A stretch of DNA of 64,000 bases from Thermoflexia bacterium (GCA_011192125.1 DUEL01000055.1:5770-69769); one strand, 5' to 3'; numbered from the stretch's first letter, positions 1-64,000 are shown. The notes: generated by a model not told the origin, from the letters alone. Numbers and translations: made by a program.

Positions 1-34
1 CAGCGGGATGCTGGCTAGATGGAGGGGTTAGGGA

Positions 35-1441
35 GTGGAGTCATCCTCGTTGTTATCTTTTGGGGCGGAGTTCATCCTCGCAGCAGCCCTGGTATCTTTC
101 TGGTGTATCCGGTTGACGCGCCAGCGAGGGATCTTTCTGATTGTGTTGATCATCGTTGCCTACAATCTGGCATGGGATGCGATAGGGTTAAGGTTTGGTA
201 TAGAGTTGGTTCATCAACGAGAACTCCGTGTTTTTGGGGTGTTGGTAGGTTTTGTAGTGGTGGTGGCGGCTGTTCTTTCTTTGCCGATTTTCTTCGCGCG
301 CCTGCAACGGGGGCGGCTATCTCTCACAAGGTATGATGTATGGAACATTATGCTCCCTGCAGTAGTTGGAGTCTTGGGTTTCGTTGTTGGTTGGGTTCGC
401 GGAAACGATCTGGGTTATTTGCTTTCAGATACTTATAAATTACTAGTCGTATCTGCTGCTTACTTTATTAGCTTGGTTAATGTGCGGGGGGAAGAAGAAG
501 CGAGGTTGGTTTTCGGTGTTCTTATTGCTTTGGTGGCTTTTCAGCAGCTCTTGGATGTAGTCTTATTTGGTCTGCGGTGGCGGCTTGCGGGTAAGATGGT
601 GCGAGTGGCCGATCAATTCTGGGTCAACAAGCTTTTGTTGCTCCCATTTCTTGGTGTGGCCCTGGGAGCGCGGCTGTCAAAATCGCAATTAATGCGATAC
701 GGTTCTGCGTTGGTCGTCACGATGCTCTCGGTATTTGTATCTATGTACAGGACGGCTCTAATCGTGGGAGGGGTTCTGTTGTTGCTGGCAGTACCGCTTC
801 GCAAATGTCCCCGATTGGTGAGAAATCTGGTAGCCATTGCGATACTAGTTCTCTTCATCTCGGCATTCCTTATTAGTCTGTTGCGGGCAGGGGGCCTGGG
901 AGGGCAAATGGTCTGGAAGCTAGGCAAGGTCTTTGATGCTTTTCGCACCAGGCTTGAGTCCATGGGGGTGACCGACACCTCTATGGAGGTGAAATTGGTG
1001 GAGATCCAAAGCGTTCTCAGAGAGTTTCGGACAAATGGTACATTGCTTGAGTGGCTTGGGGGGTTTGGGGCGGGTGCTCAATATGGTGCCAGTGAGGTGA
1101 GTCGAGTCTCAGCTGGTTTTCTCCGCTGGGAGCAGATGTTTGGCCCAAGTGGACAGGTACATCATATCCATAATTTCTTTTTCGCAGCCTTGTTCCGATA
1201 TGGTTTAACAGGTATACTTCTCTTGTTGGTTCTCTTCTTGCAGATCTCTATTGCATTGAGTATGTGGCAGAAAAGGGTTAGGGGGACGCCCTCCTGGTCC
1301 ATAATGCGGTCCATCCTCCTTTACTGGGTTGGCACGCTTCTGGTGCTTAATTTGTTCCCCTTTTTCTGGGGCGATGTAAACTGGGGGGTTCTTCTGGCCC
1401 TCGCTTCAGTTATAGGCAAGGATTATCGTCGGAGGAGATAG
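35..1441 (+). CDS. Polytopic membrane protein, O-antigen ligase/polymerase-like (Wzy/WaaL family); GTG start at 35, may begin upstream of window
   Basis: 468-aa ORF with more than 10 hydrophobic segments; sits at head of a polysaccharide cluster; GGAGG 9 nt upstream of GTG. Confidence 0.5.
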   Translation: MESSSLLSFGAEFILAAALVSFWCIRLTRQRGIFLIVLIIVAYNLAWDAIGLRFGIELVHQRELRVFGVLVGFVVVVAAVLSLPIFFARLQRGRLSLTRYDVWNIMLPAVVGVLGFVVGWVRGNDLGYLLSDTYKLLVVSAAYFISLVNVRGEEEARLVFGVLIALVAFQQLLDVVLFGLRWRLAGKMVRVADQFWVNKLLLLPFLGVALGARLSKSQLMRYGSALVVTMLSVFVSMYRTALIVGGVLLLLAVPLRKCPRLVRNLVAIAILVLFISAFLISLLRAGGLGGQMVWKLGKVFDAFRTRLESMGVTDTSMEVKLVEIQSVLREFRTNGTLLEWLGGFGAGAQYGASEVSRVSAGFLRWEQMFGPSGQVHHIHNFFFAALFRYGLTGILLLLVLFLQISIALSMWQKRVRGTPSWSIMRSILLYWVGTLLVLNLFPFFWGDVNWGVLLALASVIGKDYRRRR

Positions 1442-1522
1442 TGCAGTGAGATCTTTCAAACCGGGCATATTTAAGTCCGGATTGGCTGTTGAGCTTGGTG
1501 AAATTTGTAGGATAGAGAATCT

Positions 1523-2845
1523 ATGATGAACGTCATTCTAATAACGTTGGATTCCCTACGCGCAGACATAGCCTCTTCACAGGAGTTTCCCAATCTAAAT
1601 CTAGCATCAGAGCAGTTTCCTTGGTTAAGTTCTTCCGTCCAGTTTCAGGCAGCGTTCACACATTCCCCCTATACATGGGGATCGTTCGCAGCTATCCTTA
1701 CGTCTGGTTATCCGAGATGGATAACAACATCCCAGGGAGTTTTGTTCTCCGGTGTGCCGACGCTGGCGACGGTGCTTCGGCAGCACGGGTTCAAGACGGC
1801 TGCTTTTAACTCCAATCCTTTCCTCTCCGCCGGCTTCGGCTATGCTAGGGGGTTCGACGTGTTCGAAGACGGGTTGTTGTCCAAGCGCGCGTCGAGGTTA
1901 CCCCGAACAGCATATACTTACTTGGCCAAAGCGGTTCGGCTGGTCCGCAGAACGCCATATATGCCTGCCCCTAAACTGGTCCGTCTAGCGGTACGCTGGA
2001 TGCGAGAGGAGTGTTCAGAGTCTACACCGTTCTTCATCTGGGTGCATTTTATGGATACCCATGGGCCTTATCAACCCAAGCGGGGCATCGCTTATCTCAA
2101 TAAGGTTCGAGCGGAGCGCCTGTGGCGTAAGGCGGTGACGACTCCCCAAGCGATTACATCTGAGGAAAGGGATGCCTTGAAAGAGGCCTATCTGGAGGAA
2201 GTGGCTTTTGCGGAGCGGTATATAGGCGTTTTGCTCAAAGAGATAGAGAGCCTTGGCCGGACGGAAGATACGATCATCGTTCTGTGTTCTGACCATGGTG
2301 ACGGCTTCAACGAGCATGGCTTTTACTCCCATCCTCGGTATCTCTATGAGGAGCTGGTGCGTGTCCCGTTGCTTATCTACCACCCTTCCCTGGGTGAGCG
2401 GCGGATTGTTCAGACACCGGTGGGATTAGTGGACATCATGCCGACAGTGCTGGATATGCTAGGAATTCCTCCCGATGGGCTGGATCCCGTGGGGCAGAGC
2501 TTGTGGCCTGCTATTCTTCGTGGGGATACTTCTTCCCTGCGGGGATGGGTCGTTATGGACGCGACTCCCGACCGTCTCCAGTATATTGCTGCTATCCGTA
2601 CGAATCGTTGGAAGCTTATCGTGGATCGTGAGAAGGGGACCAGAGATCTGTATGACCTAGTCGCTGACCCCGGGGAGCAGAACAATGTAGCTCATCTTTA
2701 CCCGGATGTGGTTGAGAGTCTCGAGGCGCAGCTTCGGGACGAGCTGGAACAGAGAGAGCCTTTACGGACCTTCGCAGAATCGCCCGAACCCGAAGTGGAT
2801 GCAGAAGTACTGGGGCGGTTACGCGATCTTGGGTACATCGAATAG
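1523..2845 (+). CDS. Sulfatase-like hydrolase/transferase (alkaline phosphatase superfamily)
   Basis: N-terminal ITLDSLRAD metal-binding motif and CSDHGDGFNEHG motif typical of the sulfatase/phosphoglycerol-transferase fold; no canonical C/S-x-P-x-R. Confidence 0.6.
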   Translation: MMNVILITLDSLRADIASSQEFPNLNLASEQFPWLSSSVQFQAAFTHSPYTWGSFAAILTSGYPRWITTSQGVLFSGVPTLATVLRQHGFKTAAFNSNPFLSAGFGYARGFDVFEDGLLSKRASRLPRTAYTYLAKAVRLVRRTPYMPAPKLVRLAVRWMREECSESTPFFIWVHFMDTHGPYQPKRGIAYLNKVRAERLWRKAVTTPQAITSEERDALKEAYLEEVAFAERYIGVLLKEIESLGRTEDTIIVLCSDHGDGFNEHGFYSHPRYLYEELVRVPLLIYHPSLGERRIVQTPVGLVDIMPTVLDMLGIPPDGLDPVGQSLWPAILRGDTSSLRGWVVMDATPDRLQYIAAIRTNRWKLIVDREKGTRDLYDLVADPGEQNNVAHLYPDVVESLEAQLRDELEQREPLRTFAESPEPEVDAEVLGRLRDLGYIE

Positions 2846-2869
2846 GGTAAATCTGGGAAAGGATGGCTG

Positions 2870-5065
2870 ATGAAACGACTGGTTCAGGATTACCGGAGTG
2901 GGCGGCTGGAGTTGTTGGAAGTTCCTCTACCCCGCAGTCAGCCTGGACGGATAATAGTGCGTACGGTCCGCTCCCTAGTCAGTGTGGGCACTGAGCGGGC
3001 GATGATGGAGGTGGCTCGGAAAAGCTTGCTGGGCAAAGCGCTGGCTCGTCCAGACTGGGTACGACAAGTTGTAAACAAAGTGAGAACCGAGGGGCTGCTG
3101 GAGGCTTACCGCCAGTCGATGGCCCGGCTGGAAGCTCCGGTGCCCTTAGGCTATAGTTCAGCGGGGGTGGTCGTTGAAGTCGGAAAAGGGGTCACAGAGT
3201 TCGCTGCGGGCGACCGCGTGGCCTGCGCCGGATCCGGCTATGCCAGCCATGCCGAGGTGGTGAGCGTGCCGCGCAATCTCTGCGTTGCTATTCCCAAAGA
3301 GGTTTCCTTCGAGCAAGCCTCCTTCGTTGCCCTGGGGGGTATCGCTTTAGAAGCCGTGCGAATGGCTCGCCCGGAGATTGGCCACTGCGTAGTCGTGATC
3401 GGTTTAGGATTGTTGGGGCAATTGACCGTTCAGATCCTCAAGGCCGGTGGGTGCCAGGTGTTGGGTGTGGACATCATTCCGGACAGAATTGCTCTGGCGC
3501 GGGATTTAGGGGCCGATGTGGTCGTCAACGGGGTGACGGATGACCTCAGGGCTGCTGTGCGGGAATTCAGCGCCGGGCACGGTGCCGACAGTGTCATCAT
3601 TATGGCCAGCACCGAGAGCAATCGACCCATTGAGCAGGCGGCGGAGGTGTGTCGAGAACGAGGACGGGTGGTGGCAACTGGCCTGGTGGGACTGAAGATA
3701 CCCCGTAAACTGTTCTATGAGAAGGAGATAGAGTTCGTCGTTTCTCGGGCCTGGGGGCCGGGAATGTATGATGTGGATTACGAACAAAGGGATGTTAAGT
3801 ATCCCCTCCCCTACGTCCGCTGGACGGCCCGGCGCAATATGGCTACCTTCCTCAGTCTCGTTGCCGAAGGGCGGGTTCGACTGGAGCCTTTGATTACCCA
3901 CCGTTTTCCCTTTGAACAGGCGCTCGATGCCTACGAGATGATCCTTTCGGGTAATGAGCCTTACATTGGCGTGGTGCTAGAATATGGAGAGATCGAGCCG
4001 GAGCCGGTGCGCCGGATTGTGCTGCGATCTGTAGGACGGTCTGCCGTGGCTGCAGGGGAAGAGATCGGGATCGGGCTCATCGGCGCAGGGCTCTATGCGC
4101 GCGGCACGTTGCTACCGGCTCTACGAAAAGTGGAGGGAGTTCGCCTCGTTGCGGTGGCAACTGCTTCTGGGATAAGCAGTCGGCACGTGGGCGAGAAGTT
4201 CGGGTTTGAGTACTGCACTGCCGATTATCGGGAGATACTTGAGGATGAGGATATTCAGGCTGTCTTCATCCTCACCCGCCATGGGTCTCACGCTCGCTTC
4301 GCCGTCGAAGCGCTGCGGGCAGGGAAAGCCGTGTTTGTGGAAAAACCCCTTGCCCTGAACGAGAGGGAGCTGGAGGAGGTGGTGAAGGCTTGGCAAGAGG
4401 GTTCTGGTTTCTTAATGGTCGGTTTCAACCGCCGCTTCGCGCCGACCACTCTCTACATTCAAGAGCGGCTGGGCGGTGGTACGGGGCCGCTGGTCGTCTA
4501 CTGCCGTTGCAACGCTGGCTATATTCCTCCCGATAGCTGGGTCCACCATCCTCAAGAGGGAGGCGGCCGTATCATTGGCGAGGTTTGTCACTTTGTGGAC
4601 CTTATTCAGACGCTCACTGGTGAGTTGCCTGTGGAAGTGTATGTTGCAGCTACAAGCGGTGCCGACGCCGGATTGCGTGACAGTCTATCAGTTAGCTTAA
4701 AATTGGATGGCGGATCAGTTGGCTCCATTGTCTATGTATCGCGCGGGGATAAGTCTTTCCCCCGGGAATATGTAGAGGTCTTTGGTAGAGGAGCGGTAGC
4801 GACGATTCAGAACTTCAAGGCGGCCAGCTTTGTTCGAGCGGGCAGGAGGGCCCGAAAGCAGGGATGGGGTGTTGATCGAGGCCATATGGGAGAGCTTGCG
4901 ACATTTTTCCGTCACCTCCGCGAGGGGAAGGCTCAGCCTGTCCCAATCCGGGAATACGTGGCGACGACGTTAGCTACTTTTGCTATGGAGACCTCCATTG
5001 TGACGAACGAGGCGGTCCGTATAGATGCGGACGGCTTCCTGCGGGAATGTTTGGAGGGTAAGTGA
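2870..5065 (+). CDS. Bi-domain oxidoreductase: N-terminal Zn-dependent MDR alcohol dehydrogenase-like domain fused to C-terminal Gfo/Idh/MocA NAD(P)-dependent oxidoreductase
   Basis: GLGLLGQLTVQIL Rossmann segment in N-terminal half; IGIGLIGAGLYARGTLLPAL plus MocA-like pattern in C-terminal half; RBS GGAAAGG upstream. Confidence 0.75.
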   Translation: MKRLVQDYRSGRLELLEVPLPRSQPGRIIVRTVRSLVSVGTERAMMEVARKSLLGKALARPDWVRQVVNKVRTEGLLEAYRQSMARLEAPVPLGYSSAGVVVEVGKGVTEFAAGDRVACAGSGYASHAEVVSVPRNLCVAIPKEVSFEQASFVALGGIALEAVRMARPEIGHCVVVIGLGLLGQLTVQILKAGGCQVLGVDIIPDRIALARDLGADVVVNGVTDDLRAAVREFSAGHGADSVIIMASTESNRPIEQAAEVCRERGRVVATGLVGLKIPRKLFYEKEIEFVVSRAWGPGMYDVDYEQRDVKYPLPYVRWTARRNMATFLSLVAEGRVRLEPLITHRFPFEQALDAYEMILSGNEPYIGVVLEYGEIEPEPVRRIVLRSVGRSAVAAGEEIGIGLIGAGLYARGTLLPALRKVEGVRLVAVATASGISSRHVGEKFGFEYCTADYREILEDEDIQAVFILTRHGSHARFAVEALRAGKAVFVEKPLALNERELEEVVKAWQEGSGFLMVGFNRRFAPTTLYIQERLGGGTGPLVVYCRCNAGYIPPDSWVHHPQEGGGRIIGEVCHFVDLIQTLTGELPVEVYVAATSGADAGLRDSLSVSLKLDGGSVGSIVYVSRGDKSFPREYVEVFGRGAVATIQNFKAASFVRAGRRARKQGWGVDRGHMGELATFFRHLREGKAQPVPIREYVATTLATFAMETSIVTNEAVRIDADGFLRECLEGK

Positions 5066-6297
5066 TGCGTGTGCTGCTCATAACGGCGTATTTCCCTCCG
5101 GATACGGGATCAGCGGCCCATTTGTTCTACGAACTTGGCAAGGCGTTGGTGGCGTGTGGTCTTGAGGTTTTGGTGATCACTGCACTTCCGGGATATCATG
5201 CCCAGGGTGACCTTTCACGCTACCGGGGACGCTTCTGGTTGGAGGAGACGCTTGACGGGGTGCGGGTGGCTCGCACAGATGTTTGGCGATTCTTCCGCAA
5301 TGCACCGATTGGCCGAGGTTTGTGGCAGTTCTCTTGTGCTCTGAACTTCGCAGTGCGCGGATTAGTGCTCCCTACTCCGGATGTGGCACTTGTCTACTCG
5401 CCGCCCTTGCCTTTGGGATTGACGGCCTGGATGTTTCAACGTCTTCGTAGAGTCCCTTTTATCTTGAATGTTCAAGATTTGTTCCCACAAAGCGCTATAG
5501 ATCTGGGAGTACTAAAGAATGCCTTGCTGATCCGGCTTTTCAGGTCACTGGAACGGTTTGTGTACCACCGCGCAGATCTTATCACTGTCCATTCGCCTGG
5601 TAATCAGGAATACATTGTCGGTTGTGGGATTGATAAAGCAAAGATCACAGTGGTTCACAACTGGATAGATACTGAGTTTATCCGGCCGGGGGAGCGGAGG
5701 AACGCCTTCTCGCGTCAGTACGGGTTGGATGGGAAATTTGTTGTCTCCTTCGCGGGGGTCATTGGCTATTCCCAGGATATCGATGTAGTGTTGGAGGCGG
5801 CTGATCTCTTGCGGGGGTGGCCGGAGATCCACTTCCTCATCGTCGGGGACGGGGTGGAGAAGGTCAGGCTGGAACAGAAGGCTAGAGAAATGGGATTGCC
5901 TAATGTCCAATTTCTACCTATGCAACCTCGCCATCGATACCCGGCAGTGCTACAGGCCTCTGATGTCTCTCTTGCGACTCTCCATGCCGAGGTCGCAACG
6001 CCGGTGGTCCCGTCAAAGATTCTCAGTATAATGGCTGCGGGGCGGCCGGTCATCGCTTGTATGAACTTGGATGGAGATGCGCCACGTCTCATAGAAGAGG
6101 CTCAGTGTGGCTATGCTTTGCCGCCGGAAGATCCTCAAGCCTTGGCGGAAGCCGTATTGACCCTGTATCGCGACGCGGCTTTGCGAGAGCAATTTGGTCT
6201 GAACGGGCGCCGCTATGCGGAGAAGTACCTTTCTGTGCAAGCCGGTGCTGATCGCTACATACGTCTTTTCGAGCGGCTCTTAGCGAAGCGTACATAA
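5062..6297 (+). CDS. Glycosyltransferase family 4 (WcaI-like)
   Basis: MRVLLITAYFPPDTGSAA N-terminus and GT4 C-terminal core; ATGA overlap with upstream gene. Confidence 0.8.
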   Translation: MMRVLLITAYFPPDTGSAAHLFYELGKALVACGLEVLVITALPGYHAQGDLSRYRGRFWLEETLDGVRVARTDVWRFFRNAPIGRGLWQFSCALNFAVRGLVLPTPDVALVYSPPLPLGLTAWMFQRLRRVPFILNVQDLFPQSAIDLGVLKNALLIRLFRSLERFVYHRADLITVHSPGNQEYIVGCGIDKAKITVVHNWIDTEFIRPGERRNAFSRQYGLDGKFVVSFAGVIGYSQDIDVVLEAADLLRGWPEIHFLIVGDGVEKVRLEQKAREMGLPNVQFLPMQPRHRYPAVLQASDVSLATLHAEVATPVVPSKILSIMAAGRPVIACMNLDGDAPRLIEEAQCGYALPPEDPQALAEAVLTLYRDAALREQFGLNGRRYAEKYLSVQAGADRYIRLFERLLAKRT

Positions 6298-6332
6298 CGC
6301 CGACATTGATATTGGTACAAGGAGGGGGAGAT

Positions 6333-7376
6333 ATGGAAGAATATCTAAGTTTCTATCAGGGCAAGAAAGTGCTGGTTACCGGAGGGGCGGGAGCCATCGG
6401 CTCCAATTTGAGCCGCGCTTTGGCAGAGCTGGGAGCGCAGGTTATCATTCTGGATGACCTCTCTTCTGGGGTGCGTTGGAATGTCCCTTCGCTACCCGGC
6501 GTATTGTTTGTCGAAGGGGATATTTTGGACGAGGTTAAGCTCAAGCGGGTTTTCTTCGAGCGGCCTCGGGTGGTGTTCCATCTGGCAGCCTTCTTTGCCA
6601 ATCAGAACTCGGTAGATCATCCGGAACGGGACCTGATGGTCAACGGCTTGGGGACACTCCGGTTGCTAGAGTATTCGGTGTTTACGGGAGTGGAGCGTTT
6701 TGTTTACGCTTCTTCGGGGTGCTCTATTTACGGTAGCGAATCTCCCCTGCCTCTAAGGGAGGAGTTTATGTCTATGCATCTCAGCACGCCCTATCAGATT
6801 ACCAAAATGCTGGGGGAGCTCTACTGTAATTTCTTTTACAACCATTACGGTCTTGCGGTCGTCAAACCACGGTTCTTTAACTCGTATGGCCCTGGGGAAG
6901 TGCCGGGGCAGTATCGGAATGTGATTCCTAACTTCATCTATTGGGCGATGAAAGGCTTGCCTCTTCCCATTACCGGAACCGGCGAGGAAACCCGCGATTT
7001 CACCTTCGTGGGGGATATCGTGGATGGACTGCTCCGTGCTGGCGTGATGGAGAGCGCTGTGGGCCAAGAGTTCAACCTGGCCTCCGGTCGGGAGACCCGC
7101 ATCATTGACCTTGCCCATATGATCAACGAGGCCACGGGCAATAAGGCCGGCATCCGCTTTGCAGCGCGTCGTAAGTGGGATACCAAGAGCCGCCTGCTGG
7201 CTTCCATTGACCGTGCCCGGCGGTTGATCGGGTATGAACCGAAGACCTCCTTTGAAAAAGGGCTCCGGAGGACGGTCCAATGGTTCCGAGATAACTGGGA
7301 TAAAATAGAGGCGTCAGCCCACTTTGGCCCTGGAGTCTCTTCGGCTGTGCGTGAGATGACAGTGCCAAGGGAGTAA
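6333..7376 (+). CDS. NAD-dependent sugar epimerase/dehydratase (SDR family)
   Basis: VLVTGGAGAIGSNL glycine-rich NAD motif and YxxxK region; start chosen at ATG 6333, 3-4 nt downstream of a GGAGGGGGAG RBS (ORF opens at 6306). Confidence 0.8.
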   Translation: MEEYLSFYQGKKVLVTGGAGAIGSNLSRALAELGAQVIILDDLSSGVRWNVPSLPGVLFVEGDILDEVKLKRVFFERPRVVFHLAAFFANQNSVDHPERDLMVNGLGTLRLLEYSVFTGVERFVYASSGCSIYGSESPLPLREEFMSMHLSTPYQITKMLGELYCNFFYNHYGLAVVKPRFFNSYGPGEVPGQYRNVIPNFIYWAMKGLPLPITGTGEETRDFTFVGDIVDGLLRAGVMESAVGQEFNLASGRETRIIDLAHMINEATGNKAGIRFAARRKWDTKSRLLASIDRARRLIGYEPKTSFEKGLRRTVQWFRDNWDKIEASAHFGPGVSSAVREMTVPRE

Positions 7377-7378
7377 GT

Positions 7379-8494
7379 ATGGGAATACGAATCCTATCGG
7401 TCTTTGGCACCCGTCCTGAGGCCATCAAGATGGCCCCGGTGATATGGGAATTGCAGAAATATCCCGACCGTATCGAGTCGCGGGTCTGTGTCACTGCACA
7501 GCATCGAGAGATGTTGGATCAGGTGTTGGGGGTATTTCGGATCACACCCGATATAGATTTGAATTTGATGCAGCCGGCACAGACGCTCCCGGAGCTAACA
7601 ACCCGAGTAGTCGCCGGGATAACGGAGGTCTTGGAGCGAGAAAGGCCAGACTGCGTACTTGTTCAGGGGGATACGACGACGGTTATGGCCACTGCTTTAG
7701 CAGCTTTTTATAGAAAGGTACCAGTTGGGCACATTGAGGCTGGCTTGCGCACATATGATCGTTATAGCCCTTTCCCTGAGGAAATTAATCGGCGCATCAC
7801 CGATGTGCTTGCTACCTTTTGCTTTGCACCGACTCGTGCGGCTGCCGAAGCCCTACGCCGGGAGGGCATATCGGATAGAGACATCTATGTGACTGGCAAC
7901 ACGGTTATCGACGCGCTCCTGTGGGCTGTACGCCAACCCGAGCCCCCCGATGTTGCCAAACTGGCAAGTAGACTTGATGGACAGAAGTTGGTTTTGGTGA
8001 CTGCCCACCGCCGAGAGAATTTCGGAGCGCCTCTGGAGGAGATATGCCTAGGGCTGCGTGAACTGGCCCGCCGCAATCCGCAAATCGCTATCGTCTATCC
8101 TGTTCACCTGAATCCCAATGTACAGGAACCTGTTCATCGGATTCTGCAGGGCGAGGAGCGCATTTATTTGATTTCCCCCTTGTCATATCTCTCCTTTGCT
8201 CACTTGATGAATCGGGCCGATGTGATTCTGACCGATTCTGGGGGGATTCAGGAAGAGGCACCTGCTCTTGGCAAGCCGGTCTTGGTAGTGCGCGAGGAGA
8301 CCGAGCGACCAGAGGCAATAGAGGCCGGGGTTGCCAAGCTGGTCGAGATCGATGCACATGTGATCGTTCAGGAAGTGGAACGTCTGCTCTACGATGAGCA
8401 AGCCTATCGGCAGATGGCCAATGCTGTGAGCCCGTTTGGAGACGGCCATGCCGCCGAGCGGATCGTGCGAATCCTCTTGGAACGCTTGAAATGA
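7379..8494 (+). CDS. wecB: UDP-N-acetylglucosamine 2-epimerase (non-hydrolysing)
   Basis: MGIRILSVFGTRPEAIKMAPV N-terminus and overall WecB/MnaA pattern (HRREN, DSGGIQEEA). Confidence 0.85.
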   Translation: MGIRILSVFGTRPEAIKMAPVIWELQKYPDRIESRVCVTAQHREMLDQVLGVFRITPDIDLNLMQPAQTLPELTTRVVAGITEVLERERPDCVLVQGDTTTVMATALAAFYRKVPVGHIEAGLRTYDRYSPFPEEINRRITDVLATFCFAPTRAAAEALRREGISDRDIYVTGNTVIDALLWAVRQPEPPDVAKLASRLDGQKLVLVTAHRRENFGAPLEEICLGLRELARRNPQIAIVYPVHLNPNVQEPVHRILQGEERIYLISPLSYLSFAHLMNRADVILTDSGGIQEEAPALGKPVLVVREETERPEAIEAGVAKLVEIDAHVIVQEVERLLYDEQAYRQMANAVSPFGDGHAAERIVRILLERLK

Positions 8495-8549
8495 GGTCTT
8501 TAGCTCTGTTGGAAATGTATGCGATTACCGGCTATTAAGGGGAGAGGTT

Positions 8550-10019
8550 ATGGAACTCAAGGTTCGGACCTTAGAGGCTGGTCGGGCTGTACGGGGTAGA
8601 ATACGACAAATTACCTCTGTCCTTCATTGGCCCCTTCCTCTCTCTGAGCGCCGGCTCCTTCTCCTCTTTGGTGATGTAGTGGCGGTCTGCGGCGCGGTGT
8701 TAATTGCACTTCGGCTGTGGGCCTGGGCCGGTGGCCATCCGTTTGGAGTTGCCTTTATCCGCCCTCGCTGGTTCTGGTTTCCCTCCCTCTTGGGAGCGTG
8801 GGGACTTCTTGCTTGGCTCACTGACCTATACGACGTGCCTACCGCCAACCGACGTTCTGAGGTGCCCCAGCGAGTGGCCCTGGCTCTCTTAGAGCTGACG
8901 GCAGGCTATCTGGCATTATATTTCTTCCTCCCACGCAATGCGCTACCGCGCCTTTTTTATCTCTTCTTTGCCGTGGTTGCTATGATCAGCGTTACGATGT
9001 GGCGATGGGCTTATGCCACCCTTTTTACTCTTCCTCCGTTGCGACGTCGGATCCTTATCGTGGGCGCAGGTTGGGCCGGGCGTGTTCTTGCCCAAGCCCT
9101 CGTCAACCAGGAACAGGCAGACTACCACGTGGTCGGCTTCGTGGATGATGACCCGGCCAAGCAAGGGACAAAGGTCGCGGGACTGCCTGTCCTGGGGGGA
9201 AGCGCGGAGATGCTGAGGCTGGTACGCCGGTATCGGGTAGACGATGTTGTACTTGCCATCACCCATGAGCTGCGCGGGGAGCTCTTTCAGGCGTTGTTGG
9301 ATTGTCAAGCGGTAGGAGTTCATATGATTCACATGCCGGATCTGTATGAGCAGCTCACCCGCCAGGTACCCGTGGAACACGTGGACGAGGGCTGGGTCCT
9401 TGGAGCATTGAATGGTTTTCCCTCCCCTGGTCACTTGGAACGGGCGGCACGGCGTCTGCTGGATTTGTTTTGTGGATCGCTCGGGCTAATTGGCCTGGGT
9501 TGTCTGCTCCCTTTTATCTGCCTGGCTATCTACCTAGACGATGGCGGCCCAGTCTTCTACACACAAGTACGCGCAGGGCTGGGAGGGCGGCCGTTCCGTG
9601 TGATCAAGTTTCGCACGATGCGGACCGATGCGGAGCCGGATGGTCGCCCCCGATGGGCGCGGGAGGGTGATGACCGGGCCACCCGAGTGGGTCGCATTCT
9701 GCGCAAAACCCGCCTGGATGAGCTCCCCCAGGTGATCAACATCTTGCGGGGAGAGATGAGCGTCGTCGGCCCCCGGCCGGAGCGGCCTGAATTCATCGCT
9801 GAACTGGAGAAACAGATACCTTTCTATCGAGCCCGCCTGGTGGTCAAGCCTGGGCTCACCGGGTGGGCGCAGATCCATTATGGCTATGGTAACAGTGTGA
9901 AGGATGCTCTGATCAAGTTGCAATACGACCTGTATTACATCCGCCATCGGTCCCTCTGGCTTGATCTATATGTGATCTTCAAGACCGTCGGGGTGGTATT
10001 ACGGGGAAGTGGCATCTGA
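8550..10019 (+). CDS. Polyprenyl-phosphate glycosyl-1-phosphate transferase (WbaP/PssY-like initiating sugar transferase with CoA-binding domain)
   Basis: N-terminal TM segments, central Rossmann (ILIVGAGWAGR), C-terminal bacterial sugar transferase motifs (KFRTM, DELPQ, MSVVGPRPE). Confidence 0.8.
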   Translation: MELKVRTLEAGRAVRGRIRQITSVLHWPLPLSERRLLLLFGDVVAVCGAVLIALRLWAWAGGHPFGVAFIRPRWFWFPSLLGAWGLLAWLTDLYDVPTANRRSEVPQRVALALLELTAGYLALYFFLPRNALPRLFYLFFAVVAMISVTMWRWAYATLFTLPPLRRRILIVGAGWAGRVLAQALVNQEQADYHVVGFVDDDPAKQGTKVAGLPVLGGSAEMLRLVRRYRVDDVVLAITHELRGELFQALLDCQAVGVHMIHMPDLYEQLTRQVPVEHVDEGWVLGALNGFPSPGHLERAARRLLDLFCGSLGLIGLGCLLPFICLAIYLDDGGPVFYTQVRAGLGGRPFRVIKFRTMRTDAEPDGRPRWAREGDDRATRVGRILRKTRLDELPQVINILRGEMSVVGPRPERPEFIAELEKQIPFYRARLVVKPGLTGWAQIHYGYGNSVKDALIKLQYDLYYIRHRSLWLDLYVIFKTVGVVLRGSGI

Positions 10020-10101
10020 TTTGGGCTATCCCTTCACTGGGATGATTAGACTAGGGAAGAGGCGAGAAGGTGAAAGGGAAAGAAGAGGTGTGAAAGAGCG
10101 C

Positions 10102-11475
10102 GTGAGCGATGAACAATCTCAGGCGCGAAGGGGTCGGCATTGGACCCTCGCGTTGCTCCTGACGCTTGCGCTGGTTCGGGGCTGTCTGTATATGACGGTG
10201 GTCCCTCCTTGGCAGGCACCAGACGAGACTGGTCACTTTGAGTATGCCTGGCTTATTGCCCGCTTGGGATGTCTGCCTACCTCCGATGACCTCTCTTCGG
10301 GTTTCGAGCAGGAACTCCTGGCCTCTCTCTATGAATGGCGCTATGGTGATTTCATTGATCGGCCTCTGCCCGAGCGTATGCCCGCCCAAATGCACGATCT
10401 GCCGGCTCAGATATTTGCCGCTCGCTCGCGGACGGTCATACCCCAGCGCTTTTCTCTTGCCTATCTCTGGCAGGCCTTGTTCATATGGCCGTTTCGGCAT
10501 CAAGATTTGGTCTTTCAATTATATGCTGCTCGTTTCTCGTCGGTCGTTCTGAACCTTGCCGTTGTCTGGCTAGCCTGGTGTATCTTTCATCGCTTGGTCC
10601 CCCGGGCGTGGGCAGTGGCGATGACGGCCTTTGTGGTCTTCTTGCCCCAGCACACGTTCATTAATACCGCAGTAAATGAAGGGCCACTCACGGAACTTGC
10701 TGCTTGTGTAGTACTCTACGCCTGGCTGTGTGTAGTGCAAGATGGAGCCTCTGTGAGGAGCATTGCAGCCGTGCTTGGAGGCACAGTTATCGGGATATGG
10801 ACCAAGAAGACAGCGCTGTTCTTGATCCCTCTGGACTTATTGATGCTCGCGTTCCTGGGGATCGCTCGGTTCAGGGGAGCGGCTCGAAGCCGGGGATTGA
10901 GAGTGCTGGGGTTGCTGGTTGTGTTGGCTGGTAGCCTCGCGGCGATCGTCTCGCAGACGGCTATGGGGCGGGAGGTGTTCACGATCCTTGCACGCTGGTG
11001 GTCAACCCCCCAGTTCTATCTGGAGAACGAGCGTGTGTCGATCGGGCGGGTGCTGTGGCGCACCTTAGATAGTTTCTGGGCTCAATTCGGTTGGATGAGT
11101 GTGCGCGCTGGATACGGCTGGTATGTAGCGATTTATCTCCTCACCGTGCTGGCTTTCGAGGGTTGGCTCCTTCCTCGCTCCAATGAGTGCTCAGCATCAG
11201 TGGAGACGAAGGTAGTAATGGGAGGAGCATTGCTATTAGCCCCGGTGGTGTGGTTGACTTTCGTGGTTACCATACCAAACGGCCTGGCATATTACCAAGG
11301 GCGCTATCTGTTCCCTGTGGTTGTTCCGATCGCTTTCTATTTGGTGGGCGGATGGGCTCGCTGGACACCGCCCCGCTTTCGACGATATGCTCCGTTGGGC
11401 GTCGTGGTATTGTTGGTTGTCCTAGACGCCACAGTGTGGTTCCTGAGTATGTGGCCTTATTTCTATGTCCGATAG
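10102..11475 (+). CDS. Polytopic membrane protein, possible GT-C/DUF2142-like glycosyltransferase; start uncertain (ORF opens at 10009; GTG 10102 chosen)
   Basis: About 11 hydrophobic helices; conserved-looking PPWQAPDETGHFEYA loop; purine-rich RBS region upstream of 10102. Confidence 0.45.
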   Translation: MSDEQSQARRGRHWTLALLLTLALVRGCLYMTVVPPWQAPDETGHFEYAWLIARLGCLPTSDDLSSGFEQELLASLYEWRYGDFIDRPLPERMPAQMHDLPAQIFAARSRTVIPQRFSLAYLWQALFIWPFRHQDLVFQLYAARFSSVVLNLAVVWLAWCIFHRLVPRAWAVAMTAFVVFLPQHTFINTAVNEGPLTELAACVVLYAWLCVVQDGASVRSIAAVLGGTVIGIWTKKTALFLIPLDLLMLAFLGIARFRGAARSRGLRVLGLLVVLAGSLAAIVSQTAMGREVFTILARWWSTPQFYLENERVSIGRVLWRTLDSFWAQFGWMSVRAGYGWYVAIYLLTVLAFEGWLLPRSNECSASVETKVVMGGALLLAPVVWLTFVVTIPNGLAYYQGRYLFPVVVPIAFYLVGGWARWTPPRFRRYAPLGVVVLLVVLDATVWFLSMWPYFYVR

Positions 11476-11524
11476 GTCCGTCTTAGGAAACGAGCAGTTC
11501 CCGCACTGTCAGGGAGGGTCGGCT

Positions 11525-12964
11525 ATGAAAAGGATATTGGCTGCCATAGGTTTTGCGGTGTTAGGTATCACCCTATTGCTTGTCGCGGGTAGGGAGGTAT
11601 GGGCGGTGGTTCCCGCTGGTGATCAGAGGCCGTCCTGGCACGTACAGGAGCAGACATCCACAGTTTATCTCCCCCTCGTTGTGCGTCGCTATGATCCCAC
11701 TTATGTCTCTCCCTTTGGCATCGTGATGTATGGCAGGGTGGACGACGCCTCTGGCCTTCAGGTAATGAAGGACGCGGGAAGCAAGTGGGTAACCACAATA
11801 TTGCGCTGGTCCGACATCGAATCCACAGAAGGTTCCTATGACTGGTCGAGTTTTGATACCAAGGCCCAAAATGCCCAGGCGGCGGGAATGGAAGTCTTTG
11901 TCCTCTTCACAGGTAATCCGCCCTGGGCAGCCGCCCTTCCTGGTGGTCCGGTGACCGATACTCAGGACCTAGTGAGCTTTGTCACCATGATGGTTGAGCG
12001 ATACGACTGCGACGGGGTGAACGATGCCCCAGGCTCGCCCTGTGTGCACTACTGGTCCTTCTACGCTGAGCCGGATAACGGGGATATTAACCGGGCTCGA
12101 GCAGGGAAAGGATACTGGGGACACGATGGCGCGGGGTATGCTGCGATGCTGTCTCAGGTCTCGCCTGCCATTCATGCTGCCAGTCCGCGCGCGAAGGTGC
12201 TTATTGGTGGCATAGCCTACGACTACTTCGAGCCGGATGGTCCTTTCGTTCGATCCTTCCTTACAGATACACTCTCAGCGCTTAACACCTATCCGGGCGG
12301 GGCTGGAGCGTACATTGATGCTGTAGCCTTTCATTACTATCCTATCAATCCAGCGTGGTCCTCCATCCGTGAAAAAGCTATGGAGATTCGGAGCATTATG
12401 GAACGGCATGGGGTGGGCGATCTCCCGATGATCTGCCCGGAGATGGGGTACTGGAGCGCGGAGGAGGCGGGTAGCAGTGAGGCGATCCAGGCGCGACGCC
12501 TAGTGCAGATGTTTGTCCGCGGCATATCCGTAGGACTTGAGCATATGTCCTGGTTCACCGTCTTTGATGCCTCGCCGGAACAGGTAGCCCAATACCCCAC
12601 TGAGGAGCACGGGCTGTTCCCGTACAACGATCTGACGCACCCCAAGCAGTCTTACTATGCGTACCAGACGCTGACTCAGGAGCTGTATGGAGCTCGTTAT
12701 CTACAGCCACTGGGAACATCCAATGCCGAGGGATATGTCTTCCAGACGCTCGACGGCTACGAGAAAACGGTCCTCTGGGCCACAGTCTCTTCCACTTCGG
12801 TCTCCTTCCCCTACTCGTGTCTGCGTTTAGTAGACACAACCGGCAACGTCTACAGTCCGGTCTACGATGGGGATCCCACCTGGGACTGGGATGGGACGGT
12901 GAACGGTGAGATCGCATTGGGGGTGTATCGGGACACGCCGTTTTATGTTGAGCCTTGTCACTAG
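11525..12964 (+). CDS. Secreted glycoside hydrolase-like protein (TIM-barrel glycanase, GH5/GH39-like)
   Basis: Signal peptide MKRILAAIGFAVLGITLLLVA; RBS GGGAGGG 6 nt upstream; embedded in EPS cluster; NPPW-type segments. Confidence 0.5.
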   Translation: MKRILAAIGFAVLGITLLLVAGREVWAVVPAGDQRPSWHVQEQTSTVYLPLVVRRYDPTYVSPFGIVMYGRVDDASGLQVMKDAGSKWVTTILRWSDIESTEGSYDWSSFDTKAQNAQAAGMEVFVLFTGNPPWAAALPGGPVTDTQDLVSFVTMMVERYDCDGVNDAPGSPCVHYWSFYAEPDNGDINRARAGKGYWGHDGAGYAAMLSQVSPAIHAASPRAKVLIGGIAYDYFEPDGPFVRSFLTDTLSALNTYPGGAGAYIDAVAFHYYPINPAWSSIREKAMEIRSIMERHGVGDLPMICPEMGYWSAEEAGSSEAIQARRLVQMFVRGISVGLEHMSWFTVFDASPEQVAQYPTEEHGLFPYNDLTHPKQSYYAYQTLTQELYGARYLQPLGTSNAEGYVFQTLDGYEKTVLWATVSSTSVSFPYSCLRLVDTTGNVYSPVYDGDPTWDWDGTVNGEIALGVYRDTPFYVEPCH

Positions 12965-12965
12965 C

Positions 12966-13679
12966 ATGGCAAGTAAGTGGCGCGCGCGTCTGTGGGCCTT
13001 GGTCGGCACCACTTTGGTCGCGGTCCTTGGCCTGGTAGGGGTGTCAAAGACGATCTCAGCGGTGGAGACGGCACAACCGCAGGCTTCCACTGTGGTGGGA
13101 GAGCTGGTGAAGGGAACCGAGGTCTGCCAGACGTTCGTCGCCGAATATTCCAATCTCCAGACCGTCTGGGTCAGGATGGGTACCTATGGACGGGAGAACA
13201 CCGGCCCTGTGATCTTCCGTCTGAACGATTCTTCCGAGGCCTCTGAAGAATGGGTCTCCCTTACGATCGATGCTTCGGAGGTGGAGGACAACGTCTATCA
13301 TCCTTTCGCGTTCCCGCCAATTCAGGATGCTTCCGGGCGCTCGTTTTCCTTCTGCCTAGAAGCGCCGGAGGCGGAGCCAGGGAACGCCATCACCGTGTGG
13401 GGGGTGGAGTACGATCTATATCCCGAGGGGAGGGCTTCGCTGAGGGGGCTGGGTGAGCAGGTCGTGCAGGATCTGACGTTCCGTTTGGAATACGAGCCGA
13501 CGCTAAGGGTAAGGTTCGAGGCCTTTTGGGAACGGCTGGCGGAGGGGAAGCCTTCGGGGTGGGGTGACCGTAGGTTCTACCTTGTCCTGCTTGCCCTGTA
13601 TTTGTTCCTCTTGTATGAACTGTTCGTGCAGATGGCGGGTGTTGTGAGAGAAGGGGAGAAAGATGGGCCGAAGAGATAA
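12966..13679 (+). CDS. Hypothetical membrane-anchored protein (N- and C-terminal TM segments)
   Basis: ORF with TM helices at both ends; no recognisable catalytic motif; no clear RBS. Confidence 0.35.
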   Translation: MASKWRARLWALVGTTLVAVLGLVGVSKTISAVETAQPQASTVVGELVKGTEVCQTFVAEYSNLQTVWVRMGTYGRENTGPVIFRLNDSSEASEEWVSLTIDASEVEDNVYHPFAFPPIQDASGRSFSFCLEAPEAEPGNAITVWGVEYDLYPEGRASLRGLGEQVVQDLTFRLEYEPTLRVRFEAFWERLAEGKPSGWGDRRFYLVLLALYLFLLYELFVQMAGVVREGEKDGPKR

Positions 13680-14017
13680 AGATTGGCGTTTCGGTCAGGA
13701 TGTGTTATCATGCAACGCGGGCCACCTGCGGGCCCGTGTTATGGGTTATGGAGAGAGGAACGCCCGACCCGGAGAGCGGTTGCGAGATCGGCGTGCTGGT
13801 CTGTTCCTCACTTACTGATGTTGCAGACTCGCTTGAGTCATTGATACCGGTGCTGTATGTGGGAATCTTCAGCGGGTAGGTGATCTCCGCTAGTTCGGGG
13901 ATCCTGTCCGCAGAAGGCTGAGGGTACGACTTGAGCACAGCGATCCGGAGCAGGAGGTGACCCTTCGCCTCTTCCGCTACAGCGTTGTGGGCACTCCCAG
14001 CGGTATAACGGACTCCA

Positions 14018-15649
14018 TCACCCCCGCCACGCCCGGGTCAACGCTACCTGGGCTGCGTAAGCCTCGACCTGGCGTGTTACCTCCGCCTCGTCCCACCCCA
14101 GGCGTGGGGCCATCACCTGGGCGACGGCCCGCGCCCGCTCCAGCCCGCCGTCCCGCGCCTCGTAGATGACGTGGGTGCGGCGGATCAGGACGTCGTTCAG
14201 CGTGACCGCCATCTCATGTTGCACGGCGTAGAGGGCCTCTGCCATCAGGTAGGGCAGCTCCGGCGCGATCCGCTCCCCCAGCGCCGGATTCTCCTCCACA
14301 TAGGCCATCACCCAGGCTGCGCTGGCTCCGTAGGTGTTGACCAGGTAGGTGTGGACCGCCTCGTCGCCGAGGACCGCCTCCGGCCGCGCCCGCTCCGCCC
14401 CCGGGATCGGCTCCCGCGTGCAGCAGGGGCGTCGCGCCTCCACGCCGAACTCCTCTGCCAGCCGTCGTTCCACCCGGTCCACGATCTGCTCCGCCATCAG
14501 TCGGGCGGTGGTCAGTTTCCCACCCGCCACGGTGATCAGGCCGGAGGGGCTCTCCAGGATCTGGTGCTCGCGGGAGAGGGCGTAGGTCCCACCTTCCGCG
14601 TACAAGAGCGGCCGCAGCCCGGCGTAGGTGCTGACCACGTCCTCCGGCCCGACCTGCGCGCCGGGGAACACGTAGGCCAGCGCCTCCAGCAGGTACTCCA
14701 CGTCCTCCCACGAGGCCGCCGGACTGTCCAGATCGCCCTCGTAATCGGTGTCGGTCGTGCCGACGATGGCGAGCTCCCGCCAGGGGAAGAGGAAGACGTG
14801 GCGGCCGTCGCGAGGGGAGTCGAAAGCGATGGCGTGCTGGGTGGGAAGCCGGTGGCGGGGAATGAGCAGGTGGATCCCCTTTGTGGGGCGGACGGTACGT
14901 CCCCTGAAGTGCTCGTCCGCCTGTCGGACCGTGTCCACCCAGACGCCTGTGGCGTTGACCACCACCCGCGCTCGCACCTCGATCTCCGCCCCCCCGATCC
15001 GGTCCCGCACCACTGCCCCGCACACCCGCCCTTTGGCCTGGAGGAGGTCTATGACCTGGGCGTAGTTGGTCACCACGGCCCCCTCGCGGTGAGCGGCACG
15101 GGCCACTTCCATTGTCAGACGGGCGTCGTCCACCTGGGCATCGTAGAACCGGGCCGCGCCCAACAACCCCCGCCCGCCTAGCAACGGCTCTCGTCGGGCT
15201 ACCTCTTCGGGCTCCAGCCAGCGGTGGCGCTGTACGTTGCGGAAGAGGCTCAACGCGTCGTACAGGGTGAGGCCCAGGCGGAGTTTCCACGGGGCCGGCG
15301 TCTGACCGCGGTAGAGCGGGTAGAGGAAGGGGAGAGGGCGCACCAGACGGGGGGCTATCCTCCGCATCACCCGGCGTTCGTTGCAGCACCGGAAGACCAG
15401 GCTGACCTGGTAGTTCTCCAGATACCGGAGCCCTCCGTGGATCATCCGGGACGACCGGCTGCTGGTCCCCTGGGCGAAATCCCCCTTCTCGACCAGCGCG
15501 GTGCGGAAGCCCCGCATCGCCGCGTCCCGCGCCACCGAGACGCCGGTGATGCCCCCGCCGATGACCAACACGTCGAAGATCTCCGCCGCCAACTGTTCCA
15601 GGTTCTCCTTCCGGGTCGCGGCGGAGAAGGGACGCGGGGACGACTCCAT
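14018..15649 (-). CDS. glpA: FAD-dependent glycerol-3-phosphate dehydrogenase (GlpA/GlpD family)
   Basis: DVLVIGGGITGVSVARDAAMRGF...GTSSRSSRMIHGGLRYLE; start set at internal ATG 15649; the upstream 158 codons of the ORF are GC-rich read-through with no homology pattern. Confidence 0.8.
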   Translation of the reverse strand: MESSPRPFSAATRKENLEQLAAEIFDVLVIGGGITGVSVARDAAMRGFRTALVEKGDFAQGTSSRSSRMIHGGLRYLENYQVSLVFRCCNERRVMRRIAPRLVRPLPFLYPLYRGQTPAPWKLRLGLTLYDALSLFRNVQRHRWLEPEEVARREPLLGGRGLLGAARFYDAQVDDARLTMEVARAAHREGAVVTNYAQVIDLLQAKGRVCGAVVRDRIGGAEIEVRARVVVNATGVWVDTVRQADEHFRGRTVRPTKGIHLLIPRHRLPTQHAIAFDSPRDGRHVFLFPWRELAIVGTTDTDYEGDLDSPAASWEDVEYLLEALAYVFPGAQVGPEDVVSTYAGLRPLLYAEGGTYALSREHQILESPSGLITVAGGKLTTARLMAEQIVDRVERRLAEEFGVEARRPCCTREPIPGAERARPEAVLGDEAVHTYLVNTYGASAAWVMAYVEENPALGERIAPELPYLMAEALYAVQHEMAVTLNDVLIRRTHVIYEARDGGLERARAVAQVMAPRLGWDEAEVTRQVEAYAAQVALTRAWRG

Positions 15650-15657
15650 CTCCCCTC

Positions 15658-17325
15658 CTAGAGCCCGAGTACGCCGGGGTTCATCACCCCTGCGGGGTCC
15701 AAGGCCTTCTTCAGGACCTGCAGGATCCGGACCCCGATCGGGCCGGCCTCCTGGGCCAGCCAGGGCGCGTGGTCCCGACCGATGCCGTGGTGGTGGCTGA
15801 GGACCCCACCGGCAGAGAGGACCGCTTCCGTCGCCGCCCGCTTCACCTCCCACCACTGCTCTACCTCCCGCCCCGAAGCCTGCCGTCCCAGGAAGGTGGT
15901 ATAAAGAGAGGCTCCCTCTTCGTAGATGTGGGAGATATGGGTCATCACGTACCCCGGTCCTCCCTCGCTGGCCCGGATCGCAGCCCGAATAGCGGTGGTC
16001 ATTTCCTCGTAGAGGTGAAGCAGGTTCGACCAGGAGGTCGCTGTCTCGACCGTGTCCACCATCACGCCGAACCCGAGGAGGGTGTCGCGCAGATACGGGT
16101 GGGCGAACCGGTCCCGCTTCCACGACTCTCCGGCGGACCGACCGAGGGGGAACCCGCCGTGGTCCCTACAGATCTCCTCGGCACGTCGCCACCGCCGCGC
16201 GACGCGGGCTACCGCGCCGTCGTATCCCAGCAGGAGGAAACAACTCCCCTCTGGACCCAGCCGGTATCCCCGGCGGGCGAGGTATCCCTCTAGGCCCCGC
16301 TCGATCAGACCACGGAGACCGCGGTGTTCGTGGGCGAGCGCGATGGAGGCCGCTGTCTCAGGACCGTCGGAGAGGCGGGCGATGGTGGGGCGAGGGCCGC
16401 GGTGCATCAGATCTCGCAACGCAGCGATCCCATCCTCCAGGGTGCGGAAGAGGAACCCCCGATAGTCCTGTACCTGGGGCCGGGGGCGGATCCGCATCGT
16501 CGCCTCGGTGATGACGCCGTACGCCCCTTCCGAGCCCACGATGACGTCCAGCAGGCTGGGGCCAGTGGCGACGGCGGGGACTTCCTGCGCCTCCAGGATC
16601 CCCACCGGCGTGACCAGCCGGGCTGCCAGGGTCATCTGTTCGATCTTGCCGTAGCCCGTGGAGGTCTGTCCGGCTCCGCGGGTGGCGATCCATCCGCCGA
16701 GGGTGGAGAACTCGAACGACTGGGGGAAGTGGCCCAGCGTGAAGCCATGCTCCCCCAATTGCGCCTCTACCTCCGGTCCCGTGGCCCCGGCCTGGATGCG
16801 GGCGGTCCACGACTCTCGATCCACCGCCACCAGCCGGTCCAGCCGGGCCATATCCAGCGTGATCACGGGCCGATCCCCCGGCGGCGGCTCCACGGCTCCC
16901 AGCACCGTGCTCCCTCCGCCGAAGGGGACGACCACCACGTCTCGATCGGCGGCCCAGGCCAGCACTGCCGCCACCTGTCCCTCGTCGGCGGGATAGACTA
17001 TCGCGTCGGGCGGGTTGGGGACCTGACCAGCGCGCACTCGCACCAGGTCCCGGTACGCCTTACCACAGGCGTGCTCTACCCTAGCCCGTCGATCCGTCCG
17101 CACTCCCTCCTCGCCGACGATCCGCCGGAGGGAGGCCAACATCGGATCATCCAGACGGGGCGGGCGGAGATCGATCTCCTCGAGGGGGACCGGGGGACGC
17201 TCCCTCAGTTCCTCCGGCAGTTCCAGCCAGGCCCGCAAGGTCGGCCAGAAACGGGGCCTGCCCTCCAGAGGAAACGTGCGGTCCAGCGTTCCCCATCCCC
17301 ACCACCGGAGGTTTGGAATGTCCAT
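15658..17325 (-). CDS. FAD-linked oxidase of the alkyldihydroxyacetone-phosphate synthase (AGPS) type
   Basis: N-terminal NLRWWGWG motif; PCMH FAD domain (VVPFGGGSTVLGA); C-terminal LSHHHGIGRDHA (HHH loop); start set at ATG 17325 (MDIPNLRWWGWG); stop 9 nt before glpA start. Confidence 0.6.
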   Translation of the reverse strand: MDIPNLRWWGWGTLDRTFPLEGRPRFWPTLRAWLELPEELRERPPVPLEEIDLRPPRLDDPMLASLRRIVGEEGVRTDRRARVEHACGKAYRDLVRVRAGQVPNPPDAIVYPADEGQVAAVLAWAADRDVVVVPFGGGSTVLGAVEPPPGDRPVITLDMARLDRLVAVDRESWTARIQAGATGPEVEAQLGEHGFTLGHFPQSFEFSTLGGWIATRGAGQTSTGYGKIEQMTLAARLVTPVGILEAQEVPAVATGPSLLDVIVGSEGAYGVITEATMRIRPRPQVQDYRGFLFRTLEDGIAALRDLMHRGPRPTIARLSDGPETAASIALAHEHRGLRGLIERGLEGYLARRGYRLGPEGSCFLLLGYDGAVARVARRWRRAEEICRDHGGFPLGRSAGESWKRDRFAHPYLRDTLLGFGVMVDTVETATSWSNLLHLYEEMTTAIRAAIRASEGGPGYVMTHISHIYEEGASLYTTFLGRQASGREVEQWWEVKRAATEAVLSAGGVLSHHHGIGRDHAPWLAQEAGPIGVRILQVLKKALDPAGVMNPGVLGL

Positions 17326-17541
17326 GCAGGCTTTCACCCCTGGCGAGACTGGACAAGAAGCGATCAAAAGGGAACCCGCCGGTTCGGGTCCCCGCTGGAT
17401 AGTGTACCCCAGAACTCCGTCCGGCGCAACTGTTGGGTTGCTGACCTTTGGACATCTGAACCTTAAGTTGGAGTGCTTGCGCCCCATTTCAGTTCCGGTA
17501 TACTCAGGAGCGATGGCGTAGGCTCAGGAACGGAGGAGGAG

Positions 17542-18510
17542 ATGAACAATCTTTTGCCAGCAGGTATCACGGCCGTTCCAGGTATTCGCGTCGGTCACGC
17601 TACCGATTTGGAAGGGCTGACTGGCTGCACCGTCGTGCTCTGTGAGAAGGGGGCCGTCGGCGGGGTGGATCAGCGCGGGGGCGCGCCGGGCACCCGTGAG
17701 ACCGACCTCCTGCGCCCGATGCACCTGGTGGAGAAGGTCCACGCCGTGCTGCTGGCCGGGGGCTCTGCCTTCGGCCTGGCCGCCGCCGACGGCGTGGTCC
17801 GTTATCTGGAGGAGCGCGGGGTCGGCTTCGACGCCCGGGTGGCGAAGGTGCCGATCGTGCCCGCAGCCATCCTGTTCGACCTAGATTTGGGGGACCCCGG
17901 CACCCGGCCCGACGCGGCGATGGGGTATGCCGCCTGCGAGGCCGCCGACGACGGGCCGGTGATGGAGGGGAACGTCGGTGTCGGGACCGGCGCGACGGCA
18001 GGGAAGATCCTGGGGATCGGCCGGGCGATGAAGTCGGGCCTGGGCACGGCTGCTTTCAACCTGGGCGGCGGGCTGGTGGTCGGTGCGCTGGTCGCCGCCA
18101 ATCCCCTCGGCGACATCGTCGATCCGGAGACCGGGGAGGTACTGGCCGGGGTTCGGAGACCCCGTGCCGATCGTCCAGGTGGGACGCTAGAGGTTATGCG
18201 TTCCCTCCTGGGCAAGGCTATTCTCCGTTTTGCCTCCAGCACGGTCATCGGCGTCGTGGCGACCAACGCGCGGTTGACCAAGGAAGAGGCCAACAAGGTC
18301 GCGCAGATGGCCCAGGATGGGATCGCCCGCGCGGTCCGTCCGGCCCATACCCTGTTTGATGGGGATACCCTTTTCGCACTTTCTACCGGCAACAAACGGG
18401 CCGACGTCAACCTGGTCGGGGCCTACGCCGCCGAGGCGGTCGCTATGGCGATCGCTCGGGCAGCGCGGGCTGCGGAAGGGGTCGGTGGCCTCCCCGCCTG
18501 GCGGGATTAG
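17542..18510 (+). CDS. DmpA/OAT-type peptidase (S58 family L-aminopeptidase/D-Ala-esterase)
   Basis: ITAVPGIRVGHATD...TGCTVVLCEKGAVGGVDQRGGAPGTRETDLL; RBS GGAGGAGGAG before ATG 17542. Confidence 0.75.
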   Translation: MNNLLPAGITAVPGIRVGHATDLEGLTGCTVVLCEKGAVGGVDQRGGAPGTRETDLLRPMHLVEKVHAVLLAGGSAFGLAAADGVVRYLEERGVGFDARVAKVPIVPAAILFDLDLGDPGTRPDAAMGYAACEAADDGPVMEGNVGVGTGATAGKILGIGRAMKSGLGTAAFNLGGGLVVGALVAANPLGDIVDPETGEVLAGVRRPRADRPGGTLEVMRSLLGKAILRFASSTVIGVVATNARLTKEEANKVAQMAQDGIARAVRPAHTLFDGDTLFALSTGNKRADVNLVGAYAAEAVAMAIARAARAAEGVGGLPAWRD

Positions 18511-18585
18511 AACACCACAGAGAGGCACAGAAGATCTTTGTTCTTTATTTGAAACTCTGTGCTCTCTGCGCCTCTGTGGTGTCCC
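18511..18585 (+). repeat. Dispersed imperfect-palindromic intergenic element, copy A (3' core CTCTGCGCCTCTGTGGTG)
   Basis: caccacagagaggcacagaag...ctctgtgctctctgcgcctctgtggtg; followed by promoter-like TTGACA-17-TATCAT at 18591..18619. Confidence 0.55.
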
Positions 18586-18590
18586 CCGCG

Positions 18591-18619
18591 TTGACAACCG
18601 CTGGAGTCGGTGCTATCAT
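18591..18619 (+). promoter_or_regulatory. Sigma70-like promoter (TTGACA-17-TATCAT) for the TP-rich protein gene
   Basis: ttgaca accgctggagtcggtgc tatcat, 18 nt upstream of ATG 18637. Confidence 0.35.
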
Positions 18620-18636
18620 AGCCCCGGAGTTCGACG

Positions 18637-19137
18637 ATGAGAGAAACCCGTCCGATCCATCTTGCCCTGATCGCCATCATCCTGCTGACGCTGCCTTGCT
18701 ACTGCACGGGGTTTGCCCTTCTCTATGCTCTCTCCACCACTGCTCAACCCACCCCGACGCCGACGCCGACGGTCGCCACCGACACGCCTACTCCGCCCCC
18801 GGCCTCGCCAACCCATACCCTTGAGCCGACGCCGACCCAGTGGTTCCCGCCGACCGAGACCCCGACGCCCACGGATACGCCGACGCCGTCGGCCACGCCG
18901 ACGCTCACCCCCACCTCCACCGCCACGCCGACCCTCACGCCGACGATGACCTCCACGCCGACTCCGACCAACACGCCTACGCCCACCCTCACCGCTTCCC
19001 CGACCCCCACCGACACGTCCACTCCTACTCCTACCTCCACTTCGACCCCCACGCCGAGTCCCACGCTCACCGTCACTCCGACCCCCACCTTCACGCCCAC
19101 ACCGACCATCACCGCGACGGTCCCGATCACCCCTTGA
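18637..19137 (+). CDS. Membrane-anchored or secreted Thr/Pro-rich low-complexity protein (PT-linker/mucin-like)
   Basis: Hydrophobic N-terminus [17 protein letters not shown] then about 120 aa of (T/S)PT(P/D)T repeats; promoter-like and RBS signals upstream; antisense RG/GV-rich ORFs judged artefacts. Confidence 0.5.
18740..19130 (+). repeat. Tandem codon-level repeat (ACN-CCN-ACN-CCG units) encoding the TP-rich tract
   Basis: Visible periodicity ccgacgccgacgccgac / acgccgaccctcacgccgacg throughout the interval. Confidence 0.7.
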
Positions 19138-19163
19138 GCGCAATCGTAAGGAGAGACTTCGGT

Positions 19164-20213
19164 ATGGAGACGATCCCCCTGTTGAGGGAACTTTCGGAAA
19201 CCCCCGGTTTGGCTGGTCACGAAGGGCCGATCCGGGACCTCGTCCGGCGGTTGTGGTCCCCTCTGGTGGACGAACTTCGCGAGGACGGGCTAGGGAGCCT
19301 CATTGGCACGAAGCAGGGGACGGGCCCCGAGCCGCGTCCTCGGCTGATGCTGGCTGTCCATATGGACGAGATCGGCCTGCGGGTGACGGGGATCGAGAAA
19401 GGTTTCCTGCGTGTCACCCGCCTTGGCGGGACCGACCGGCGGGTACTTCCGGGAGCGGCTGTTGTGGTTCACGGCAAGAAGGACCTCCCTGGCGTCGTTG
19501 GGATGCGACCACCCCATGTGGTTCCCAAAGAGCAGCGGAAGAAGCCAGTCCCGTGGGAGGAACTGTTCGTGGATGTGGGGTTGTCGGAAGAGGAGATACG
19601 GAGGTGGGTCCGTGTGGGCGACCCCATTTCCTTTGACCGGGAATTGGTCGAACTGAAGAACGGCCTGGTAGCCGGAAAAGCGCTGGACAACCGGGCATCG
19701 GTAGCGGCGCTGACGCTGGCGCTGGAGGAGTTGAGCCGTACCCAGCACGCCTGGGACGTGGTGGCCGTGGCGACGGTGCAGGAGGAGGTAGGGCTGTACG
19801 GGGCGGCGACCAGCGCGTACGGTGTGAAGCCGGACCTGGCGGTGGCGGTGGATGTGACATTTGGACGGCAGCCCGGGGTGTCTGCGGATGACTCCTTCCC
19901 GCTGGGTGAGGGGCCGACCATCAGCGTGGGACCCAATTTCCACCCGCAAGTGGTGGGACGGCTCAAAGCCGCCGCCGAGGCCCACGAGATTCCTTACCAC
20001 ATCGAGCCCACCCCCGGCCGCAGCGGTACCGACGCCTGGGCGATCCAGGTGGCCCGGGAGGGGGTCCCAACCGGCCTGATCTCCATCCCGCTCCGGTACA
20101 TGCACCAGCCGGTGGAGACGGTGGCGGTGAAGGATGTGGAGCGGGCTGCGCGGTTGCTGGCGGCCTTTGCGGCGGGGCTGGAGGCGAGTTTCCGGCCCCA
20201 GTGGGAGGAGTGA
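19164..20213 (+). CDS. M42 family metallo-aminopeptidase (FrvX/YsdC/CelM-like), copy 1
   Basis: METIPLLRELSETPGLAGHEGPIRDLV N-terminus; HMDEIGL, GKALDNRASVAA, VQEEVGLYGA motifs; start at internal ATG 19164 (upstream ORF part is His/Asp-rich frame artefact overlapping the PT gene). Confidence 0.8.
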   Translation: METIPLLRELSETPGLAGHEGPIRDLVRRLWSPLVDELREDGLGSLIGTKQGTGPEPRPRLMLAVHMDEIGLRVTGIEKGFLRVTRLGGTDRRVLPGAAVVVHGKKDLPGVVGMRPPHVVPKEQRKKPVPWEELFVDVGLSEEEIRRWVRVGDPISFDRELVELKNGLVAGKALDNRASVAALTLALEELSRTQHAWDVVAVATVQEEVGLYGAATSAYGVKPDLAVAVDVTFGRQPGVSADDSFPLGEGPTISVGPNFHPQVVGRLKAAAEAHEIPYHIEPTPGRSGTDAWAIQVAREGVPTGLISIPLRYMHQPVETVAVKDVERAARLLAAFAAGLEASFRPQWEE

Positions 20214-20267
20214 CGTGTTGTGCGGTATGTGATGCGTCATACGTCACACGTCATACGTCATGCGTCA
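20211..20267. repeat. NRCGTCA heptamer tandem array (5 copies; reverse complement of TGACGYN) between M42 copies 1 and 2
   Basis: gATGCGTCATACGTCACACGTCATACGTCATGCGTCAag; one more TGACGTG overlaps the stop codon at 20211. Confidence 0.6.
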
Positions 20268-20290
20268 AGGGTGTCGCCCTGGAGCGGAAT

Positions 20291-21325
20291 ATGATCCTGA
20301 AAGAACTCTCAGAGGCTTTCGGCCCTTCTGGCAATGAGAGGCCGGTCCGGCAGATACTGCGGCAGGCTTTGGAGGGCCACGTTGATCGGATGTGGGTCGA
20401 TGCGCTGGGTAACCTGCATACGGAGAAGCAGGGGACCGGGGAGGACCGACTGCGGGTGCTGGTGACCGCCCATATGGACGAGATCGGCCTGATGGTCGTG
20501 GGCCACGACGACGACGGCACACTGAAGGTCCGAGCCATTGGCGGGATCGATCCCCGAGTCCTGCCCGGCGCGCAGGTCCTGGTGGGACCGGACCGGCTCC
20601 CCGGTGTGATCGGCCTCAAGCCGGTCCATCTGCTGAAAGAAGGGGAGGCGGACAAAGTTGCCACCATCGACCAGTTGCGGGTGGACATCGGGGCCAAGGG
20701 GAAGGAGGAGGCGAAGAATCTGGCCCCGGTGGGGGCGGTGGTGGTGTTCGCCACGCGGTTCCGTGAGTTAGGGCCGACGGTGATGGGTAAATCGTTCGAC
20801 GATCGGGTGGGGTGCGCGGTGCTGGTGGAGCTGCTTCGTGGGGAGCGGTTCCCTCACGATCTGCATGCCGTCTTCACCGTACAGGAGGAGGTAGGGCTGC
20901 GCGGCGCGCGGGTGGCGGCCTACGCCGCCTGTCCGGATTGCGGTTTCGCGCTGGAGGGGACCATCGCCGACGACCTGCCCAAGGAGAAGGACGTCAGCCC
21001 CACTACGGAGTTGGGGAAGGGTCCGGCGATCACGGTGATGGACCGGACCTTCATCGCCCATCGGGGATTGAACCGGCTGCTGGTGGAGACGGCAGAGGAG
21101 TTGGGCATTCCCTGCCAGTTCAAACAGCCCGGCATCGGCGGCACCGATTCGGGGGCGGTCCATCTGGCCCGGGAGGGGGTCCCCTGTGCCACTGTGGCTG
21201 TCCCCTGTCGCTACATCCACAGCCCGGCCAGCCTCCTCAGCCTTGCCGACTTTGAGAACACCGTGCGGTTGATGCGGGAGGCGCTGAACCGATTGAGGCG
21301 GGAACACGTTGGATCATCTTTTTGA
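20291..21325 (+). CDS. M42 family metallo-aminopeptidase, copy 2
   Basis: MILKELSEAFGPSGNERPVRQILRQ; HMDEIGLMVV, FDDRVGCAVL, VQEEVGLRGA. Confidence 0.8.
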   Translation: MILKELSEAFGPSGNERPVRQILRQALEGHVDRMWVDALGNLHTEKQGTGEDRLRVLVTAHMDEIGLMVVGHDDDGTLKVRAIGGIDPRVLPGAQVLVGPDRLPGVIGLKPVHLLKEGEADKVATIDQLRVDIGAKGKEEAKNLAPVGAVVVFATRFRELGPTVMGKSFDDRVGCAVLVELLRGERFPHDLHAVFTVQEEVGLRGARVAAYAACPDCGFALEGTIADDLPKEKDVSPTTELGKGPAITVMDRTFIAHRGLNRLLVETAEELGIPCQFKQPGIGGTDSGAVHLAREGVPCATVAVPCRYIHSPASLLSLADFENTVRLMREALNRLRREHVGSSF

Positions 21326-21384
21326 TCGCGGAGCGCGGAGGTTCTTAGCGAAATCTTCTCCGCGTCCTCTGCGTCTCTGCAGTG
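21326..21384 (+). repeat. Dispersed element, copy B (GCGGAG...TCCTCTGCGTCTCTGCAGTG)
   Basis: gcggagcgcggaggttcttagcgaaatcttctccgcgtcctctgcgtctctgcagtg, 5' of M42 copy 3. Confidence 0.5.
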
Positions 21385-21417
21385 AAATCGGAGCGCGAAC
21401 ACAGAGGGAGAGGAGAC

Positions 21418-22398
21418 GTGAGAGACCTGATTCGCAAACTGACTGAGACCTATGGCCCTTCGGGCTTTGAGGATCGTATCCGTGCGGTGATCCGGGAGGA
21501 GGTCGAGCCGCTGGCCGACGAGGTGCGGGTAACGCCGCTGGGCAGTCTGGTGGCGGTGAAGAAAGGCACCGGCGGGGGCCGGCGGATCATGCTGGCGGCC
21601 CATATGGACGAGATCGGTGTGATGGCCAGCCACGTGGACGACAAAGGGTTCCTCCGCTTCACTGCCATCGGTGGCGTCAACCCTCTTACCTGCGTCGGAG
21701 CGCGGGTGCAGTTCGAGGACGGGACGTTGGGGGTGATCGGCGTTGAGGGGAAGCGGGAGGATCGGACGAAGGCCCCCCGCCTTGATCAGTTGTACATCGA
21801 CGTGGGGGCGACGGGTAAGGATGACTGCCCTGTGCGGGTTGGGGACGCGGCCGTCTTCGTGCGGCCCTTCGCGGTCCGGGGCACGCGGCTCATCGCTAAG
21901 GCAATGGACGACCGGATCGGCTGTGCAGTGCTGATCGAGACCCTGCGGCGGTTGGAGGGGACGTCCAACGAGGTGTATTTCGTGTTCAGTGTACAGGAGG
22001 AGACCACCCTTTCCGGGGCGCGGACGGCAGCTTATGGGATCGAGCCCGATCTGGCGATTGCGGTGGACGTGACCGGGACGGGGGACACGCCGGAGGCACG
22101 GCCGATGGCGGTGGAGTTGGGCAAGGGTCCGGCGGTGAAGGTGCAGGACCGGGGGATGATCGCCCATCCGCTGGTGCGCGACCTGCTGGTGCGGGCGGCG
22201 GAAGCGGCGGGGGTGGCCTGCCAGATGGAGGTCCTGGAGCGCGGCACCACCGACGCGGCGGCGATGCAGTTGGTGCGGGCGGGTGTTCCCTCTGGCTGTC
22301 TTTCCATCCCTTGTCGCTACGTCCACACCCCCAGCGAGATGGTGGATGAGGGGGATGTGGAAGGGGCGGTGAAGGTATTGGTCGAAGCGGTCCGATGA
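21418..22398 (+). CDS. M42 family metallo-aminopeptidase, copy 3 (GTG start at 21418 preferred; ORF opens at GTG 21382)
   Basis: RDLIRKLTETYGPSGFEDRIRAVIREE aligns with N-termini of copies 1 and 2; HMDEIGVMAS, MDDRIGCAVL, VQEETTLSGA; GGGAG 7 nt upstream of 21418. Confidence 0.75.
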   Translation: MRDLIRKLTETYGPSGFEDRIRAVIREEVEPLADEVRVTPLGSLVAVKKGTGGGRRIMLAAHMDEIGVMASHVDDKGFLRFTAIGGVNPLTCVGARVQFEDGTLGVIGVEGKREDRTKAPRLDQLYIDVGATGKDDCPVRVGDAAVFVRPFAVRGTRLIAKAMDDRIGCAVLIETLRRLEGTSNEVYFVFSVQEETTLSGARTAAYGIEPDLAIAVDVTGTGDTPEARPMAVELGKGPAVKVQDRGMIAHPLVRDLLVRAAEAAGVACQMEVLERGTTDAAAMQLVRAGVPSGCLSIPCRYVHTPSEMVDEGDVEGAVKVLVEAVR

Positions 22399-23210
22399 GA
22401 TCGGTGGAGCGGTTGAGCGAACTCTGGCGGTATCGGGAACTGATCTACAACCTGGTCATCCGCGACCTCAAGGCGCGGTACAAGAACTCCATACTGGGCA
22501 TCGCGTGGTCGTGGCTCAACCCGCTGATGATGATGGTGGTCTACACCGTCGTCTTCAACGTCCTTGCGGGCCGCTCCGGGATTCCGGACTACCCGGTCTT
22601 TCTTCTCTCGGCGCTTCTGCCGTGGAACCTGTTTGCCAACTCGGTCGCTGAAGCGACCAACAGCGTCGTCCAATCCGCCCCGCTGATCAAGAAAGTGTAC
22701 TTTCCTCGGGAGGTTCTTCCCATTTCCGTCGTGCTGGGTAACGCAGTGCACTTCGTGATTAGCCTCCCGGTCTTCTTTGGGTTAGCCCTGGCGATGGGAC
22801 GGCCGATCAGTGGGTGGGTACTTTTGTTGCCTGTGACTCTCCTCGTTCAAATCGCGTTCACGCTGGGGGTCGGGCTCATCACGGCCACGTTGAACGTCTT
22901 TTATCGGGACACCTACCTGATAATGAACGTCCTGCTCACGGCGTGGTTTTTCCTGACCCCCATTTTCTATCCCATCACCACCGTCCCGGAGCAATACGTC
23001 CTCTGGGGGATTGTGTTCAACCCTCGGGTCTGGCTGCGCCGGCTGAACCCGATGGCTTCTATCATTGCCTCTTATCAGGACCTCCTCTACTGGGGCGCGC
23101 CCACCGGTTGGGACTTCTTCTTGCGGACAGCTGTGACGTCGGTGGTGGTCCTGATCGTGGGTTACCTGGTCTTCCTACGGTATAGTCCGAGGTTTGGGGA
23201 GGAGGTGTGA
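22395..23210 (+). CDS. wzm: ABC-2 type polysaccharide export permease (Wzm/KpsM/TagG family)
   Basis: ELIYNLVIRDLKARYKNSILGIAWSWLNPLMMM signature and 6 TM helices; 4-bp overlap with M42 copy 3. Confidence 0.8.
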   Translation: MRSVERLSELWRYRELIYNLVIRDLKARYKNSILGIAWSWLNPLMMMVVYTVVFNVLAGRSGIPDYPVFLLSALLPWNLFANSVAEATNSVVQSAPLIKKVYFPREVLPISVVLGNAVHFVISLPVFFGLALAMGRPISGWVLLLPVTLLVQIAFTLGVGLITATLNVFYRDTYLIMNVLLTAWFFLTPIFYPITTVPEQYVLWGIVFNPRVWLRRLNPMASIIASYQDLLYWGAPTGWDFFLRTAVTSVVVLIVGYLVFLRYSPRFGEEV

Positions 23211-23261
23211 AGAGCAAGGCCTCGCTCTAGATCTGCAAGAGTAGCTTTGGGTTGGGACGAG

Positions 23262-23759
23262 TCAGTCTGGTAGATCTATAGCAACCTCCCCCAAATCAGT
23301 GATTGCCCCCGCTTCAACGGTTACTAGAATATCCAGACCTGTTTCCGGATCAGTGACCACCCACGAATTCCCCGGAGTCCAAATCACCAGTGCATATGTA
23401 TCTGGCTCGACGTCTAGAAAGGCAAAATAACCGTTCTTGTCAGTTGTGGTGCTTGGGGATGAGCTTGGCAGCATTGTGATAATGTGGGACCCGGGGGCCC
23501 CCTCCAGGGGAGATAGTTCGCCTAGATAGATGACCATTTCCACCGCAGGCTCTCCGGAGATATAATCAACAAATCGGCCAGTGATTATCCCTTTGTCGAC
23601 TGGTGGATTAGGGAGTGGGGTCGGGCGGGTCCCCGTGGGAGTGGCAAGGGGGCTGACGTATAGGGGCGATTCGAAGGTCAACTCGGGAGTTGGTCTGACG
23701 TTGCAACCGGATAGACCTATGATTAGGATCGGTAAGATTGCGATGGTCAGACGTTTCAT
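23262..23759 (-). CDS. Lipoprotein with carboxypeptidase-regulatory-like beta-sandwich domain
   Basis: Lipobox ILIIGLSGC; DKNGYFAFLDVEPDTYALVIW pattern; start set at ATG 23759 with GGAGG RBS (upstream ORF part is read-through of the hairpin). Confidence 0.5.
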   Translation of the reverse strand: MKRLTIAILPILIIGLSGCNVRPTPELTFESPLYVSPLATPTGTRPTPLPNPPVDKGIITGRFVDYISGEPAVEMVIYLGELSPLEGAPGSHIITMLPSSSPSTTTDKNGYFAFLDVEPDTYALVIWTPGNSWVVTDPETGLDILVTVEAGAITDLGEVAIDLPD

Positions 23760-23778
23760 GCGTGTACCTCCATCTATT

Positions 23779-23820
23779 ACGCACTCGAAGGCCACCAACC
23801 CTGGTGGCCTTCGAGTGCGT
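23779..23820 (-). terminator. Perfect 19-bp inverted repeat with 4-nt loop between convergently ordered minus-strand genes; terminator or processing/regulatory hairpin
   Basis: acgcactcgaaggccacca-accc-tggtggccttcgagtgcgt; 18 nt after the stop of 23839..25167 and ending just before the RBS of 23262..23759; no U-tract follows. Confidence 0.4.
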
Positions 23821-23838
23821 TGTCAGTGAGATTGAACT

Positions 23839-25167
23839 TTACTGCCCGATACCGTTGTAGGCATAGAGCTGATCCATTATCTGATCACGCTCGGGTGCCT
23901 CGTTCATATCCTCGTTGACTACGCAGACGATGGGTTGTGTCGAGGTTATTGTGGCCGAGCCAATGAAACCATCGCTCAGCAGGGAGTCGGCGGGCTGGTA
24001 GAATAGGTGAATTCCGTTTACAGGGATTGATGGAGAGGTCGTTGTCCCGCTAATGCCGCCATAGGATATGGACATTGTGGCAGAGGCGGTGCCGATGTTC
24101 TGACAGGTGATGCTGGTGTTGTACTTGTAGTAACGCCGCATCACGATTGGAGCACGCACAGTGGTGCTGCCACTTGTGAAGCCGGAGTAGCTGGCCGCAC
24201 GGTTCTTGTCGGTTGACTCGTTTACCAGCACCGCAAGAGGTTGTCCGTTGGTGCTCTCGATCTTGGCACCGGTCAGCAAGCCGGTGGCTAGCCCTTCAAG
24301 CGGTGTGTAACGGCTGTCCGCTGCACCGGGGGGGATCGTCGTATACTTCACTGTGCCGTCGGAGTAGGTGATCTTTACATTCGCATCGGCTGTGCCCATG
24401 TTCTGGATCACAAGTGCGGTGTTGTAACCGTAGTAGTTGTTCATGATCACTGGCGCGTAGGCAACGGTGGAGCCGCTGGAGAAGGGGTTGTATGAGTAGA
24501 GCTGGTCATCATAGGGCCCCCTACCGTAAATGTTTACAACGGCTGCAATGTTCCCCGTGCCGATGATTTTGGCCGAGTAGAATTTGTTGTCGGCGAGCTG
24601 GGCTAGTCCTTCTTGTTCAAAAACGACAAAGCCGTTGGCCGGCACGTTGGTTCGAGTGTCCGTATAGACCGGGGTGGAATTACCGGGTTCATAGATCTCC
24701 AACGTGATATCGATCGTACTACCACTGGCGTTCTGTACAATCACGTTGGAGTAGTAATTGTAGTAATTGTCGTAGATACCGGGTGCGTACAAGGTAGTGG
24801 CGACCTCGCTGCCGCTTATACCACTGTAGCTTGCCCCGCTGTCCGGATCGCTGAAGTTTACGACGGCTGCTACTTCTTGGTCACAGCTGACCACACCAGC
24901 GTATTGTCCATCTGCTACTGTGGTGTCGCTCGGTACGTAGATGTAAGCACTTTCACCTGCGGGGATCGGCGAGAGGGCGCCACTGGAGTACACCTCGTTG
25001 CCGTTGGCGTCATAGAAGCTGAAGACGCAGTTTGCATCCTGAGTCCCCAGGTTCTGAATACGGAACGCTGTATTGAAGGGCCCTTCAGGTGCTGGCGCAT
25101 CGGCGTTGACAGCAACTGGAAGTGTCAGCAGGAGTATGATCATCACGAGGGGTATGTACTTTTTCAT
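23839..25167 (-). CDS. Secreted protein with four internal repeats of about 105 aa (beta-rich, Tyr/Asn/Ser/Thr-rich), possible cell-surface or S-layer-associated
   Basis: Signal peptide MKKYIPLVMIILLLTLPVAVNA; repeat cores NYYNYYSNVIVQNASGSTIDITLEIY / NNYYGYNTALVIQNMGTADANVKITY / RRYYKYNTSITCQNIGTASATMSISY; AGGAGG RBS. Confidence 0.55.
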   Translation of the reverse strand: MKKYIPLVMIILLLTLPVAVNADAPAPEGPFNTAFRIQNLGTQDANCVFSFYDANGNEVYSSGALSPIPAGESAYIYVPSDTTVADGQYAGVVSCDQEVAAVVNFSDPDSGASYSGISGSEVATTLYAPGIYDNYYNYYSNVIVQNASGSTIDITLEIYEPGNSTPVYTDTRTNVPANGFVVFEQEGLAQLADNKFYSAKIIGTGNIAAVVNIYGRGPYDDQLYSYNPFSSGSTVAYAPVIMNNYYGYNTALVIQNMGTADANVKITYSDGTVKYTTIPPGAADSRYTPLEGLATGLLTGAKIESTNGQPLAVLVNESTDKNRAASYSGFTSGSTTVRAPIVMRRYYKYNTSITCQNIGTASATMSISYGGISGTTTSPSIPVNGIHLFYQPADSLLSDGFIGSATITSTQPIVCVVNEDMNEAPERDQIMDQLYAYNGIGQ

Positions 25168-25255
25168 CTTTTAAACCTCCTTTGCCTGATAGGTCGCCCG
25201 CTTAGACGATTTGAAGATATCATAACGGAGGAATTAGCCCTCGGTCAATACTCCT

Positions 25256-26263
25256 TTAGGGGTAATGCTGTGTGTCTCGTTGATCACGTCCAAGTATTCG
25301 TGCTGTGATCCACATTAGCCCACCCCACACCAAGTCGCTAGCGATAAAGAGTACGCGTAGCAGCAGGGCCACCAGCAAAGCCCCGGCAATGGGCAGATTT
25401 GGACTCAGCAGGGCCGTTAATGTTAGTTCTCGGATCCCCATTCCTGCTGGTATGATTATTGAGGTTAAGAAACTGATTCCTCCTGTTAACGCCCATATGC
25501 GTACGGCATCACCCAGGGTTATTCCAGACGTCGGTGCCACGCTATGCGCCAGCAGGAACAGGATTAGCCCCCCGATGACATAAGCAACTGCATACAATCC
25601 CATCCATAGTGCTAGCTCCCTCCATTGTGGTGGATCAAGACTAGAGAGGTTCACAAGCACCTGTCGTAAGGGTCTGGGTAGCCGGGTTTCATCCTGCGTC
25701 GACCAGCGGAGTCTCAGACGTTGAAAGCCGGCCGCGATGAGCACGACAGCAAGGAAAGAGAAAGCGAGGCTTGCTAGCCATGAACTGTGGAGAGGAAGGC
25801 TCAGAGCACTATATATCACCATAGCTATCACTAGTAGCAGCAGCCATTCCAACCCGCTAGCGGCTAGGGTCACATGTGTTTCAATACCCTGCTCGTAGTA
25901 TCGCATCGCTCTTCCGGCCAAGTACCAAGGTGCACCAGGTAGGCGGCGCATAAGGTGGGTGTAGGCATAGATCTCGATGTCACGCCATCTACTCTCCTTT
26001 GGTCCCAGTCTTGCTATCATCATACTCCAGGTCAGGGCCTGGAGGCTTAACGATAGAGGATAGATGAAGAAGCCTCGTGCACAGGCAGCTAGATATGCTT
26101 GCCAATTATCGAATTGCTGCAACTCCTTGTATCCGTAAATGAGTAGGGCGAGGAGGAACCCGACAGAGAGAAAAAGCACTCCCGCGCTTATCCATCGTTG
26201 GAGGCGGGGGTTTTCCCGAAGTATGGACCACTTCTCCAGCAGATTGTGCAATTTTTCCCTCAT
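25256..26263 (-). CDS. Flippase-like polytopic membrane protein (UPF0104 / lysyl-PG-synthase TM-region family)
   Basis: 8 TM segments; family commonly paired with GT2 enzymes; ATGA overlap with methyltransferase upstream. Confidence 0.5.
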   Translation of the reverse strand: MREKLHNLLEKWSILRENPRLQRWISAGVLFLSVGFLLALLIYGYKELQQFDNWQAYLAACARGFFIYPLSLSLQALTWSMMIARLGPKESRWRDIEIYAYTHLMRRLPGAPWYLAGRAMRYYEQGIETHVTLAASGLEWLLLLVIAMVIYSALSLPLHSSWLASLAFSFLAVVLIAAGFQRLRLRWSTQDETRLPRPLRQVLVNLSSLDPPQWRELALWMGLYAVAYVIGGLILFLLAHSVAPTSGITLGDAVRIWALTGGISFLTSIIIPAGMGIRELTLTALLSPNLPIAGALLVALLLRVLFIASDLVWGGLMWITARILGRDQRDTQHYP

Positions 26264-27231
26264 AGTGTTCTGTCGCTATGCCGTTTCCGGGCAAACAGGG
26301 TGATGAGAGAGGAGAGGCGGGCACGGCTGATCATCCAGAACAGGGGTGCGAACGCTAGTCGGAGCGGCATAGTATGTCCTAACCGCAGTATGTGTCGGGG
26401 CCAGCGTGCTGGTGGGGGATACCGGTCCTCCAGGTAGAACCGTAGGCTCATCAAGAAGGCTGAGTAGCTCGTGGCAATGCACTGGAGTCCTTCCACTGTG
26501 AAGCCTAGTTCGGAGAGCGCAGCCGCCAGTGCCCGCCGGGGAAAGAGATAGAGGTGGCGGGGTAGATCCCAACCTAGCCAGAGAGGACCAAACCAGCGAG
26601 CTTCCGGGCTCTCCAGGTTGGGAATCCGGATGACTAGCAACCCCCCGTCTACTAAAAGGCGATGTATCTCTCTGAGGTCAGCCCACGGGGTATGTAGATG
26701 CTCGAGCACGTCCCATAGCGTGATGACGTCAAAAGACGCACTGGGCAAGCCAACCTGACCTAGCCGTCCGACGCGGACATCTAGTCCAAAGCGCTGTTGG
26801 GCATAGCCAGCGGCGGCAGGATCAGGTTCTATGCCGACCACCTCCCATCCAGCTAATTGCATTTCGTGAAGGAAGATGCCAGTGGCACAGCCGACGTCCA
26901 AGAGCCGTCCTTTGGGCTGCAAACGCTCAATTGACCGGCGTCGTTTGAGAATACCGTAGCGGCGGTCCCATCGACGCCACCATACGGGTTCGTCTTCTAT
27001 AGCCTGGATAAAGTTAATATAATCGGGGGGGTAGTAGAAACCGATGGTTTCGACGGTAGGGCGAGGGTTCTGGCGAATCCAACCACATTGCAGACACTCA
27101 ACTACCCGAAAGATGCCCGGCAGGCGATGTAACCGATCGGGTCCTTCGAATAGTTCTCGTTCCTCAGTCGATCCGCAGTGGTCGCATGGGACGAGCTCAG
27201 ACTCTACACCAGGCGGAAACCATGGGCTCAT
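26260..27231 (-). CDS. Class I SAM-dependent methyltransferase with N-terminal Cys4 zinc ribbon
   Basis: CDHCGS...CLQCG zinc ribbon; LLDVGCATGIFLHEM motif I; Methyltransf_11/23-like. Confidence 0.7.
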   Translation of the reverse strand: MSPWFPPGVESELVPCDHCGSTEERELFEGPDRLHRLPGIFRVVECLQCGWIRQNPRPTVETIGFYYPPDYINFIQAIEDEPVWWRRWDRRYGILKRRRSIERLQPKGRLLDVGCATGIFLHEMQLAGWEVVGIEPDPAAAGYAQQRFGLDVRVGRLGQVGLPSASFDVITLWDVLEHLHTPWADLREIHRLLVDGGLLVIRIPNLESPEARWFGPLWLGWDLPRHLYLFPRRALAAALSELGFTVEGLQCIATSYSAFLMSLRFYLEDRYPPPARWPRHILRLGHTMPLRLAFAPLFWMISRARLSSLITLFARKRHSDRTL

Positions 27232-29444
27232 TTTTCGTCCGTCGGAGGAGAAGGCATCACGATCTCATCCGCTGCGGGGATCGGACCAAGCGGCTTGGTC
27301 AATCCTTCGCGCACACCTGCCCAGAAATACTTGAGCATGCGCCCGTTCCCCTTGACCAGCTCTCGGAGCATAAGGAACCCTAGATGAACAAAGAGGGAGA
27401 GGAGGGCGGGTCGGCCATGTCGGCGGTAGAACCGCGTACTACTTTCTCCCCAGACTTTCCAGAACAAGGCCTCTTTCCCGGTCTGTCTGGTGCTTTTGGA
27501 TACTTTATGCCACATCCGTGCGTCGGGCACGAAGAGGATTCGCAGACCGTGGGCGCGTACGCGGTGTGAGAAGTCCCAATCGTCGAAGAAGAAGAAATAG
27601 CCCGGGTCAAACAGACCCGCCTTTTCAAAAGCACGGCGGTGAATCAGTAACCCACAACTCAGAGCGTATTCCAGATAGAAGGGTTTATCAAAGGCTGCGC
27701 TAGGTCGGTTTTGTCCTACGATGATGTGAGCAGGCGGGAAAGCGCGGTACCGACCACCCGCCGCCCAGATCACCTCAGGATCATCATAGTATAGGACTTT
27801 AGGCATTAGGATACCTACATTCGGGTCGGCCTCTGCTGCCTCTACCAGGCGGCGTACCATTTGGGGGTCTACGACAGTATCGTTGTTCAGCATCAGGATG
27901 TATTCTGCCCCTGCCTGCAGGGCGTAGCTGAAGCCGACGTCGTAACCCCACGGGACACCTAAATTGCGCCCTGTTTCAATGAGGTGCACGTTTGGAAACT
28001 CAACCCGGATTCTCTCCGGTGTGCCATCAGATGATCCGTTATCTACGACTACGATGGATAAGTTCTCGTAGTCGCTCTTATGAAGCGACTCCAAGCATTC
28101 TCGCGTGTCGTCATAGTTGTTGAAGGCAAGGATCACCGCGTAGACGGCGGGTACTCCGGATGATTCTTTCATAGGCGTTCTCTCCACAAAAACATGTGAT
28201 AGACCTGGGGCCAACCTAGTGGTTAGAGCCAGCGCGTTGGCATAGATGTCGTCCAATTCCAGGTGCTGGAACTCAGCTGATCTGCCCAGTAGATGCAGGT
28301 TGCTGTAACGCCCTAGGATCTCTCTGGCATAGGCAAGATGATCAGTATAGGTAAGATCGTAAAGTGCATAGCCGTACTCCTCATGGAGCACCTTTGTATC
28401 GAGGACCTCTCCGGGGCGCACCAGACCACAGCGAATCACATCGTCGACGACGCGTTGTACTATCTCTGGGTGTTTGCTAGTGACTTCTGCGCACAGAACA
28501 GTACGATCACGTGGTTGGTCAGCCGCGCTAAGATTCTTGAATTCGACCAGCCGATTGATAGCGAAGTCCTTGTCGATGAAGTAAATCCAGTGGTTGTCCG
28601 AGACCAACGGCCGATCAACGAGCAAGTAAACGAAGTCTACGCTTTGATAGGCCAATGGAAAGGTGTGACCAAGCATCTCTCCCAAGACAGTTAACGGGAG
28701 TGTGGAGATAATTTGATCGAAGGTCTCTTCTCTGCGTTTCCCTTCATGCTCATAGATGACTGTCTCGATATGGTCCCCATAGGTCTCAAGAGCACGAACT
28801 GGGGAGTTCAGCCGCACGTGATCACGAATGTCTCGATAGACTCGTTCTAAGATGGCGCCGAAGCCACCATGTATGGGGTAGTAGAAGTAGCCAAAATGTT
28901 TTTTGGAACTTTCACGTACGAGGTCCAGGGGGCCGGAGATGCGTACCTTGCGACGTGCCCAATCCACAGAGATCTGATCGCCGGTTAGGCCGAACATTTT
29001 TTCGGTATAAGGGCGGAAGAAGAACTGATTAAGTGCGGCACCGTATCTACGATTCACGAAGTCATCAAAAGAGTTCTCGGGAGTATGACGCGGGCGGAAA
29101 AGATAACTTAACGCGATGTTCGCTGTAGTGACAGGAAAGTATCGGTATAAGATTTCGACGATGTTGACTGGATCACGTATCCATTTGCCTGCCAGGTACA
29201 ATCGACTGCGGCGAATGTGACGACCCATCGGCACAAGTGAGAGTAAGTGACGGAGCACCGTCTCATCTTGAGTAAAGAGCCGATGGGCACCAAGGTCGCA
29301 AGTGAAATTATGCCATCGGAAGCTGCGAGAGATACCACCGACATATGGGCGCGCCTCAAAGACGGTGACATCCACGTCACGCTGGTGTAGCAACCACGCG
29401 GCAAACAGTCCAGCAGGTCCGGCTCCCAATATACCCACTTTCAT
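27228..29444 (-). CDS. Fusion protein: N-terminal FAD/NAD(P)-binding oxidoreductase (UDP-galactopyranose mutase/amine-oxidase-like) + C-terminal GT2 glycosyltransferase
   Basis: MKVGILGAGPAGLFAAWLL dinucleotide motif; C-terminal VYAVILAFNNYDDTRECLESL...VVDNGSSDGT, NNDT, DDWDFSHR GT2 motifs. Confidence 0.7.
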   Translation of the reverse strand: MKVGILGAGPAGLFAAWLLHQRDVDVTVFEARPYVGGISRSFRWHNFTCDLGAHRLFTQDETVLRHLLSLVPMGRHIRRSRLYLAGKWIRDPVNIVEILYRYFPVTTANIALSYLFRPRHTPENSFDDFVNRRYGAALNQFFFRPYTEKMFGLTGDQISVDWARRKVRISGPLDLVRESSKKHFGYFYYPIHGGFGAILERVYRDIRDHVRLNSPVRALETYGDHIETVIYEHEGKRREETFDQIISTLPLTVLGEMLGHTFPLAYQSVDFVYLLVDRPLVSDNHWIYFIDKDFAINRLVEFKNLSAADQPRDRTVLCAEVTSKHPEIVQRVVDDVIRCGLVRPGEVLDTKVLHEEYGYALYDLTYTDHLAYAREILGRYSNLHLLGRSAEFQHLELDDIYANALALTTRLAPGLSHVFVERTPMKESSGVPAVYAVILAFNNYDDTRECLESLHKSDYENLSIVVVDNGSSDGTPERIRVEFPNVHLIETGRNLGVPWGYDVGFSYALQAGAEYILMLNNDTVVDPQMVRRLVEAAEADPNVGILMPKVLYYDDPEVIWAAGGRYRAFPPAHIIVGQNRPSAAFDKPFYLEYALSCGLLIHRRAFEKAGLFDPGYFFFFDDWDFSHRVRAHGLRILFVPDARMWHKVSKSTRQTGKEALFWKVWGESSTRFYRRHGRPALLSLFVHLGFLMLRELVKGNGRMLKYFWAGVREGLTKPLGPIPAADEIVMPSPPTDEK

Positions 29445-29630
29445 CTCGATTCGCTCGTCTTGCTTTCCCGAGTGACTTTAGGACGAAAACGGTATCAAAT
29501 CCGTTCCCATTTTAAGGTGCCTGCTCTGTCGATGTAATTGAAGAAGCCATCTCCATACCCGACATCAAGTATTGGGCTAGTCTGGGTGTGGGTGAGAACA
29601 AGCCGGCGATAATAGGCAGCAAAGTGAGGA

Positions 29631-30830
29631 TTATGCTCTCTCATACCCATAGATACGAGTGAAATCGTGCACTAGTCTATCCCAATAGAACCGCTCTCGG
29701 ATCGCCAGTGCTTCGGCGGAGAGGCGATCTCTGAGTGGTTCATCCCTCAAGAGAGCTATCATAGCCTCGGAGAGCGCAACTGGGTCCCCAGGCGGAATTA
29801 GCAAACCGCCTCCGTGTGCTAATATCGTGGCTCGGTCTCCCACGTCTCCAGTGATTACCGGGGTGCCTGCTGCCAGGCTCTCCACCACCTTGAGGGGATA
29901 GCGACCATGTTCTGCTAATGTTCCTCGCACGGGATCAACCGAGACTTCGGCCAAGCGGTAATAGAGAGGCACTTCATCGGGGGGAACTCGGCCTAAGAAG
30001 AGCACTCTCCTTAGCCCTAATGCTTGGGCTTGGCGTTGTAGCTTTTCGTAGTCTTCTCCGCCCCCCACCAATATTAATATCGCTCGGCCCTCAGCGCGCT
30101 GGACGAGTGCAAACGCTTCCAGTAGCAAGTCTACAGCATGATTGGCCAAACTGAGGCTTCCTACATAGACTATGACCTTCCGATCCTCCAATCCCAGGCG
30201 GCGGCGGGCTCTCTCGATGTCCACGTCCTTTATAGCGGAAAACCGCGTACGATCTACGCCGTTGGGAACATAGACGATGCGGTCCCTTTGGCATCCTAGC
30301 TGCACCAAGCGTTCAGCCATAAAACGGGTATTAACGGTGACACCAGCCGTAATCCGAGGGAGGGAATTCTCAAAAAAGGCCACTATTCTGCGTTGCCAAC
30401 TCCCGCTGAAGCGGTTGGAGGCAGCTTCGTAATCGTCGCAGTCGAGATAAACTGGCTTTCCTAGCAAGAGGGGTGGCAAGAGAGCCAGTCCGTTCATCGG
30501 ATGAGGTTTGCAGATGTGATATACATCGGTTGGTGTTAACAAAGCGGCCTTCGTCAGCCGTAAGGTGGCTAAGGTAGAGACCAGTATTAGCTGGATTGGC
30601 CCAAAGTAGAGTTTTTGATTGCCTACTTTCCGTACGTGCATCTGCCCGACGTAGTGAACCCTGACACCTCCCTCCACATATTCTTGCTGTTGCAGCGTTT
30701 GAAAGTTGTGGTGCAGTGCCAAGAGGGTCACCTCGTGCCCGAGCCGCACTAACTCCTTGGACAGGGGCCAGTAGCGTCCCAATCCGGACGGACTTTCGAG
30801 GCTCTGCGTGAGCAAGAAAGTGATTCTCAA
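29631..30830 (-). CDS. Glycosyltransferase family 4
   Basis: MRITFLLTQSLESPSGLGRY GT4 N-domain; C-terminal GGGE...E GT4 motif region. Confidence 0.75.
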   Translation of the reverse strand: MRITFLLTQSLESPSGLGRYWPLSKELVRLGHEVTLLALHHNFQTLQQQEYVEGGVRVHYVGQMHVRKVGNQKLYFGPIQLILVSTLATLRLTKAALLTPTDVYHICKPHPMNGLALLPPLLLGKPVYLDCDDYEAASNRFSGSWQRRIVAFFENSLPRITAGVTVNTRFMAERLVQLGCQRDRIVYVPNGVDRTRFSAIKDVDIERARRRLGLEDRKVIVYVGSLSLANHAVDLLLEAFALVQRAEGRAILILVGGGEDYEKLQRQAQALGLRRVLFLGRVPPDEVPLYYRLAEVSVDPVRGTLAEHGRYPLKVVESLAAGTPVITGDVGDRATILAHGGGLLIPPGDPVALSEAMIALLRDEPLRDRLSAEALAIRERFYWDRLVHDFTRIYGYERA

Positions 30831-31927
30831 GCCTGCCTCCTCGTCATTAGGGCCACTAGATCATCCCACGAGGATGGAGGTCGACCGTTGTCCCCCCTTT
30901 CTGGTGGTGAGTCCTGGGTGAAGAAGCGCACGATTGCCTTTGCAAGCGTCTGGCTATCGGCGGGTAACGGGACGTCTTTGGAGTCCAGTACCTTCTGGGT
31001 GGTTATCACCGGTTTCCCCAGGCCTCTGGCCAACTCGACTACGCCGCTTCCAGTCGCTTGCCGGTAAGGTGCCACCAGTACGTCTGCTGCGGAGAAGAAT
31101 AAAGGTATTTCCTCGTTAGGGATGTAGCGATCGTAAAGGAATACCGAGTCGGCGATATTCAGATCTTCTATCAGCCTCAGGTAATCCTCCTTATCTTCCC
31201 AGAACTCCCCTGCTACCACGAGAATCACGTTTCCTAGTTGCTCCCGGACACTGGGCAGTGCGCGCAGGAGGTCTCGTAGCCCCTTGTATTTTCTCACAAT
31301 TCCAAAGAAGAGCAAGACAGGGGTCTCTATGGGTAATCCAAGCCGTTTACGTGCTTCATCTTTGGGAATTCGCTCTCCCGCGAACATATCGTACATGGGA
31401 TGAGGAACCACCGCGATGGGCACATTTGGTAACAGTCTCTGCAGCCGTTCTCTTTCTTCCTTTGATTGCACTACGAACCGTGTTCCTAGTCGCAACACAC
31501 ATCTGGCAGCCAATGCATCCCACCAGCGGGCCTCGTGGGGGAGTACGTTGTGGCAGATATAGACCAATGGTCTTCGCAACAGAGCGCGCTGCAGGGTTCC
31601 TAAGACAATCCACGCAGGTGCCCAGAAACTCGTCCACCATTGGAGGACCAACACGTCAGGCTGGTAACGACAAATGCGCCAGAAGGTCACCAGCCAGCTC
31701 AGCGGATTCAAAGAGTCAATCCAATACCGGGCATCCTCGACCAGAAGCGGCTTTTTACTCGGATCCTTGTCACTATGGCCAGGGAACAGCCAGCGAGGGT
31801 ATTGCCTTTTGAAGGAAATCATCAACACCTCGTGGCCTCGCTTGCGGAGCGCTCGGTAGAGCATCGTCGTGTAATGAGCGATCCCACCACGGTAAGGATA
31901 GACCGGTCCGACGAGCACTACTTTCAT
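30827..31927 (-). CDS. Glycosyltransferase family 4-like (GT1 superfamily)
   Basis: MKVVLVGPVYPYRGGIAHYT N-terminus; GT-B C-terminal half; 4-bp overlap with downstream GT4. Confidence 0.7.
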   Translation of the reverse strand: MKVVLVGPVYPYRGGIAHYTTMLYRALRKRGHEVLMISFKRQYPRWLFPGHSDKDPSKKPLLVEDARYWIDSLNPLSWLVTFWRICRYQPDVLVLQWWTSFWAPAWIVLGTLQRALLRRPLVYICHNVLPHEARWWDALAARCVLRLGTRFVVQSKEERERLQRLLPNVPIAVVPHPMYDMFAGERIPKDEARKRLGLPIETPVLLFFGIVRKYKGLRDLLRALPSVREQLGNVILVVAGEFWEDKEDYLRLIEDLNIADSVFLYDRYIPNEEIPLFFSAADVLVAPYRQATGSGVVELARGLGKPVITTQKVLDSKDVPLPADSQTLAKAIVRFFTQDSPPERGDNGRPPSSWDDLVALMTRRQA

Positions 31928-32021
31928 CTCTTATACCCCGGGTTCCGAGACAGGATCCATCGCTTCGCTTACGGCCCAAGGAGGTAGACTTGGAATGGCC
32001 CAATGGCCTCTCGCTTAAGCA

Positions 32022-32045
32022 CCGAACGTTCCGCAAGTGAACGTT
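32022..32045. promoter_or_regulatory. Two copies of palindromic GAACGTTCC 15 bp apart, candidate operator upstream of GT4 gene 30827..31927
   Basis: accGAACGTTCCgcaagtGAACGTTCCgtc; GAACGTTC is self-complementary; about 95-120 bp upstream of the gene start. Confidence 0.3.
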
Positions 32046-32145
32046 CCGTCAGCGCAGCAGGACCCTGCCCTGGCAGGTAGATGAGCCAGACGCGAGATCA
32101 TCTTTTTACAAGTTCGTCCATCAACTTCCCCTGCCATCCCGCTGG

Positions 32146-34590
32146 CTATTGCCCCGATATCTCTCTGAGCTCGAATATCCACACCAAATCCTGATGATAT
32201 ATCGGCCGAAAGTGCGCGCTTTGTAGAAGCAGTTTCGGATCTAGGACGGAGGGGCCGTTGTAGTTGACCCGCCCCCGTTGCTGACCAATGTAGACGTGGG
32301 TAATGCCTCGCTCCTGCAACACAGCCAGGGTCTCAGGGTGATTAATCCCTGCTTCCTCGATCTGGGCCTTCAGTTCGTTGATCCACTGCCGGTAGTCGTC
32401 CTGGAGCCCCTGCTCCGTTCCATAGTTCAACGGCGGTGCCGTGTTGGCACGTTTGCCCAAAAGTGGAATCCACCAACCAGCATCAGAACCTGCAATCACG
32501 CTTCCCCCATAAGCAAAGAAAGAATTAACCAGAAACCGAGCATCCTCCGGCGTATTCTCCCGGATCCATGCCATCGCTCGAAGGTCGGGGCGGGTGACCA
32601 TCGCATGGCGGTCCACCTGTAGGTCTCCCATACGTCGCCAAGCACCCGTCAGGCCTATTCCCACCAGTAACACCACCGCCAGTAACCTGAGCCATTTCCG
32701 CGCCGTCCACTGAACCATCACTTCTCCTAGCAGCCACCCTATCGATACACCTGCCGGGATATACACCGCGATGAACAGCGCAAAGTTGCTGATAGCCCCG
32801 CTGCCTGGGAGGCGGAGCCAATCTGGGTTGGTTGCAATCAGAAGGAGGAACCACCACAGGGAGATCAGCAGGACGCCTCGTCGTCGTCTCCACAGTCCCG
32901 CGGCGATCGCCACCATCAGGAGCAGCCATCCCACGGGGGCCATAAAGCGAGTGATGTCGCCGATCGCGTTGTACTGACGGGTAAACGACGTAAGATGATC
33001 GGGAGGGGTGGTCATCTGCCGTGCGAAGTTTTTGAGGATCCTTCCTTGAAAGATATGGGAAAACCAGGGCAAGAATAGCACGGCCGCCCCGCTTCCTGCT
33101 CCGCTTATCCGCAGCAGTATGTGATACCAGTTCTGTCGTCTGAGGGAAATCACAATCCAGGCAACGACAAATATGATGTAAAAGATCAAGACTCGATAGT
33201 GAGTCAGCGCCAGTCCCCCTGCGACAACCCAGACCAACGCAGTCAATTTCCAGTTCCATCGAGGGGCCTCAAACAGTGCCCAACTCAACACCACTGCCGC
33301 GGGCAGGATCGTCTGCCCGGTCAGTTGAGTGTACCGCCCCCAGTTCACGTAGAACATCGGCATCGGCAGGAGCAGGCCCGCCACCACGACTGCTCCTACT
33401 CCCGCCCAACGGTTTTGGCTCATCCGGACCGCCAGAGGGTAAAGCGCGAACACCGCCAATCCGTTGAGAATCTGCCCGACCCAAATGACGGCCTGCACCA
33501 CGTCTATCCCAGTTACCCAATGAAAGGTCGCCACAGCCGCGTGGAAACCGAAATGGTAGGTGAAACTCCGAAGTTCGGCATAGGGCTCCCACGAGTCGAA
33601 CAGCCCTTTGTTATCCACCAATAACTGGGCGATCATTGTGTGCTGGTAAGAATCCCCCCACATCGGCGCGTCCAGCGTGCGCACCACCAGCAACCGCACG
33701 CCGAAGACCAGCGCCAGAAGGATCACCAAGGCCAGGTCGGGCCAGAGGGCCTCGGAACGGGCCCACCGTCGCAGGGCTTCCCATCCCTCCCGGGGTCGCC
33801 AGTCCCGATAACGCCAGGCCAGCGTTGCCACCCCGCCCGCCACAGGCAGCCAAGCATAGAGTGGCCCCAGGTGCAGCCCCACCAGGTCGGTCCAGAGCAG
33901 CAGCAGCGGGTACAAAGCCAGGCTGGTCCCCGCGGCAAGCCCCAGCCGCTCAGCCCAGGAGAGTCGTGCGTCCGGCCAGAGCCAGACCAGCAGCGCCCAG
34001 CCTGGCACGATGTAGAGCAGCCCTGCCACCGCCAGCAGCCCTAATCCCTGTACCGTAGCCCGTGCCAGGTCTACGATCATCCATCGGGGATCGTAAACTA
34101 GTCGAAAAGCCATCTGGACATCCAGGGGCTGGTGATCCCGGTAGAGCGCTCCGTCCAGATATGCGTCGCCCGCCGCTCCACCAATGGCTACACTCCCTTC
34201 ACCTTCCATCTCTATGAAGGCGTAGTAATATCGACCGTGGGCATCGGGCAGGGGAGGGAAAGAGAACCGGTAGAAACCGGCCTCCGTCAACTGATCTAGC
34301 GGGAGAGTGCTCGCGGCCAGGTCGTCCGTCGCCTCCGGGTCGGCGCGGAGGTGAATCCGGAGTTCACCTCGCGCCCCCGGCTCCGGTGCCAGCCACACCT
34401 CCACCCCGTTCAGCCCTCCGTGGCGGGCGACGAAGGTCTGCCCTACCGTGTGGCCCGGTTCCAAGAGGGTCGTTACCTCGGGAACGACGTTGACCTGGTC
34501 GCGGTCCACAAAGTTGGAGCACCCGGTAAGTAGAAGCAACATCCCCAGGACAAGCAGCAGGACACTCAACGGACTCCGGCGTCTCTTCAT
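32146..34590 (-). CDS. Large polytopic membrane protein with lipoprotein-type signal and extracytoplasmic domains (GT-C-like glycosyltransferase or polymerase candidate)
   Basis: 814 aa; N-terminal LLLTGCSNF lipobox; more than 12 TM helices in the middle; stop overlaps start of downstream DPM1-like GT2. Confidence 0.45.
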
Positions 34591-35561
34591 TCTCCCACTG
34601 CCTCCTGTTTGCTGCTTTCTACTTCTTCGAATTCCATCCGCCGCACTCGGTAGAGGATCTCCTCCAGCATCTTCCGGTTCAGCCGGACCAACTCGGCCAT
34701 CAGGCCGATCAGGCAGACCTGGAAGCCCACGATGGTGAGGATGGCCGCCAGGATGAGGGATTGGACGTGCCCCATGCCGCGGCCGACTAGGTAGAAATAC
34801 AGGAAGCGGAGCCCTAACGCTACTCCCCCCGCGATGAGTATCCCTCCGATCGTCGTGAAAACCCGCAGCGGACGGTACATCGTGTAAAAACGAAGGATGG
34901 TGACGGCGGAGAGGGCGAGGAAGGAAGGGATGCTCCGGATGAGACGGGAGGGTCGGGTCTGGGGATTGGTTCGCACGGGGACGTACACCACTTTCATTCG
35001 ACGAGCCCCGGCCTGGATCAGAGTCTCCAGGGTGTAGGTGTACTCGCTGAGGACGGTGAGGCGGAGCGCGGCCTCACGGGTGAAGGCCCGGAAGCCGCTC
35101 GTGGCATCGGGGATGGGGATGCCGGCTGCCCGCCCCACTACCCAACTTCCCCACTGTTGGAGCAACCGCTTGATAGGGGAGAAGTGCTCCAGGGCGGCTA
35201 CTCCCCGGTCACCAACGACGATGTCGGCCCGGCCTTCCAGGAGCGGTTGGACCAGGCGGACGATGTCCTCTCCGCGGTATTGGTTGTCGGCGTCGGTGTT
35301 GACGATGATATCGGCCCCGAGCCGCAGCGCCGTCTCTAAGCCCACGGTGAAGGCGGCCGCCAGTCCCTGGTTCTGTTTCAGGCGGACGATGTGATCTACC
35401 CCCAGTTCCTCCGCTACCTGAGCGGTGCGATCGGTGGACCCATCGTCCACCACCAGGACCTCGATCTCGTCTACCCCAGGGATGGAGCGGGGCAGATCGC
35501 GGAGGGTCTGGGGAAGGGTGGCCTCCTCATTATAAGCAGGGATCTGGATGATGAGTTTCAC
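34587..35561 (-). CDS. GT2 polyprenol-phosphate glycosyltransferase (DPM1/GtrB/ArnC-like) with C-terminal TM anchor
   Basis: [16 protein letters not shown]...[17 protein letters not shown] motif, two C-terminal TM helices. Confidence 0.75.
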
Positions 35562-35599
35562 AGCCGGTCATCCCCTCCTGTATCCATCAGAGCGGGATT

Positions 35600-36856
35600 C
35601 TAACATGCCCGGTGGTGGCTGTCAACGGCTTGAGTGTAGAGGGTCTCCAGTTGATCAACATGCTCTTTCAGCGTCATTGGTGGACGAATGGATGCCCGCA
35701 GCCGTTCCAACAAGTCAGGCTCATCCACCAACCGCTGGAGTGCTGCCCGCCAGGCTTTCACATCGCCCGGGGGCACCAGGAGGCCGTCCACCCCGTCCTG
35801 CACCCGGTCGGCCAAGGCCCCTAGCCTGGAGGCTACCACAGGCACGCGGGCCGCGAAAGCCTCATGCACGACTAGTGAGAAAGTCTCATACCACAGGGAG
35901 GGCACAACTACCACATCCGCTTGCGCTAAAGTGCGCCACACCTCTTGCCTGCTCAGTCTGCCTACGAATTGCACATTGGGTGACGCTCGCTCGCGAAGAT
36001 AGGCGACGTAGGCGGGATCGAAGGATTCATCCCCAGCGATCCATAGTTCAGCCGCTCCGTGAACTTCATTTAATGCTTCTACTAGGACATGTACTCCTTT
36101 CTGCCAAGAAAGCCCCCCAATATATGCAAAACGCACCGGCTTGTTCGGGTTAGAACGTGTGCCTGGTACAGGGTCTGGGAAGTCAATCCCGTGTGGAATG
36201 ACCACCACCCTTTCTGCTAGGGCACCCTGCGCTATGTACCAGCGGCGGACGAATTCGGTGGGGGCGACGAGCCAGTGTGCTCCCATCAGCACCCGCCGGA
36301 GTACACGGTTGCGCCAGGCTAGCAGCCCCGCCAGGATCGGAAAGGCGGGCCAGAGCCACGGGCGACCGATGCGTGCCAGGGCACAGCGGGTACAATTCAG
36401 GTATGCCCGCGGGCCGTTGCACACACGCTGGGCATAGTTGGTCAATAGCTGTGCGTTAGCGCAAATCCACCAATAATCATGCAAGGTGAGGATAAAGGGA
36501 ATTCCTCTTTGTTTGAGGAGACGGAACAACGTCGCTGGCAGTCCCATCAGGTGTTGAAGGTGGACGAGGTGTGGCTGCACCTGGTCAAGGACTTGCCTGA
36601 AGGTGTCTGTTATGAAGGCATTCCCAAACGTGCTCAGGAAACGGGTGGCGGGACCAAGCGGCCCCGACCAGGCTACGTGGACCCGGACATCTCCCTCCAG
36701 CCAGGTCTCCTGCCCTGAGCCTGTAGCGCTCCGGCGATAGAAGACTGTGACCTGGTGTCCACGCCGGGCCAGCTCGCGGGCCAGTGATTGGGTGTACCGC
36801 TCGGTGCCGCCCACATGCTCCGGCGGATACTGATGGACAAGGTGCAAGATGCGCAT
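35600..36856 (-). CDS. Glycosyltransferase family 4
   Basis: MRILHLVHQYPPEHVGGTERY; start set at ATG 36856 (ORF opens 36928). Confidence 0.75.
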   Translation of the reverse strand: MRILHLVHQYPPEHVGGTERYTQSLARELARRGHQVTVFYRRSATGSGQETWLEGDVRVHVAWSGPLGPATRFLSTFGNAFITDTFRQVLDQVQPHLVHLQHLMGLPATLFRLLKQRGIPFILTLHDYWWICANAQLLTNYAQRVCNGPRAYLNCTRCALARIGRPWLWPAFPILAGLLAWRNRVLRRVLMGAHWLVAPTEFVRRWYIAQGALAERVVVIPHGIDFPDPVPGTRSNPNKPVRFAYIGGLSWQKGVHVLVEALNEVHGAAELWIAGDESFDPAYVAYLRERASPNVQFVGRLSRQEVWRTLAQADVVVVPSLWYETFSLVVHEAFAARVPVVASRLGALADRVQDGVDGLLVPPGDVKAWRAALQRLVDEPDLLERLRASIRPPMTLKEHVDQLETLYTQAVDSHHRAC

Positions 36857-36870
36857 ACTTCTGCTTATGC

Positions 36871-37629
36871 CTACGTACCCTGGAAAGTACCGGAGATGCA
36901 GACCGAGCTGCTGAGGAGGGTAGGCCACCAGTTGCGCAGGCGGCTGAGGCGGCTAGCGATGCCGAGACGCCGCTCTGGGCGGAAACCAGCCAGCCGATAA
37001 AGCATTTCTACTTGGCGGAAGGTAAAGTAGTGAAGATGACCGGCGTCGAATAAAATGGTGTGGCTGGGGTTATCGGTGAACCCCTCGTTGGGGTACGCTG
37101 CAGCGGTGGTGGGGGCCCGCCCCAACAGCAGGCGTATCCGATGGGGCAGGAAAGCCACGTTAGGCGTCACGGTCACCAGTTGCGTGCCGACCCTGGACAG
37201 GCGGGCCAAAATACGCATAGCACCGATTACATCCACTATATGCTCGATCACATCTGCCCAGATGATACAGTCGAACGGCGAGGTGGCCTTCGCAGCCAGT
37301 CCCTCCAGCGACTCGTTGAGGACAACGCAGTTGGGCAGGTGGCTCAATCCCTGGCGGGCCCGCTCCGCCCGTATAGAGGACAATTCGATGCCAACCACCT
37401 CATCAAAATAGGGTGCCAATGCCGCTAGCACCTCTCCGTGCCCGCAGCCTATCTCCAGCAGGCGACCGCCAGGCCGGGCCAAATACACCACAGCCTGCCT
37501 GCAATCGGTAGGCCATCCACGAACCTCGATAGGCTTCACTCGAACGTCTACCGCCTCTTGGCCCGCGCAATCGCGGTAGACCTCATCGTACTTGGCTGCC
37601 AGCGTCCCGCTGTCTGTCACCCCGGGCAT
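36871..37629 (-). CDS. Class I SAM-dependent methyltransferase (start at 37629 preferred so that a divergent promoter space exists)
   Basis: LLEIGCGHGEVLAALAPYFDEVVGIELS motif I; post-I acidic residue. Confidence 0.55.
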   Translation of the reverse strand: MPGVTDSGTLAAKYDEVYRDCAGQEAVDVRVKPIEVRGWPTDCRQAVVYLARPGGRLLEIGCGHGEVLAALAPYFDEVVGIELSSIRAERARQGLSHLPNCVVLNESLEGLAAKATSPFDCIIWADVIEHIVDVIGAMRILARLSRVGTQLVTVTPNVAFLPHRIRLLLGRAPTTAAAYPNEGFTDNPSHTILFDAGHLHYFTFRQVEMLYRLAGFRPERRLGIASRLSRLRNWWPTLLSSSVCISGTFQGT

Positions 37630-37659
37630 CGTGACTGCCTCGTGAGTCGCCTGTTGTCT

Positions 37660-37688
37660 TTGACCACAAGGGTATACTATGTTAAAAT
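37660..37688 (+). promoter_or_regulatory. Sigma70-like promoter for GT2 gene 37704 (TTGACC-17-TAAAAT)
   Basis: ttgacc acaagggtatactatgt taaaat; about 15 nt before ATG 37704, which lacks an SD. Confidence 0.3.
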
Positions 37689-37703
37689 TTCCAGAAGTCA
37701 AAC

Positions 37704-38627
37704 ATGGGCGGAATGGGCTCGACTGCAGGGTTGGCGGTTATCATCTTGAACTGGAACGCGGCGGATGATACGATTCGTTGCGTCCGCGAGATCGAGGCGT
37801 GGGAGCATCTGCGCCCCACGATCTGGGTTGTGGACAATGGTTCGGCCGAGGAAAGCATCGCCGCGATCGCCCAATCCTGTCCGAATGTGCGCTTGATCCG
37901 TAATGGAGCCAACTTAGGTTTCGCAGGAGGGACCAACCGGGGAATCGTCGCGGCGCTGGCGGTGGATGAGGTGCCGATTCTATTGCTCAATAACGATGCT
38001 TCGGTAGCCGAGCCAGACATCGCCAGATTGCTGGACACGCTCCATAGAGATAAGCGGATCGGCTTCGTCGGCCCGTTGCTGTTCGATATGCACGATACGG
38101 AGCATTTGCTCTCGGCTGGAGGCCGAAACCCGGTTCTGCATCACCACTCACACATCCTCACTCTATCGCCTGGTCCTCCCGTGCGAACGGTCGCGTATGT
38201 GCCAGGGACGGTGGTGGTGGTGCGTCCGGAAGTCTTCCGCCAGGTTGGTCTCTTGGATGAGAACTACTTTTTCTCTATGGAGGTGGCGGACCTGTGCAGG
38301 CGGGCCGCGCAAATTGGCTACCGCAGCGTGGTGGACACACGGGCGCGTGCGTTCCATTCTCTTGAACGCTCATCTGATCTCCGCGGGACATTGCACGTTT
38401 ATTACATTATTCGTAACCGGTTCCTTTTCATCCGCAAGTTCTATCCCCGGTCCATGTGGCTGTTGTCTGCCGTATGGTCACTCTATAGCCTGGCCCTCTG
38501 GCTGAAGGTCCGTGCGGCAGGGAGGCCTACCACCGCCCGAGCGATCTGGCTGGGGTTGTGGGATGGACTGCACGGTCGGTTCGGAGGGCAGAACGAGCGA
38601 GTCTTCTCCTACGTTGGGGGAAAGTAA
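37704..38627 (+). CDS. Glycosyltransferase family 2
   Basis: LAVIILNWNAADDT...WVVDNGSAE...NNDASV GT2 motifs. Confidence 0.7.
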   Translation: MGGMGSTAGLAVIILNWNAADDTIRCVREIEAWEHLRPTIWVVDNGSAEESIAAIAQSCPNVRLIRNGANLGFAGGTNRGIVAALAVDEVPILLLNNDASVAEPDIARLLDTLHRDKRIGFVGPLLFDMHDTEHLLSAGGRNPVLHHHSHILTLSPGPPVRTVAYVPGTVVVVRPEVFRQVGLLDENYFFSMEVADLCRRAAQIGYRSVVDTRARAFHSLERSSDLRGTLHVYYIIRNRFLFIRKFYPRSMWLLSAVWSLYSLALWLKVRAAGRPTTARAIWLGLWDGLHGRFGGQNERVFSYVGGK

Positions 38628-38629
38628 TT

Positions 38630-39649
38630 GTGAGATTGCGCGTCCTCTACCATCTCCCTATCCTCCCTCCCCGCATACCGGCATGCGAGGCCATTTCCCA
38701 GGAGATCAGTGCCCTGTGCCGCCACGTCGATGGTGAGATAGTCTACGTCAACCCTAACCGCCGTTCCCCCTTTCATATGCCCAGATTGTTGTTCGGATTT
38801 CACCGGCTGAGATGGTTGCGTGGCCAGGAGACGACTTTGCACCTCCACCATTTCTACAATCCGGATCCTTTTCCTTTCCCCTACCTTCGCTTGCTCCGGC
38901 AGCCGGTGGTCTATTCACTGACCGGCGGTGTCGTGCGACGGCCGAACGTCCCTTTCTTCACACAGATGGACGCCGTCACTGTGATGGATGAAGAGAGCCT
39001 TGCCCGACTGCAGGAGTGGGGGCTGAGGAATGTGTTCCTAGTGCGGCCAGGGATCGATACCAGTCGATTCACCCACACTCCTCTGCCGCTGAGGTCAGAG
39101 ATCCGGCTGATGGTAGGATCGGCACCGTGGACGAAGGGCCAGTTTCGCACCAAGGGGGTGATGGCTCTGCTAGAGGCCGCGCGGCAGGAGCCACGCCTCC
39201 ACCTGATCTTCCTCTGGCGCGGGGTGCTGGCAGAGGAGATGACCCGTCGAATACGGAAAATGGGGGTGGAGGACCGGGTGACAGTGTTGAACCGGCAGGT
39301 GGACGTGAATCGGCTGCTCGCTAGGGTGCATGCTGCCATCGCCCTGGCATCCACGCCGACAATTGTCAAGGCGTATCCCCATTCGCTGCTCGAGTCGCTG
39401 GCGGCAGGGAAGCCGGTGTTGGTCAGCCGGGCCATCCCAATGGCGAGGTACGTGGAGAACACCGGCTGCGGGGTGGTGGTGGAGGAGGTCTCAGCAACGG
39501 GCGTGCTGACAGCAGTGGCGTCCTTGGCGGAGACATACGAGGCCCGTAGACGGGCGGCGTTGGGCGTAGGACGAGAAACGTTTTCGGTGGATAGGATGAT
39601 TTCATCGTTCCGTCGGGTGTACGAAGGCGTGCTAGGCCGTGGAATGTAG
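38630..39649 (+). CDS. GT-B glycosyltransferase (GT4-like); GTG start at 38630 right after upstream stop
   Basis: C-terminal GT-B features (PWTKGQF, ESLAAGKPVLVSR); GGGGGAAAG RBS; ORF opens 38558 overlapping upstream gene. Confidence 0.5.
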   Translation: MRLRVLYHLPILPPRIPACEAISQEISALCRHVDGEIVYVNPNRRSPFHMPRLLFGFHRLRWLRGQETTLHLHHFYNPDPFPFPYLRLLRQPVVYSLTGGVVRRPNVPFFTQMDAVTVMDEESLARLQEWGLRNVFLVRPGIDTSRFTHTPLPLRSEIRLMVGSAPWTKGQFRTKGVMALLEAARQEPRLHLIFLWRGVLAEEMTRRIRKMGVEDRVTVLNRQVDVNRLLARVHAAIALASTPTIVKAYPHSLLESLAAGKPVLVSRAIPMARYVENTGCGVVVEEVSATGVLTAVASLAETYEARRRAALGVGRETFSVDRMISSFRRVYEGVLGRGM

Positions 39650-39707
39650 AGTGGGGCATATCTGTGTTCGTGTGTGTCTGAGGTATGCTGTGTAAGGAGA
39701 TAAGGGT

Positions 39708-41678
39708 ATGGAACGCAAGTCGAAGGCATTGGTGGGATTGGTCCTCACGGGGTTGATATTTGTCCTGTCATTAACTGGAGGGAGACCTTCCTCGGCCACC
39801 ACGCGGGCCAGCTATACAGTTATCCCCTTGAACGGGGCCAAGATCGTGGGTTCTTCGCCGACGGCCGCTGATTTCAATGGGGATGGGTACAAGGAGATCG
39901 TCGTGGGGGGTAGTGACGGTATCCTGCACGTTGTCTCCTTCGATGGCTTCACGTGGTCCGAGGTGTGGTCCCACCAGACTAATATCGATATCAACGCTGC
40001 CAATCCTCCCAATCCCAACTCCGATAACAACATCCGCACCTCCCCGGCTATTGCTGACCTGGACAACGACGGTCACCTGGATATCGTGGTGACTGTGGGA
40101 GGATTTGTCCATACTGATTTTGAGGACCGGCGCAACGGAGGGGTGCTGGTCTACCGCTATGAGGGGGACTCACCTTGGGACTTTGCGCTGATCGAGCCTC
40201 TCTCCGCGGACGGCTCACGGGGGTGGCCCCAGCCCCGCATAGATCAGATTGGAGCCGGACCGGGCGAAGGAGAGCCGGACGGTCTGTGGGACGGCATCCC
40301 CACTTCGCCAGCGGTAGGCGATATTGACGGTGACGGTGACCTAGAGGTCATCGTCGCGGGGATGGATCGGCGCATCCACGCCTGGCACCACGACGGCACG
40401 GTGGTGGATGGCTGGCCGATCTCCCAATGGAACGGGGACCCCCTCTGGCGGGGCGGGCGTTCCTCTCCAGCGCTGGGGGATATCGACGGGGATGGATTGC
40501 CGGAGATTGTGGTCGGCACGATGAGCCCCTACGAGAATGGGCAACAGGATCAGAACGCAACCCTTTGGGCCCTCAACGGCGATAGCAGCATCGTGCCGGG
40601 CTTCCCAATCCGGACGGAACAACACATCCACTCCTCTCCCGCCCTGGGAGATATTGATGGCGACAGGTATCTGGAGATCGTCGTCGGGGTCGGGGAGGGC
40701 ATCTCCAGCGGCAGGGAGAACATCGTCTACGCCTGGAACCACGACGGTACTCCCCTTCACGTGCCGGGCGGTCAGCCGTGGCCCCGTGAGACCTCCAACA
40801 CTGTTCTGGCTCCACCTGCTCTGGGCGACATCGACGGCGACGGTGAGCCAGAGGTGGTGATCGGCGAAGGAGGGTACGACCTCACCGATGACAACAAGTT
40901 GTACGCCTGGAACGCGGACGGCAGCCTGGTGCCTGGGTTCCCCGTCCTGGTCCCCTCCCCCAGCCCGTGGGCTACTGGCTCGCTCCCCCTGCAATATACG
41001 CCCATTTTGGCCGATTTCGACGGCGACGGGACGGTTGAGATCCTGGCCACGCACCTCAACGATTGGGGCTTTGTGGTAGTGGAGCCGGATGGCACCGTCA
41101 GCGACGTCACAGGGCACCCTATGCGGCAGGGGCTGTGGGCCCCGCCTATGGTGGACGATGTGGACGGCGATGGCCTGCTGGAGATCGTGGCGGCCAGCGG
41201 CGACGCGGACGAGAACGGGGAGATACGTATCTGGGACGAGAACGGTACTACGGCGTCGGCTCTGCCCTGGCCAATGTTCCACCACGACATTGAGCGTACC
41301 GGCCTTTACACCGCCCCTCCCTCCCTGGGATTCCCCGACCAGGTCTGTGTGTTTCACCAACAGGGGAGTGGCCCGTCCGAAAGTGTGAGAGTCTCCATCT
41401 GGAACGAAGGGGATGGGGCGTTCGATTGGGTGCTGGCCTCCTCCACCGGTCTAATTCAGCTTTCACCCACCTCCGGTACGTTGACGGAGAGCACCAGCGT
41501 GCAGTTAACTGTGGATGTTAGCAGCCTTCCCAATGGATGGACGACAGTCGGTCAGATCACCGCGACGGCTACCTATGCAGGGGAGGAGGTTGCGGGTAGC
41601 CCTAGAACCGCCCCGGTCTCGGTGTACGTCGGCGATGTGTACTATGGCTACCTGCCGGTCGTTCTACGGAGGTACTAG
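39708..41678 (+). CDS. Secreted FG-GAP/VCBS-repeat beta-propeller protein
   Basis: Signal peptide; at least 7 repeats of the form ADFNGDGYKEIVVG / ADLDNDGHLDIVVT / GDIDGDGDLEVIVAG / GDIDGDGLPEIVVG. Confidence 0.65.
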   Translation: MERKSKALVGLVLTGLIFVLSLTGGRPSSATTRASYTVIPLNGAKIVGSSPTAADFNGDGYKEIVVGGSDGILHVVSFDGFTWSEVWSHQTNIDINAANPPNPNSDNNIRTSPAIADLDNDGHLDIVVTVGGFVHTDFEDRRNGGVLVYRYEGDSPWDFALIEPLSADGSRGWPQPRIDQIGAGPGEGEPDGLWDGIPTSPAVGDIDGDGDLEVIVAGMDRRIHAWHHDGTVVDGWPISQWNGDPLWRGGRSSPALGDIDGDGLPEIVVGTMSPYENGQQDQNATLWALNGDSSIVPGFPIRTEQHIHSSPALGDIDGDRYLEIVVGVGEGISSGRENIVYAWNHDGTPLHVPGGQPWPRETSNTVLAPPALGDIDGDGEPEVVIGEGGYDLTDDNKLYAWNADGSLVPGFPVLVPSPSPWATGSLPLQYTPILADFDGDGTVEILATHLNDWGFVVVEPDGTVSDVTGHPMRQGLWAPPMVDDVDGDGLLEIVAASGDADENGEIRIWDENGTTASALPWPMFHHDIERTGLYTAPPSLGFPDQVCVFHQQGSGPSESVRVSIWNEGDGAFDWVLASSTGLIQLSPTSGTLTESTSVQLTVDVSSLPNGWTTVGQITATATYAGEEVAGSPRTAPVSVYVGDVYYGYLPVVLRRY

Positions 41679-41683
41679 TTTAA

Positions 41684-42493
41684 GTGGAAGCACTACCACC
41701 CTCCTTCCGGCCTAGCCTACTGACTGTTGTAAAGGATTACATCAACCGAGCAGTTCGGGGAGAGCTCCACCTGCCTCCCTGGTGGTTGCGCGACGTAGGC
41801 GGCAGCGACTTCAGGGCTACGGGGGAGGAGTTTCTTCGCCTGTTCGTCCAGATCGGCGGCCTGCAGCCCGACGAGCGGGTCCTAGAGATCGGCTGCGGCA
41901 GTGGGCGTATGGCTATTCCCCTGACCAGCTATCTGAGTCGCGCAGGGCTTTACGTTGGGATGGACATTACGCGCCCGACCGTCCTGTGGTGCCAGCGACA
42001 CATCTCCCGCCGCTATCCCAATTTCCACTTCCTGCACGTCGATCTCTACAACAAACGCTACAATCCTACCGGGCGGTACCTGGCTAGAGAGTATCCCTTC
42101 CCTTTTAGAGATCAAAGCTTCAGCTTCATTTTTCTCACATCGGTCTTCACCCACCTGCTACCGGAAGATACTGCCCACTACCTGCGCGAGATCGCGCGTA
42201 TGCTGCGTCGGGATGGGCGGGCATTCTTCACTTTTTTCCTGCTTAATGATGAACAACGACGGCTGGCGAAGCGAGGATGCAATGATATCCGTTTTGAGTA
42301 CGGGCCGGGATTCTACCGGGTGCGCGACCCTGCCGTACCGGAAAGTGCCGTTGCCTACGACGAGGTTTATCTTCTCGACCTGCTCTCGGAGTGCGGGTTA
42401 GTTCTGCGCCAACCGGTCTACTATGGCTCGTGGAGTGGTCGGGACGATGGCGTTTCATATCAGGACATCATAATCGTTCAGCACCGGGAATGA
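41684..42493 (+). CDS. Class I SAM-dependent methyltransferase
   Basis: VLEIGCGSGRMAIPL motif I, DITRP motif II. Confidence 0.65.
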   Translation: MEALPPSFRPSLLTVVKDYINRAVRGELHLPPWWLRDVGGSDFRATGEEFLRLFVQIGGLQPDERVLEIGCGSGRMAIPLTSYLSRAGLYVGMDITRPTVLWCQRHISRRYPNFHFLHVDLYNKRYNPTGRYLAREYPFPFRDQSFSFIFLTSVFTHLLPEDTAHYLREIARMLRRDGRAFFTFFLLNDEQRRLAKRGCNDIRFEYGPGFYRVRDPAVPESAVAYDEVYLLDLLSECGLVLRQPVYYGSWSGRDDGVSYQDIIIVQHRE

Positions 42494-42504
42494 CGTTGTA
42501 GGGC

Positions 42505-43488
42505 ATGGAGACGGAAACTACGGTTATCATTCCGAACTGGAATACCAGGCACTGGCTGCCAGGTTGTCTAGGCGGCCTGCGTGAGCAGATCTATCGAGAC
42601 TTTCGGATTATCCTAGTGGATAACGGCTCAACTGATGGTTCGGTCACCTTCGTGCGGGAGTACTATCCTGAGGTCCAGGTTCTGGCTTTTGATCGAAATA
42701 GGGGGTTCGCCTCGGCGGTCAACGCTGGCATCCGAGAGTCCCATTCCCCCTATGTAGCTCTGCTTAATGTTGATACGATACCTCTGCCGGGCTGGCTACT
42801 CCATCTGGTCGAAACGATCAAGAGCGGTCCCGATGTTGGCAGCGTGGCCTCTAAGATGCTACAGTTGGAGAACCCGACCCTCGTGGATGATGCGGGCGAC
42901 ATGTTCAGTTGGTACGGATCGGCCCGCAAGCGGGGACAAGGAGAGCCAGCCCAATGGTATGATCGTCCGGAGGAAGTATTATCTGCCTGCGCTGGTGCGG
43001 CTCTTTACCGCCGCGCGCTGCTTGAGGAGCTGGGAGGTTTTGATGAGTCGTTCGTTAGCTATCTGGAGGACATTGATCTGGGGCTGCGAGCACGGCTTCT
43101 AGGTTATCGCTGTCTATACGCACCCGAGGCGAGGGTGCTCCACCAAGGGCACGGGGCTGGCATTGCCCGTTCACGGTATGTCTATCTAATGACCCGCAAC
43201 CGGTTGGCTGTGCTGACCAAGAACATCCCCTCATCCCTGCTGCGCAAGCACTGGCGGACCTTGCTCTATGGTCAGTTCTATTTCTTCCTGGTCTATAAGC
43301 GGCCGCTCCACTCCATTGCCGGCACCGTCGCCTGGCTGGTGGCCTTACCGCGCCTCTTGAGGCAACGGCGCGAGATCCAGGCGCGGAAGGTCATTTCGGA
43401 TCAGACGCTGGAGGCTCTGCTCTCCACCGAGCTAGGAGAAATTCCGCTCAGGGAGATCATTGTCAACAAACTGCGGCGAGTTTCATAA
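42505..43488 (+). CDS. Glycosyltransferase family 2 (WbbL-like rhamnosyltransferase type)
   Basis: TTVIIPNWNTRHWL...ILVDNGSTDGS...LNVDTIP...DEDIDLGLR. Confidence 0.75.
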   Translation: METETTVIIPNWNTRHWLPGCLGGLREQIYRDFRIILVDNGSTDGSVTFVREYYPEVQVLAFDRNRGFASAVNAGIRESHSPYVALLNVDTIPLPGWLLHLVETIKSGPDVGSVASKMLQLENPTLVDDAGDMFSWYGSARKRGQGEPAQWYDRPEEVLSACAGAALYRRALLEELGGFDESFVSYLEDIDLGLRARLLGYRCLYAPEARVLHQGHGAGIARSRYVYLMTRNRLAVLTKNIPSSLLRKHWRTLLYGQFYFFLVYKRPLHSIAGTVAWLVALPRLLRQRREIQARKVISDQTLEALLSTELGEIPLREIIVNKLRRVS

Positions 43489-44844
43489 GTGCCGCACCTT
43501 CCAACGCGCATACTCGTGTAGCTGGGTGACAATGCCTCTCGCACCTCCCAGTCGCAAGGCTCGCCAGCCTTTTTGTAGCAGCCGTCGCCAACCTCCCCAT
43601 TTCCCTGAAGGGATTACCCCCCCTATGGGATACCCCTTGTCAGGTGCGGTGTAAGGGGCGGCGCAGAAATCCGCTAGCGGCTTCACAACGATATCCCATC
43701 GGTAATTTTTCGCTACTTCCTGTATGCGGTCCCGACGCTCCTGACAGTCGATCGGGTCTCTCAATACATCCAAGATGGCTCGAGCTACCCCTTCGACGTC
43801 ACCAGGTGCGACCAGTGTAGCCAGCCCCTGGGCAGCCAGTGTCTCCCCCATCACGTCGCCGACCGTCGCGACAATGGGCAGTCCTGCCCACAAGTAGTCC
43901 AGCAGGCGTGTTCGGAAGGCAAAGCGTGTTTCTACATGATCCAGATGCAGGCTGACGCCCACGTCTGCCTCAAGCAGGTAGTTCTGGCGCTCGTCGTAGG
44001 GGACCCAGTCGTTGAAGAAAATATGGGTTCCGTACAGCCCCATTTCCTTACTGAGCGCAATAGCCTGCTCTACCGCTGTTGTCCGCGCACGCTCCTGGTT
44101 GGAGCGCTTGATGCCCATGAAGAAAAGCTTAACGTCGTCACGATGGGCTAGTATACGTGGCATAGCCTTGATCATTGTTGGTGCGTCGAACCATTCCCAA
44201 ATGCCCCCGCCCCACAAGATAACCTTGTCGTGAGGCTGGATGAAGGGAGAAACTCCCTTCAGGACGGGGTGGGTGTGCTGTGGCGGTTCTGCAGGCAAGC
44301 CGAAAGGCACAACAGCGATCAGTCGGCGCAACGAGGGGTCGTCTTGATAGGTATACGGGTTGACGCGCCCCGCAGCCGAGAGCATACCTAGCCAGTAATC
44401 CCGCTGTTTCTCACCTGCGCAGATAAAGAAATCGCCCGCGCGCAGCTGGAGCCAGAGCGCTTCAAGATAATTCTCATACGAAATGAGACGGTCCAGCCAG
44501 TCCATATGGGCCTTACGTTGCAGATCCTCTAACAAGAAAGGATCGTAAAGGTCCACCACCAGGGGCTTTCCAGATTCGGCCACGAATGGGTAAAGAAACA
44601 GCACAACCCCCAATGTCACAACCACATCGCAGTCCTCGACCAGTGCGCGCAACTCCCGCACTGTAGGGCAGATCCGAAGCCAATCTTCGCCAGAGGGTGG
44701 GGTTTGGGGGGCAATGAAGGGCGGTACTGCCAGGGTGACATCAAAGTGCTGGCCCAGCGCGCGCGTTAGCTCCCAGTAGCGGATGCCGGGGCCGGCCATG
44801 TTCTTGCCCACGATGTCGTTGCATATAAGAAGAACCCGAGTCAT
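43483..44844 (-). CDS. GT-B glycosyltransferase (GT4-like)
   Basis: MTRVLLICNDIVGKNMAGPGIRYWELTRAL N-domain; C-terminal GLPIVAT...E motif; ATG 44844 chosen (ORF opens GTG 44853). Confidence 0.55.
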   Translation of the reverse strand: MTRVLLICNDIVGKNMAGPGIRYWELTRALGQHFDVTLAVPPFIAPQTPPSGEDWLRICPTVRELRALVEDCDVVVTLGVVLFLYPFVAESGKPLVVDLYDPFLLEDLQRKAHMDWLDRLISYENYLEALWLQLRAGDFFICAGEKQRDYWLGMLSAAGRVNPYTYQDDPSLRRLIAVVPFGLPAEPPQHTHPVLKGVSPFIQPHDKVILWGGGIWEWFDAPTMIKAMPRILAHRDDVKLFFMGIKRSNQERARTTAVEQAIALSKEMGLYGTHIFFNDWVPYDERQNYLLEADVGVSLHLDHVETRFAFRTRLLDYLWAGLPIVATVGDVMGETLAAQGLATLVAPGDVEGVARAILDVLRDPIDCQERRDRIQEVAKNYRWDIVVKPLADFCAAPYTAPDKGYPIGGVIPSGKWGGWRRLLQKGWRALRLGGARGIVTQLHEYARWKVRHL

Positions 44845-45100
44845 ATTCCTCACTCTATTTCCTATTTCTACTGCGGAGCTAATTATACCACTAGGCTACT
44901 CGCCATCAACATGATATGGGGAGGTGCTCAAGGTATTCGAATCAGAAGCGTAGGACAGCATCTCTCCACGACATATCGGTTTATCGGCTCACTGCTATCA
45001 CGGGGGAACAATTATGTGCCGGAGGCGCATCGCACCTGCGACAGGGGCTATAATGGGAGGGACAGGACGGCTTATTGCTTGACACAAGCACTAGGCGGCT

Positions 45101-45128
45101 TTGCCAGGGCCATGGGGCGTGGTATAAT
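45101..45128 (+). promoter_or_regulatory. Sigma70-like promoter with extended -10 (TTGCCA-16-TGgTATAAT) for 984-aa GT gene
   Basis: ttgcca gggccatggggcgtgg tataat, about 60 nt upstream of ATG 45190; located in a lower-GC 336-bp divergent intergenic region. Confidence 0.35.
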
Positions 45129-45189
45129 CTGGACCATTCAATCGGGGTGAAGATCGGTAGCGCATCTTAGCGTCGAGGGTGGAGAGGCG

Positions 45190-48144
45190 ATGCCTTTCTC
45201 TGTTTATTTTATCAGCGGTTGCAAGGCTGGCACCACTTTTGAATACCGCGTCTTGCAAAAACAGGAGCAATTGGCCGCGTATGGTATCCCCAGCCTGGCA
45301 CGGCAGGAGCTGGTCGACCGCGAGCAACTCCTCCAAGAGGCAGCGTCCCATGATGTGCTCTATCTCTATCGCATTGCCTATGGTCCCCTCATCGAAGATC
45401 TGATTGAGCAAGCGCGCGGGCAGGGTATTCCTGTTGTCTTCGACATAGATGATTTGGTGTTCGAGCCCGAATTGGTTCACTGTGTGGATCCTGTTAGAGC
45501 GATGGATCACGAGGAGGCGGCCCTCTACTATAAAGGCGTTTGGCGCTACCGCCGCACGCTCCTGGCCAGTGATGCGGTTGTTACCTCCACCGGGTATCTG
45601 GCAGAGAGAGCGCGCGCTCTGGGCAAACGGGCCTTTGTGCATCGTAACGGCCTCAGCAGGTGGATGATCGAAGAAGCATCTCGTCTGGTTGAGCAGCGTC
45701 GAACGCAATCGAACTCCGAAAGGGTGATCATCGGGTATGGCAGTGGTACAGCTACCCATCGTAAGGATCTGGCCGAAGCAGCCGAAGCGCTAGGGGAGAT
45801 TATGGCCCGCTATCCCTATGTCGAACTGCACATTGTGGGTGCGCTCCACCTCAGCGATCCATTGCCTTTGCCAGATGAACTCAAACCATTCGCCGACCGC
45901 ATTCGGCATCGCCCCGCCGTGGCCTGGCGGGACTGGCTCGCTGTGCAGAGTAGCTTCGATATCAATCTTGCCCCTCTGGAATCCGGCAACCCCTATTGTG
46001 AAGCCAAGAGCGAGATCAAATACACTGAGGCAGCCATCGTAGGTGTGCCGACCGTCGCCAGCCGCACTGGCGCCTTCGAGTTCGCCATCCGCGACGGCGA
46101 GACCGGGTTCCTGGCTGGTGACACCGATGAGTGGGTGGCTAAGCTGGAAGCATTGGTGACCGACGCACCGCTGCGCCAGCGGATGGGGGAAGCAGCTCGT
46201 CTCGATGTGCTCGCCCGATACACGCCGGAGGTGCTGGGGAAGCAGTTGGTGGAAACGTTGACTACCATTCAGACCTTCCACCATCAAACCCGTGCGGCGG
46301 TTTCGATCCCTGGCACAGCCGAGGCCCCTCTGATTCTGAACTGGATCTTTCCGGAGCCAATCCCCGGCTCCGGTGGGCACAGGAACATTGTTCGGATGAT
46401 CAACCTGCTGGCCAGTTTCGGTCATCAGGTCAACGCCTACATTGTACCGCGCTACCACCTGTGGGACAAAAGTGATCTGGAGGTGCGCGCGTTCGTGCGT
46501 CGTCACTTCACCGACCTTGACGCCGGGGTTTTCAAATGGGCTGGCGGGCCAATGGTTGAATCGGACGCGGTTGTCCTGACCCACTGGTCCACGGCCTATC
46601 TAATCGACAATGTTAGGAACACCTCGAAGATCTTCTACTTTGTGCAGGATTGGGAGCCCTTCTTCTTCCCGATGGGAACCGACTACCTGCGTGCGGAACA
46701 GACCTACAAAATGGGCTTTTCTTGCATCACTCTCGGGCGCTGGTTAACCAAGCGGCTGCGGGAGTGGTACAACGCCGACGCGGACTATTTCGACCTGGCG
46801 GTGGACCACCATATCTACTACCCTCGTCCGGTTGAGAAAGCTGACCATCCTCGTATCTGCTTCTACGCCCGCCCCTCTACCCCTCGTCGTCTCTTCCCAA
46901 TCGGGATTGAGGCGCTTGAGCGGATCCACCAGCGCCGTCCAGATGTAGAAATCGTTCTCTATGGCACTGAGGATGCGGAACTGTGCCAATATGAGATCTC
47001 GTTTCCTTACACGAATCGAGGTATCCTCACAGAGGAGGAACTGGCTGAGCTGTTCTCAGCCTGCGAGGTGGGCATAGTCCTCTCCCCCACCAATTGTTCC
47101 CTGATCCCTCCGGAGATGATGGCCTGTCGTTGTGCCGTGGTGGACCTGAACCGGGAAACGGTGATGGGAGTGCTGGAGCATGAGGTCAACGCGCTGCTGG
47201 CGGAGCCGACGCCGGAGGCTATCGCTGAGGCGGTGCTGCGCCTGCTGGAAGACGAGCCACTGCGCCAACGGCTGGTGGAGACGGCCTATCGACAGATGCA
47301 GGAGCGCTCTTGGCTCAAGTCGGCGCGGAAGGTGGAGGAGATCTTGTACCGGAAGTTGCCCGCGATGCGCCGAGGGCTTGCCCCGCATCGTTTCAAAATG
47401 CTCCCAAATCTGCCCGCGCTGGGCGGTTTACCCGAGGATCAGCAATACCGCCTGAACATCATCCACGCCGCCCGGCGGCGGGTGTTCGCGCAGGGAAAAG
47501 CCGTCCTCTGGGCGTGGTGGGAACGGATTCTGAGGACGGTCCGACGTGTGACGCTGAACGGAGCGACAGTGCGGCCACTGGGTGAGCTAACGGGTCGACG
47601 GCAGATTGGGCAGCACTTCGTTGCCCGACGGGATGGACTCTATCGGGTGGATGTGCTAGTCGACACCTACGGCCGCTGCAACACACGCGATATCATATTT
47701 CGCCTCAGGGAGTCTCCCACTGCCGAGGATGATCTGGCAACCGTGCGCGTCAACGCCAGCCTGCTACTCGACCGGGGGTATGTCAGCTTTGCCTTCACTC
47801 CCCTGACTGACTCAGGTGGCAAATCCTACTATTTTGTCATCGAGTCGCCGGAATCAGTGCCGGGGGACGCGATCACTCTATGGGCATACCGTGATGCCGA
47901 TGTGCCGGGTGCAGAGCTGGAGTGGAACGGGCGCACCATCAGCGGGCATCTGGTCTTCGGGTTGTTCTATTGGGATGAGCGGGTGGGTGTCGTGGGAGAG
48001 CGTCCCCTCTTACACGAATGGAGCGGAGGGATCACTTTCTTGGATCGGCTGAAAAAGGGCTTGCACGTACTTGCGGTTCAGGGGCTGAAAGGGCTGCAGC
48101 GTGAGGTGGTGAACTACTGGAAGTGGAAGACCGGGCGAGTATGA
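45190..48144 (+). CDS. Large multidomain glycosyltransferase (at least two GT-B modules plus C-terminal domain); N-terminal module paralogous to 49235..50611
   Basis: 984 aa; N-terminal 100 aa align with gene 49235..50611 (YxxxxxxGxxxxxxYRxxxxQEQLAxxGIP...DxDDLVFxPEL); central WsaF-like Rossmann module; RBS GGAGAGG. Confidence 0.55.
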   Translation: MPFSVYFISGCKAGTTFEYRVLQKQEQLAAYGIPSLARQELVDREQLLQEAASHDVLYLYRIAYGPLIEDLIEQARGQGIPVVFDIDDLVFEPELVHCVDPVRAMDHEEAALYYKGVWRYRRTLLASDAVVTSTGYLAERARALGKRAFVHRNGLSRWMIEEASRLVEQRRTQSNSERVIIGYGSGTATHRKDLAEAAEALGEIMARYPYVELHIVGALHLSDPLPLPDELKPFADRIRHRPAVAWRDWLAVQSSFDINLAPLESGNPYCEAKSEIKYTEAAIVGVPTVASRTGAFEFAIRDGETGFLAGDTDEWVAKLEALVTDAPLRQRMGEAARLDVLARYTPEVLGKQLVETLTTIQTFHHQTRAAVSIPGTAEAPLILNWIFPEPIPGSGGHRNIVRMINLLASFGHQVNAYIVPRYHLWDKSDLEVRAFVRRHFTDLDAGVFKWAGGPMVESDAVVLTHWSTAYLIDNVRNTSKIFYFVQDWEPFFFPMGTDYLRAEQTYKMGFSCITLGRWLTKRLREWYNADADYFDLAVDHHIYYPRPVEKADHPRICFYARPSTPRRLFPIGIEALERIHQRRPDVEIVLYGTEDAELCQYEISFPYTNRGILTEEELAELFSACEVGIVLSPTNCSLIPPEMMACRCAVVDLNRETVMGVLEHEVNALLAEPTPEAIAEAVLRLLEDEPLRQRLVETAYRQMQERSWLKSARKVEEILYRKLPAMRRGLAPHRFKMLPNLPALGGLPEDQQYRLNIIHAARRRVFAQGKAVLWAWWERILRTVRRVTLNGATVRPLGELTGRRQIGQHFVARRDGLYRVDVLVDTYGRCNTRDIIFRLRESPTAEDDLATVRVNASLLLDRGYVSFAFTPLTDSGGKSYYFVIESPESVPGDAITLWAYRDADVPGAELEWNGRTISGHLVFGLFYWDERVGVVGERPLLHEWSGGITFLDRLKKGLHVLAVQGLKGLQREVVNYWKWKTGRV

Positions 48145-48171
48145 GGAGGCGCCTGTGACGGGTCCTCCCAA

Positions 48172-49224
48172 TCAGAGAGCCTGCCGCCTAACGTCGAACC
48201 GTTTCGCTACCCTGTTTAACCAGTTCAGCAGGCGCATCACGCGGCCCCGACTGATTTGATCGAGTAACTCCCTATACCGCTGAAGCATGAGACGCAGCTC
48301 GTGCGTTTCATACTCCCGCACCCAACGATAGTAGGTGCTCATATCCATAGGAGTTATATCTCCAGAGGCGGCCTCTGGTGGTTGGGGGCCACCAGGATAC
48401 TGGAAATTAAGGGGATATCCCCAAACCGCCATCTCCGGGCCGCAAATCCTGGCAAGCACTTGTTTCTGTTCGCGTGTCCAATCCACAGGATAGAAGAAGT
48501 CTCCGACATCTTTTTCGGGAAAAGCCGTGTTCTCCCGCCGTGATTTGAACACATCGGCGACGGCCTGACTCCACTCGGGCACCCCCAGGAAATCAGTCAC
48601 TCGACGCGCGACTTGGCCAGGTTCGGTCACAATGTGCTCCTGCGCGACCTCAATGTAACGTCCGGTTAAAAGGGGTCGGACCTGGCGCCACATTTTCATC
48701 ACTGCGACCCAATGCTTGCAGGTAGAGAGGAACACTGCATCCACATTGGCTTTGCTATCGTGGTTTCTCTGCATGTAGGCGATCGTTGAGTTGACGGTGG
48801 TGATCGCGTTACGTTTCATGAAAATGAACTGGGCCTGTGGGAATATCTCTGCCAGCATTGGGGCAACCAATACCGCATCCACACCGGGGGACTTGCTTAC
48901 CCAGCGCACGCACTCGGGTGGCAACTGATCACGGTGGAATTGATCAATCAGCAGCGCTATCTGACGCTCCAGCAGCAGGTTACGCCCCGCTCCCAGTGCA
49001 AAGATCTCCTCACGGAGGTGCGCCTTATACTCGGGATCGCGCCACCACGCGAGCGGCTTAATCAGATCATACCACAGATGATCCTCTGGAAACCCGAAGA
49101 ACCCGGCTACACGCAGGGCTCGCCACATAATCGAGGTGCCTGTGCGCTGTCGACCGAGGATAAAAATCGGGTCGAGTTGCCGCCACTGTGCTTCTATTTC
49201 ATCCATCCCTGGTATTTGCCCCAT
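48172..49224 (-). CDS. Sulfotransferase family protein with C-terminal amphipathic helix/coiled coil
   Basis: 5'-PSB-like P-loop ILGRQRTGTSIMWRAL; 3'-PB-like region; C-terminal ...DQISRGRVMRLLNWLNRVAKRF. Confidence 0.5.
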   Translation of the reverse strand: MGQIPGMDEIEAQWRQLDPIFILGRQRTGTSIMWRALRVAGFFGFPEDHLWYDLIKPLAWWRDPEYKAHLREEIFALGAGRNLLLERQIALLIDQFHRDQLPPECVRWVSKSPGVDAVLVAPMLAEIFPQAQFIFMKRNAITTVNSTIAYMQRNHDSKANVDAVFLSTCKHWVAVMKMWRQVRPLLTGRYIEVAQEHIVTEPGQVARRVTDFLGVPEWSQAVADVFKSRRENTAFPEKDVGDFFYPVDWTREQKQVLARICGPEMAVWGYPLNFQYPGGPQPPEAASGDITPMDMSTYYRWVREYETHELRLMLQRYRELLDQISRGRVMRLLNWLNRVAKRFDVRRQAL

Positions 49225-49234
49225 CTCTCACTCG

Positions 49235-50611
49235 CTAGCCCTGGATATTCCGTCCTGCGGCTCGTCGCCATAGGCGTTGGAGGCTCGTTAACAACCGCAT
49301 CACGCGGCCTTGCATTATAGCCTCGATAGTCTGCTCGAGGTCGGCTATCCGCTGCTCCGCCCTCATCAATCCAGCCTCGTAACTCCGCATAGCCTGCCGC
49401 AGTCCCTTGATCTGTTCCTCTTGCTCTCGGATCTGTTGTTGTATCTCACTCGCGTATCGCTCGACGCCTGCAATGAAGATATGCCACAGCTCGTTCTTGT
49501 TAGCCGGAGGGCCGCCGTACTGCTGGCGGATGTCGCTCAACGTGGCCCACAGCTCCTCAGCCCGCCGTTCGGGCGTGTAGCGGGCGTACACGGTGCGGCG
49601 GGCAGCCTCGCCCATCTCCCGGCGTCGTTGAGGGTGGTCCAGCAACATCTGTAGAGCTTCACGCCACTCGTCGGGCGAGTTGACAAGCAGGCCGTTGCGC
49701 CCGTGGGCAATAGCATACTCATAGGCTTCCGCACGGCTAGCCACAGTGGGTACTCCCACCAACGCTGCCTCGACGAACTTGATCTCGCTCTTGGCCTGGC
49801 AGAAGGGATTATCTGTCTCCAATGGCACTAGGTTGATGTCGGCCTGAGCGATAACATGCGGTAACTCGCGCCAGGTCATATAGGGCGTACGGCGGATGCG
49901 GGACCGAAGCGGTTCGAACGCCGGGCTCAACTCTAGGTAGCCGCCGATGTGCAGCCAGACCCAGGGGTAGGTGGACATCACCCATACGAGCGGTTCAGTG
50001 ATGGTTTGAAAATCACGGTTGTGGGAAGCGGTACCGCTGAAATAGCCAATGACAACGGGCCGTGCCGCGTTGCTCTCCTCAAGACGGCGCTGCCGTTCAG
50101 CCCACGCTTGCTCAGAGATGCGGAACATCTCGGCGTTAGGGGCGTTGCGGTTGACATAGGCTGGCTTGCCCCGTCGCCGCGCCTCCTCTGCCAGGAACTC
50201 TGTCGTAGTGAGCACACAGTCGCAATGTTGAAAGGTCTCTTCCAGCCGTGCCAGGTCCGCTCGAAAGCGGCGCGCTACCTCCGGAGGGAGTGTGTCTACC
50301 AAGCCAATATGCGCATATAGCTCGGGGTCGAAAACGAGGTCGTCCGTGTCAAAGATGACAGGCTTACCCTGAGCGTGAGCGAGCTCGATGATCAGACCGA
50401 CCAGCGGGCTGAACGGCACGCGGTGTAGTATGAAGACATCGTAGTCGAAAACATCTGTTAGTAACTGCGGGTCGTCGTCCTCGCGCAGTGATGTGGGTAC
50501 GCCTTTGAGAGCTAGCTGTTCTTGTTGATGGATGCACCGATAGCGGCGCGTATCACCGCCTATTCCACTGATGAAAAGTACCTTGAAGGCCTCCGCCTTC
50601 GTTGTTGTCAT
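49235..50611 (-). CDS. GT-B glycosyltransferase with about 70-aa C-terminal coiled coil
   Basis: GT4-like core (KSEIKFVEAALVGVPTVASR); C-terminal heptad-rich EIQQQIREQEEQIKGLRQAMRSYEAGLMRAEQRIADLEQTIEAIMQGRVMRLLTSLQRLWRR; ATG 50611 with GGAGGGG RBS. Confidence 0.55.
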   Translation of the reverse strand: MTTTKAEAFKVLFISGIGGDTRRYRCIHQQEQLALKGVPTSLREDDDPQLLTDVFDYDVFILHRVPFSPLVGLIIELAHAQGKPVIFDTDDLVFDPELYAHIGLVDTLPPEVARRFRADLARLEETFQHCDCVLTTTEFLAEEARRRGKPAYVNRNAPNAEMFRISEQAWAERQRRLEESNAARPVVIGYFSGTASHNRDFQTITEPLVWVMSTYPWVWLHIGGYLELSPAFEPLRSRIRRTPYMTWRELPHVIAQADINLVPLETDNPFCQAKSEIKFVEAALVGVPTVASRAEAYEYAIAHGRNGLLVNSPDEWREALQMLLDHPQRRREMGEAARRTVYARYTPERRAEELWATLSDIRQQYGGPPANKNELWHIFIAGVERYASEIQQQIREQEEQIKGLRQAMRSYEAGLMRAEQRIADLEQTIEAIMQGRVMRLLTSLQRLWRRAAGRNIQG

Positions 50612-50653
50612 AATGTTCAACCCCTCCACTGCACCGCTGTTGTCGCACGCCCG

Positions 50654-51886
50654 TCAAGTGGTCCTTTTGCTTTTTCCTTCCCCTTCCCACACCCATTCTC
50701 CCCGCAATGTCAGAATGCCAAACCGTTCCCCATCCGAAGGTAGCACCCGAAGGGGGTACAACCGGTTATGATAGTCGTATATTTCTGTATCCTCCCAATC
50801 GTGAGCGGAGACGGAGAGGTAGTAGAGACCCTTTAGGAGGGGCAAAGCCGGGACGATGTATCGCACCGTTCCTTCCCCTTCTACCCAGGGGATCTCTAGG
50901 CCTGCGAACCGGGTGTTCGGCCCGGTAACGTGGACTCCGTCGCTGCGGTGGATGGCCAGGCCAAAGATCGGCCGCTCTACTCGCTCCTGGGCTTGATACC
51001 GCATCTCCACCACCAGGGGCTCTCCTACTCGGAACTGTTGCCTCTCCTGGCCCTCGCCATCTAACAAGCGGACAGCGATGATCTTTATCTTGCCACTTCC
51101 CCAACGGCGGCTATCTCCCCTAGCGGCGTGAAGCCGCCCCTTCTCTGCTGCCCAGGTGCGGTCCAGATACCGCAGTACCACTCCCTCGGCGGGGCCATCG
51201 TCCACCAGTTGGCCCTGGTCCAGCCATATGGCTCGAGAACAGATGGACCGGACGGCCTCTGGGGCGTGGGACACGAAGAGGATGGTCACCCCTTGCCGCC
51301 GCAGGTCATCTATCCGCTCCAGGCACTTGCGCTGGAAGGCTGCGTCTCCCACTGCCAGTACCTCGTCCACTAGCAGAATATCTGGCTCAGTGTGGACGGC
51401 GACGGAGAAGCCCAGCCGCACGTACATCCCGGAGGAGTAGTGCCTCACCGGCACATCGATGAACCGCTCCAGTTCGGCGAAACCGATGATGTCATCCAGT
51501 TTGCGGCGGATCTCCGCTCGGCTCAGGCCCAGGATAGAACCATTGAGGTAGATATTCTCCCTGCCGGTCAGGTCCGGGTGAAAGCCTGCACCCAATTCCA
51601 GAAGAGCCCCAACCCGTCCATCTACGACGATCCGGCCGGAGGTAGGCTCGATGATGCGGGAGATCAGTTTAAGGACAGTGCTCTTGCCTGCTCCGTTGGG
51701 GCCGATCAGCCCCACCGTCTCCCCCTGCTCGACGGTGAAACTCACATCCCGCAACGCCCAGAACTCCTCCCGGGAGTGCTCGTTACGGCGAAGGAGATGG
51801 AGGGCCAGCTCCTGGAAGGAACGGGCCCTCTCGTGGTGAAGTGTGAATCTTTTGGAGACACTCTCAAAACGGATTGCCACACTCAA
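50654..51886 (-). CDS. wzt: ABC transporter ATP-binding protein for polysaccharide export with C-terminal carbohydrate-binding domain (Wzt/TagH-like); TTG start
   Basis: Walker [10 protein letters not shown], signature LSGGM-type region, Walker B ILLVDE; about 150-aa C-terminal extension typical of Wzt O-antigen-binding domain; GAGGA RBS before TTG 51886. Confidence 0.8.
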
Positions 51887-52226
51887 AGTATGTCCTCAGC
51901 CACTCGCGAACATTTTTTGGGACTTACGTCCCAAATAAACGCTACCAAGAGGGTCGGGTTGCATGATAACACACCTCTGGTGAAACGCCAAATACTGTCC
52001 GAGTGTTTGGCATTGTGCAGGGAGAGAGGGAACCACACCTGCTGGGTTGACACAGGTGTACTCCGCTTAAGCGGTTTGACGGAGGGCGGCGGATTTGTTA
52101 AGATGTCTCCGGTGACCAGCCAGGGCACCCCTTACGGCGCGCTCGGGTGCGCCATAGGGAACCTGCGGAGGGCTCCCTTGCAAAAGTGTCAGGTGGCTGG
52201 GAAACTGACCAAGAGGAGGTTCCATC

Positions 52227-53099
52227 GTGTGCGTGGGGAGAGTCGATGTGAGATTCCGGGTTTTTCTACTACTAGTGCTGTTCACAACCGCCTGCCAGGG
52301 AACCTCGCGTGAGCCGTTGGTCTTCAGCGGAGAAGCCGCCTATGCCCACGTGGAGGCCCAATGCGACCTCGGCCCCCGGCCCACCGGTTCCTCTGCCAAC
52401 CGAGCTGTCGGCGACTACATTATCTCCGTTCTGGAGGACGAAGGGTGGGCGGTGGAGACGCAGGAGTTCGCCTACCGCGATACGCCTGTACGGAACATCG
52501 TCGGCAAAGCGGGGGAGGGGCCGGTGGTGATCCTGGGGGCCCACTACGACACCCGTCGCCAGGCCGACCAGGAGGATCCCACCCAGCCGGTCCTGGGAGC
52601 CAACGACGGGGCCTCCGGCGTCGCGGTGCTTCTGGAACTGGCCCGGGTGCTCGATCTGGACCGAGTGGATCGTCAGGTCTGGCTGGCCTTCTTCGACGCC
52701 GAGGACAACGGCCGGCTCGACGGATGGGAGTGGTGTGTTGGCTCTTCCTATATGGCCAACCACCTGGAGGTCGTGCCGGAGGCGGTGGTCGTCGTGGACA
52801 TGGTCGGTGATGCGGACCAGCAGTTCTACTTCGAGGGTAATTCCGACCCCACCCTCCAGCAGGAGTTGTGGGAGATCGCGGCGACGCTGGGGTACACGGA
52901 GACGTTCCGCAGCGAGTACCGCTGGACGATCTACGACGACCACGTCCCCTTCGCCCAACGGTCCATCCCAGCGGTGGACATCATCGATTTCGATTATCCC
53001 TATTGGCACACCACGCAGGACACGCCCGACAAGGTGAGCCCCGCGAGCCTGGAGCGGGTGGGACGGGTGCTGGAGGTGTGGCTGGAGGGGGCTCCGTGA
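52227..53099 (+). CDS. M28 family peptidase (aminopeptidase/glutaminyl-cyclase-like), lipoprotein; GTG start
   Basis: VLFTTACQG lipobox; ILGAHYDTRRQ...GANDGASGVAVLLELARVL...FFDAEDNG motifs; GAGGAGG RBS. Confidence 0.7.
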   Translation: MCVGRVDVRFRVFLLLVLFTTACQGTSREPLVFSGEAAYAHVEAQCDLGPRPTGSSANRAVGDYIISVLEDEGWAVETQEFAYRDTPVRNIVGKAGEGPVVILGAHYDTRRQADQEDPTQPVLGANDGASGVAVLLELARVLDLDRVDRQVWLAFFDAEDNGRLDGWEWCVGSSYMANHLEVVPEAVVVVDMVGDADQQFYFEGNSDPTLQQELWEIAATLGYTETFRSEYRWTIYDDHVPFAQRSIPAVDIIDFDYPYWHTTQDTPDKVSPASLERVGRVLEVWLEGAP

Positions 53100-53130
53100 C
53101 GTGTGGCGTATGACGCTTGACGTATGACGT
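53097..53130. repeat. TGACG pentamer/heptamer tandem array (4 copies) in convergent intergenic region
   Basis: TGACGtgtggcgtaTGACGctTGACGtaTGACGtg. Confidence 0.6.
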
Positions 53131-53145
53131 GTTGCGCCTCACCCG

Positions 53146-54819
<1,674 letters not shown>

Positions 54820-54829
54820 CCTTTCCCCC

Positions 54830-55543
54830 TCACGTTTCCGCTTCCTGGTCTGGCGTTCTTTCCCCAAGAAACCGCTTCAGCGCGTCCCAGGCCGCGGCCT
54901 GCTCGGCGGCTTGTTTAGATCGACCTTCGCCACGGCCAGCTACTTTGCGGCCCAGCAGCACCTCGGCCACGAAGGTCTTGGCGTGGTCGGGCCCCATCTC
55001 GGCCACGATCCGGTAGCGGGGGGTCACCCCGCGCTCCGCCTGCGCCCACTCCTGGAACCGGCTCTTGGCGTCTCGGTCGGCCTCGTTGGCCAGGATGGCC
55101 TCGGCGGCGGGGGGGACAAGGCGTCCCAGGAGCCGCTGGACCGGTTCGATCCCCCCGTCGAGGTAGAGGGCACCGACCAGGGCTTCGAAGCCGTCTCCCA
55201 GGTTGGCGATGCGCTCTCGACCGCCCCCTGTCTCCTCCCCGTGTCCCAGGCGGAGAGCCTCCCCCAATCCCAGCTGGGTGGCGAAGTCGGCCAGGGTCTC
55301 CTCTCGCACCAGCGCGGCCCGCAACCGGGTCATCTCCCCCTCGTGGAAGTCGGGGAAGCGCTGGTAGACCCAGGCCGCCACGGCGAAGTTGAGCACCGCG
55401 TCCCCTAAGAACTCCAGCCGCTGGTTGTCCGGCCCCTCTTCGGGGTGCTCGTTGACATAAGAAGGATGGGTAAGGGCGCGGATCAGAAGGTCCTCGTCCC
55501 GAAAACGATAGCCAATGCGGTCTTGAAAAGCGTCAAGGTTCAT
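54830..55543 (-). CDS. rnc: Ribonuclease III
   Basis: HPSY...[11 protein letters not shown] RNase III signature and C-terminal dsRBD. Confidence 0.85.
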
Positions 55544-55557
55544 CTCAGATCGCGGAT

Positions 55558-55610
55558 TGACGTTTGAGTCTGACGTTTGACGTCTGACGTTTGGCGTTTG
55601 ACGTAACGTT
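55558..55610. repeat. TGACGTT heptamer tandem array (6 copies) between mazG-like stop and rnc start
   Basis: TGACGTTtgagtcTGACGTTTGACGTCTGACGTTTGGCGTTTGACGTAACGTT. Confidence 0.6.
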
Positions 55611-55926
55611 AGGCTCCTGCCGTTTGCGACCCCGCCCTTCCACTCTGTGCCAGTCGACGTTCATACTTCGCCAGGGCTTCCTCCAGTGCCTCGCCCGCGT
55701 CCACCCCGCACGATTCGGCCAGGGTGAGGAGGGAGTAGAGGGCGTCGCCGATCTCGGCACGGAGGTCGTCGGTGGTCTGAAAGGGCTCGTTGCCGTACTC
55801 CGTGCTCTCCAGCACCGCTTTGGCGATCTCCCCGACCTCCGCCGCCAGGTCGAGGGCGTGGGCGACGGGGGTGTGGAGCAGCCCGTGTCGGCGGGCGAAC
55901 GTAGCGACGCGGTGTTGCCAGTTCAT
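55609..55926 (-). CDS. MazG-like nucleotide pyrophosphohydrolase (small single-domain)
   Basis: LAAEVGEIAKAVLE...AEIGDALYSLLTLAE EExxE/D motifs. Confidence 0.7.
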   Translation of the reverse strand: MNWQHRVATFARRHGLLHTPVAHALDLAAEVGEIAKAVLESTEYGNEPFQTTDDLRAEIGDALYSLLTLAESCGVDAGEALEEALAKYERRLAQSGRAGSQTAGA

Positions 55927-56116
55927 TGCGTGGAACCGAAAGGGATGACCGATTGTGCCCCTGCCTTGCGCGGACGGCTGACGAAGCGCTTCAGTCCCTG
56001 GTCAAGAAATACCCGACGTTCCTGTAGCCGGTTATCGTTCTCTCTGCGTTCCTGCATCGCTGATTATGGTAGCACAGAATGGGGAAGAGGGCAATCCGGT
56101 CTGACCGGGGTGGGGG

Positions 56117-57208
56117 TCATCCGCTGTGCTTGAGCCCGCTGCCGGTGAGGATCGCCACAACGGTCCCCGTTAGCCGCTCTTGCAGGTGATCCAGCGCGGC
56201 GACCGCCACCGCCGACGTCGGTTCAACGTAGAAGCCCCGGTGGGCCAGCCGCTTCCACGCTGCCCGAATCTCCGGCTCCGACACGGCGAGCATTCCACCT
56301 CCGCTGGCGCGAACCGTCGTCAGGATCTCCCGCCCGCGCACCGGCGCGGCGATACGCACCCCCTCGGCGACGGTATCCCCCTCGGCGACTGGCTCCGGCT
56401 CCTCCGCCCCCCGCTCCCATGCGGCGACCAGCGGCGCGCAGGCGGCGGCCTGGATCCCGTAGAGGCGCGGGACCTTCCGGGTGCACCCGGCGGCCCGCAG
56501 TTCGTCGAACCCCATCGCCAGCCCCAGCAGGAGCGAGCCGTGGCCCACGGGGAGGACCACCGCGTCGGGGGCTCGCCGACCCAGTTGCTCCCACAGTTCG
56601 AAAGCGATGGTCTTCATCCCATGGTGGATCAGCGGGTGGTAGACGTGGCTGGCGTAGACAGCCCCTCTGTCCGCGGCCTTCAGCACCGCCTCGGCCGCTG
56701 CTGCGCGAGGGCCGGGGACCGCCACCAGCCGAGCGCCGTAGGCGGCGATCTGGGCCTTCTTGGCGGGGGAGGCGTGGGCGGGGACGTAGATGGTGGCCCG
56801 CAGGCCAGCCCGCGCGGCGTAGGCGGCCAGGCTCGACCCAGCATTGCCGGAGGAGTCCTCCACGACAGCCTCCACCTCGGTGGCCGCCAGCGCGGTGATC
56901 AGGATCGCTGTCCCTCGGTCCTTGAAGGACCCCGTAGGGTTAAGGGATTCGCACTTGAAATGGACTGATAGACCATCCCACTCTGCTTCCACCAGGGGGG
57001 TCATGCCCTCTCCCAGCGTGACGGGCCGGGCTCCCCTCGGCAACGGCAGCGTGTGTCGATACCGCCACAGGGTGAAGTCGTCCACACCCACCCGCGCCGG
57101 ATTGAAGGCCGGTGCGTCGGCGATCTTCAACGGCCCTCCGCAGTCGCACCGGAACCGCGTCGCCTCCCACCGGTACGTCGCTCCACAACGGGCACAGGCC
57201 AACCGCAT
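56117..57208 (-). CDS. thrC: Threonine synthase (PLP-dependent, with N-terminal zinc ribbon)
   Basis: CARCG...CDCGG ribbon; FKCESLNPTGSFKDRG PLP lysine motif; AGGAGG RBS. Confidence 0.75.
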   Translation of the reverse strand: MRLACARCGATYRWEATRFRCDCGGPLKIADAPAFNPARVGVDDFTLWRYRHTLPLPRGARPVTLGEGMTPLVEAEWDGLSVHFKCESLNPTGSFKDRGTAILITALAATEVEAVVEDSSGNAGSSLAAYAARAGLRATIYVPAHASPAKKAQIAAYGARLVAVPGPRAAAAEAVLKAADRGAVYASHVYHPLIHHGMKTIAFELWEQLGRRAPDAVVLPVGHGSLLLGLAMGFDELRAAGCTRKVPRLYGIQAAACAPLVAAWERGAEEPEPVAEGDTVAEGVRIAAPVRGREILTTVRASGGGMLAVSEPEIRAAWKRLAHRGFYVEPTSAVAVAALDHLQERLTGTVVAILTGSGLKHSG

Positions 57209-57347
57209 AACTACCTCCTGGAACGTGCCTCGCTATTATACCTTCCCCGGCCGGAGGAGCGCAAGGGGGTTTTTGACACCGTGTCTGTAGCAAGTCGGTA
57301 GGTAGGGAGGATGCGAGCGGGTGAGGCAACGGGTCGCAAACGAATGT

Positions 57348-57377
57348 AACGAATCGGAGATGAGCCTCCGATTCGTT
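57348..57377. promoter_or_regulatory. 12-bp perfect inverted repeat (taacgaatcggag-atgagc-ctccgattcgtt) in divergent thrC/57473 intergenic region
   Basis: Read directly; flanked by cgaat/tcgttca direct repeats. Confidence 0.3.
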
Positions 57378-57429
57378 CACTCGTTCAGGGTTCGCTGTCC
57401 CATCTCTCCTACCAAACTGTTACCACACT

Positions 57430-57457
57430 TTGACACCGTGTGGGGACGTGTTATACT
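57430..57457 (+). promoter_or_regulatory. Sigma70-like promoter with extended -10 (TTGACA-16-TGtTATACT) for gene 57473
   Basis: ttgaca ccgtgtggggacgtgt tatact; predicted TSS within about 10 nt of the ATG. Confidence 0.3.
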
Positions 57458-57472
57458 GCTAAAGGGGGCGCG

Positions 57473-57901
57473 ATGGCGAGCGAGGGTGTGCATTTTCTCA
57501 GCCCGGATCGAGCCCGGTATCTGGTGGAAGTAGCAGAGCGGGCGCGGGAGGAGTTGGGCCGCTGGGCCGGTCAGCGGGTCAACTACGACGCCACCGCGCT
57601 CCAGTTGCTCGACGAGTGGATCGAGCACGTGGTGCGCTCGACACCGAGCCCACCGCCGTCGATGCAGGTGTTGTGGACCGCGTTTCTGGGAGAGGTTTTC
57701 CGCCGCCGCTATCAGGGGGAATGGGTTGTCCGAGAGGATGACGGGAAGGCCCTGGGTGTGCTATGCCCGATGGAGGCCGGGGGACTCCACGTCGTGGAGG
57801 TCGCTCGGCAGGTGCGGCGGCGTATCCAGAACGGCTTCGCCGACTCGCTGGCCCTCTTCTACGTCCGCGAGGGAGCCCTGCTGCGGGGACAGGTCGATTA
57901 A
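57473..57901 (+). CDS. Hypothetical protein (143 aa)
   Basis: ORF with AAGGGGG RBS; no recognisable motif. Confidence 0.4.
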   Translation: MASEGVHFLSPDRARYLVEVAERAREELGRWAGQRVNYDATALQLLDEWIEHVVRSTPSPPPSMQVLWTAFLGEVFRRRYQGEWVVREDDGKALGVLCPMEAGGLHVVEVARQVRRRIQNGFADSLALFYVREGALLRGQVD

Positions 57902-58612
57902 GAGTGCTGCCCTTCCCTCACTTTCCGTGTGGCTCGCCAGATGTTGGCCCGAGCGCGGTCCTGATGTGGGCCGAGGCTTTGCAGGAAGGCTTCGATCTGT
58001 CGGCGCCAGGTATCGGCCGCACCAGGGCATGGCGGGGGTGGGGGAAAGCCGGACTGCCGGGCGTAGTAGGCCAGGTCCTTCGCCGCGACGTAGATCAACG
58101 GGCGGATCACCGTGATCCGCCCACCGAAGAACGCCACTTTGGGCTCCAGCGTCTCCAGCCGACCGGTGAACAGCAGGTTGAGCAGCGCGGTCGCGGCCGC
58201 GTCGTCGGCGTGATGGCCCAGGGCCAGTTTGTTGCATCCCAACCGGTCGGCGGCCAGGAAAAGGGCCTTGCGCCGGTTCCAGGAGCAGCGGAAGCAATTC
58301 AGGGGCAACGGCTCCCCCGGTGGCAGTTCCAGCGGGATAAAGTGGTATTCGACACCCAGTTCCTCAAACCACGGCCTGAGAACGCTGGAGAGGTCGGAGA
58401 AACCGGCTGCCGTACCGACCACGTGGAGGGCGACCAGGTCGTAACTGAAAGGGACCCGCTCCCGATAGCGCAGGAGCAGGTCCAGAAGCGTGCGGCTGTC
58501 TTTCCCCCCGGAGACGGCCACCGCCACCCGGTCGCCGTCGGCTAGCAGGTCGAACTCCTTACACGCTCGCGCCACCTCCTTCAGCAGCGCTCGTGCTGTC
58601 TGCTCCTTTCCC
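57898..58612 (-). CDS. ttcA: PP-loop ATPase of the TtcA family (tRNA 2-thiocytidine synthesis-like)
   Basis: VAVSGGKDS PP-loop; CFRC...C cysteine cluster; ATG 58612. Confidence 0.65.
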
Positions 58613-58615
58613 ATC

Positions 58616-59660
58616 CTACCCCTGGTCGCTCCCCGAGCCCAGTCGCTCCGCGTACTGCCGCTGATAGTACTCCTGGTAGTGCTTCCCACTCTTGATCGGC
58701 CGCCACCACCATTCGTTCTCCACGTACCAGCGGACCGTCTTTTCGAGGGCCTCTTCGAACGTGTGGCGGGACTCCCATCCCAGGGCGCGGATCTTGCTGA
58801 TGTCTAACGCGTAGCGGCGGTCGTGGCCGGGTCGGTCCTTCACGTGGCGAATCAGCGAGTGAGGTTTGCCCAGGATGTCGAGGATCGCGCGGGCCATATC
58901 GATGTTTCGTGTCTCTACACCGGTGCCCAGGTTGTAGACCTCCCCTGGCTGTCCCCTGTGAAGCACCACGTCGATCCCCTCGCAGTGGTCGACCACGTAC
59001 TGGTAATCCCGCATCTGGCTGCCGTCACCGTAGAGGGGCAGGGGCTGATCGTCGATGGCGTTCGTGATGAAGAGCGGCACTACCTTCTCCGGGTACTGGT
59101 AGGGGCCGATGTTGTTGGACCCTCGGGTGATGGTGACCGGGACGCCGAAACTGGTGAAGTAGGCGATACACAGCAGATCGCCGCTGGCCTTGGAGGCGGA
59201 GTAAGGGCTGCGGGTGTGAAGGGGGTCGGTCTCCTTCGCGCGCCCCTCCAGGACCTCCCCGTAGACCTCGTCCGTGCTCACCTGGTGGTACCGCTCCAAC
59301 CCGAACTCCTTCGCCGCCTCCAGCAGGACGTAGGTGCCGAAAACGTCGGTGCGGATGAACTCGTCCGGCTCCATCAGGGAGCGATCCACGTGGGTGGCCG
59401 CGGCGAAGTTGACGATGGTGTCGATGTCGTGCTGGCGGATCACCTCCCGCACCAAGTCGGCGTCGCAGATGTCCCCTTTGACGAAGGTGTACCGATCGCC
59501 GAAATCCTGGGCCACGTCCTTCAGGTTCTCCAGGTTCCCCGCGTAGGTCAGTTTGTCGTAGACGACGATCCGGTAGTCGGGATACTTCCGGAGCATATAC
59601 CGGACGAAGTTGGAGCCGATGAACCCGGCTCCGCCGGTCACCAACAGGTTGCGCACGATC
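58616..59660 (-). CDS. rfbB: dTDP-glucose 4,6-dehydratase
   Basis: LLVTGGAGFIGSNFVRYML..YDKLTYAGNLENL..TDEVYG..YSASKA signature; GTG 59660 preceded by GGAGGAGGAGG (ORF extends to 59776 through a repeat element). Confidence 0.85.
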
Positions 59661-59710
59661 CTCCTCCTCAGGTGTTGGGATGGCGATATTGTACCACATC
59701 CGAGGCGAGA

Positions 59711-59847
59711 GGCAATCGCATTTTCCGTAACCGCGGAGGCGCAGAGAGCGCAGAGTTCAACGTTTTTCCCCTCCATTCTCCGTGTCCTCTGCGCCTCTGC
59801 GGTGAGATCCGGCTGCCACCACCTACTTCCTGGAAAATGCGATAGCC
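59711..59847 (+). repeat. Dispersed element, copy C, nested inside outer 17-bp inverted repeats (ggcaatcgcattttccg / ggaaaatgcgatagcc)
   Basis: ccgcggaggcgcagagagcgcagag...attctccgtgtcctctgcgcctctgcggtg in rfbB/nfeD divergent region. Confidence 0.55.
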
Positions 59848-59940
59848 CTGCCCCCCGACACGGTTTCGGTGGCCTCGTCGGGGGGAGTAGGGTATAATGG
59901 AGGCAGATTCGGCGGTCTGGGAGGGATGAGGAGGGATGTG

Positions 59941-61266
59941 ATGAGAACCCGAGCGGTCGTCCTGTTGGTCGGCGTCTGGTTACTCGGGCTCCTGTCTCCG
60001 AGCGGAGTGGGAGCCCAGGGGGAGCGGACCGTTTTCGTCCTCACTGTGGACGATGCGATTACCACCACGATAGCGGACTATTTCGAGAGAGGGATCGATC
60101 TGGCCGAGGAGGCCGGGGCTGAGGCGGTGGTCATTCGGTTGAACACCCCCGGTGGGGATTTGGCCTCCACGGTTCGTATTATGGAGACGCTAGAGAACGC
60201 CCAGGTCCCGGTGATCGTCTACGTCTGGCCCCGGGGCGGGATGGCGGCCTCGGCAGGTACCCTGATCCTGTTGGCGGCTCACGGCGCGGCGATGGCCCCC
60301 CGTACCACCATCGGCGCCGCGCATCCGGTCACGTTGCCAGGAGGCGAAGAGGGGGTCCCGGAGGATCTAATCGAGAAGATGACCAACGTGATGGCGGAGC
60401 ACGCTGCGCTCTTCGCCGAGCGGCGAGGTGAGGAAGCGGCGACGTGGGCGGAGAAGGCGATCCGGGAGAGCGCGACCGCCAGCCCGGAGGAGGCGCTGGA
60501 ACTGGGGGTGATCGACCTGATCGCGGCGGATATGGACGACCTCCTTGAGGGGTTCGACGGTCGGCAGGTGAGGTTGGGGGACGGCCGAGAGGTCGTGCTG
60601 CGGACCGCGGGGGCGGCGACCAGGGAGGTGCCGATGTCCCTCATCGAGCAGCTGCTCTCCGTGTTGATTAACCCAAACATCGCGCTGCTTCTTCTGGCCA
60701 TCGGGGTGCAGGCCATCCTGATCGAACTCTCCTCGCCGGGCGGGTGGGTCGCTGGGTTCGTCGGCGTGCTGTGTCTCGCCTTGGCCGCCTACTCGATGGG
60801 CGTGCTTCCGGTTAACTGGCTGGGTCTGCTGCTGATCGTTGTGGCCTTCGTCCTGTTCGCGCTGGACATCAAAGCGCCGACCCACGGGGCGCTGACGGCG
60901 GCGGGGGTGGGCACGTTCATCGCTGGCGCGCTGATCCTCTTCAACGCGCCCGTGGGCTCCCCGTATGGCCGAGTCTCCGTCCCCCTCGTGGTGGCGGTGG
61001 CGGTGATGACGGCGCTCTTCTTCGCCTTCGTCGTCGCCAAGGCGATAGGGGCACAGAAGCCCCGTCCGGTCACTGGGAAGGAGGGGCTGATCGGCCGCCA
61101 GGGTGTGGTGAAGGCGCGGCTCGATCCCCGGGGCATCGTTCTGGTCGCTGGGGAGCGGTGGCAGGCCGAGTCCTTAGAGGGCCCGATCGAGGAGGGAGAG
61201 ACGGTCGAGGTGGTGGAGGTGGTCGGCTTCCGCCTCCGTGTGCGGAAGGTCGCGTCCGATGCATAA
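59941..61266 (+). CDS. nfeD: NfeD-like membrane-bound ClpP-class serine protease
   Basis: Signal peptide; ClpP-like domain (GGMAASAGTLILLAAHGAAMAP), TM block, C-terminal OB-fold (RGIVLVAGERWQAES). Confidence 0.75.
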   Translation: MRTRAVVLLVGVWLLGLLSPSGVGAQGERTVFVLTVDDAITTTIADYFERGIDLAEEAGAEAVVIRLNTPGGDLASTVRIMETLENAQVPVIVYVWPRGGMAASAGTLILLAAHGAAMAPRTTIGAAHPVTLPGGEEGVPEDLIEKMTNVMAEHAALFAERRGEEAATWAEKAIRESATASPEEALELGVIDLIAADMDDLLEGFDGRQVRLGDGREVVLRTAGAATREVPMSLIEQLLSVLINPNIALLLLAIGVQAILIELSSPGGWVAGFVGVLCLALAAYSMGVLPVNWLGLLLIVVAFVLFALDIKAPTHGALTAAGVGTFIAGALILFNAPVGSPYGRVSVPLVVAVAVMTALFFAFVVAKAIGAQKPRPVTGKEGLIGRQGVVKARLDPRGIVLVAGERWQAESLEGPIEEGETVEVVEVVGFRLRVRKVASDA

Positions 61267-61276
61267 CCGTTCGCTT

Positions 61277-61305
61277 TTGACAGAGGGTGACCCGTGTGCT
61301 ACAAT
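61277..61305 (+). promoter_or_regulatory. Near-consensus sigma70 promoter (TTGACA-17-TACAAT) upstream of hypA with about 145-nt leader
   Basis: ttgaca gagggtgacccgtgtgc tacaat. Confidence 0.45.
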
Positions 61306-61344
61306 TCCCACCTGACTCGCAGGACTTGCGCAGTTTCGTCGATT

Positions 61345-61432
61345 TTCGCCACAGAGATACAGGGGACGCGGAGTTTCAGAAAACCTCTCGATTCTCCATC
61401 CGTTTCTCCGAGTCCTCTGTGACTCTGTGGTA
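61345..61432 (+). repeat. Dispersed element, copy D, within hypA 5' leader
   Basis: gccacagagatacaggggacgcggag...attctccatccgtttctccgagtcctctgtgactctgtgg. Confidence 0.5.
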
Positions 61433-61451
61433 TTTTGTAGGAAGGAGATCC

Positions 61452-61793
61452 GTGCACGAGTTGCCCGTGACCCAGAGCCTGCTGGAGATCGCCCTGCGCC
61501 ACGCCGAGGCAGCGGGGGCGAAACGGATTGTTCAACTCAACCTGGTCATCGGGCAGTTCTCCTCGATCGTGGACGATTCGGTGCAGTTCTACTGGGACAT
61601 CATCAGCCGGGGGACCATCGCCGAGGGGGCCCGCCTCCATTTCGAGCGCACCCCGGGACAACTCCGTTGCGTCGCCTGCGGGGAGGTGTTCTCCATCGAC
61701 GGAAAGGATTATGTCTGCCCGATGTGCGAGAGCACCCAGGTGGTGGTCGTGAGCGGCGATGACTTCCGGCTGGAGAGTATCGAGGTGGAGTGA
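61452..61793 (+). CDS. hypA: Hydrogenase nickel-incorporation/maturation factor HypA (GTG start)
   Basis: VHELPVTQSLLEIAL N-terminus; CVACG...CPMCES zinc finger; GGAAGGAG RBS. Confidence 0.8.
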   Translation: MHELPVTQSLLEIALRHAEAAGAKRIVQLNLVIGQFSSIVDDSVQFYWDIISRGTIAEGARLHFERTPGQLRCVACGEVFSIDGKDYVCPMCESTQVVVVSGDDFRLESIEVE

Positions 61794-62461
61794 TGACGAG
61801 ACGTGTCTCCGTGGTGGAAAACATCCTCAGCGCCAACGACCGACTAGCGGCCGACAACCGCGCCCGGCTGGACGAAGCGAGGGTCTTCGCCATCAACCTG
61901 ATGGCTTCACCGGGAGCAGGGAAGACCAGCCTGATCACCCGGACCGTGGAGGCGTTGCGGGATCGGTTGCGGATCGGTGTGGTGGACGGCGACCTGGCCT
62001 CCACACTGGACGCCGATCGGGTGGCCGCCCTTGGGATCCCCGCCGTCCAGGTCAACACCGGTGGCAACTGTCATCTGGACGCGGTGATGCTCCAGTCCGC
62101 GCTTCCCCAACTGCCGTTGGAGGAACTGGACCTGTTGATCGTGGAGAACGTGGGGAACCTGGTCTGTCCCGCCTCCTTCAAACTGGGCGTTCACAAAGAC
62201 GTGCTGATCGCTTCGGTCCCGGAGGGGGATGACAAGCCCTACAAGTATCCCCCGATGTATCGGGGGGTGGATGCGCTGGTGCTGAACAAAATCGACGTGC
62301 TGGGTGCTTTCGACTTCGATGTAGATTACTTCCGTCGCGGTGTTGAGGTCCTGAACCCCGGGCTGGCCTTCTTTCCCCTTTCCTGCAAGACGGGTGAGGG
62401 ACTGTCGGCGTGGCTGGACTGGGTGGAGGGGCAGGTTCGATCGTTTAAGGAGCAAGGGTGA
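61790..62461 (+). CDS. hypB: Hydrogenase maturation GTPase HypB
   Basis: SPGAGKTSL P-loop; ENVGNLVCP; NKIDV G4 motif. Confidence 0.85.
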   Translation: MMTRRVSVVENILSANDRLAADNRARLDEARVFAINLMASPGAGKTSLITRTVEALRDRLRIGVVDGDLASTLDADRVAALGIPAVQVNTGGNCHLDAVMLQSALPQLPLEELDLLIVENVGNLVCPASFKLGVHKDVLIASVPEGDDKPYKYPPMYRGVDALVLNKIDVLGAFDFDVDYFRRGVEVLNPGLAFFPLSCKTGEGLSAWLDWVEGQVRSFKEQG

Positions 62462-62721
62462 TGTGTCTGGGAATCCCTGGCCGGATTGTGGAGATTGACG
62501 ACAATCCGTTGATGCGGATGGGGAAGGTGGACTTTGGGGGGGTGATCCGTGAAGTCTGTCTTGCCTACGTGCCGGAGGCCCAGGTGGGCGACTATGTCAT
62601 CGTCCACGTGGGTTTTGCCATTAGCCGGATCGACGAGGAGGAGGCCCAGGAGACGTTACGTTTGCTGGCAGAGATGGGTCTTTCTGTAAGCGATGAACTG
62701 GAAGGAGGGAAGGAACGATGA
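62458..62721 (+). CDS. hypC: Hydrogenase assembly chaperone HypC/HupF
   Basis: MCLGIPGRIVEI N-terminus typical of HypC. Confidence 0.8.
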   Translation: MMCLGIPGRIVEIDDNPLMRMGKVDFGGVIREVCLAYVPEAQVGDYVIVHVGFAISRIDEEEAQETLRLLAEMGLSVSDELEGGKER

Positions 62722-64000
62722 ACGCGAGAGGTGCAAAGGGAGTGTGGTGGGTCATCCCTCTGGTGATGCTTTTCACCCTCTCCTGCAGTGTGTGTGGAGT
62801 GAATCTGCCCTTTGGCAACGTGGAACCGACCTGGCCTGCGCCCCAGCCGACGACGCCGCCGTTGCCGACCCAACCGCCGTTGCCGACACAGCCGCCACCG
62901 CCCACCCAGCCGCCTCCCTCACCAACCCGGCCCTCTCCCCCGCCGGGAGGCGAGGGGATCCTCTTCCAGGACGATTTCGAGGACCCGAACTCTGGATGGG
63001 ATGTGGGTGACTACGAGGGGGGAGGTGTTGGGTACCGCGACGGCTATTACTACGTTCTGGCCACCAAGCCTGGGTTAACGATATGGGGTGCGGCCTTCCA
63101 GAGTTTCACCGATGTGGTGATCGACGTGGAGGCCACCCAGGCCGTTGCTCCGCCTAACAACAACAACGACTACGGGGTCGTTTGCCGTCTCCAGCCCGAC
63201 GGCAATGGCTACTACTTCGTCATCAGCGGGGATGGGTACTATGCCATCTACCGGGCGGTGGAAGGGGAGTTCGAAGCGCTGGTGGACTTCACTCCGTCCG
63301 ACGTCATCCGGCAGGGGAACGCGACCAACCACATTCGGGCTGTCTGCGAGGGGACCCACCTGGCGCTCATCGTCAACGGGGAGTTGCTGGCGGAGGCGGA
63401 GGACGCGACCTTCTCAGAAGGGGATATCGGTCTCACAGCGACCACGTATGAGGATGAGCCGACGGAGGTCCATTTCGATAACCTGGTTGTGAGGGCACCG
63501 CGGGGCAGGCCCCCGCAGCCTGGCGGCGGAGTCCTCCTGCAGGATGACTTCAGCGACCCCAATTCCGGCTGGGAGGTGGGAGAGTACGATGACGGCCGGG
63601 TGGGCTACGGCGATGGGTATTACTACGTCGTGGCGACGAACGAGGATTACTTGATGTGGGGGGTGGCGTATCAGAACTTTACGGATGTCGTCATCGAAGT
63701 GGACGCTACCCAGGTTACCGCCCCAGCCAACAACAACAACTCCTACGGGGTGATGTGCCGGGTGCAGTCGAATGGGGACGGCTACCTCCTGCGGATCAGC
63801 GGCGATGGGTACTATGCCATCCATCGCGTCCAGAACGACGAGTTCACACCCTTGGTCGACTGGACGATGTCGGACGTCATCCAGCAGGGGAACGCGACCA
63901 ACCACATTCGGGCTGTCTGCGATGGGACCCGCCTCGCGCTCATCGTCAATGGGAAGTTGCTGGCGGAGGCGGAGGATGCCACCTTCGCGGAAGGGGACAT
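62718..64000 (+). CDS. Secreted protein with Pro-rich linker and at least two tandem ~190-aa jelly-roll-like domains (possibly DUF1080/LamG-like); 3'-truncated by window
   Basis: ATGA overlap with hypC and GGAGGG RBS; signal peptide VWWVIPLVMLFTLSC; PTQPP linker; domain repeated at DNA level; ORF absent from the track because no stop occurs in the window. Confidence 0.55.
   Translation, partial: MNARGAKGVWWVIPLVMLFTLSCSVCGVNLPFGNVEPTWPAPQPTTPPLPTQPPLPTQPPPPTQPPPSPTRPSPPPGGEGILFQDDFEDPNSGWDVGDYEGGGVGYRDGYYYVLATKPGLTIWGAAFQSFTDVVIDVEATQAVAPPNNNNDYGVVCRLQPDGNGYYFVISGDGYYAIYRAVEGEFEALVDFTPSDVIRQGNATNHIRAVCEGTHLALIVNGELLAEAEDATFSEGDIGLTATTYEDEPTEVHFDNLVVRAPRGRPPQPGGGVLLQDDFSDPNSGWEVGEYDDGRVGYGDGYYYVVATNEDYLMWGVAYQNFTDVVIEVDATQVTAPANNNNSYGVMCRVQSNGDGYLLRISGDGYYAIHRVQNDEFTPLVDWTMSDVIQQGNATNHIRAVCDGTRLALIVNGKLLAEAEDATFAEGD
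62957..64000 (+). repeat. Direct tandem duplication (~572-bp unit, second copy truncated by window) inside gene 62718..
   Basis: e.g. ggggaacgcgaccaaccacattcgggctgtctgcga near 63315 and again near 63887 with long near-identical flanks. Confidence 0.7.

Follow-up and report, generated by a model that had tools for sequence, protein, structure and literature searches.

A dual glycosyltransferase with a CBM-like domain, and neighbouring enzymes with shared C-terminal tails, in a surface-polysaccharide gene cluster of a Thermoflexia bacterium

ABC-transporter-dependent glycan assembly has, to our knowledge, been worked out almost only for O antigens of Gram-negative bacteria and for one S-layer glycan of Geobacillus. 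A 30-kb surface-polysaccharide gene cluster in a metagenome-assembled genome (MAG) of a Thermoflexia (Chloroflexota) bacterium encodes a 984-aa glycosyltransferase (GT), and this raises the question whether the protein extends a surface glycan and, if so, what the paralogue of its N-terminal module and the other enzymes encoded close by contribute. The stretch of 64,000 nucleotides that was analysed is called the window in the following. The target gene and the parts of its product are:

45190..48144, plus strand: target gene, 984-aa dual GT (ATG-start ORF; 576 homologues; AlphaFold model)
45190..46305, plus strand: module 1, aa 1-372, GT4-like GT-B (Pfam Glyco_trans_1_4, Glycos_transf_1, Glyco_trans_1_2)
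46327..47355, plus strand: module 2, aa 380-722, WsaF-like GT-B (Pfam WsaF_N, WsaF_C)
47548..48027, plus strand: CBM-like beta-sandwich, aa 787-946, with two helices (aa 749-784) ahead of it
48031..48141, plus strand: tail B, basic amphipathic helix, aa 948-984 (AlphaFold helix aa 950-981)

The exact protein is encoded on four independent metagenome contigs and, among the matches listed in the homologue search, 47 span 99-100% of it with 56-80% identity, nearly all of them 974-1058 aa in length. This rules out an artefact of assembly, frame or fusion. The AlphaFold model (pLDDT 89.1, pTM 0.83) contains alpha/beta/alpha modules at aa 4-371 and 382-722, each of which is predicted to have a GT-B fold of two Rossmann-like domains, and Foldseek matched the modules to PglA, MshA, PimA, BshA and WsaF (E = 1e-13 to 1e-14). 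The original prediction of a multi-module GT is thus borne out by Pfam, by the model and by the structural matches to GT4 enzymes and WsaF. Transmembrane prediction gave no segment in the target, and NCBIfam returned only generic GT4 matches, all of them below threshold, for the target and for the module-1 paralogue. Altogether, the target has two GT-B modules, the first GT4-like and the second WsaF-like, followed by a CBM-like beta-sandwich and a basic amphipathic helix at the C-terminus.

Module 1 matches PimA, PimB and MshA in sequence. The second glutamate of the EX7E motif, which binds the ribose of the nucleotide, is present (E280) and invariant among the homologues. The first one, E274 in PimA (PMC3898925), is absent from module 1, and its site is occupied by a 5-residue insertion (CEAKSE), with K273, S274 and K277 invariant.

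Module 2 exceeds the Pfam cut-off of 27 with both WsaF_N (28.8 bits) and WsaF_C (61.3 bits) and matches the crystallised WsaF (PDB 2x0e) over aa 454-685 with E = 2.4e-10. Mutagenesis of WsaF revealed the importance of D171 and F176 in the acceptor tunnel and of Y247, R249, R254, K302 and E333 for the donor. Six of these seven residues are kept in module 2, as D487, F492, Y559, R561, R566 and E642, with little or no variation among 35 homologues; K302 corresponds to I612, a position at which lysine is not conserved. E642, the second glutamate of EX7E, is invariant and equivalent to WsaF E333, the phmmer alignment being shifted by one residue at this point. The position of the first glutamate is T634 in module 2 and P325 in WsaF, which is nonetheless classed as GT4. 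The proline-rich motif PHPSYPPLE was proposed to be a mark of dTDP-L-rhamnose use; the corresponding motifs are TNLSLLPLE in WsbJ (fucose) and TNLSYLPVE in WbbX (6-deoxy-altrose). Module 2 has the nine-residue signature TNCSLIPPE and lacks the rhamnose signature. Of the 120 best homologues, 110 match the motif, with TN[CPLT]S[LF][VI]P.E as the form in nearly every one. By sequence, this TNxSLxPxE signature, to which the original prediction did not refer, is of the type seen in WsaF relatives that do not use rhamnose. The donor of module 2 is probably a dTDP-6-deoxyhexose and not necessarily L-rhamnose. A possible source of such donors is encoded 7 kb away:

58616..59776, minus strand: RmlB, dTDP-glucose 4,6-dehydratase (NCBIfam TIGR01181, 461.5 bits; cut-off 365.1)

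Downstream of the two modules, aa 787-946 have the fold of a jelly-roll beta-sandwich, and comparison with PDB structures gave fold matches to carbohydrate-binding modules (CBMs). Sequence identity to family-6/35-type CBMs and to the beta-sandwiches of phage baseplates and tail spikes is 17% at most and, unlike those, the target domain has no Pfam family and is located inside a cytoplasmic biosynthetic enzyme. In 60 sampled relatives the domain is joined to GT-B, GT2, YfhO, DUF6541, DUF2142 and PMT enzymes, and the proteins that bear it are almost exclusively those of glycan assembly. Two further copies are encoded in the window:

32146..34590, minus strand: 814-aa polytopic membrane protein with the same beta-sandwich between TM1 and TM2 (hmmsearch E = 2e-23; TM scan)
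12906..13679, plus strand: 257-aa bitopic protein that is almost entirely the same beta-sandwich (hmmsearch with the target-domain HMM, E = 5e-35)

This widespread family of beta-sandwiches, for which Pfam has no model, is found on many glycan-assembly enzymes, a point that the original prediction did not make; its putative function is glycan binding. It should be mentioned that the C-terminal 260 residues of the target, i.e., the CBM-like domain and the tail, as well as the coiled-coil tails described below had been overlooked before.

The paralogue of module 1 and a sulfotransferase are encoded downstream, on the opposite strand:

49235..50611, minus strand: module-1 paralogue, 458 aa (BLASTP E = 2e-85; 445 homologues)
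49502..50611, minus strand: catalytic part of the paralogue
49238..49501, minus strand: coiled-coil tail of the paralogue (heptad-like at aa 378-435; GRVMRLL at 49289..49309)
48172..49224, minus strand: sulfotransferase, 350 aa (Pfam Sulfotransfer_3, E = 1e-17)
48175..48339, minus strand: helical C-terminal tail of the sulfotransferase (ends in GRVMRLL, 48226..48246)

BLASTP of the target against the frame 49235..50629 (minus strand) aligned 363 residues, aa 3-361 of the target with aa 15-368 of the frame, at 45% identity, 59% positives and E = 2e-85. The original prediction had aligned the first 100 residues only; the similarity is real, covers the entire module 1 and includes the motifs quoted at the time, QEQLA and GIPVVFDIDDLVFEPEL versus GKPVIFDTDDLVFDPEL. 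The gene end at 50611 (ATG), taken from the same source, is that of the public gene call, a 458-aa protein that is 100% identical to one from a MAG labelled Thermoflexia bacterium. The paralogue keeps the family-specific invariant motifs of module 1, so the similarity is not that of a generic Rossmann fold. Orthologues of the paralogue are 53-73% identical to each other across genomes versus 41-45% to module 1 and, as judged from the sequences, the duplication is old and took place between separate genes. The idea of a module duplication therefore holds for the paralogue gene, which is a true paralogue, but not for the interior of the 984-aa protein, where an internal duplication was rejected (module 1 versus module 2, E = 0.008 over 75 aa only). 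Nor is a stand-alone paralogue a typical feature of WbdA-type polymerases, as had been supposed.

The paralogue and the sulfotransferase have a C-terminal tail in common, tail A (BLASTP E = 0.004; hhalign of the two families, probability 95%, E = 4e-8, 38 columns). GRVMRLL is kept in 40 of 52 sulfotransferase homologues and is also found in orthologues of the paralogue, and the consensus GRVMR[LVA][LM]N is present in two unrelated enzyme families. The helical region is a coiled coil of about 60 residues in the paralogue and has about 45 residues in the sulfotransferase. A simple scan for heptads picked out the paralogue and the methyltransferase of locus L004 but no canonical coiled coil in the tail of the sulfotransferase, and the latter is therefore termed a helical tail. 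The paralogue tail also gave weak matches to many coiled-coil Pfam families, and a search of NCBIfam with the sulfotransferase gave no match. In four independent loci exactly two proteins per locus carry tail A, the paralogue and the modifying enzyme next to it. Three of these loci have a sulfotransferase in this place, the fourth a methyltransferase. Only one of the seven sulfotransferases in L007 carries it. More distant paralogues end in a ...LREILARLE tail; a neighbour that shares this tail was sought in L011 and L012, both frameshifted long-read assemblies, and the adjacent methyltransferase in L012 had a faint ATLxxxLxxL resemblance only. The target has a second and distinct type of tail, tail B, that it shares with the product of the divergent gene:

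43483..44853, minus strand: divergent GT4, 456 aa, carries tail B (Pfam, alignment, hhalign)

Tail B is the sole match of the two families in hhalign (39 columns, probability 89%, E = 2e-6), and orthologues of the 456-aa GT4 adjoin or stand near the target orthologue in L004, L006, L007 and L010. Neither case of tail sharing was part of the original prediction. Tail A suggests that the paralogue and the sulfotransferase or methyltransferase are a capping pair, and both tail types may serve to form complexes. Indeed, a coiled coil is known from the literature as a marker of terminator proteins in the ABC-dependent pathway (PMC11231755). The tails could also be amphipathic helices for the membrane surface that arose or spread independently, with no specific pairing and no capping complex. 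This would fit the high hydrophobic moments of tail A and its net charge of +4 to +5 (tail B is weaker, with muH 0.52 and a net charge of +2), and WbdD has a membrane-anchoring helix of such a kind (PMC11231755). However, the conservation of GRVMR[LVA][LM]N and the hhalign match are more specific than amphipathicity requires, and there are two distinct tail types with one adjacent pair each, which makes general membrane anchors unlikely in our opinion.

The export system is encoded at the borders of the cluster:

50654..51886, minus strand: Wzt, ABC-transporter ATPase with C-terminal carbohydrate-binding domain (Pfam ABC_tran, Wzt_C)
22395..23210, plus strand: Wzm, ABC-2 permease (Pfam ABC2_membrane, 56.3 bits; 5 predicted TM segments)

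Wzt_C was found at aa 259-390 of Wzt with 103.9 bits (Pfam cut-off 30.4). In NCBIfam, Wzt is similar to TagH and galactan Wzt, and Wzm to Wzm/RfbD and KpsM. A distance of 28 kb separates the two genes, and since wzm and a wzt with Wzt_C bound the cluster at its two ends, the pathway is ABC-transporter-dependent, as had been proposed, and probably cap-terminated. Where such systems have been characterised, the multi-module GTs polymerise and the CBM of Wzt reads the terminal cap (PMC11231755, PMC9445017, PMC2943079), which is a methyl, methyl-phosphate, Kdo or pyruvate group (PMC9445017, PMC11231755). The dual-GT family adjoins Wzt_C-type transporters in the window, in L004, L006, L009 and L010, and, in fragmented form, in L012. 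The Wzt CBMs of two sulfotransferase loci are 61% identical, those of a sulfotransferase and the methyltransferase locus 57%; the ATPase domains differ to a similar degree, so that the comparison does not discriminate, and it provided no indication that the CBM varies with the modifying enzyme. Apart from the target, the cluster has at least 11 GT genes, five GT2 (one of them a GLF-GT2 fusion) and six GT-B, and therefore architecture alone cannot assign the polymer-forming enzymes. It also has three further methyltransferases, which could be an alternative source of the cap. An initiating enzyme (Bac_transf) is encoded at 8550..10019, outside the wzm-wzt interval.

Two promoters were predicted between the target and the divergent GT4 gene:

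45101..45128, plus strand: sigma-70-type extended -10 promoter, TTGCCA-16-TGgTATAAT, 62 nt upstream of the target ATG
44882..44909, minus strand: promoter-like site of the divergent 456-aa GT4 gene, TTGATG-16-TATAAT with TG, 10/12

An extended -10 promoter in a divergent region of lower GC content had been noticed before, and the consensus scan (11 of 12 positions, TG upstream of the -10) and the GC contents of the intergenic region 44854..45189 (0.53) and the target ORF (0.588) agree with this. What is new is its conservation: TGGTATAAT recurs 47-60 nt upstream of the target orthologue in two relatives (L004, L006), in intergenic DNA that has otherwise diverged, and the predicted promoter is thus conserved in both. 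Rfam families and tRNAs were not found in the entire window and, thus, no riboswitch or leader was detected upstream of the target. The target and sulfotransferase genes converge, and the 27 bp that separate them contain no intrinsic terminator.

How do these enzymes work together? We favour, with a probability of roughly 60%, a model of dual-site chain extension in a Wzm/Wzt pathway with a capping sub-complex that is docked by tails. From its architecture and context, the most likely role of the target is chain extension as a polymerase with two active sites. It would be located in the cytoplasm and extend a polyprenol-linked surface glycan of the monoderm Thermoflexia bacterium, modules 1 and 2 making one linkage of the repeat each. 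The CBM-like beta-sandwich may hold the growing chain or the primer, and the basic amphipathic helix formed by the last 35 residues may recruit the target to the membrane or tie it into a complex with the 456-aa GT4. The paralogue would be an old duplicate of module 1 that gained its coiled coil, and most likely forms a second sub-complex with the adjacent sulfotransferase via the GRVMRLL tail. Addition to the chain end and its modification by this sub-complex would produce the cap that is read by the carbohydrate-binding domain of Wzt before export. We infer the polymerase activity, the donor sugars and sulfate as the cap. It is tempting to go further and to propose that the sulfotransferase next to the paralogue is the chain terminator and that a portable tail docks the capping enzyme of each lineage, sulfotransferase or methyltransferase, onto the paralogue, but we regard this as quite unlikely. 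If the sulfotransferase were the terminator, sulfate would be a new kind of export cap; if the tail were portable, it would be a plug-in module for the swapping of terminators.

Alternatively, the repeat may have three linkages, made by both target modules together with the paralogue. The paralogue would then belong to the polymerase as a subunit, kept in place by its coiled coil, and the sulfotransferase would decorate the chain along its length. There is precedent for this in WsaE (two modules) and WsaF of Geobacillus, and the coiled-coil protein of K. pneumoniae O7 itself bears GT modules of the polymerase (PMC11231755). Moreover, the dual GT and the paralogue are found together on about 15 contigs, as judged by contigs of matching length, and are co-located in L004, L006, L007, L011 and L012, and the exporter in L007 is a fused ABC protein without Wzt_C in a cluster with 7 sulfotransferases, which points to internal sulfation along the chain and not at its end only. 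On the other hand, the paralogue is 51% identical to module 1 in the donor-side domain, so that its sugar should be similar and hence redundant in one repeat, and the restriction of tail A to the modifying enzyme that adjoins the paralogue points to a dedicated pair. We consider a three-linkage polymerase rather unlikely. The least probable view is that the target is non-processive and adds two defined sugars once, for example in an adaptor that links primer and polymer or in a side branch, while other GTs build the repeat: the five GT2 and six other GT-B genes of the cluster would allow this, as would the relatives in L005 and L008, which have no Wzt or paralogue nearby and are near Wzy_C or other GT2 genes, but two modules fused to a glycan-binding-like domain are the pattern of known polymerases, more distant homologues such as P0106 of Hyalangium combine the same dual-GT core with a methyltransferase in one protein, like the polymerase-terminator WsaE, and the target has a strong, conserved promoter of its own.

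Polymerisation by the target, as in the favoured model, would be akin to that by WbdA, the polymannose polymerase of E. coli O8/O9a and K. pneumoniae O3/O5. Both are cytoplasmic multi-module GT-B (GT4) enzymes, with a module per linkage in WbdA and presumably in the target, and the likeness is one of architecture and context, to which the labels "polymerising" and "WbdA-like" of the original prediction refer; among the NCBIfam and PDB matches of the target none is named WbdA. WbdA is part of a Wzm/Wzt pathway with a cap-reading Wzt CBM and depends on a separate coiled-coil protein for its recruitment (PMC11231755). Unlike WbdA, the target has a WsaF-like module 2 and, in addition, a CBM-like beta-sandwich and a tail at its C-terminus that also occurs on another GT4, and unlike the hosts of WbdA its host is a monoderm member of the Chloroflexota without LPS. 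The S-layer glycan system of Geobacillus stearothermophilus is similar in other respects. Module 2 resembles WsaF in its Pfam domains, in the sequence of the crystal structure and in key residues, and WsaE is likewise a dual-GT enzyme; it is encoded in a wzm/wzt cluster, its host is Gram-positive and the glycan is methyl-capped. WsaE has an N-terminal methyltransferase in addition to its two GT modules, whereas Pfam found no methyltransferase domain in the target; the target further differs from WsaE and WsaF by its WsbJ/WbbX-type signature, the added beta-sandwich and the absence of an equivalent of K302. With WbdD, WbbB and the terminators of K. pneumoniae O4 and O7 the locus shares a modifying enzyme and a GT with helical or coiled-coil C-terminal tails, encoded next to wzt, and as in WbdD the tails end in a basic amphipathic segment. 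In contrast to these, the locus has a sulfotransferase as candidate terminator and a short coiled coil, and two separate proteins bear the same tail.

The locus follows the same logic in the Chloroflexota, combining a GT of several modules with a CBM-bearing Wzt and coiled-coil partners. It differs in a widespread beta-sandwich without a Pfam model on cytoplasmic and membrane enzymes of glycan assembly, in the putative pairing of specific enzymes by short C-terminal tails and in a sulfotransferase at the usual place of the terminator. If the tails do pair enzymes, they would provide a simple sequence rule to predict which enzymes act jointly in glycan clusters that are as yet uncharacterised. 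Should sulfate be the cap, it would bring a new chemistry to chain-length control and to the way in which bacteria produce sulfated polysaccharides.

The ORF of 984 residues (target) is a real gene with two GT-B modules, and we regard its product, with a probability of about 0.6, as a dual-active-site, chain-extending glycosyltransferase (GT) in the Wzm/Wzt pathway of a monoderm member of the Chloroflexota. That the gene is real follows from an identical protein called on four metagenome contigs and from near-full-length homologues: 576 homologues were found, and 47 among the matches listed cover 99-100% of the target at 56-80% identity, nearly all of them being 974-1058 residues long.

45190..48144, + strand: target ORF
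45101..45128, + strand: target promoter, TTGCCA-16-TGgTATAAT
44909..44882, - strand: promoter-like site of the divergent 456-aa GT4 gene
43483..44853, - strand: 456-aa GT4, divergently transcribed
45091..45759, - strand: antisense ORF, 222 aa
45790..46584, - strand: antisense ORF, 264 aa

The two antisense ORFs, inside or overlapping the target, are probably a side effect of high GC; no gene is called antisense to the target in the contigs carrying it. The extended -10 promoter claimed upstream of the target is indeed there, matching the consensus at 11 of 12 positions, and in two related loci of other genomes (L004 and L006) the orthologues are likewise preceded by TGGTATAAT, at a comparable distance. 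Rfam families and tRNAs were not found within the window.

Pfam assigns GT1/GT4-type domains to residues 185-348 and WsaF_N plus WsaF_C to residues 457-682, and no domain past approximately residue 720 of the target. An AlphaFold model based on 35 homologues (pLDDT 89, pTM 0.83) gives the following anatomy; no transmembrane segments are predicted in the target.

aa 4-371: GT-B module 1
between modules 1 and 2: short, low-confidence linker
aa 382-722: GT-B module 2
aa 749-784: two helices
aa 787-946: beta-sandwich
aa 950-981: long terminal helix

In the PDB, Foldseek retrieved the GT4 enzymes PglA, MshA, PimA and BshA as well as WsaF. BLASTP aligned target residues 3-361, including the motifs quoted in the original prediction, with the ORF 49235..50629 (- strand; 45% identity over 363 residues, E 2e-85), and thus the likeness extends beyond the 100 residues claimed to the entire module 1. 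It is family-specific, not that of a generic Rossmann fold, and includes active-site motifs, with NPFCQAKSEIKFVEAA kept. The original interpretation is supported in part: a multi-module GT with a true paralogue is borne out, but the two target modules are not duplicates of one another: they are only remotely similar (E 0.008), and an internal duplication was rejected.

With the ATG at 50611, the paralogue (458 residues) has a 100% identical counterpart in a 'Thermoflexia bacterium' MAG, and this MAG is also matched by the adjoining sulfotransferase (48172..49224, - strand); Thermoflexia is a class of the Chloroflexota. Since the catalytic part is 53-73% identical among orthologues across genomes, whereas paralogue and module 1 share only 41-45%, the duplication, as judged from these sequences, predates these lineages. 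Paralogue and module 1 are more alike in the Rossmann domain on the donor side (51% identity) than in the one on the acceptor side (43%), which fits a paralogue that would use a similar donor but a different acceptor. Its extra C-terminal region of ~90 residues has weak matches to many coiled-coil families; a heptad-like stretch spans residues 378-435, and the end motif IEAIMQGRVMRLL is kept in close orthologues.

Module 2 matches the sequence of the WsaF crystal structure (E 2.4e-10). Mutagenesis of WsaF identified D171 and F176 in the acceptor tunnel and Y247, R249, R254, K302, Y329 and E333 in the donor site (PMC3898925). D171, F176, Y247, R249 and R254 correspond to target D487, F492, Y559, R561 and R566, which are invariant or almost so across the family, and E333 corresponds to E642, where the phmmer alignment is shifted by one residue; K302 lies opposite I612 and is thus not conserved in the target. 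A nine-residue signature was proposed in which PHPSYPPLE would mark rhamnose users; the fucosyltransferase WsbJ has TNLSLLPLE there, and WbbX, an enzyme for 6-deoxy-altrose, has TNLSYLPVE (PMC3898925). The target has TNCSLIPPE; the motif was matched in 110 of the 120 best homologues, nearly all TN-type, and the proline-rich form in none of the 120. Given this signature pattern, L-rhamnose should not be assumed as donor of module 2. A dTDP-6-deoxyhexose is plausible because a dTDP-glucose 4,6-dehydratase equivalog is encoded at 58616..59776. In module 1, aligned to PimA, the invariant E280 corresponds to the second Glu of EX7E, and the first is replaced by a five-residue insertion with invariant K273, S274 and K277; the same motif in the paralogue family is NPFCQAKSEIKFVEAA.

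Modelled separately, residues 725-984 gave a pLDDT of 89.5, and Foldseek agreed on a CBM-like fold. In 1.84 billion representatives, phmmer found the beta-sandwich in 1232 clusters at E ≤ 1e-3 (426 at E ≤ 1e-10), and still Pfam has no model for it. Partner domains in 60 sampled hosts were GT-B (11), YfhO (9) and DUF6541 (7), further DUF2142, GT2, DUF1616 and PMT; small beta-sandwich proteins of ~220-270 residues occur among these hosts and other listed matches. That the domain is consistently joined to enzymes of glycan assembly speaks for a putative glycan-binding role. The model of the K. pneumoniae O7 terminator also holds an unexplained CBM (PMC11231755). Two further copies lie in the window, the second in a protein for which a family assignment is absent.

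12906..13679, + strand: small bitopic protein, 257 aa
32146..34590, - strand: polytopic membrane protein, 814 aa, domain in the first loop (TM1-TM2)

The genes around the target form a single large glycan cluster. It contains five GT2 genes, including a fusion to a UDP-galactopyranose mutase that suggests galactofuranose synthesis coupled to transfer, six other GT-B genes, three methyltransferases, an FG-GAP protein, the 814-residue membrane protein, the target, the sulfotransferase and the paralogue.

22395..23210, + strand: Wzm, at one cluster end
27228..29444, - strand: UDP-galactopyranose-mutase-like flavoenzyme (GLF/amine oxidase)-GT2 fusion, 738 aa
39708..41678, + strand: FG-GAP repeat protein, 656 aa (L004 4661..6631; L006 4764..6740)
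50654..51886, - strand: Wzt with Wzt_C domain, at the opposite end

wzm and wzt are not adjacent but 28 kb apart on opposite strands; wzt is first in its operon, preceded by a gap of 340 bp and an M28 peptidase gene. Directly upstream of wzm, three genes for M42 glutamyl-aminopeptidase paralogues follow one another (18840..20213, 20201..21325 and 21382..22398, + strand). The FG-GAP protein is conserved within the GT operon of three genomes and may be a glycan acceptor or scaffold. The GC content changes sharply between 14000..22000 (0.64-0.70; housekeeping genes for FAD oxidases and peptidases) and 23000..32000 (0.51-0.57; the initial third of the cluster); horizontal acquisition is often discussed for such low-GC glycan clusters. 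Further polysaccharide genes form a second set at 1..13700, which also encodes a double oxidoreductase, a GT4, an SDR epimerase, a UDP-GlcNAc 2-epimerase and two unassigned proteins of 488-499 residues, at least the first with many predicted membrane segments.

1523..2845: sulfatase, notable next to a sulfotransferase-bearing cluster
8550..10019: Bac_transf initiating transferase

The sulfotransferase ends in …LLDQISRGRVMRLLNWLNRVAKR, which BLASTP aligned with the paralogue tail (E 0.004). Profiles of 28 paralogue orthologues and 28 sulfotransferase homologues match only in 38 C-terminal columns (probability 95%, E 4e-8), and this GRVMRLL-type motif is kept in 40 of 52 sulfotransferase homologues. 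When the window and nine related loci were scanned in six frames, it appeared near the C terminus of exactly two proteins per locus in four independent loci. One of the two is always the paralogue and the other a modifying enzyme adjoining it, which is a methyltransferase in L004 and a sulfotransferase in the other three (window, L006, L007). Of the seven sulfotransferases in L007, only the one adjoining the paralogue carries the motif. These ends are strongly amphipathic and basic (muH 0.56-0.73, net charge +4 to +5). A distinct tail is shared by the target's terminal helix and the C terminus of the 456-residue GT4 (hhalign probability 89%, E 2e-6), which adjoins or sits near the target orthologue in L004, L006, L007 and L010.

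48031..48141, + strand: tail helix of the target, …G..GL..E…Y..WK

Both tails are interpreted as docking or membrane-anchoring elements, which would sort the enzymes into two sub-complexes.

In characterised systems the Wzt CBM accompanies a chain-terminating cap and a coiled-coil terminator protein (PMC11231755, PMC9445017, PMC2943079). That the sulfotransferase adjoining the paralogue caps the chain is doubtful: the co-variation test with the Wzt CBM was a weak one, the cluster holds other methyltransferases, and L007 has many sulfotransferases. The seven sulfotransferase genes of L007 (456..7726 and 13098..13958) surround the dual GT and the paralogue and suggest that the polymer of this lineage is heavily sulfated; its exporter is a fused ABC_membrane+ABC_tran in place of Wzt.

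Members of the dual-GT family also occur beside Wzt_C transporters in L004 (an Anaerolineae MAG), L006 (a second MAG), L009 (Hyalangium), L010 and, in fragmented form, L012; in L005 and L008 this context is absent. In L009 a gene for a 2048-residue protein with three GT2 modules and WsaF-like parts (3796..9942) precedes the dual-GT homologue and adjoins heptose-type sugar-nucleotide genes. We found no description, in the literature searched, of the WsaF-like TN-type module, the fused CBM-like domain, the two tail classes or the sulfotransferase placed where a terminator would be. Polymerases of characterised systems are multi-module GTs (PMC11231755, PMC9445017, PMC2943079), and the Hyalangium homologue carries a fused methyltransferase, like WsaE.

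Follow-up and report, generated by a model that had tools for sequence, protein, structure and literature searches.

The closest described systems are the coiled-coil polymerase-terminators of ABC-dependent O-antigen assembly. The catalytic sites of WbdD lead into a coiled-coil ruler, after which a C-terminal amphipathic helix associates with the membrane and includes a site that recruits the polymerase, and a C-terminal coiled coil has been called a consistent feature of terminating enzymes (PMC11231755). WbdD is encoded with wzm and wzt, and the Wzt carries a binding domain that reads the cap (PMC11231755, PMC3482155). The carbohydrate-binding domain (CBD) of A. aeolicus Wzt, the nearest solved Wzt to the one studied here, reads a 3-O-methyl sugar cap (PMC9445017). 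In K. pneumoniae, O4 ORF7 (GT137) and O12 WbbB place glycosyltransferase heads on coiled coils and act as Kdo chain terminators; in O4 the polymerase and terminator are separate polypeptides joined in a complex. The characterised coiled-coil polymerase-terminators that these papers describe come from Proteobacteria and have methyltransferase, kinase or Kdo-transferase heads.

The window analysed here, a 64 kb stretch of DNA from a Thermoflexia bacterium, encodes in one run a Wzt-type exporter ATPase, a GT4 glycosyltransferase with a coiled coil (GT(cc)) and a PAPS-type sulfotransferase (ST), all co-directional (Table 1). The likeness to WbdD (E. coli O9a / K. pneumoniae O3) is one of layout: the parts occur in the same order, a catalytic head is extended by a coiled coil, and the locus includes a CBD-bearing Wzt. 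However, the heads belong to a PAPS sulfotransferase and to a GT4 rather than to a methyltransferase-kinase, the coils (31 aa in ST and 63 aa in GT(cc)) are much shorter than the WbdD C-terminal domain (residues 460-708), and two or three distinct enzymes in a locus bear the tail. For ST and GT(cc), Pfam and NCBIfam returned only sulfotransferase or GT4 catalytic families plus coiled-coil matches due to chance, and nothing specific to WbdD or WbbB. An LPS O antigen is an improbable product, given that the hosts belong to Chloroflexota. These loci present what appears, on sequence grounds, to be a coiled-coil terminator-type layout in Chloroflexota, with a tail motif that can be searched for.

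Table 1. Features of the glycan locus, in window coordinates
Feature	Coordinates	Strand	Remarks
wzt, ABC exporter ATPase with C-terminal carbohydrate-binding domain (~residues 259-390)	50654..51886	-	first of the wzt-GT-ST run
GT(cc), GT4 with coiled coil and tail	49235..50629	-	464 aa; between wzt and ST
GT(cc) predicted coiled coil, aa 378-440	49310..49498	-	AF2 single helix; heptads; length varies among orthologues
GT(cc) predicted hinge and cationic amphipathic helix, aa 441-464, GRVMRLLTSLQRLWRRAAGRNIQG	49238..49309	-	motif, moment, charge, conservation
ST, PAPS-type sulfotransferase with tail	48172..49224	-	350 aa; last gene of the wzt-GT-ST run
ST predicted short coiled-coil helix, aa 295-325	48250..48342	-	AF2 helix H295-325; heptads in pooled tail profile
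ST predicted hinge and cationic amphipathic helix, aa 327-350, GRVMRLLNWLNRVAKRFDVRRQAL	48175..48246	-	AF2, moment, charge
984-aa dual GT4, module 2 WsaF-like	45190..48144	+	convergent with ST; candidate polymerase
Conserved syntenic remainder	39708..44853	mixed	Pfam; synteny and identity in L001, L002, L006
FG-GAP protein	39708-41678	+	syntenic block
Methyltransferase MT269	41684-42493	+	syntenic block
GT2	42505-43488	+	syntenic block
GT4-456	43483-44853	-	syntenic block
wzm, ABC-2 permease	22395..23210	+	Pfam ABC2_membrane 4e-15; sub-threshold NCBIfam Wzm/RfbD, KpsM
Sulfatase-family gene	1523-2845		Pfam Sulfatase 6e-34

The sequence GRVMRLL is the core of what appears to be a portable C-terminal module, predicted to comprise a heptad coiled coil, a Gly-Arg hinge and a cationic amphipathic helix of ~20 residues that closes the protein. 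That ST and the glycosyltransferase share this C-terminal motif had been noted in the first-pass annotation, and the observation holds. In a six-frame scan, GRVMRLL occurs at exactly two sites in the window, at the C-termini of ST (...LDQISRGRVMRLLNWLNRVAKRFDVRRQAL) and of the adjoining GT4 (...IEAIMQGRVMRLLTSLQRLWRRAAGRNIQG), and the relaxed pattern G[RK][VIL]M[RK]hh finds the same two sites only within the 64 kb. Of the 855 ORFs in the window, the tail profile matches ST and GT(cc) alone (E 4e-18 and 5e-14; the next match has 1.6). The likeness is not a chance one, because non-circular profiles made from the orthologues of one family retrieve the tail of the other (E 3.4e-7 and 5.2e-6, with the next-best match >0.5). 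The tail is conserved in 24 ST orthologues, in which G327 and R328 are invariant, and the 37 GT orthologues that were aligned all share G441, R442, M444 and R445. Together, these comparisons support homology of the two tails under strong constraint. Recent gene conversion between them was also considered, and is ruled out by the DNA identity around the motif (38/72) and by divergence at synonymous sites.

The first-pass annotation had called for a search of the motif against the proteome; a wider one covered 1.84 billion protein representatives in addition to the window ORFs. The profile found 71 carriers at E<=1e-3, in all of which the tail lies at the extreme C-terminus; this exhaustive search supersedes an earlier word-indexed protein search with a 44-column tail alignment (116 candidates, 1 match). 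Most carriers are encoded on metagenome contigs. Without exception, full-length carriers with a recognised domain are glycan-assembly enzymes, namely Sulfotransfer_3 and Stf0-type sulfotransferases, Methyltransf_11/25/23/24, GT4s and GT2-GT4 fusions. Rather than being private to ST and GT(cc), the motif marks a portable module found on at least five enzyme classes. Two or three carriers per locus are common, and most adjoin a Wzt with a Wzt_C domain (window, L002, L004, L006, L007 and L009). Carriers and CBD-type exporters do not always go together, as the carrier loci L008, L010 and L011 show no Wzt within the DNA at hand.

These carriers bear directly on the concern, raised earlier, that the motif could be a common Chloroflexota C-terminal sorting or processing signal (PEP-CTERM or LPXTG style) found on unrelated proteins, with no link to glycans. 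The basic-rich tail is always terminal, as such a signal would be. However, all Pfam-matching carriers are cytoplasmic enzymes dependent on nucleotide sugars, SAM or PAPS, the tail has no hydrophobic stretch of transmembrane length, and ST and GT(cc) have neither a TM segment nor a signal peptide. Moreover, no Pfam or NCBIfam sorting-signal model matches the tail, which only two ORFs of the window bear. The searches turned up neither the tail on secreted proteins with unrelated functions nor its cleavage by a dedicated sortase or exosortase. We reject the sorting-signal reading, to which we attach a negligible probability.

The anatomy of the module was resolved by pooling 165 tails. The Gly is present in 100% of them, followed by Arg at +1 (99%), Val at +2 (93%), Met at +3 (96%) and Arg at +4 (96%). 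Before the Gly, hydrophobic residues occupy heptad a/d positions with 3-4 spacing as far as position -3. After it, hydrophobic residues recur at +2, +3, +5, +6, +9, +12, +13 and +16 and basic residues at +1, +4, +11, +14, +15 and +19, with acidic residues nearly absent. The 3.6-residue periodicity of this helix is conserved across the 165 tails, and it is terminal in every case (median 20 residues from the Gly to the C-terminus, range 12-35). In the PDB, the part of the profile before the Gly matches designed coiled-coil peptides and the part after it matches nothing; neither Pfam nor NCBIfam has a model for GRVMR. The post-Gly helix has a hydrophobic moment of 0.65-0.73 and a net charge of +4 to +5.

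FtsA and MinD are otherwise soluble proteins that carry short cationic amphipathic membrane-targeting helices at their C-termini. The FtsA helix, GSWIKRLNSWLRKEF, has a similar hydrophobic moment, 0.57 compared with the 0.65-0.73 of the GRVMR tails. The tails differ from those of FtsA and MinD in having a coiled coil and Gly hinge before the helix and in that their first five residues are near-invariant across enzyme families. Such constraint on G-R-V-M-R exceeds what is expected of a simple lipid-binding helix and hints at a specific protein contact.

GT(cc) carries the longer coil. Its catalytic head matches PF13524, PF13692 and PF00534 (Glyco_trans_1_2, Glyco_trans_1_4 and Glycos_transf_1; 59.9, 45.5 and 40.6 bits) above cut-off, and the AF2 model (pLDDT 88.7) has a GT-B head for which the top Foldseek matches are MshA, HepE, PglA and BshA. 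A hydrophobic window flagged at aa 65-83 sits in an AF2 strand and is not a true TM segment. The model places residues 378-462 in one helix, 63 of them ahead of the Gly, roughly as the first-pass annotation had supposed in describing a heptad-rich helix of ~70 aa. Heptad a/d hydrophobic residues lie at -27, -24, -20, -17, -13, -10, -6 and -3 from the Gly, and the terminal helix has a hydrophobic moment of 0.73 and a net charge of +5; the AF2 monomer has no break at G441. The public annotation starts this gene at 50611, the same position at which the interval described in the first-pass annotation ended.

Among the 37 GT orthologues, between 81 and 134 aa separate the catalytic domain from the Gly. 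The change in coil length is 0, 3 or 4 mod 7 in 22 of the 24 unequal cases, i.e., it proceeds by heptad or half-heptad steps. Over 363 aa, GT(cc) is 45% identical to module 1 of the 984-aa glycosyltransferase, a candidate polymerase, and from this similarity appears to be a paralogue of that module. Its orthologues adjoin Wzt or are one gene off in L002, L004, L006 and L007. GT(cc) fits the pattern of ORF7 and WbbB, but it is an ordinary GT4 (GT-B) akin to the polymerase and not a Kdo transferase. Given the long, length-variable coil and the paralogy with polymerase module 1, GT(cc) is a better ruler or terminator candidate than ST.

We consider it probable that the tail brings glycan-assembly enzymes, which would otherwise be soluble in the cytoplasm, to the membrane beside the exporter. 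The coil would oligomerise the enzyme, and the terminal helix would lie flat along the surface of the cytoplasmic membrane, possibly touching a common partner. The catalytic head may thus be held at a fixed distance from the membrane, next to the glycan as it grows on its lipid, to the dual-GT polymerase and to the Wzm/Wzt exporter. In the window, the module would bring in a GT4 on a long, length-variable coil and a PAPS sulfotransferase on a short one. Membrane binding and oligomerisation are what we infer from the helix and the coil, and such positioning of the head would correspond to the role that the WbdD C-terminal region is held to play.

The motif could instead serve a complex rather than the membrane, if ST and GT(cc) formed a specific heteromeric zipper through their coils and the GRVMR segment. 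Consistent with this, the two genes adjoin and their motif is identical, their orthologues co-occur (directly in L001, L002, L004 and L007, and in ~14 cases going by matching lengths of the longest contig), many loci have two or three carriers, and conservation of exact residues suggests protein-protein contact. However, some loci have a single carrier: in L004 ST retains the motif but the GT tail has degenerated, and in L008 and L009 one GT fusion each is the sole carrier. In addition, Arg falls at would-be heptad a/d sites, every carrier has a net charge of +4 to +5 in this region, so that like-charged helices would repel one another, and the coils are of unequal length (31 aa in ST, 63 aa in GT(cc)). 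An ST-GT zipper is therefore unlikely, and membrane recruitment by the tail remains the reading that we prefer.

The head of ST is, by sequence and predicted structure, a genuine PAPS-sulfotransferase fold. It matches PF13469 (Sulfotransfer_3) over profile positions 1-215 of 216 (E 1.1e-17), scoring 65.5 bits where the cut-off is 27, and an ST profile search of the PDB matches TPST1/2 and the CurM sulfotransferase. For the AF2 model (pLDDT 86.5), the top 50 Foldseek matches in the PDB are sulfotransferase-fold proteins solved with PAP or PAPS (TPST1/2, CurM, Stf9, 3-OST and SULTs), and none is a kinase. The possibility of a kinase fold, to which the first-pass annotation had alerted in calling this P-loop protein a sulfotransferase, fails on these matches. 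The segment GRQRTGTS (residues 24-31) is near-invariant, and R138 and S146 are invariant in the 24 orthologues; these align with GMPRSGTT and R...HS of TPST. We take GRQRTGTS to be the 5'-phosphosulfate-binding (PSB) loop and R-x7-S to be the 3'-phosphate-binding (PB) motif. Towards the C-terminus, the model has a helix that is interrupted at residues 326-327 and restarts as H328-349. The coil, at ~31 residues, is of roughly constant length, and the terminal helix has a hydrophobic moment of 0.65 and a net charge of +4.

As the closest solved relatives of ST, by both sequence and fold, are tyrosylprotein sulfotransferases, its acceptor could be a protein or peptide tyrosine rather than a glycan. 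ST shares a fold and PAPS-binding motifs with TPST and CurM, but identity is just ~20%, Sulfotransfer_3 is a broad family, and ST adds a coiled-coil tail. The gene lies inside a conserved glycan locus, the tail is common to glycosyltransferases and sugar methyltransferases, and no candidate peptide-substrate gene was seen beside ST. Tyrosine sulfation is thus very improbable; in contrast to TPST and CurM, the context of ST points to a glycan acceptor.

The ST family comprises 52 clusters; wherever a source names its organism, this belongs to a Chloroflexota lineage. A contig scan with the single ST sequence gave one locus, and gene context comes from exact-protein look-ups. In L006, all neighbours are kept at 59-77% identity, and a tail-bearing methyltransferase, which adjoins wzt, takes the place of ST. 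ST is thus an accessory, lineage-variable member of the locus, exchangeable with a tail-bearing methyltransferase.

Could ST be the chain terminator, sulfating the non-reducing terminal sugar to halt polymerisation, with the Wzt CBD reading the sulfate or sulfated sugar for export? The window Wzt matches ABC_tran (1e-21) and Wzt_C (9.6e-30), and among solved structures it is closest to the A. aeolicus Wzt in full length (8dku, E 7.7e-74), in an alignment that extends into the CBD; given the Wzt_C domain, a cap is expected (PMC9445017). ST lies within the wzt-GT-ST run, in which wzt and GT(cc) are separated by 24 nt, and it has the layout of head, coil and amphipathic helix held to be typical of terminators (PMC11231755). 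The wzt-proximal run of the window has no methyltransferase, the methyltransferase of L006 replaces ST as alternative capping chemistries would, and L002 has a second tail-bearing ST directly upstream of wzt.

Other observations weigh against a sulfate cap. ST is accessory, while GT(cc) recurs with Wzt in syntenic loci, and the ST-bearing L002, L004 and L007 each also have a wzt-adjacent methyltransferase, and so two candidate terminators. The window CBD is nearest to that of the ST-less L006 (55.6% identity, versus 35-41% to ST-bearing loci), though the NBD is closest to that of L004. Where A. aeolicus Wzt has its cap-trapping loop, the aligned loop of the window Wzt is acidic (WEDTE) and has gained no basic residues, a weak, alignment-based indication; the alignment with the A. 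aeolicus pocket ends before the equivalent of Trp362, leaving the acidic loop and the grouping with L006 as what can be read. The length-variable coil sits on GT(cc), whereas that of ST is short and near constant. MT269, which is kept in the closest syntenic loci L001, L002 and L006, could provide a methyl cap. Known caps are methyl, (methyl)phosphate and Kdo (PMC9445017), and we found neither a sulfotransferase terminator nor a sulfated ABC-dependent glycan of Chloroflexota in the literature; a wzt-adjacent ‘sulfotransferase-domain’ ORF of A. salmonicida has no known product.

On balance, a terminating role for ST is possible but doubtful, and the comparisons somewhat disfavour it. The WbdD-like reading of the first-pass annotation therefore stands in part: a layout of head, predicted coil and predicted amphipathic helix beside a CBD-bearing Wzt is present, but the case for ST as the terminator is weakened by its accessory status and short coil. 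More tentative still is the idea that in some Chloroflexota the cap read by Wzt is a sulfate or sulfated sugar made by coiled-coil-tethered ST, perhaps on a residue added by the GT4. Should this hold, sulfate would be a new export-licensing cap, the fourth cap chemistry beside methyl, methyl-phosphate and Kdo, and the GRVMR tail would tag interchangeable terminator modules.

The tail shared by sulfotransferases, methyltransferases and glycosyltransferases may provide a handle with which to list members of assembly complexes in uncultured lineages. The swap of a tail-bearing ST for a tail-bearing methyltransferase in syntenic loci could serve as a natural test of what the Wzt CBD reads, and the heptad-step variation of the GT coil makes a prediction for chain-length control.

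In the wider locus, wzm is 27 kb from wzt, at the far edge of a large glycan region. No wzm remnant was found upstream of wzt, and the small genes that precede wzt in L006 and L009 show no similarity to the window Wzm. The sulfatase-like gene of the first-pass annotation does have a Sulfatase Pfam match, but its protein contains no [CS]x[PA]xR formylglycine motif anywhere, and the expected N-terminal region reads THSPYT. In L007, rmlC/B/D adjoin ST. The 984-aa glycosyltransferase, kept at 60-76% identity in L001, L002, L004 and L006, comprises two GT4 stretches, WsaF_N and WsaF_C, with its C-terminal ~260 aa lacking a Pfam assignment. It shares WsaF_N and WsaF_C with the WsaE/WsaF system of the Geobacillus stearothermophilus S-layer glycan. 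Unlike the window, the WsaE/WsaF and A. aeolicus systems have methyl caps and no sulfotransferase part. Pfam identifies the three methyltransferases counted earlier in the window, at 26260-27231, 36871-37701 and 41684-42493. The last of these is MT269, and GRVMR tails occur in other genomes on homologues of MT269 (P0227/L010) and of GT4-456 (L007, L009 and L011).

The sulfotransferase ST and the neighbouring coiled-coil GT4 glycosyltransferase, GT(cc), end as the first-pass annotation had given them, in a shared GRVMRLL tail, and the likeness between these tails is real and significant. In a six-frame translation of the window, G[RK][VIL]M[RK]hh (h, hydrophobic) occurs at two sites only, the ends of ST and GT(cc), and the tail profile matches the same two among 855 ORFs. 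To guard against circularity, one profile was built from ST-family tails and another from GT-family tails, with the window sequences left out; each detects the tail of the other protein (E 3.4e-7 and 5.2e-6; next-best ORF E >0.5). The motif is invariant or near-invariant in 24 ST orthologues and 37 aligned GT(cc) orthologues. DNA identity around the motif is only 38/72 between the two genes, so the likeness reflects long-term constraint, and recent copying is rejected.

The tail combines a heptad coiled coil, a Gly-Arg hinge and a cationic amphipathic C-terminal helix. Across 165 non-redundant tails pooled in one profile and numbered relative to the Gly, hydrophobic residues fall at -27, -24, -20, -17, -13, -10, -6 and -3, a textbook a/d heptad pattern, and the hinge is nearly fixed (G 100%, R 99%, V 93%, M 96%, R 96%). 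Arg +1 and Arg +4 occupy what would be heptad a/d positions, and the coil register therefore ends at the Gly. Beyond it, hydrophobic residues recur at +2, +3, +5, +6, +9, +12, +13 and +16 and basic residues at +1, +4, +11, +14, +15 and +19, with acidic residues nearly absent; the C-terminus lies a median of 20 residues from the Gly (range 12-35). The window tails have hydrophobic moments of 0.65 (ST) and 0.73 (GT(cc)) and net charges of +4 and +5, respectively. The AF2 model of ST (pLDDT 86.5) places helices at 295-325 and 328-349 with a break at 326-327, and that of GT(cc) (pLDDT 88.7) a single helix at 378-462. Neither protein has a true transmembrane segment, the one hydrophobic stretch flagged in GT(cc) (aa 65-83) being a strand in the AF2 model. 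When the profile is run against the PDB, matches (all to designed coiled-coil peptides) are confined to its pre-Gly half, and neither Pfam nor NCBIfam has a model for the tail.

Run over 1.84 billion representative proteins, the tail profile gives 71 matches at E ≤ 1e-3, all at the extreme C-terminus. Many are contig-edge fragments, and domain classes were taken from full-length carriers with Pfam matches: Sulfotransfer_3 proteins, an Stf0-type sulfotransferase, four kinds of SAM methyltransferase (Methyltransf_11/25, _23, _24 and a 50%-identical homologue of the tail-less window methyltransferase MT269), GT4 enzymes, and GT2-GT4 fusions of 830-872 aa. The tail thus does occur on other proteins, as a common sorting signal on unrelated proteins would, but all carriers with a recognised domain are cytoplasmic glycan-assembly enzymes; a sorting signal is rejected, the tail having no feature of one. 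Two window proteins lack the GRVMR tail while homologues of theirs have it: the glycosyltransferase GT4-456 matches the GT4 module of tailed fusions in L007, L009 and L011 at 42-50% identity, and MT269 is 50% identical to the tailed P0227 in L010. The tail must therefore have been gained or lost repeatedly. More distant GT4 paralogues (P0114-P0172) carry a helical tail with another conserved end, ...FWR...Q..LREILARLE..., and no GRVMR; these ends may represent a second tail class.

The catalytic heads are conventional. As first proposed, the P-loop protein is a sulfotransferase: its profile matches PDB entries for tyrosylprotein sulfotransferases (TPST) and the CurM sulfotransferase, with E from 2e-9 to 4e-6, its GxxRxGT[ST] loop and R138...S146 pair align with the TPST nucleotide-binding motifs, and its top Foldseek matches are all PAPS sulfotransferases, which refutes a kinase fold. 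GT(cc) has the GT-B fold of an ordinary GT4, and over 363 aa its catalytic domain shares 45% identity with module 1 of a 984-aa dual glycosyltransferase, the likely polymerase.

The genes for wzt, GT(cc) and ST form a co-directional run with gaps of 24 and 10 nt. The gene for the 984-aa protein converges on this run. On its far side are genes for a GT4 and a GT2, then for a methyltransferase and an FG-GAP protein.

Features of the glycan regions of the window
Feature	Position	Strand	Assignment
Sulfatase-like gene	1523-2845	+	Pfam Sulfatase (6e-34), SGSH_C
wzm	22395-23210	+	start of the wider glycan region
FG-GAP repeat protein	39708-41678	+	N-terminal hydrophobic segment
MT269	41684-42493	+	methyltransferase
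GT4-456	43483-44853	-	GT4 glycosyltransferase
984-aa protein	45190-48144	+	two GT4 modules, second WsaF-like
ST	48172-49224	-	Sulfotransfer_3 (1.1e-17)
GT(cc)	49235-50629	-	GT4 glycosyltransferase
wzt	50654-51886	-	Pfam ABC_tran and Wzt_C (9.6e-30)

The interval 22.4-51.9 kb is dense in glycosyltransferases and methyltransferases, with housekeeping genes beyond 52.2 kb. Genes wzm and wzt lie at the two ends of this glycan region, with 27 kb between them. Upstream of wzt, the window has no wzm remnant, and at that place related loci likewise have a gene not recognisable as a Wzm. GC content is 51-60% in two glycan clusters (1-13700 and 22400-51900) and 64-69% in the intervening oxidoreductase/peptidase genes (14000-22000) and the right-hand housekeeping flank, as is typical for polysaccharide loci that vary and may be exchanged horizontally.

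The block of Wzt with its carbohydrate-binding domain (CBD), GT(cc), ST, convergent 984-aa glycosyltransferase, GT4, GT2, methyltransferase and FG-GAP protein is kept in the related loci L001, L002 and L004, and GT(cc) accompanies Wzt in all syntenic loci that have a GT(cc).

Tailed proteins in the window and in related loci of other genomes (MT, methyltransferase; GT, glycosyltransferase)
Locus	Tailed proteins	Remark
Window, L001	GT + ST	
L002	ST + GT + ST	
L004	ST only	GT tail degenerate
L006	MT + GT	
L007	MT-GT4 fusion + GT + ST	beside rmlC/B/D
L008	one dual GT4	
L009	one GT2-GT4	directly after Wzt(CBD)
L010	one MT	
L011	one MT	

Locus L006 is the telling case: it is close to the window (identity 66% for GT(cc), 72% for the 984-aa protein, 59% for GT4-456, 64% for GT2, 65% for MT269 and 77% for the FG-GAP protein) and has no ST within 10 kb. 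In place of ST, its wzt is adjoined by a 271-aa methyltransferase ending ...FKNGRLMRLLLGVQNWWRKLV. Because the block persists with this tailed substitute, ST is an accessory, swappable member. That some loci have just one carrier speaks against the tail serving only as an ST-GT zipper. In L002 (4213-6398), the genes immediately upstream of the CBD-bearing wzt encode a further tailed sulfotransferase and a further ABC ATPase of 291 aa that lacks a CBD. The FG-GAP protein shows the highest conservation in the syntenic block, at 77-80% identity in L001, L002 and L006.

In WbdD, catalytic sites are followed by a coiled-coil ruler and, at the C-terminus, by an amphipathic helix that associates with the membrane and has a site recruiting the polymerase; terminating enzymes consistently have a C-terminal coiled coil, and in K. 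pneumoniae O4, terminator and polymerase are separate polypeptides assembled into a complex (PMC11231755). The predicted layout of ST and GT(cc) has the WbdD order of parts; the first-pass annotation was right on this architecture and in reading the two as assembly-complex or terminator-type proteins. The likeness drawn to WbdD-type proteins is one of layout, with no claim to family membership, and the heads differ. The tail system is a variant of this known coiled-coil polymerase-terminator design; what is new is a portable, conserved tail in Chloroflexota, marking interchangeable glycan-modifying enzymes, sulfotransferases included.

From the invariant P353 to hinge G441, GT(cc) orthologues span 81-134 residues (88 in the window). 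In 24 of 37 the length is not 88; in 11 of these 24 the difference is divisible by 7 (binomial p ~2e-4) and in 22 it is 0, 3 or 4 mod 7 (p ~8e-7), both p values being rough since the sequences are related. Such register-preserving change is expected for a coiled-coil spacer under length tuning. The orthologues P0083, P0084, P0088 and P0090 contain literal tandem KDEVIKH heptads, suggesting that coil length evolves through heptad duplication. Unlike that of GT(cc), the short ST coil, with a spacing to the hinge of mostly 56-62 residues, has no heptad-step pattern.

Is sulfate, alone or on a sugar added by GT(cc), the cap read by Wzt? A CBD-bearing Wzt implies a cap, and ST has a terminator-like layout within the wzt run, is replaced by a tailed methyltransferase in L006 and has a second tailed counterpart adjoining wzt in L002. 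The cap chemistries known so far are methyl, (methyl)phosphate and Kdo (PMC9445017), and no report of a sulfotransferase terminator was found in the literature searched. Against a sulfate cap, L002, L004 and L007 each have a wzt-adjacent methyltransferase as well as ST, and MT269 is kept in L001, L002 and L006, the nearest of the syntenic loci. The window CBD is nearest to that of L006 (55.6%, versus 35-41% for ST-bearing loci), though the ATPase domain is nearest to that of L004, and no ST-specific CBD clades appear among the six loci compared. Wzt residues 361-372, aligned to the cap-trapping loop of the A. aeolicus Wzt CBD, are strongly acidic. Finally, by ruler logic the distal head belongs to GT(cc), since the long, variable coil is on this protein and not on ST. 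We consider a sulfate cap unlikely, and the sulfate-based termination first proposed an over-reach; more likely, ST is an accessory decoration enzyme delivered to the assembly site by its tail. The acidic Wzt segment of the window is unlike that of all related loci compared.

The supposed sulfatase of the neighbouring cluster does have a Sulfatase domain, but its product has no C/S-x-P/A-x-R formylglycine motif, no signal peptide and no transmembrane segment; the region near the N-terminus where we presume the formylglycine site would lie reads THSPYT. Lacking motif and signal peptide, the gene adds little to the sulfur argument. The protein probably belongs to the alkaline phosphatase superfamily and uses a different nucleophile, rather than being a true sulfatase. 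No Pfam family matches the last ~260 residues (~720-984) of the 984-aa dual glycosyltransferase; they terminate in a basic helix (...LKGLQREVVNYWKWKTGRV) and, judged by sequence, may fold into a beta-rich domain of carbohydrate-binding type.
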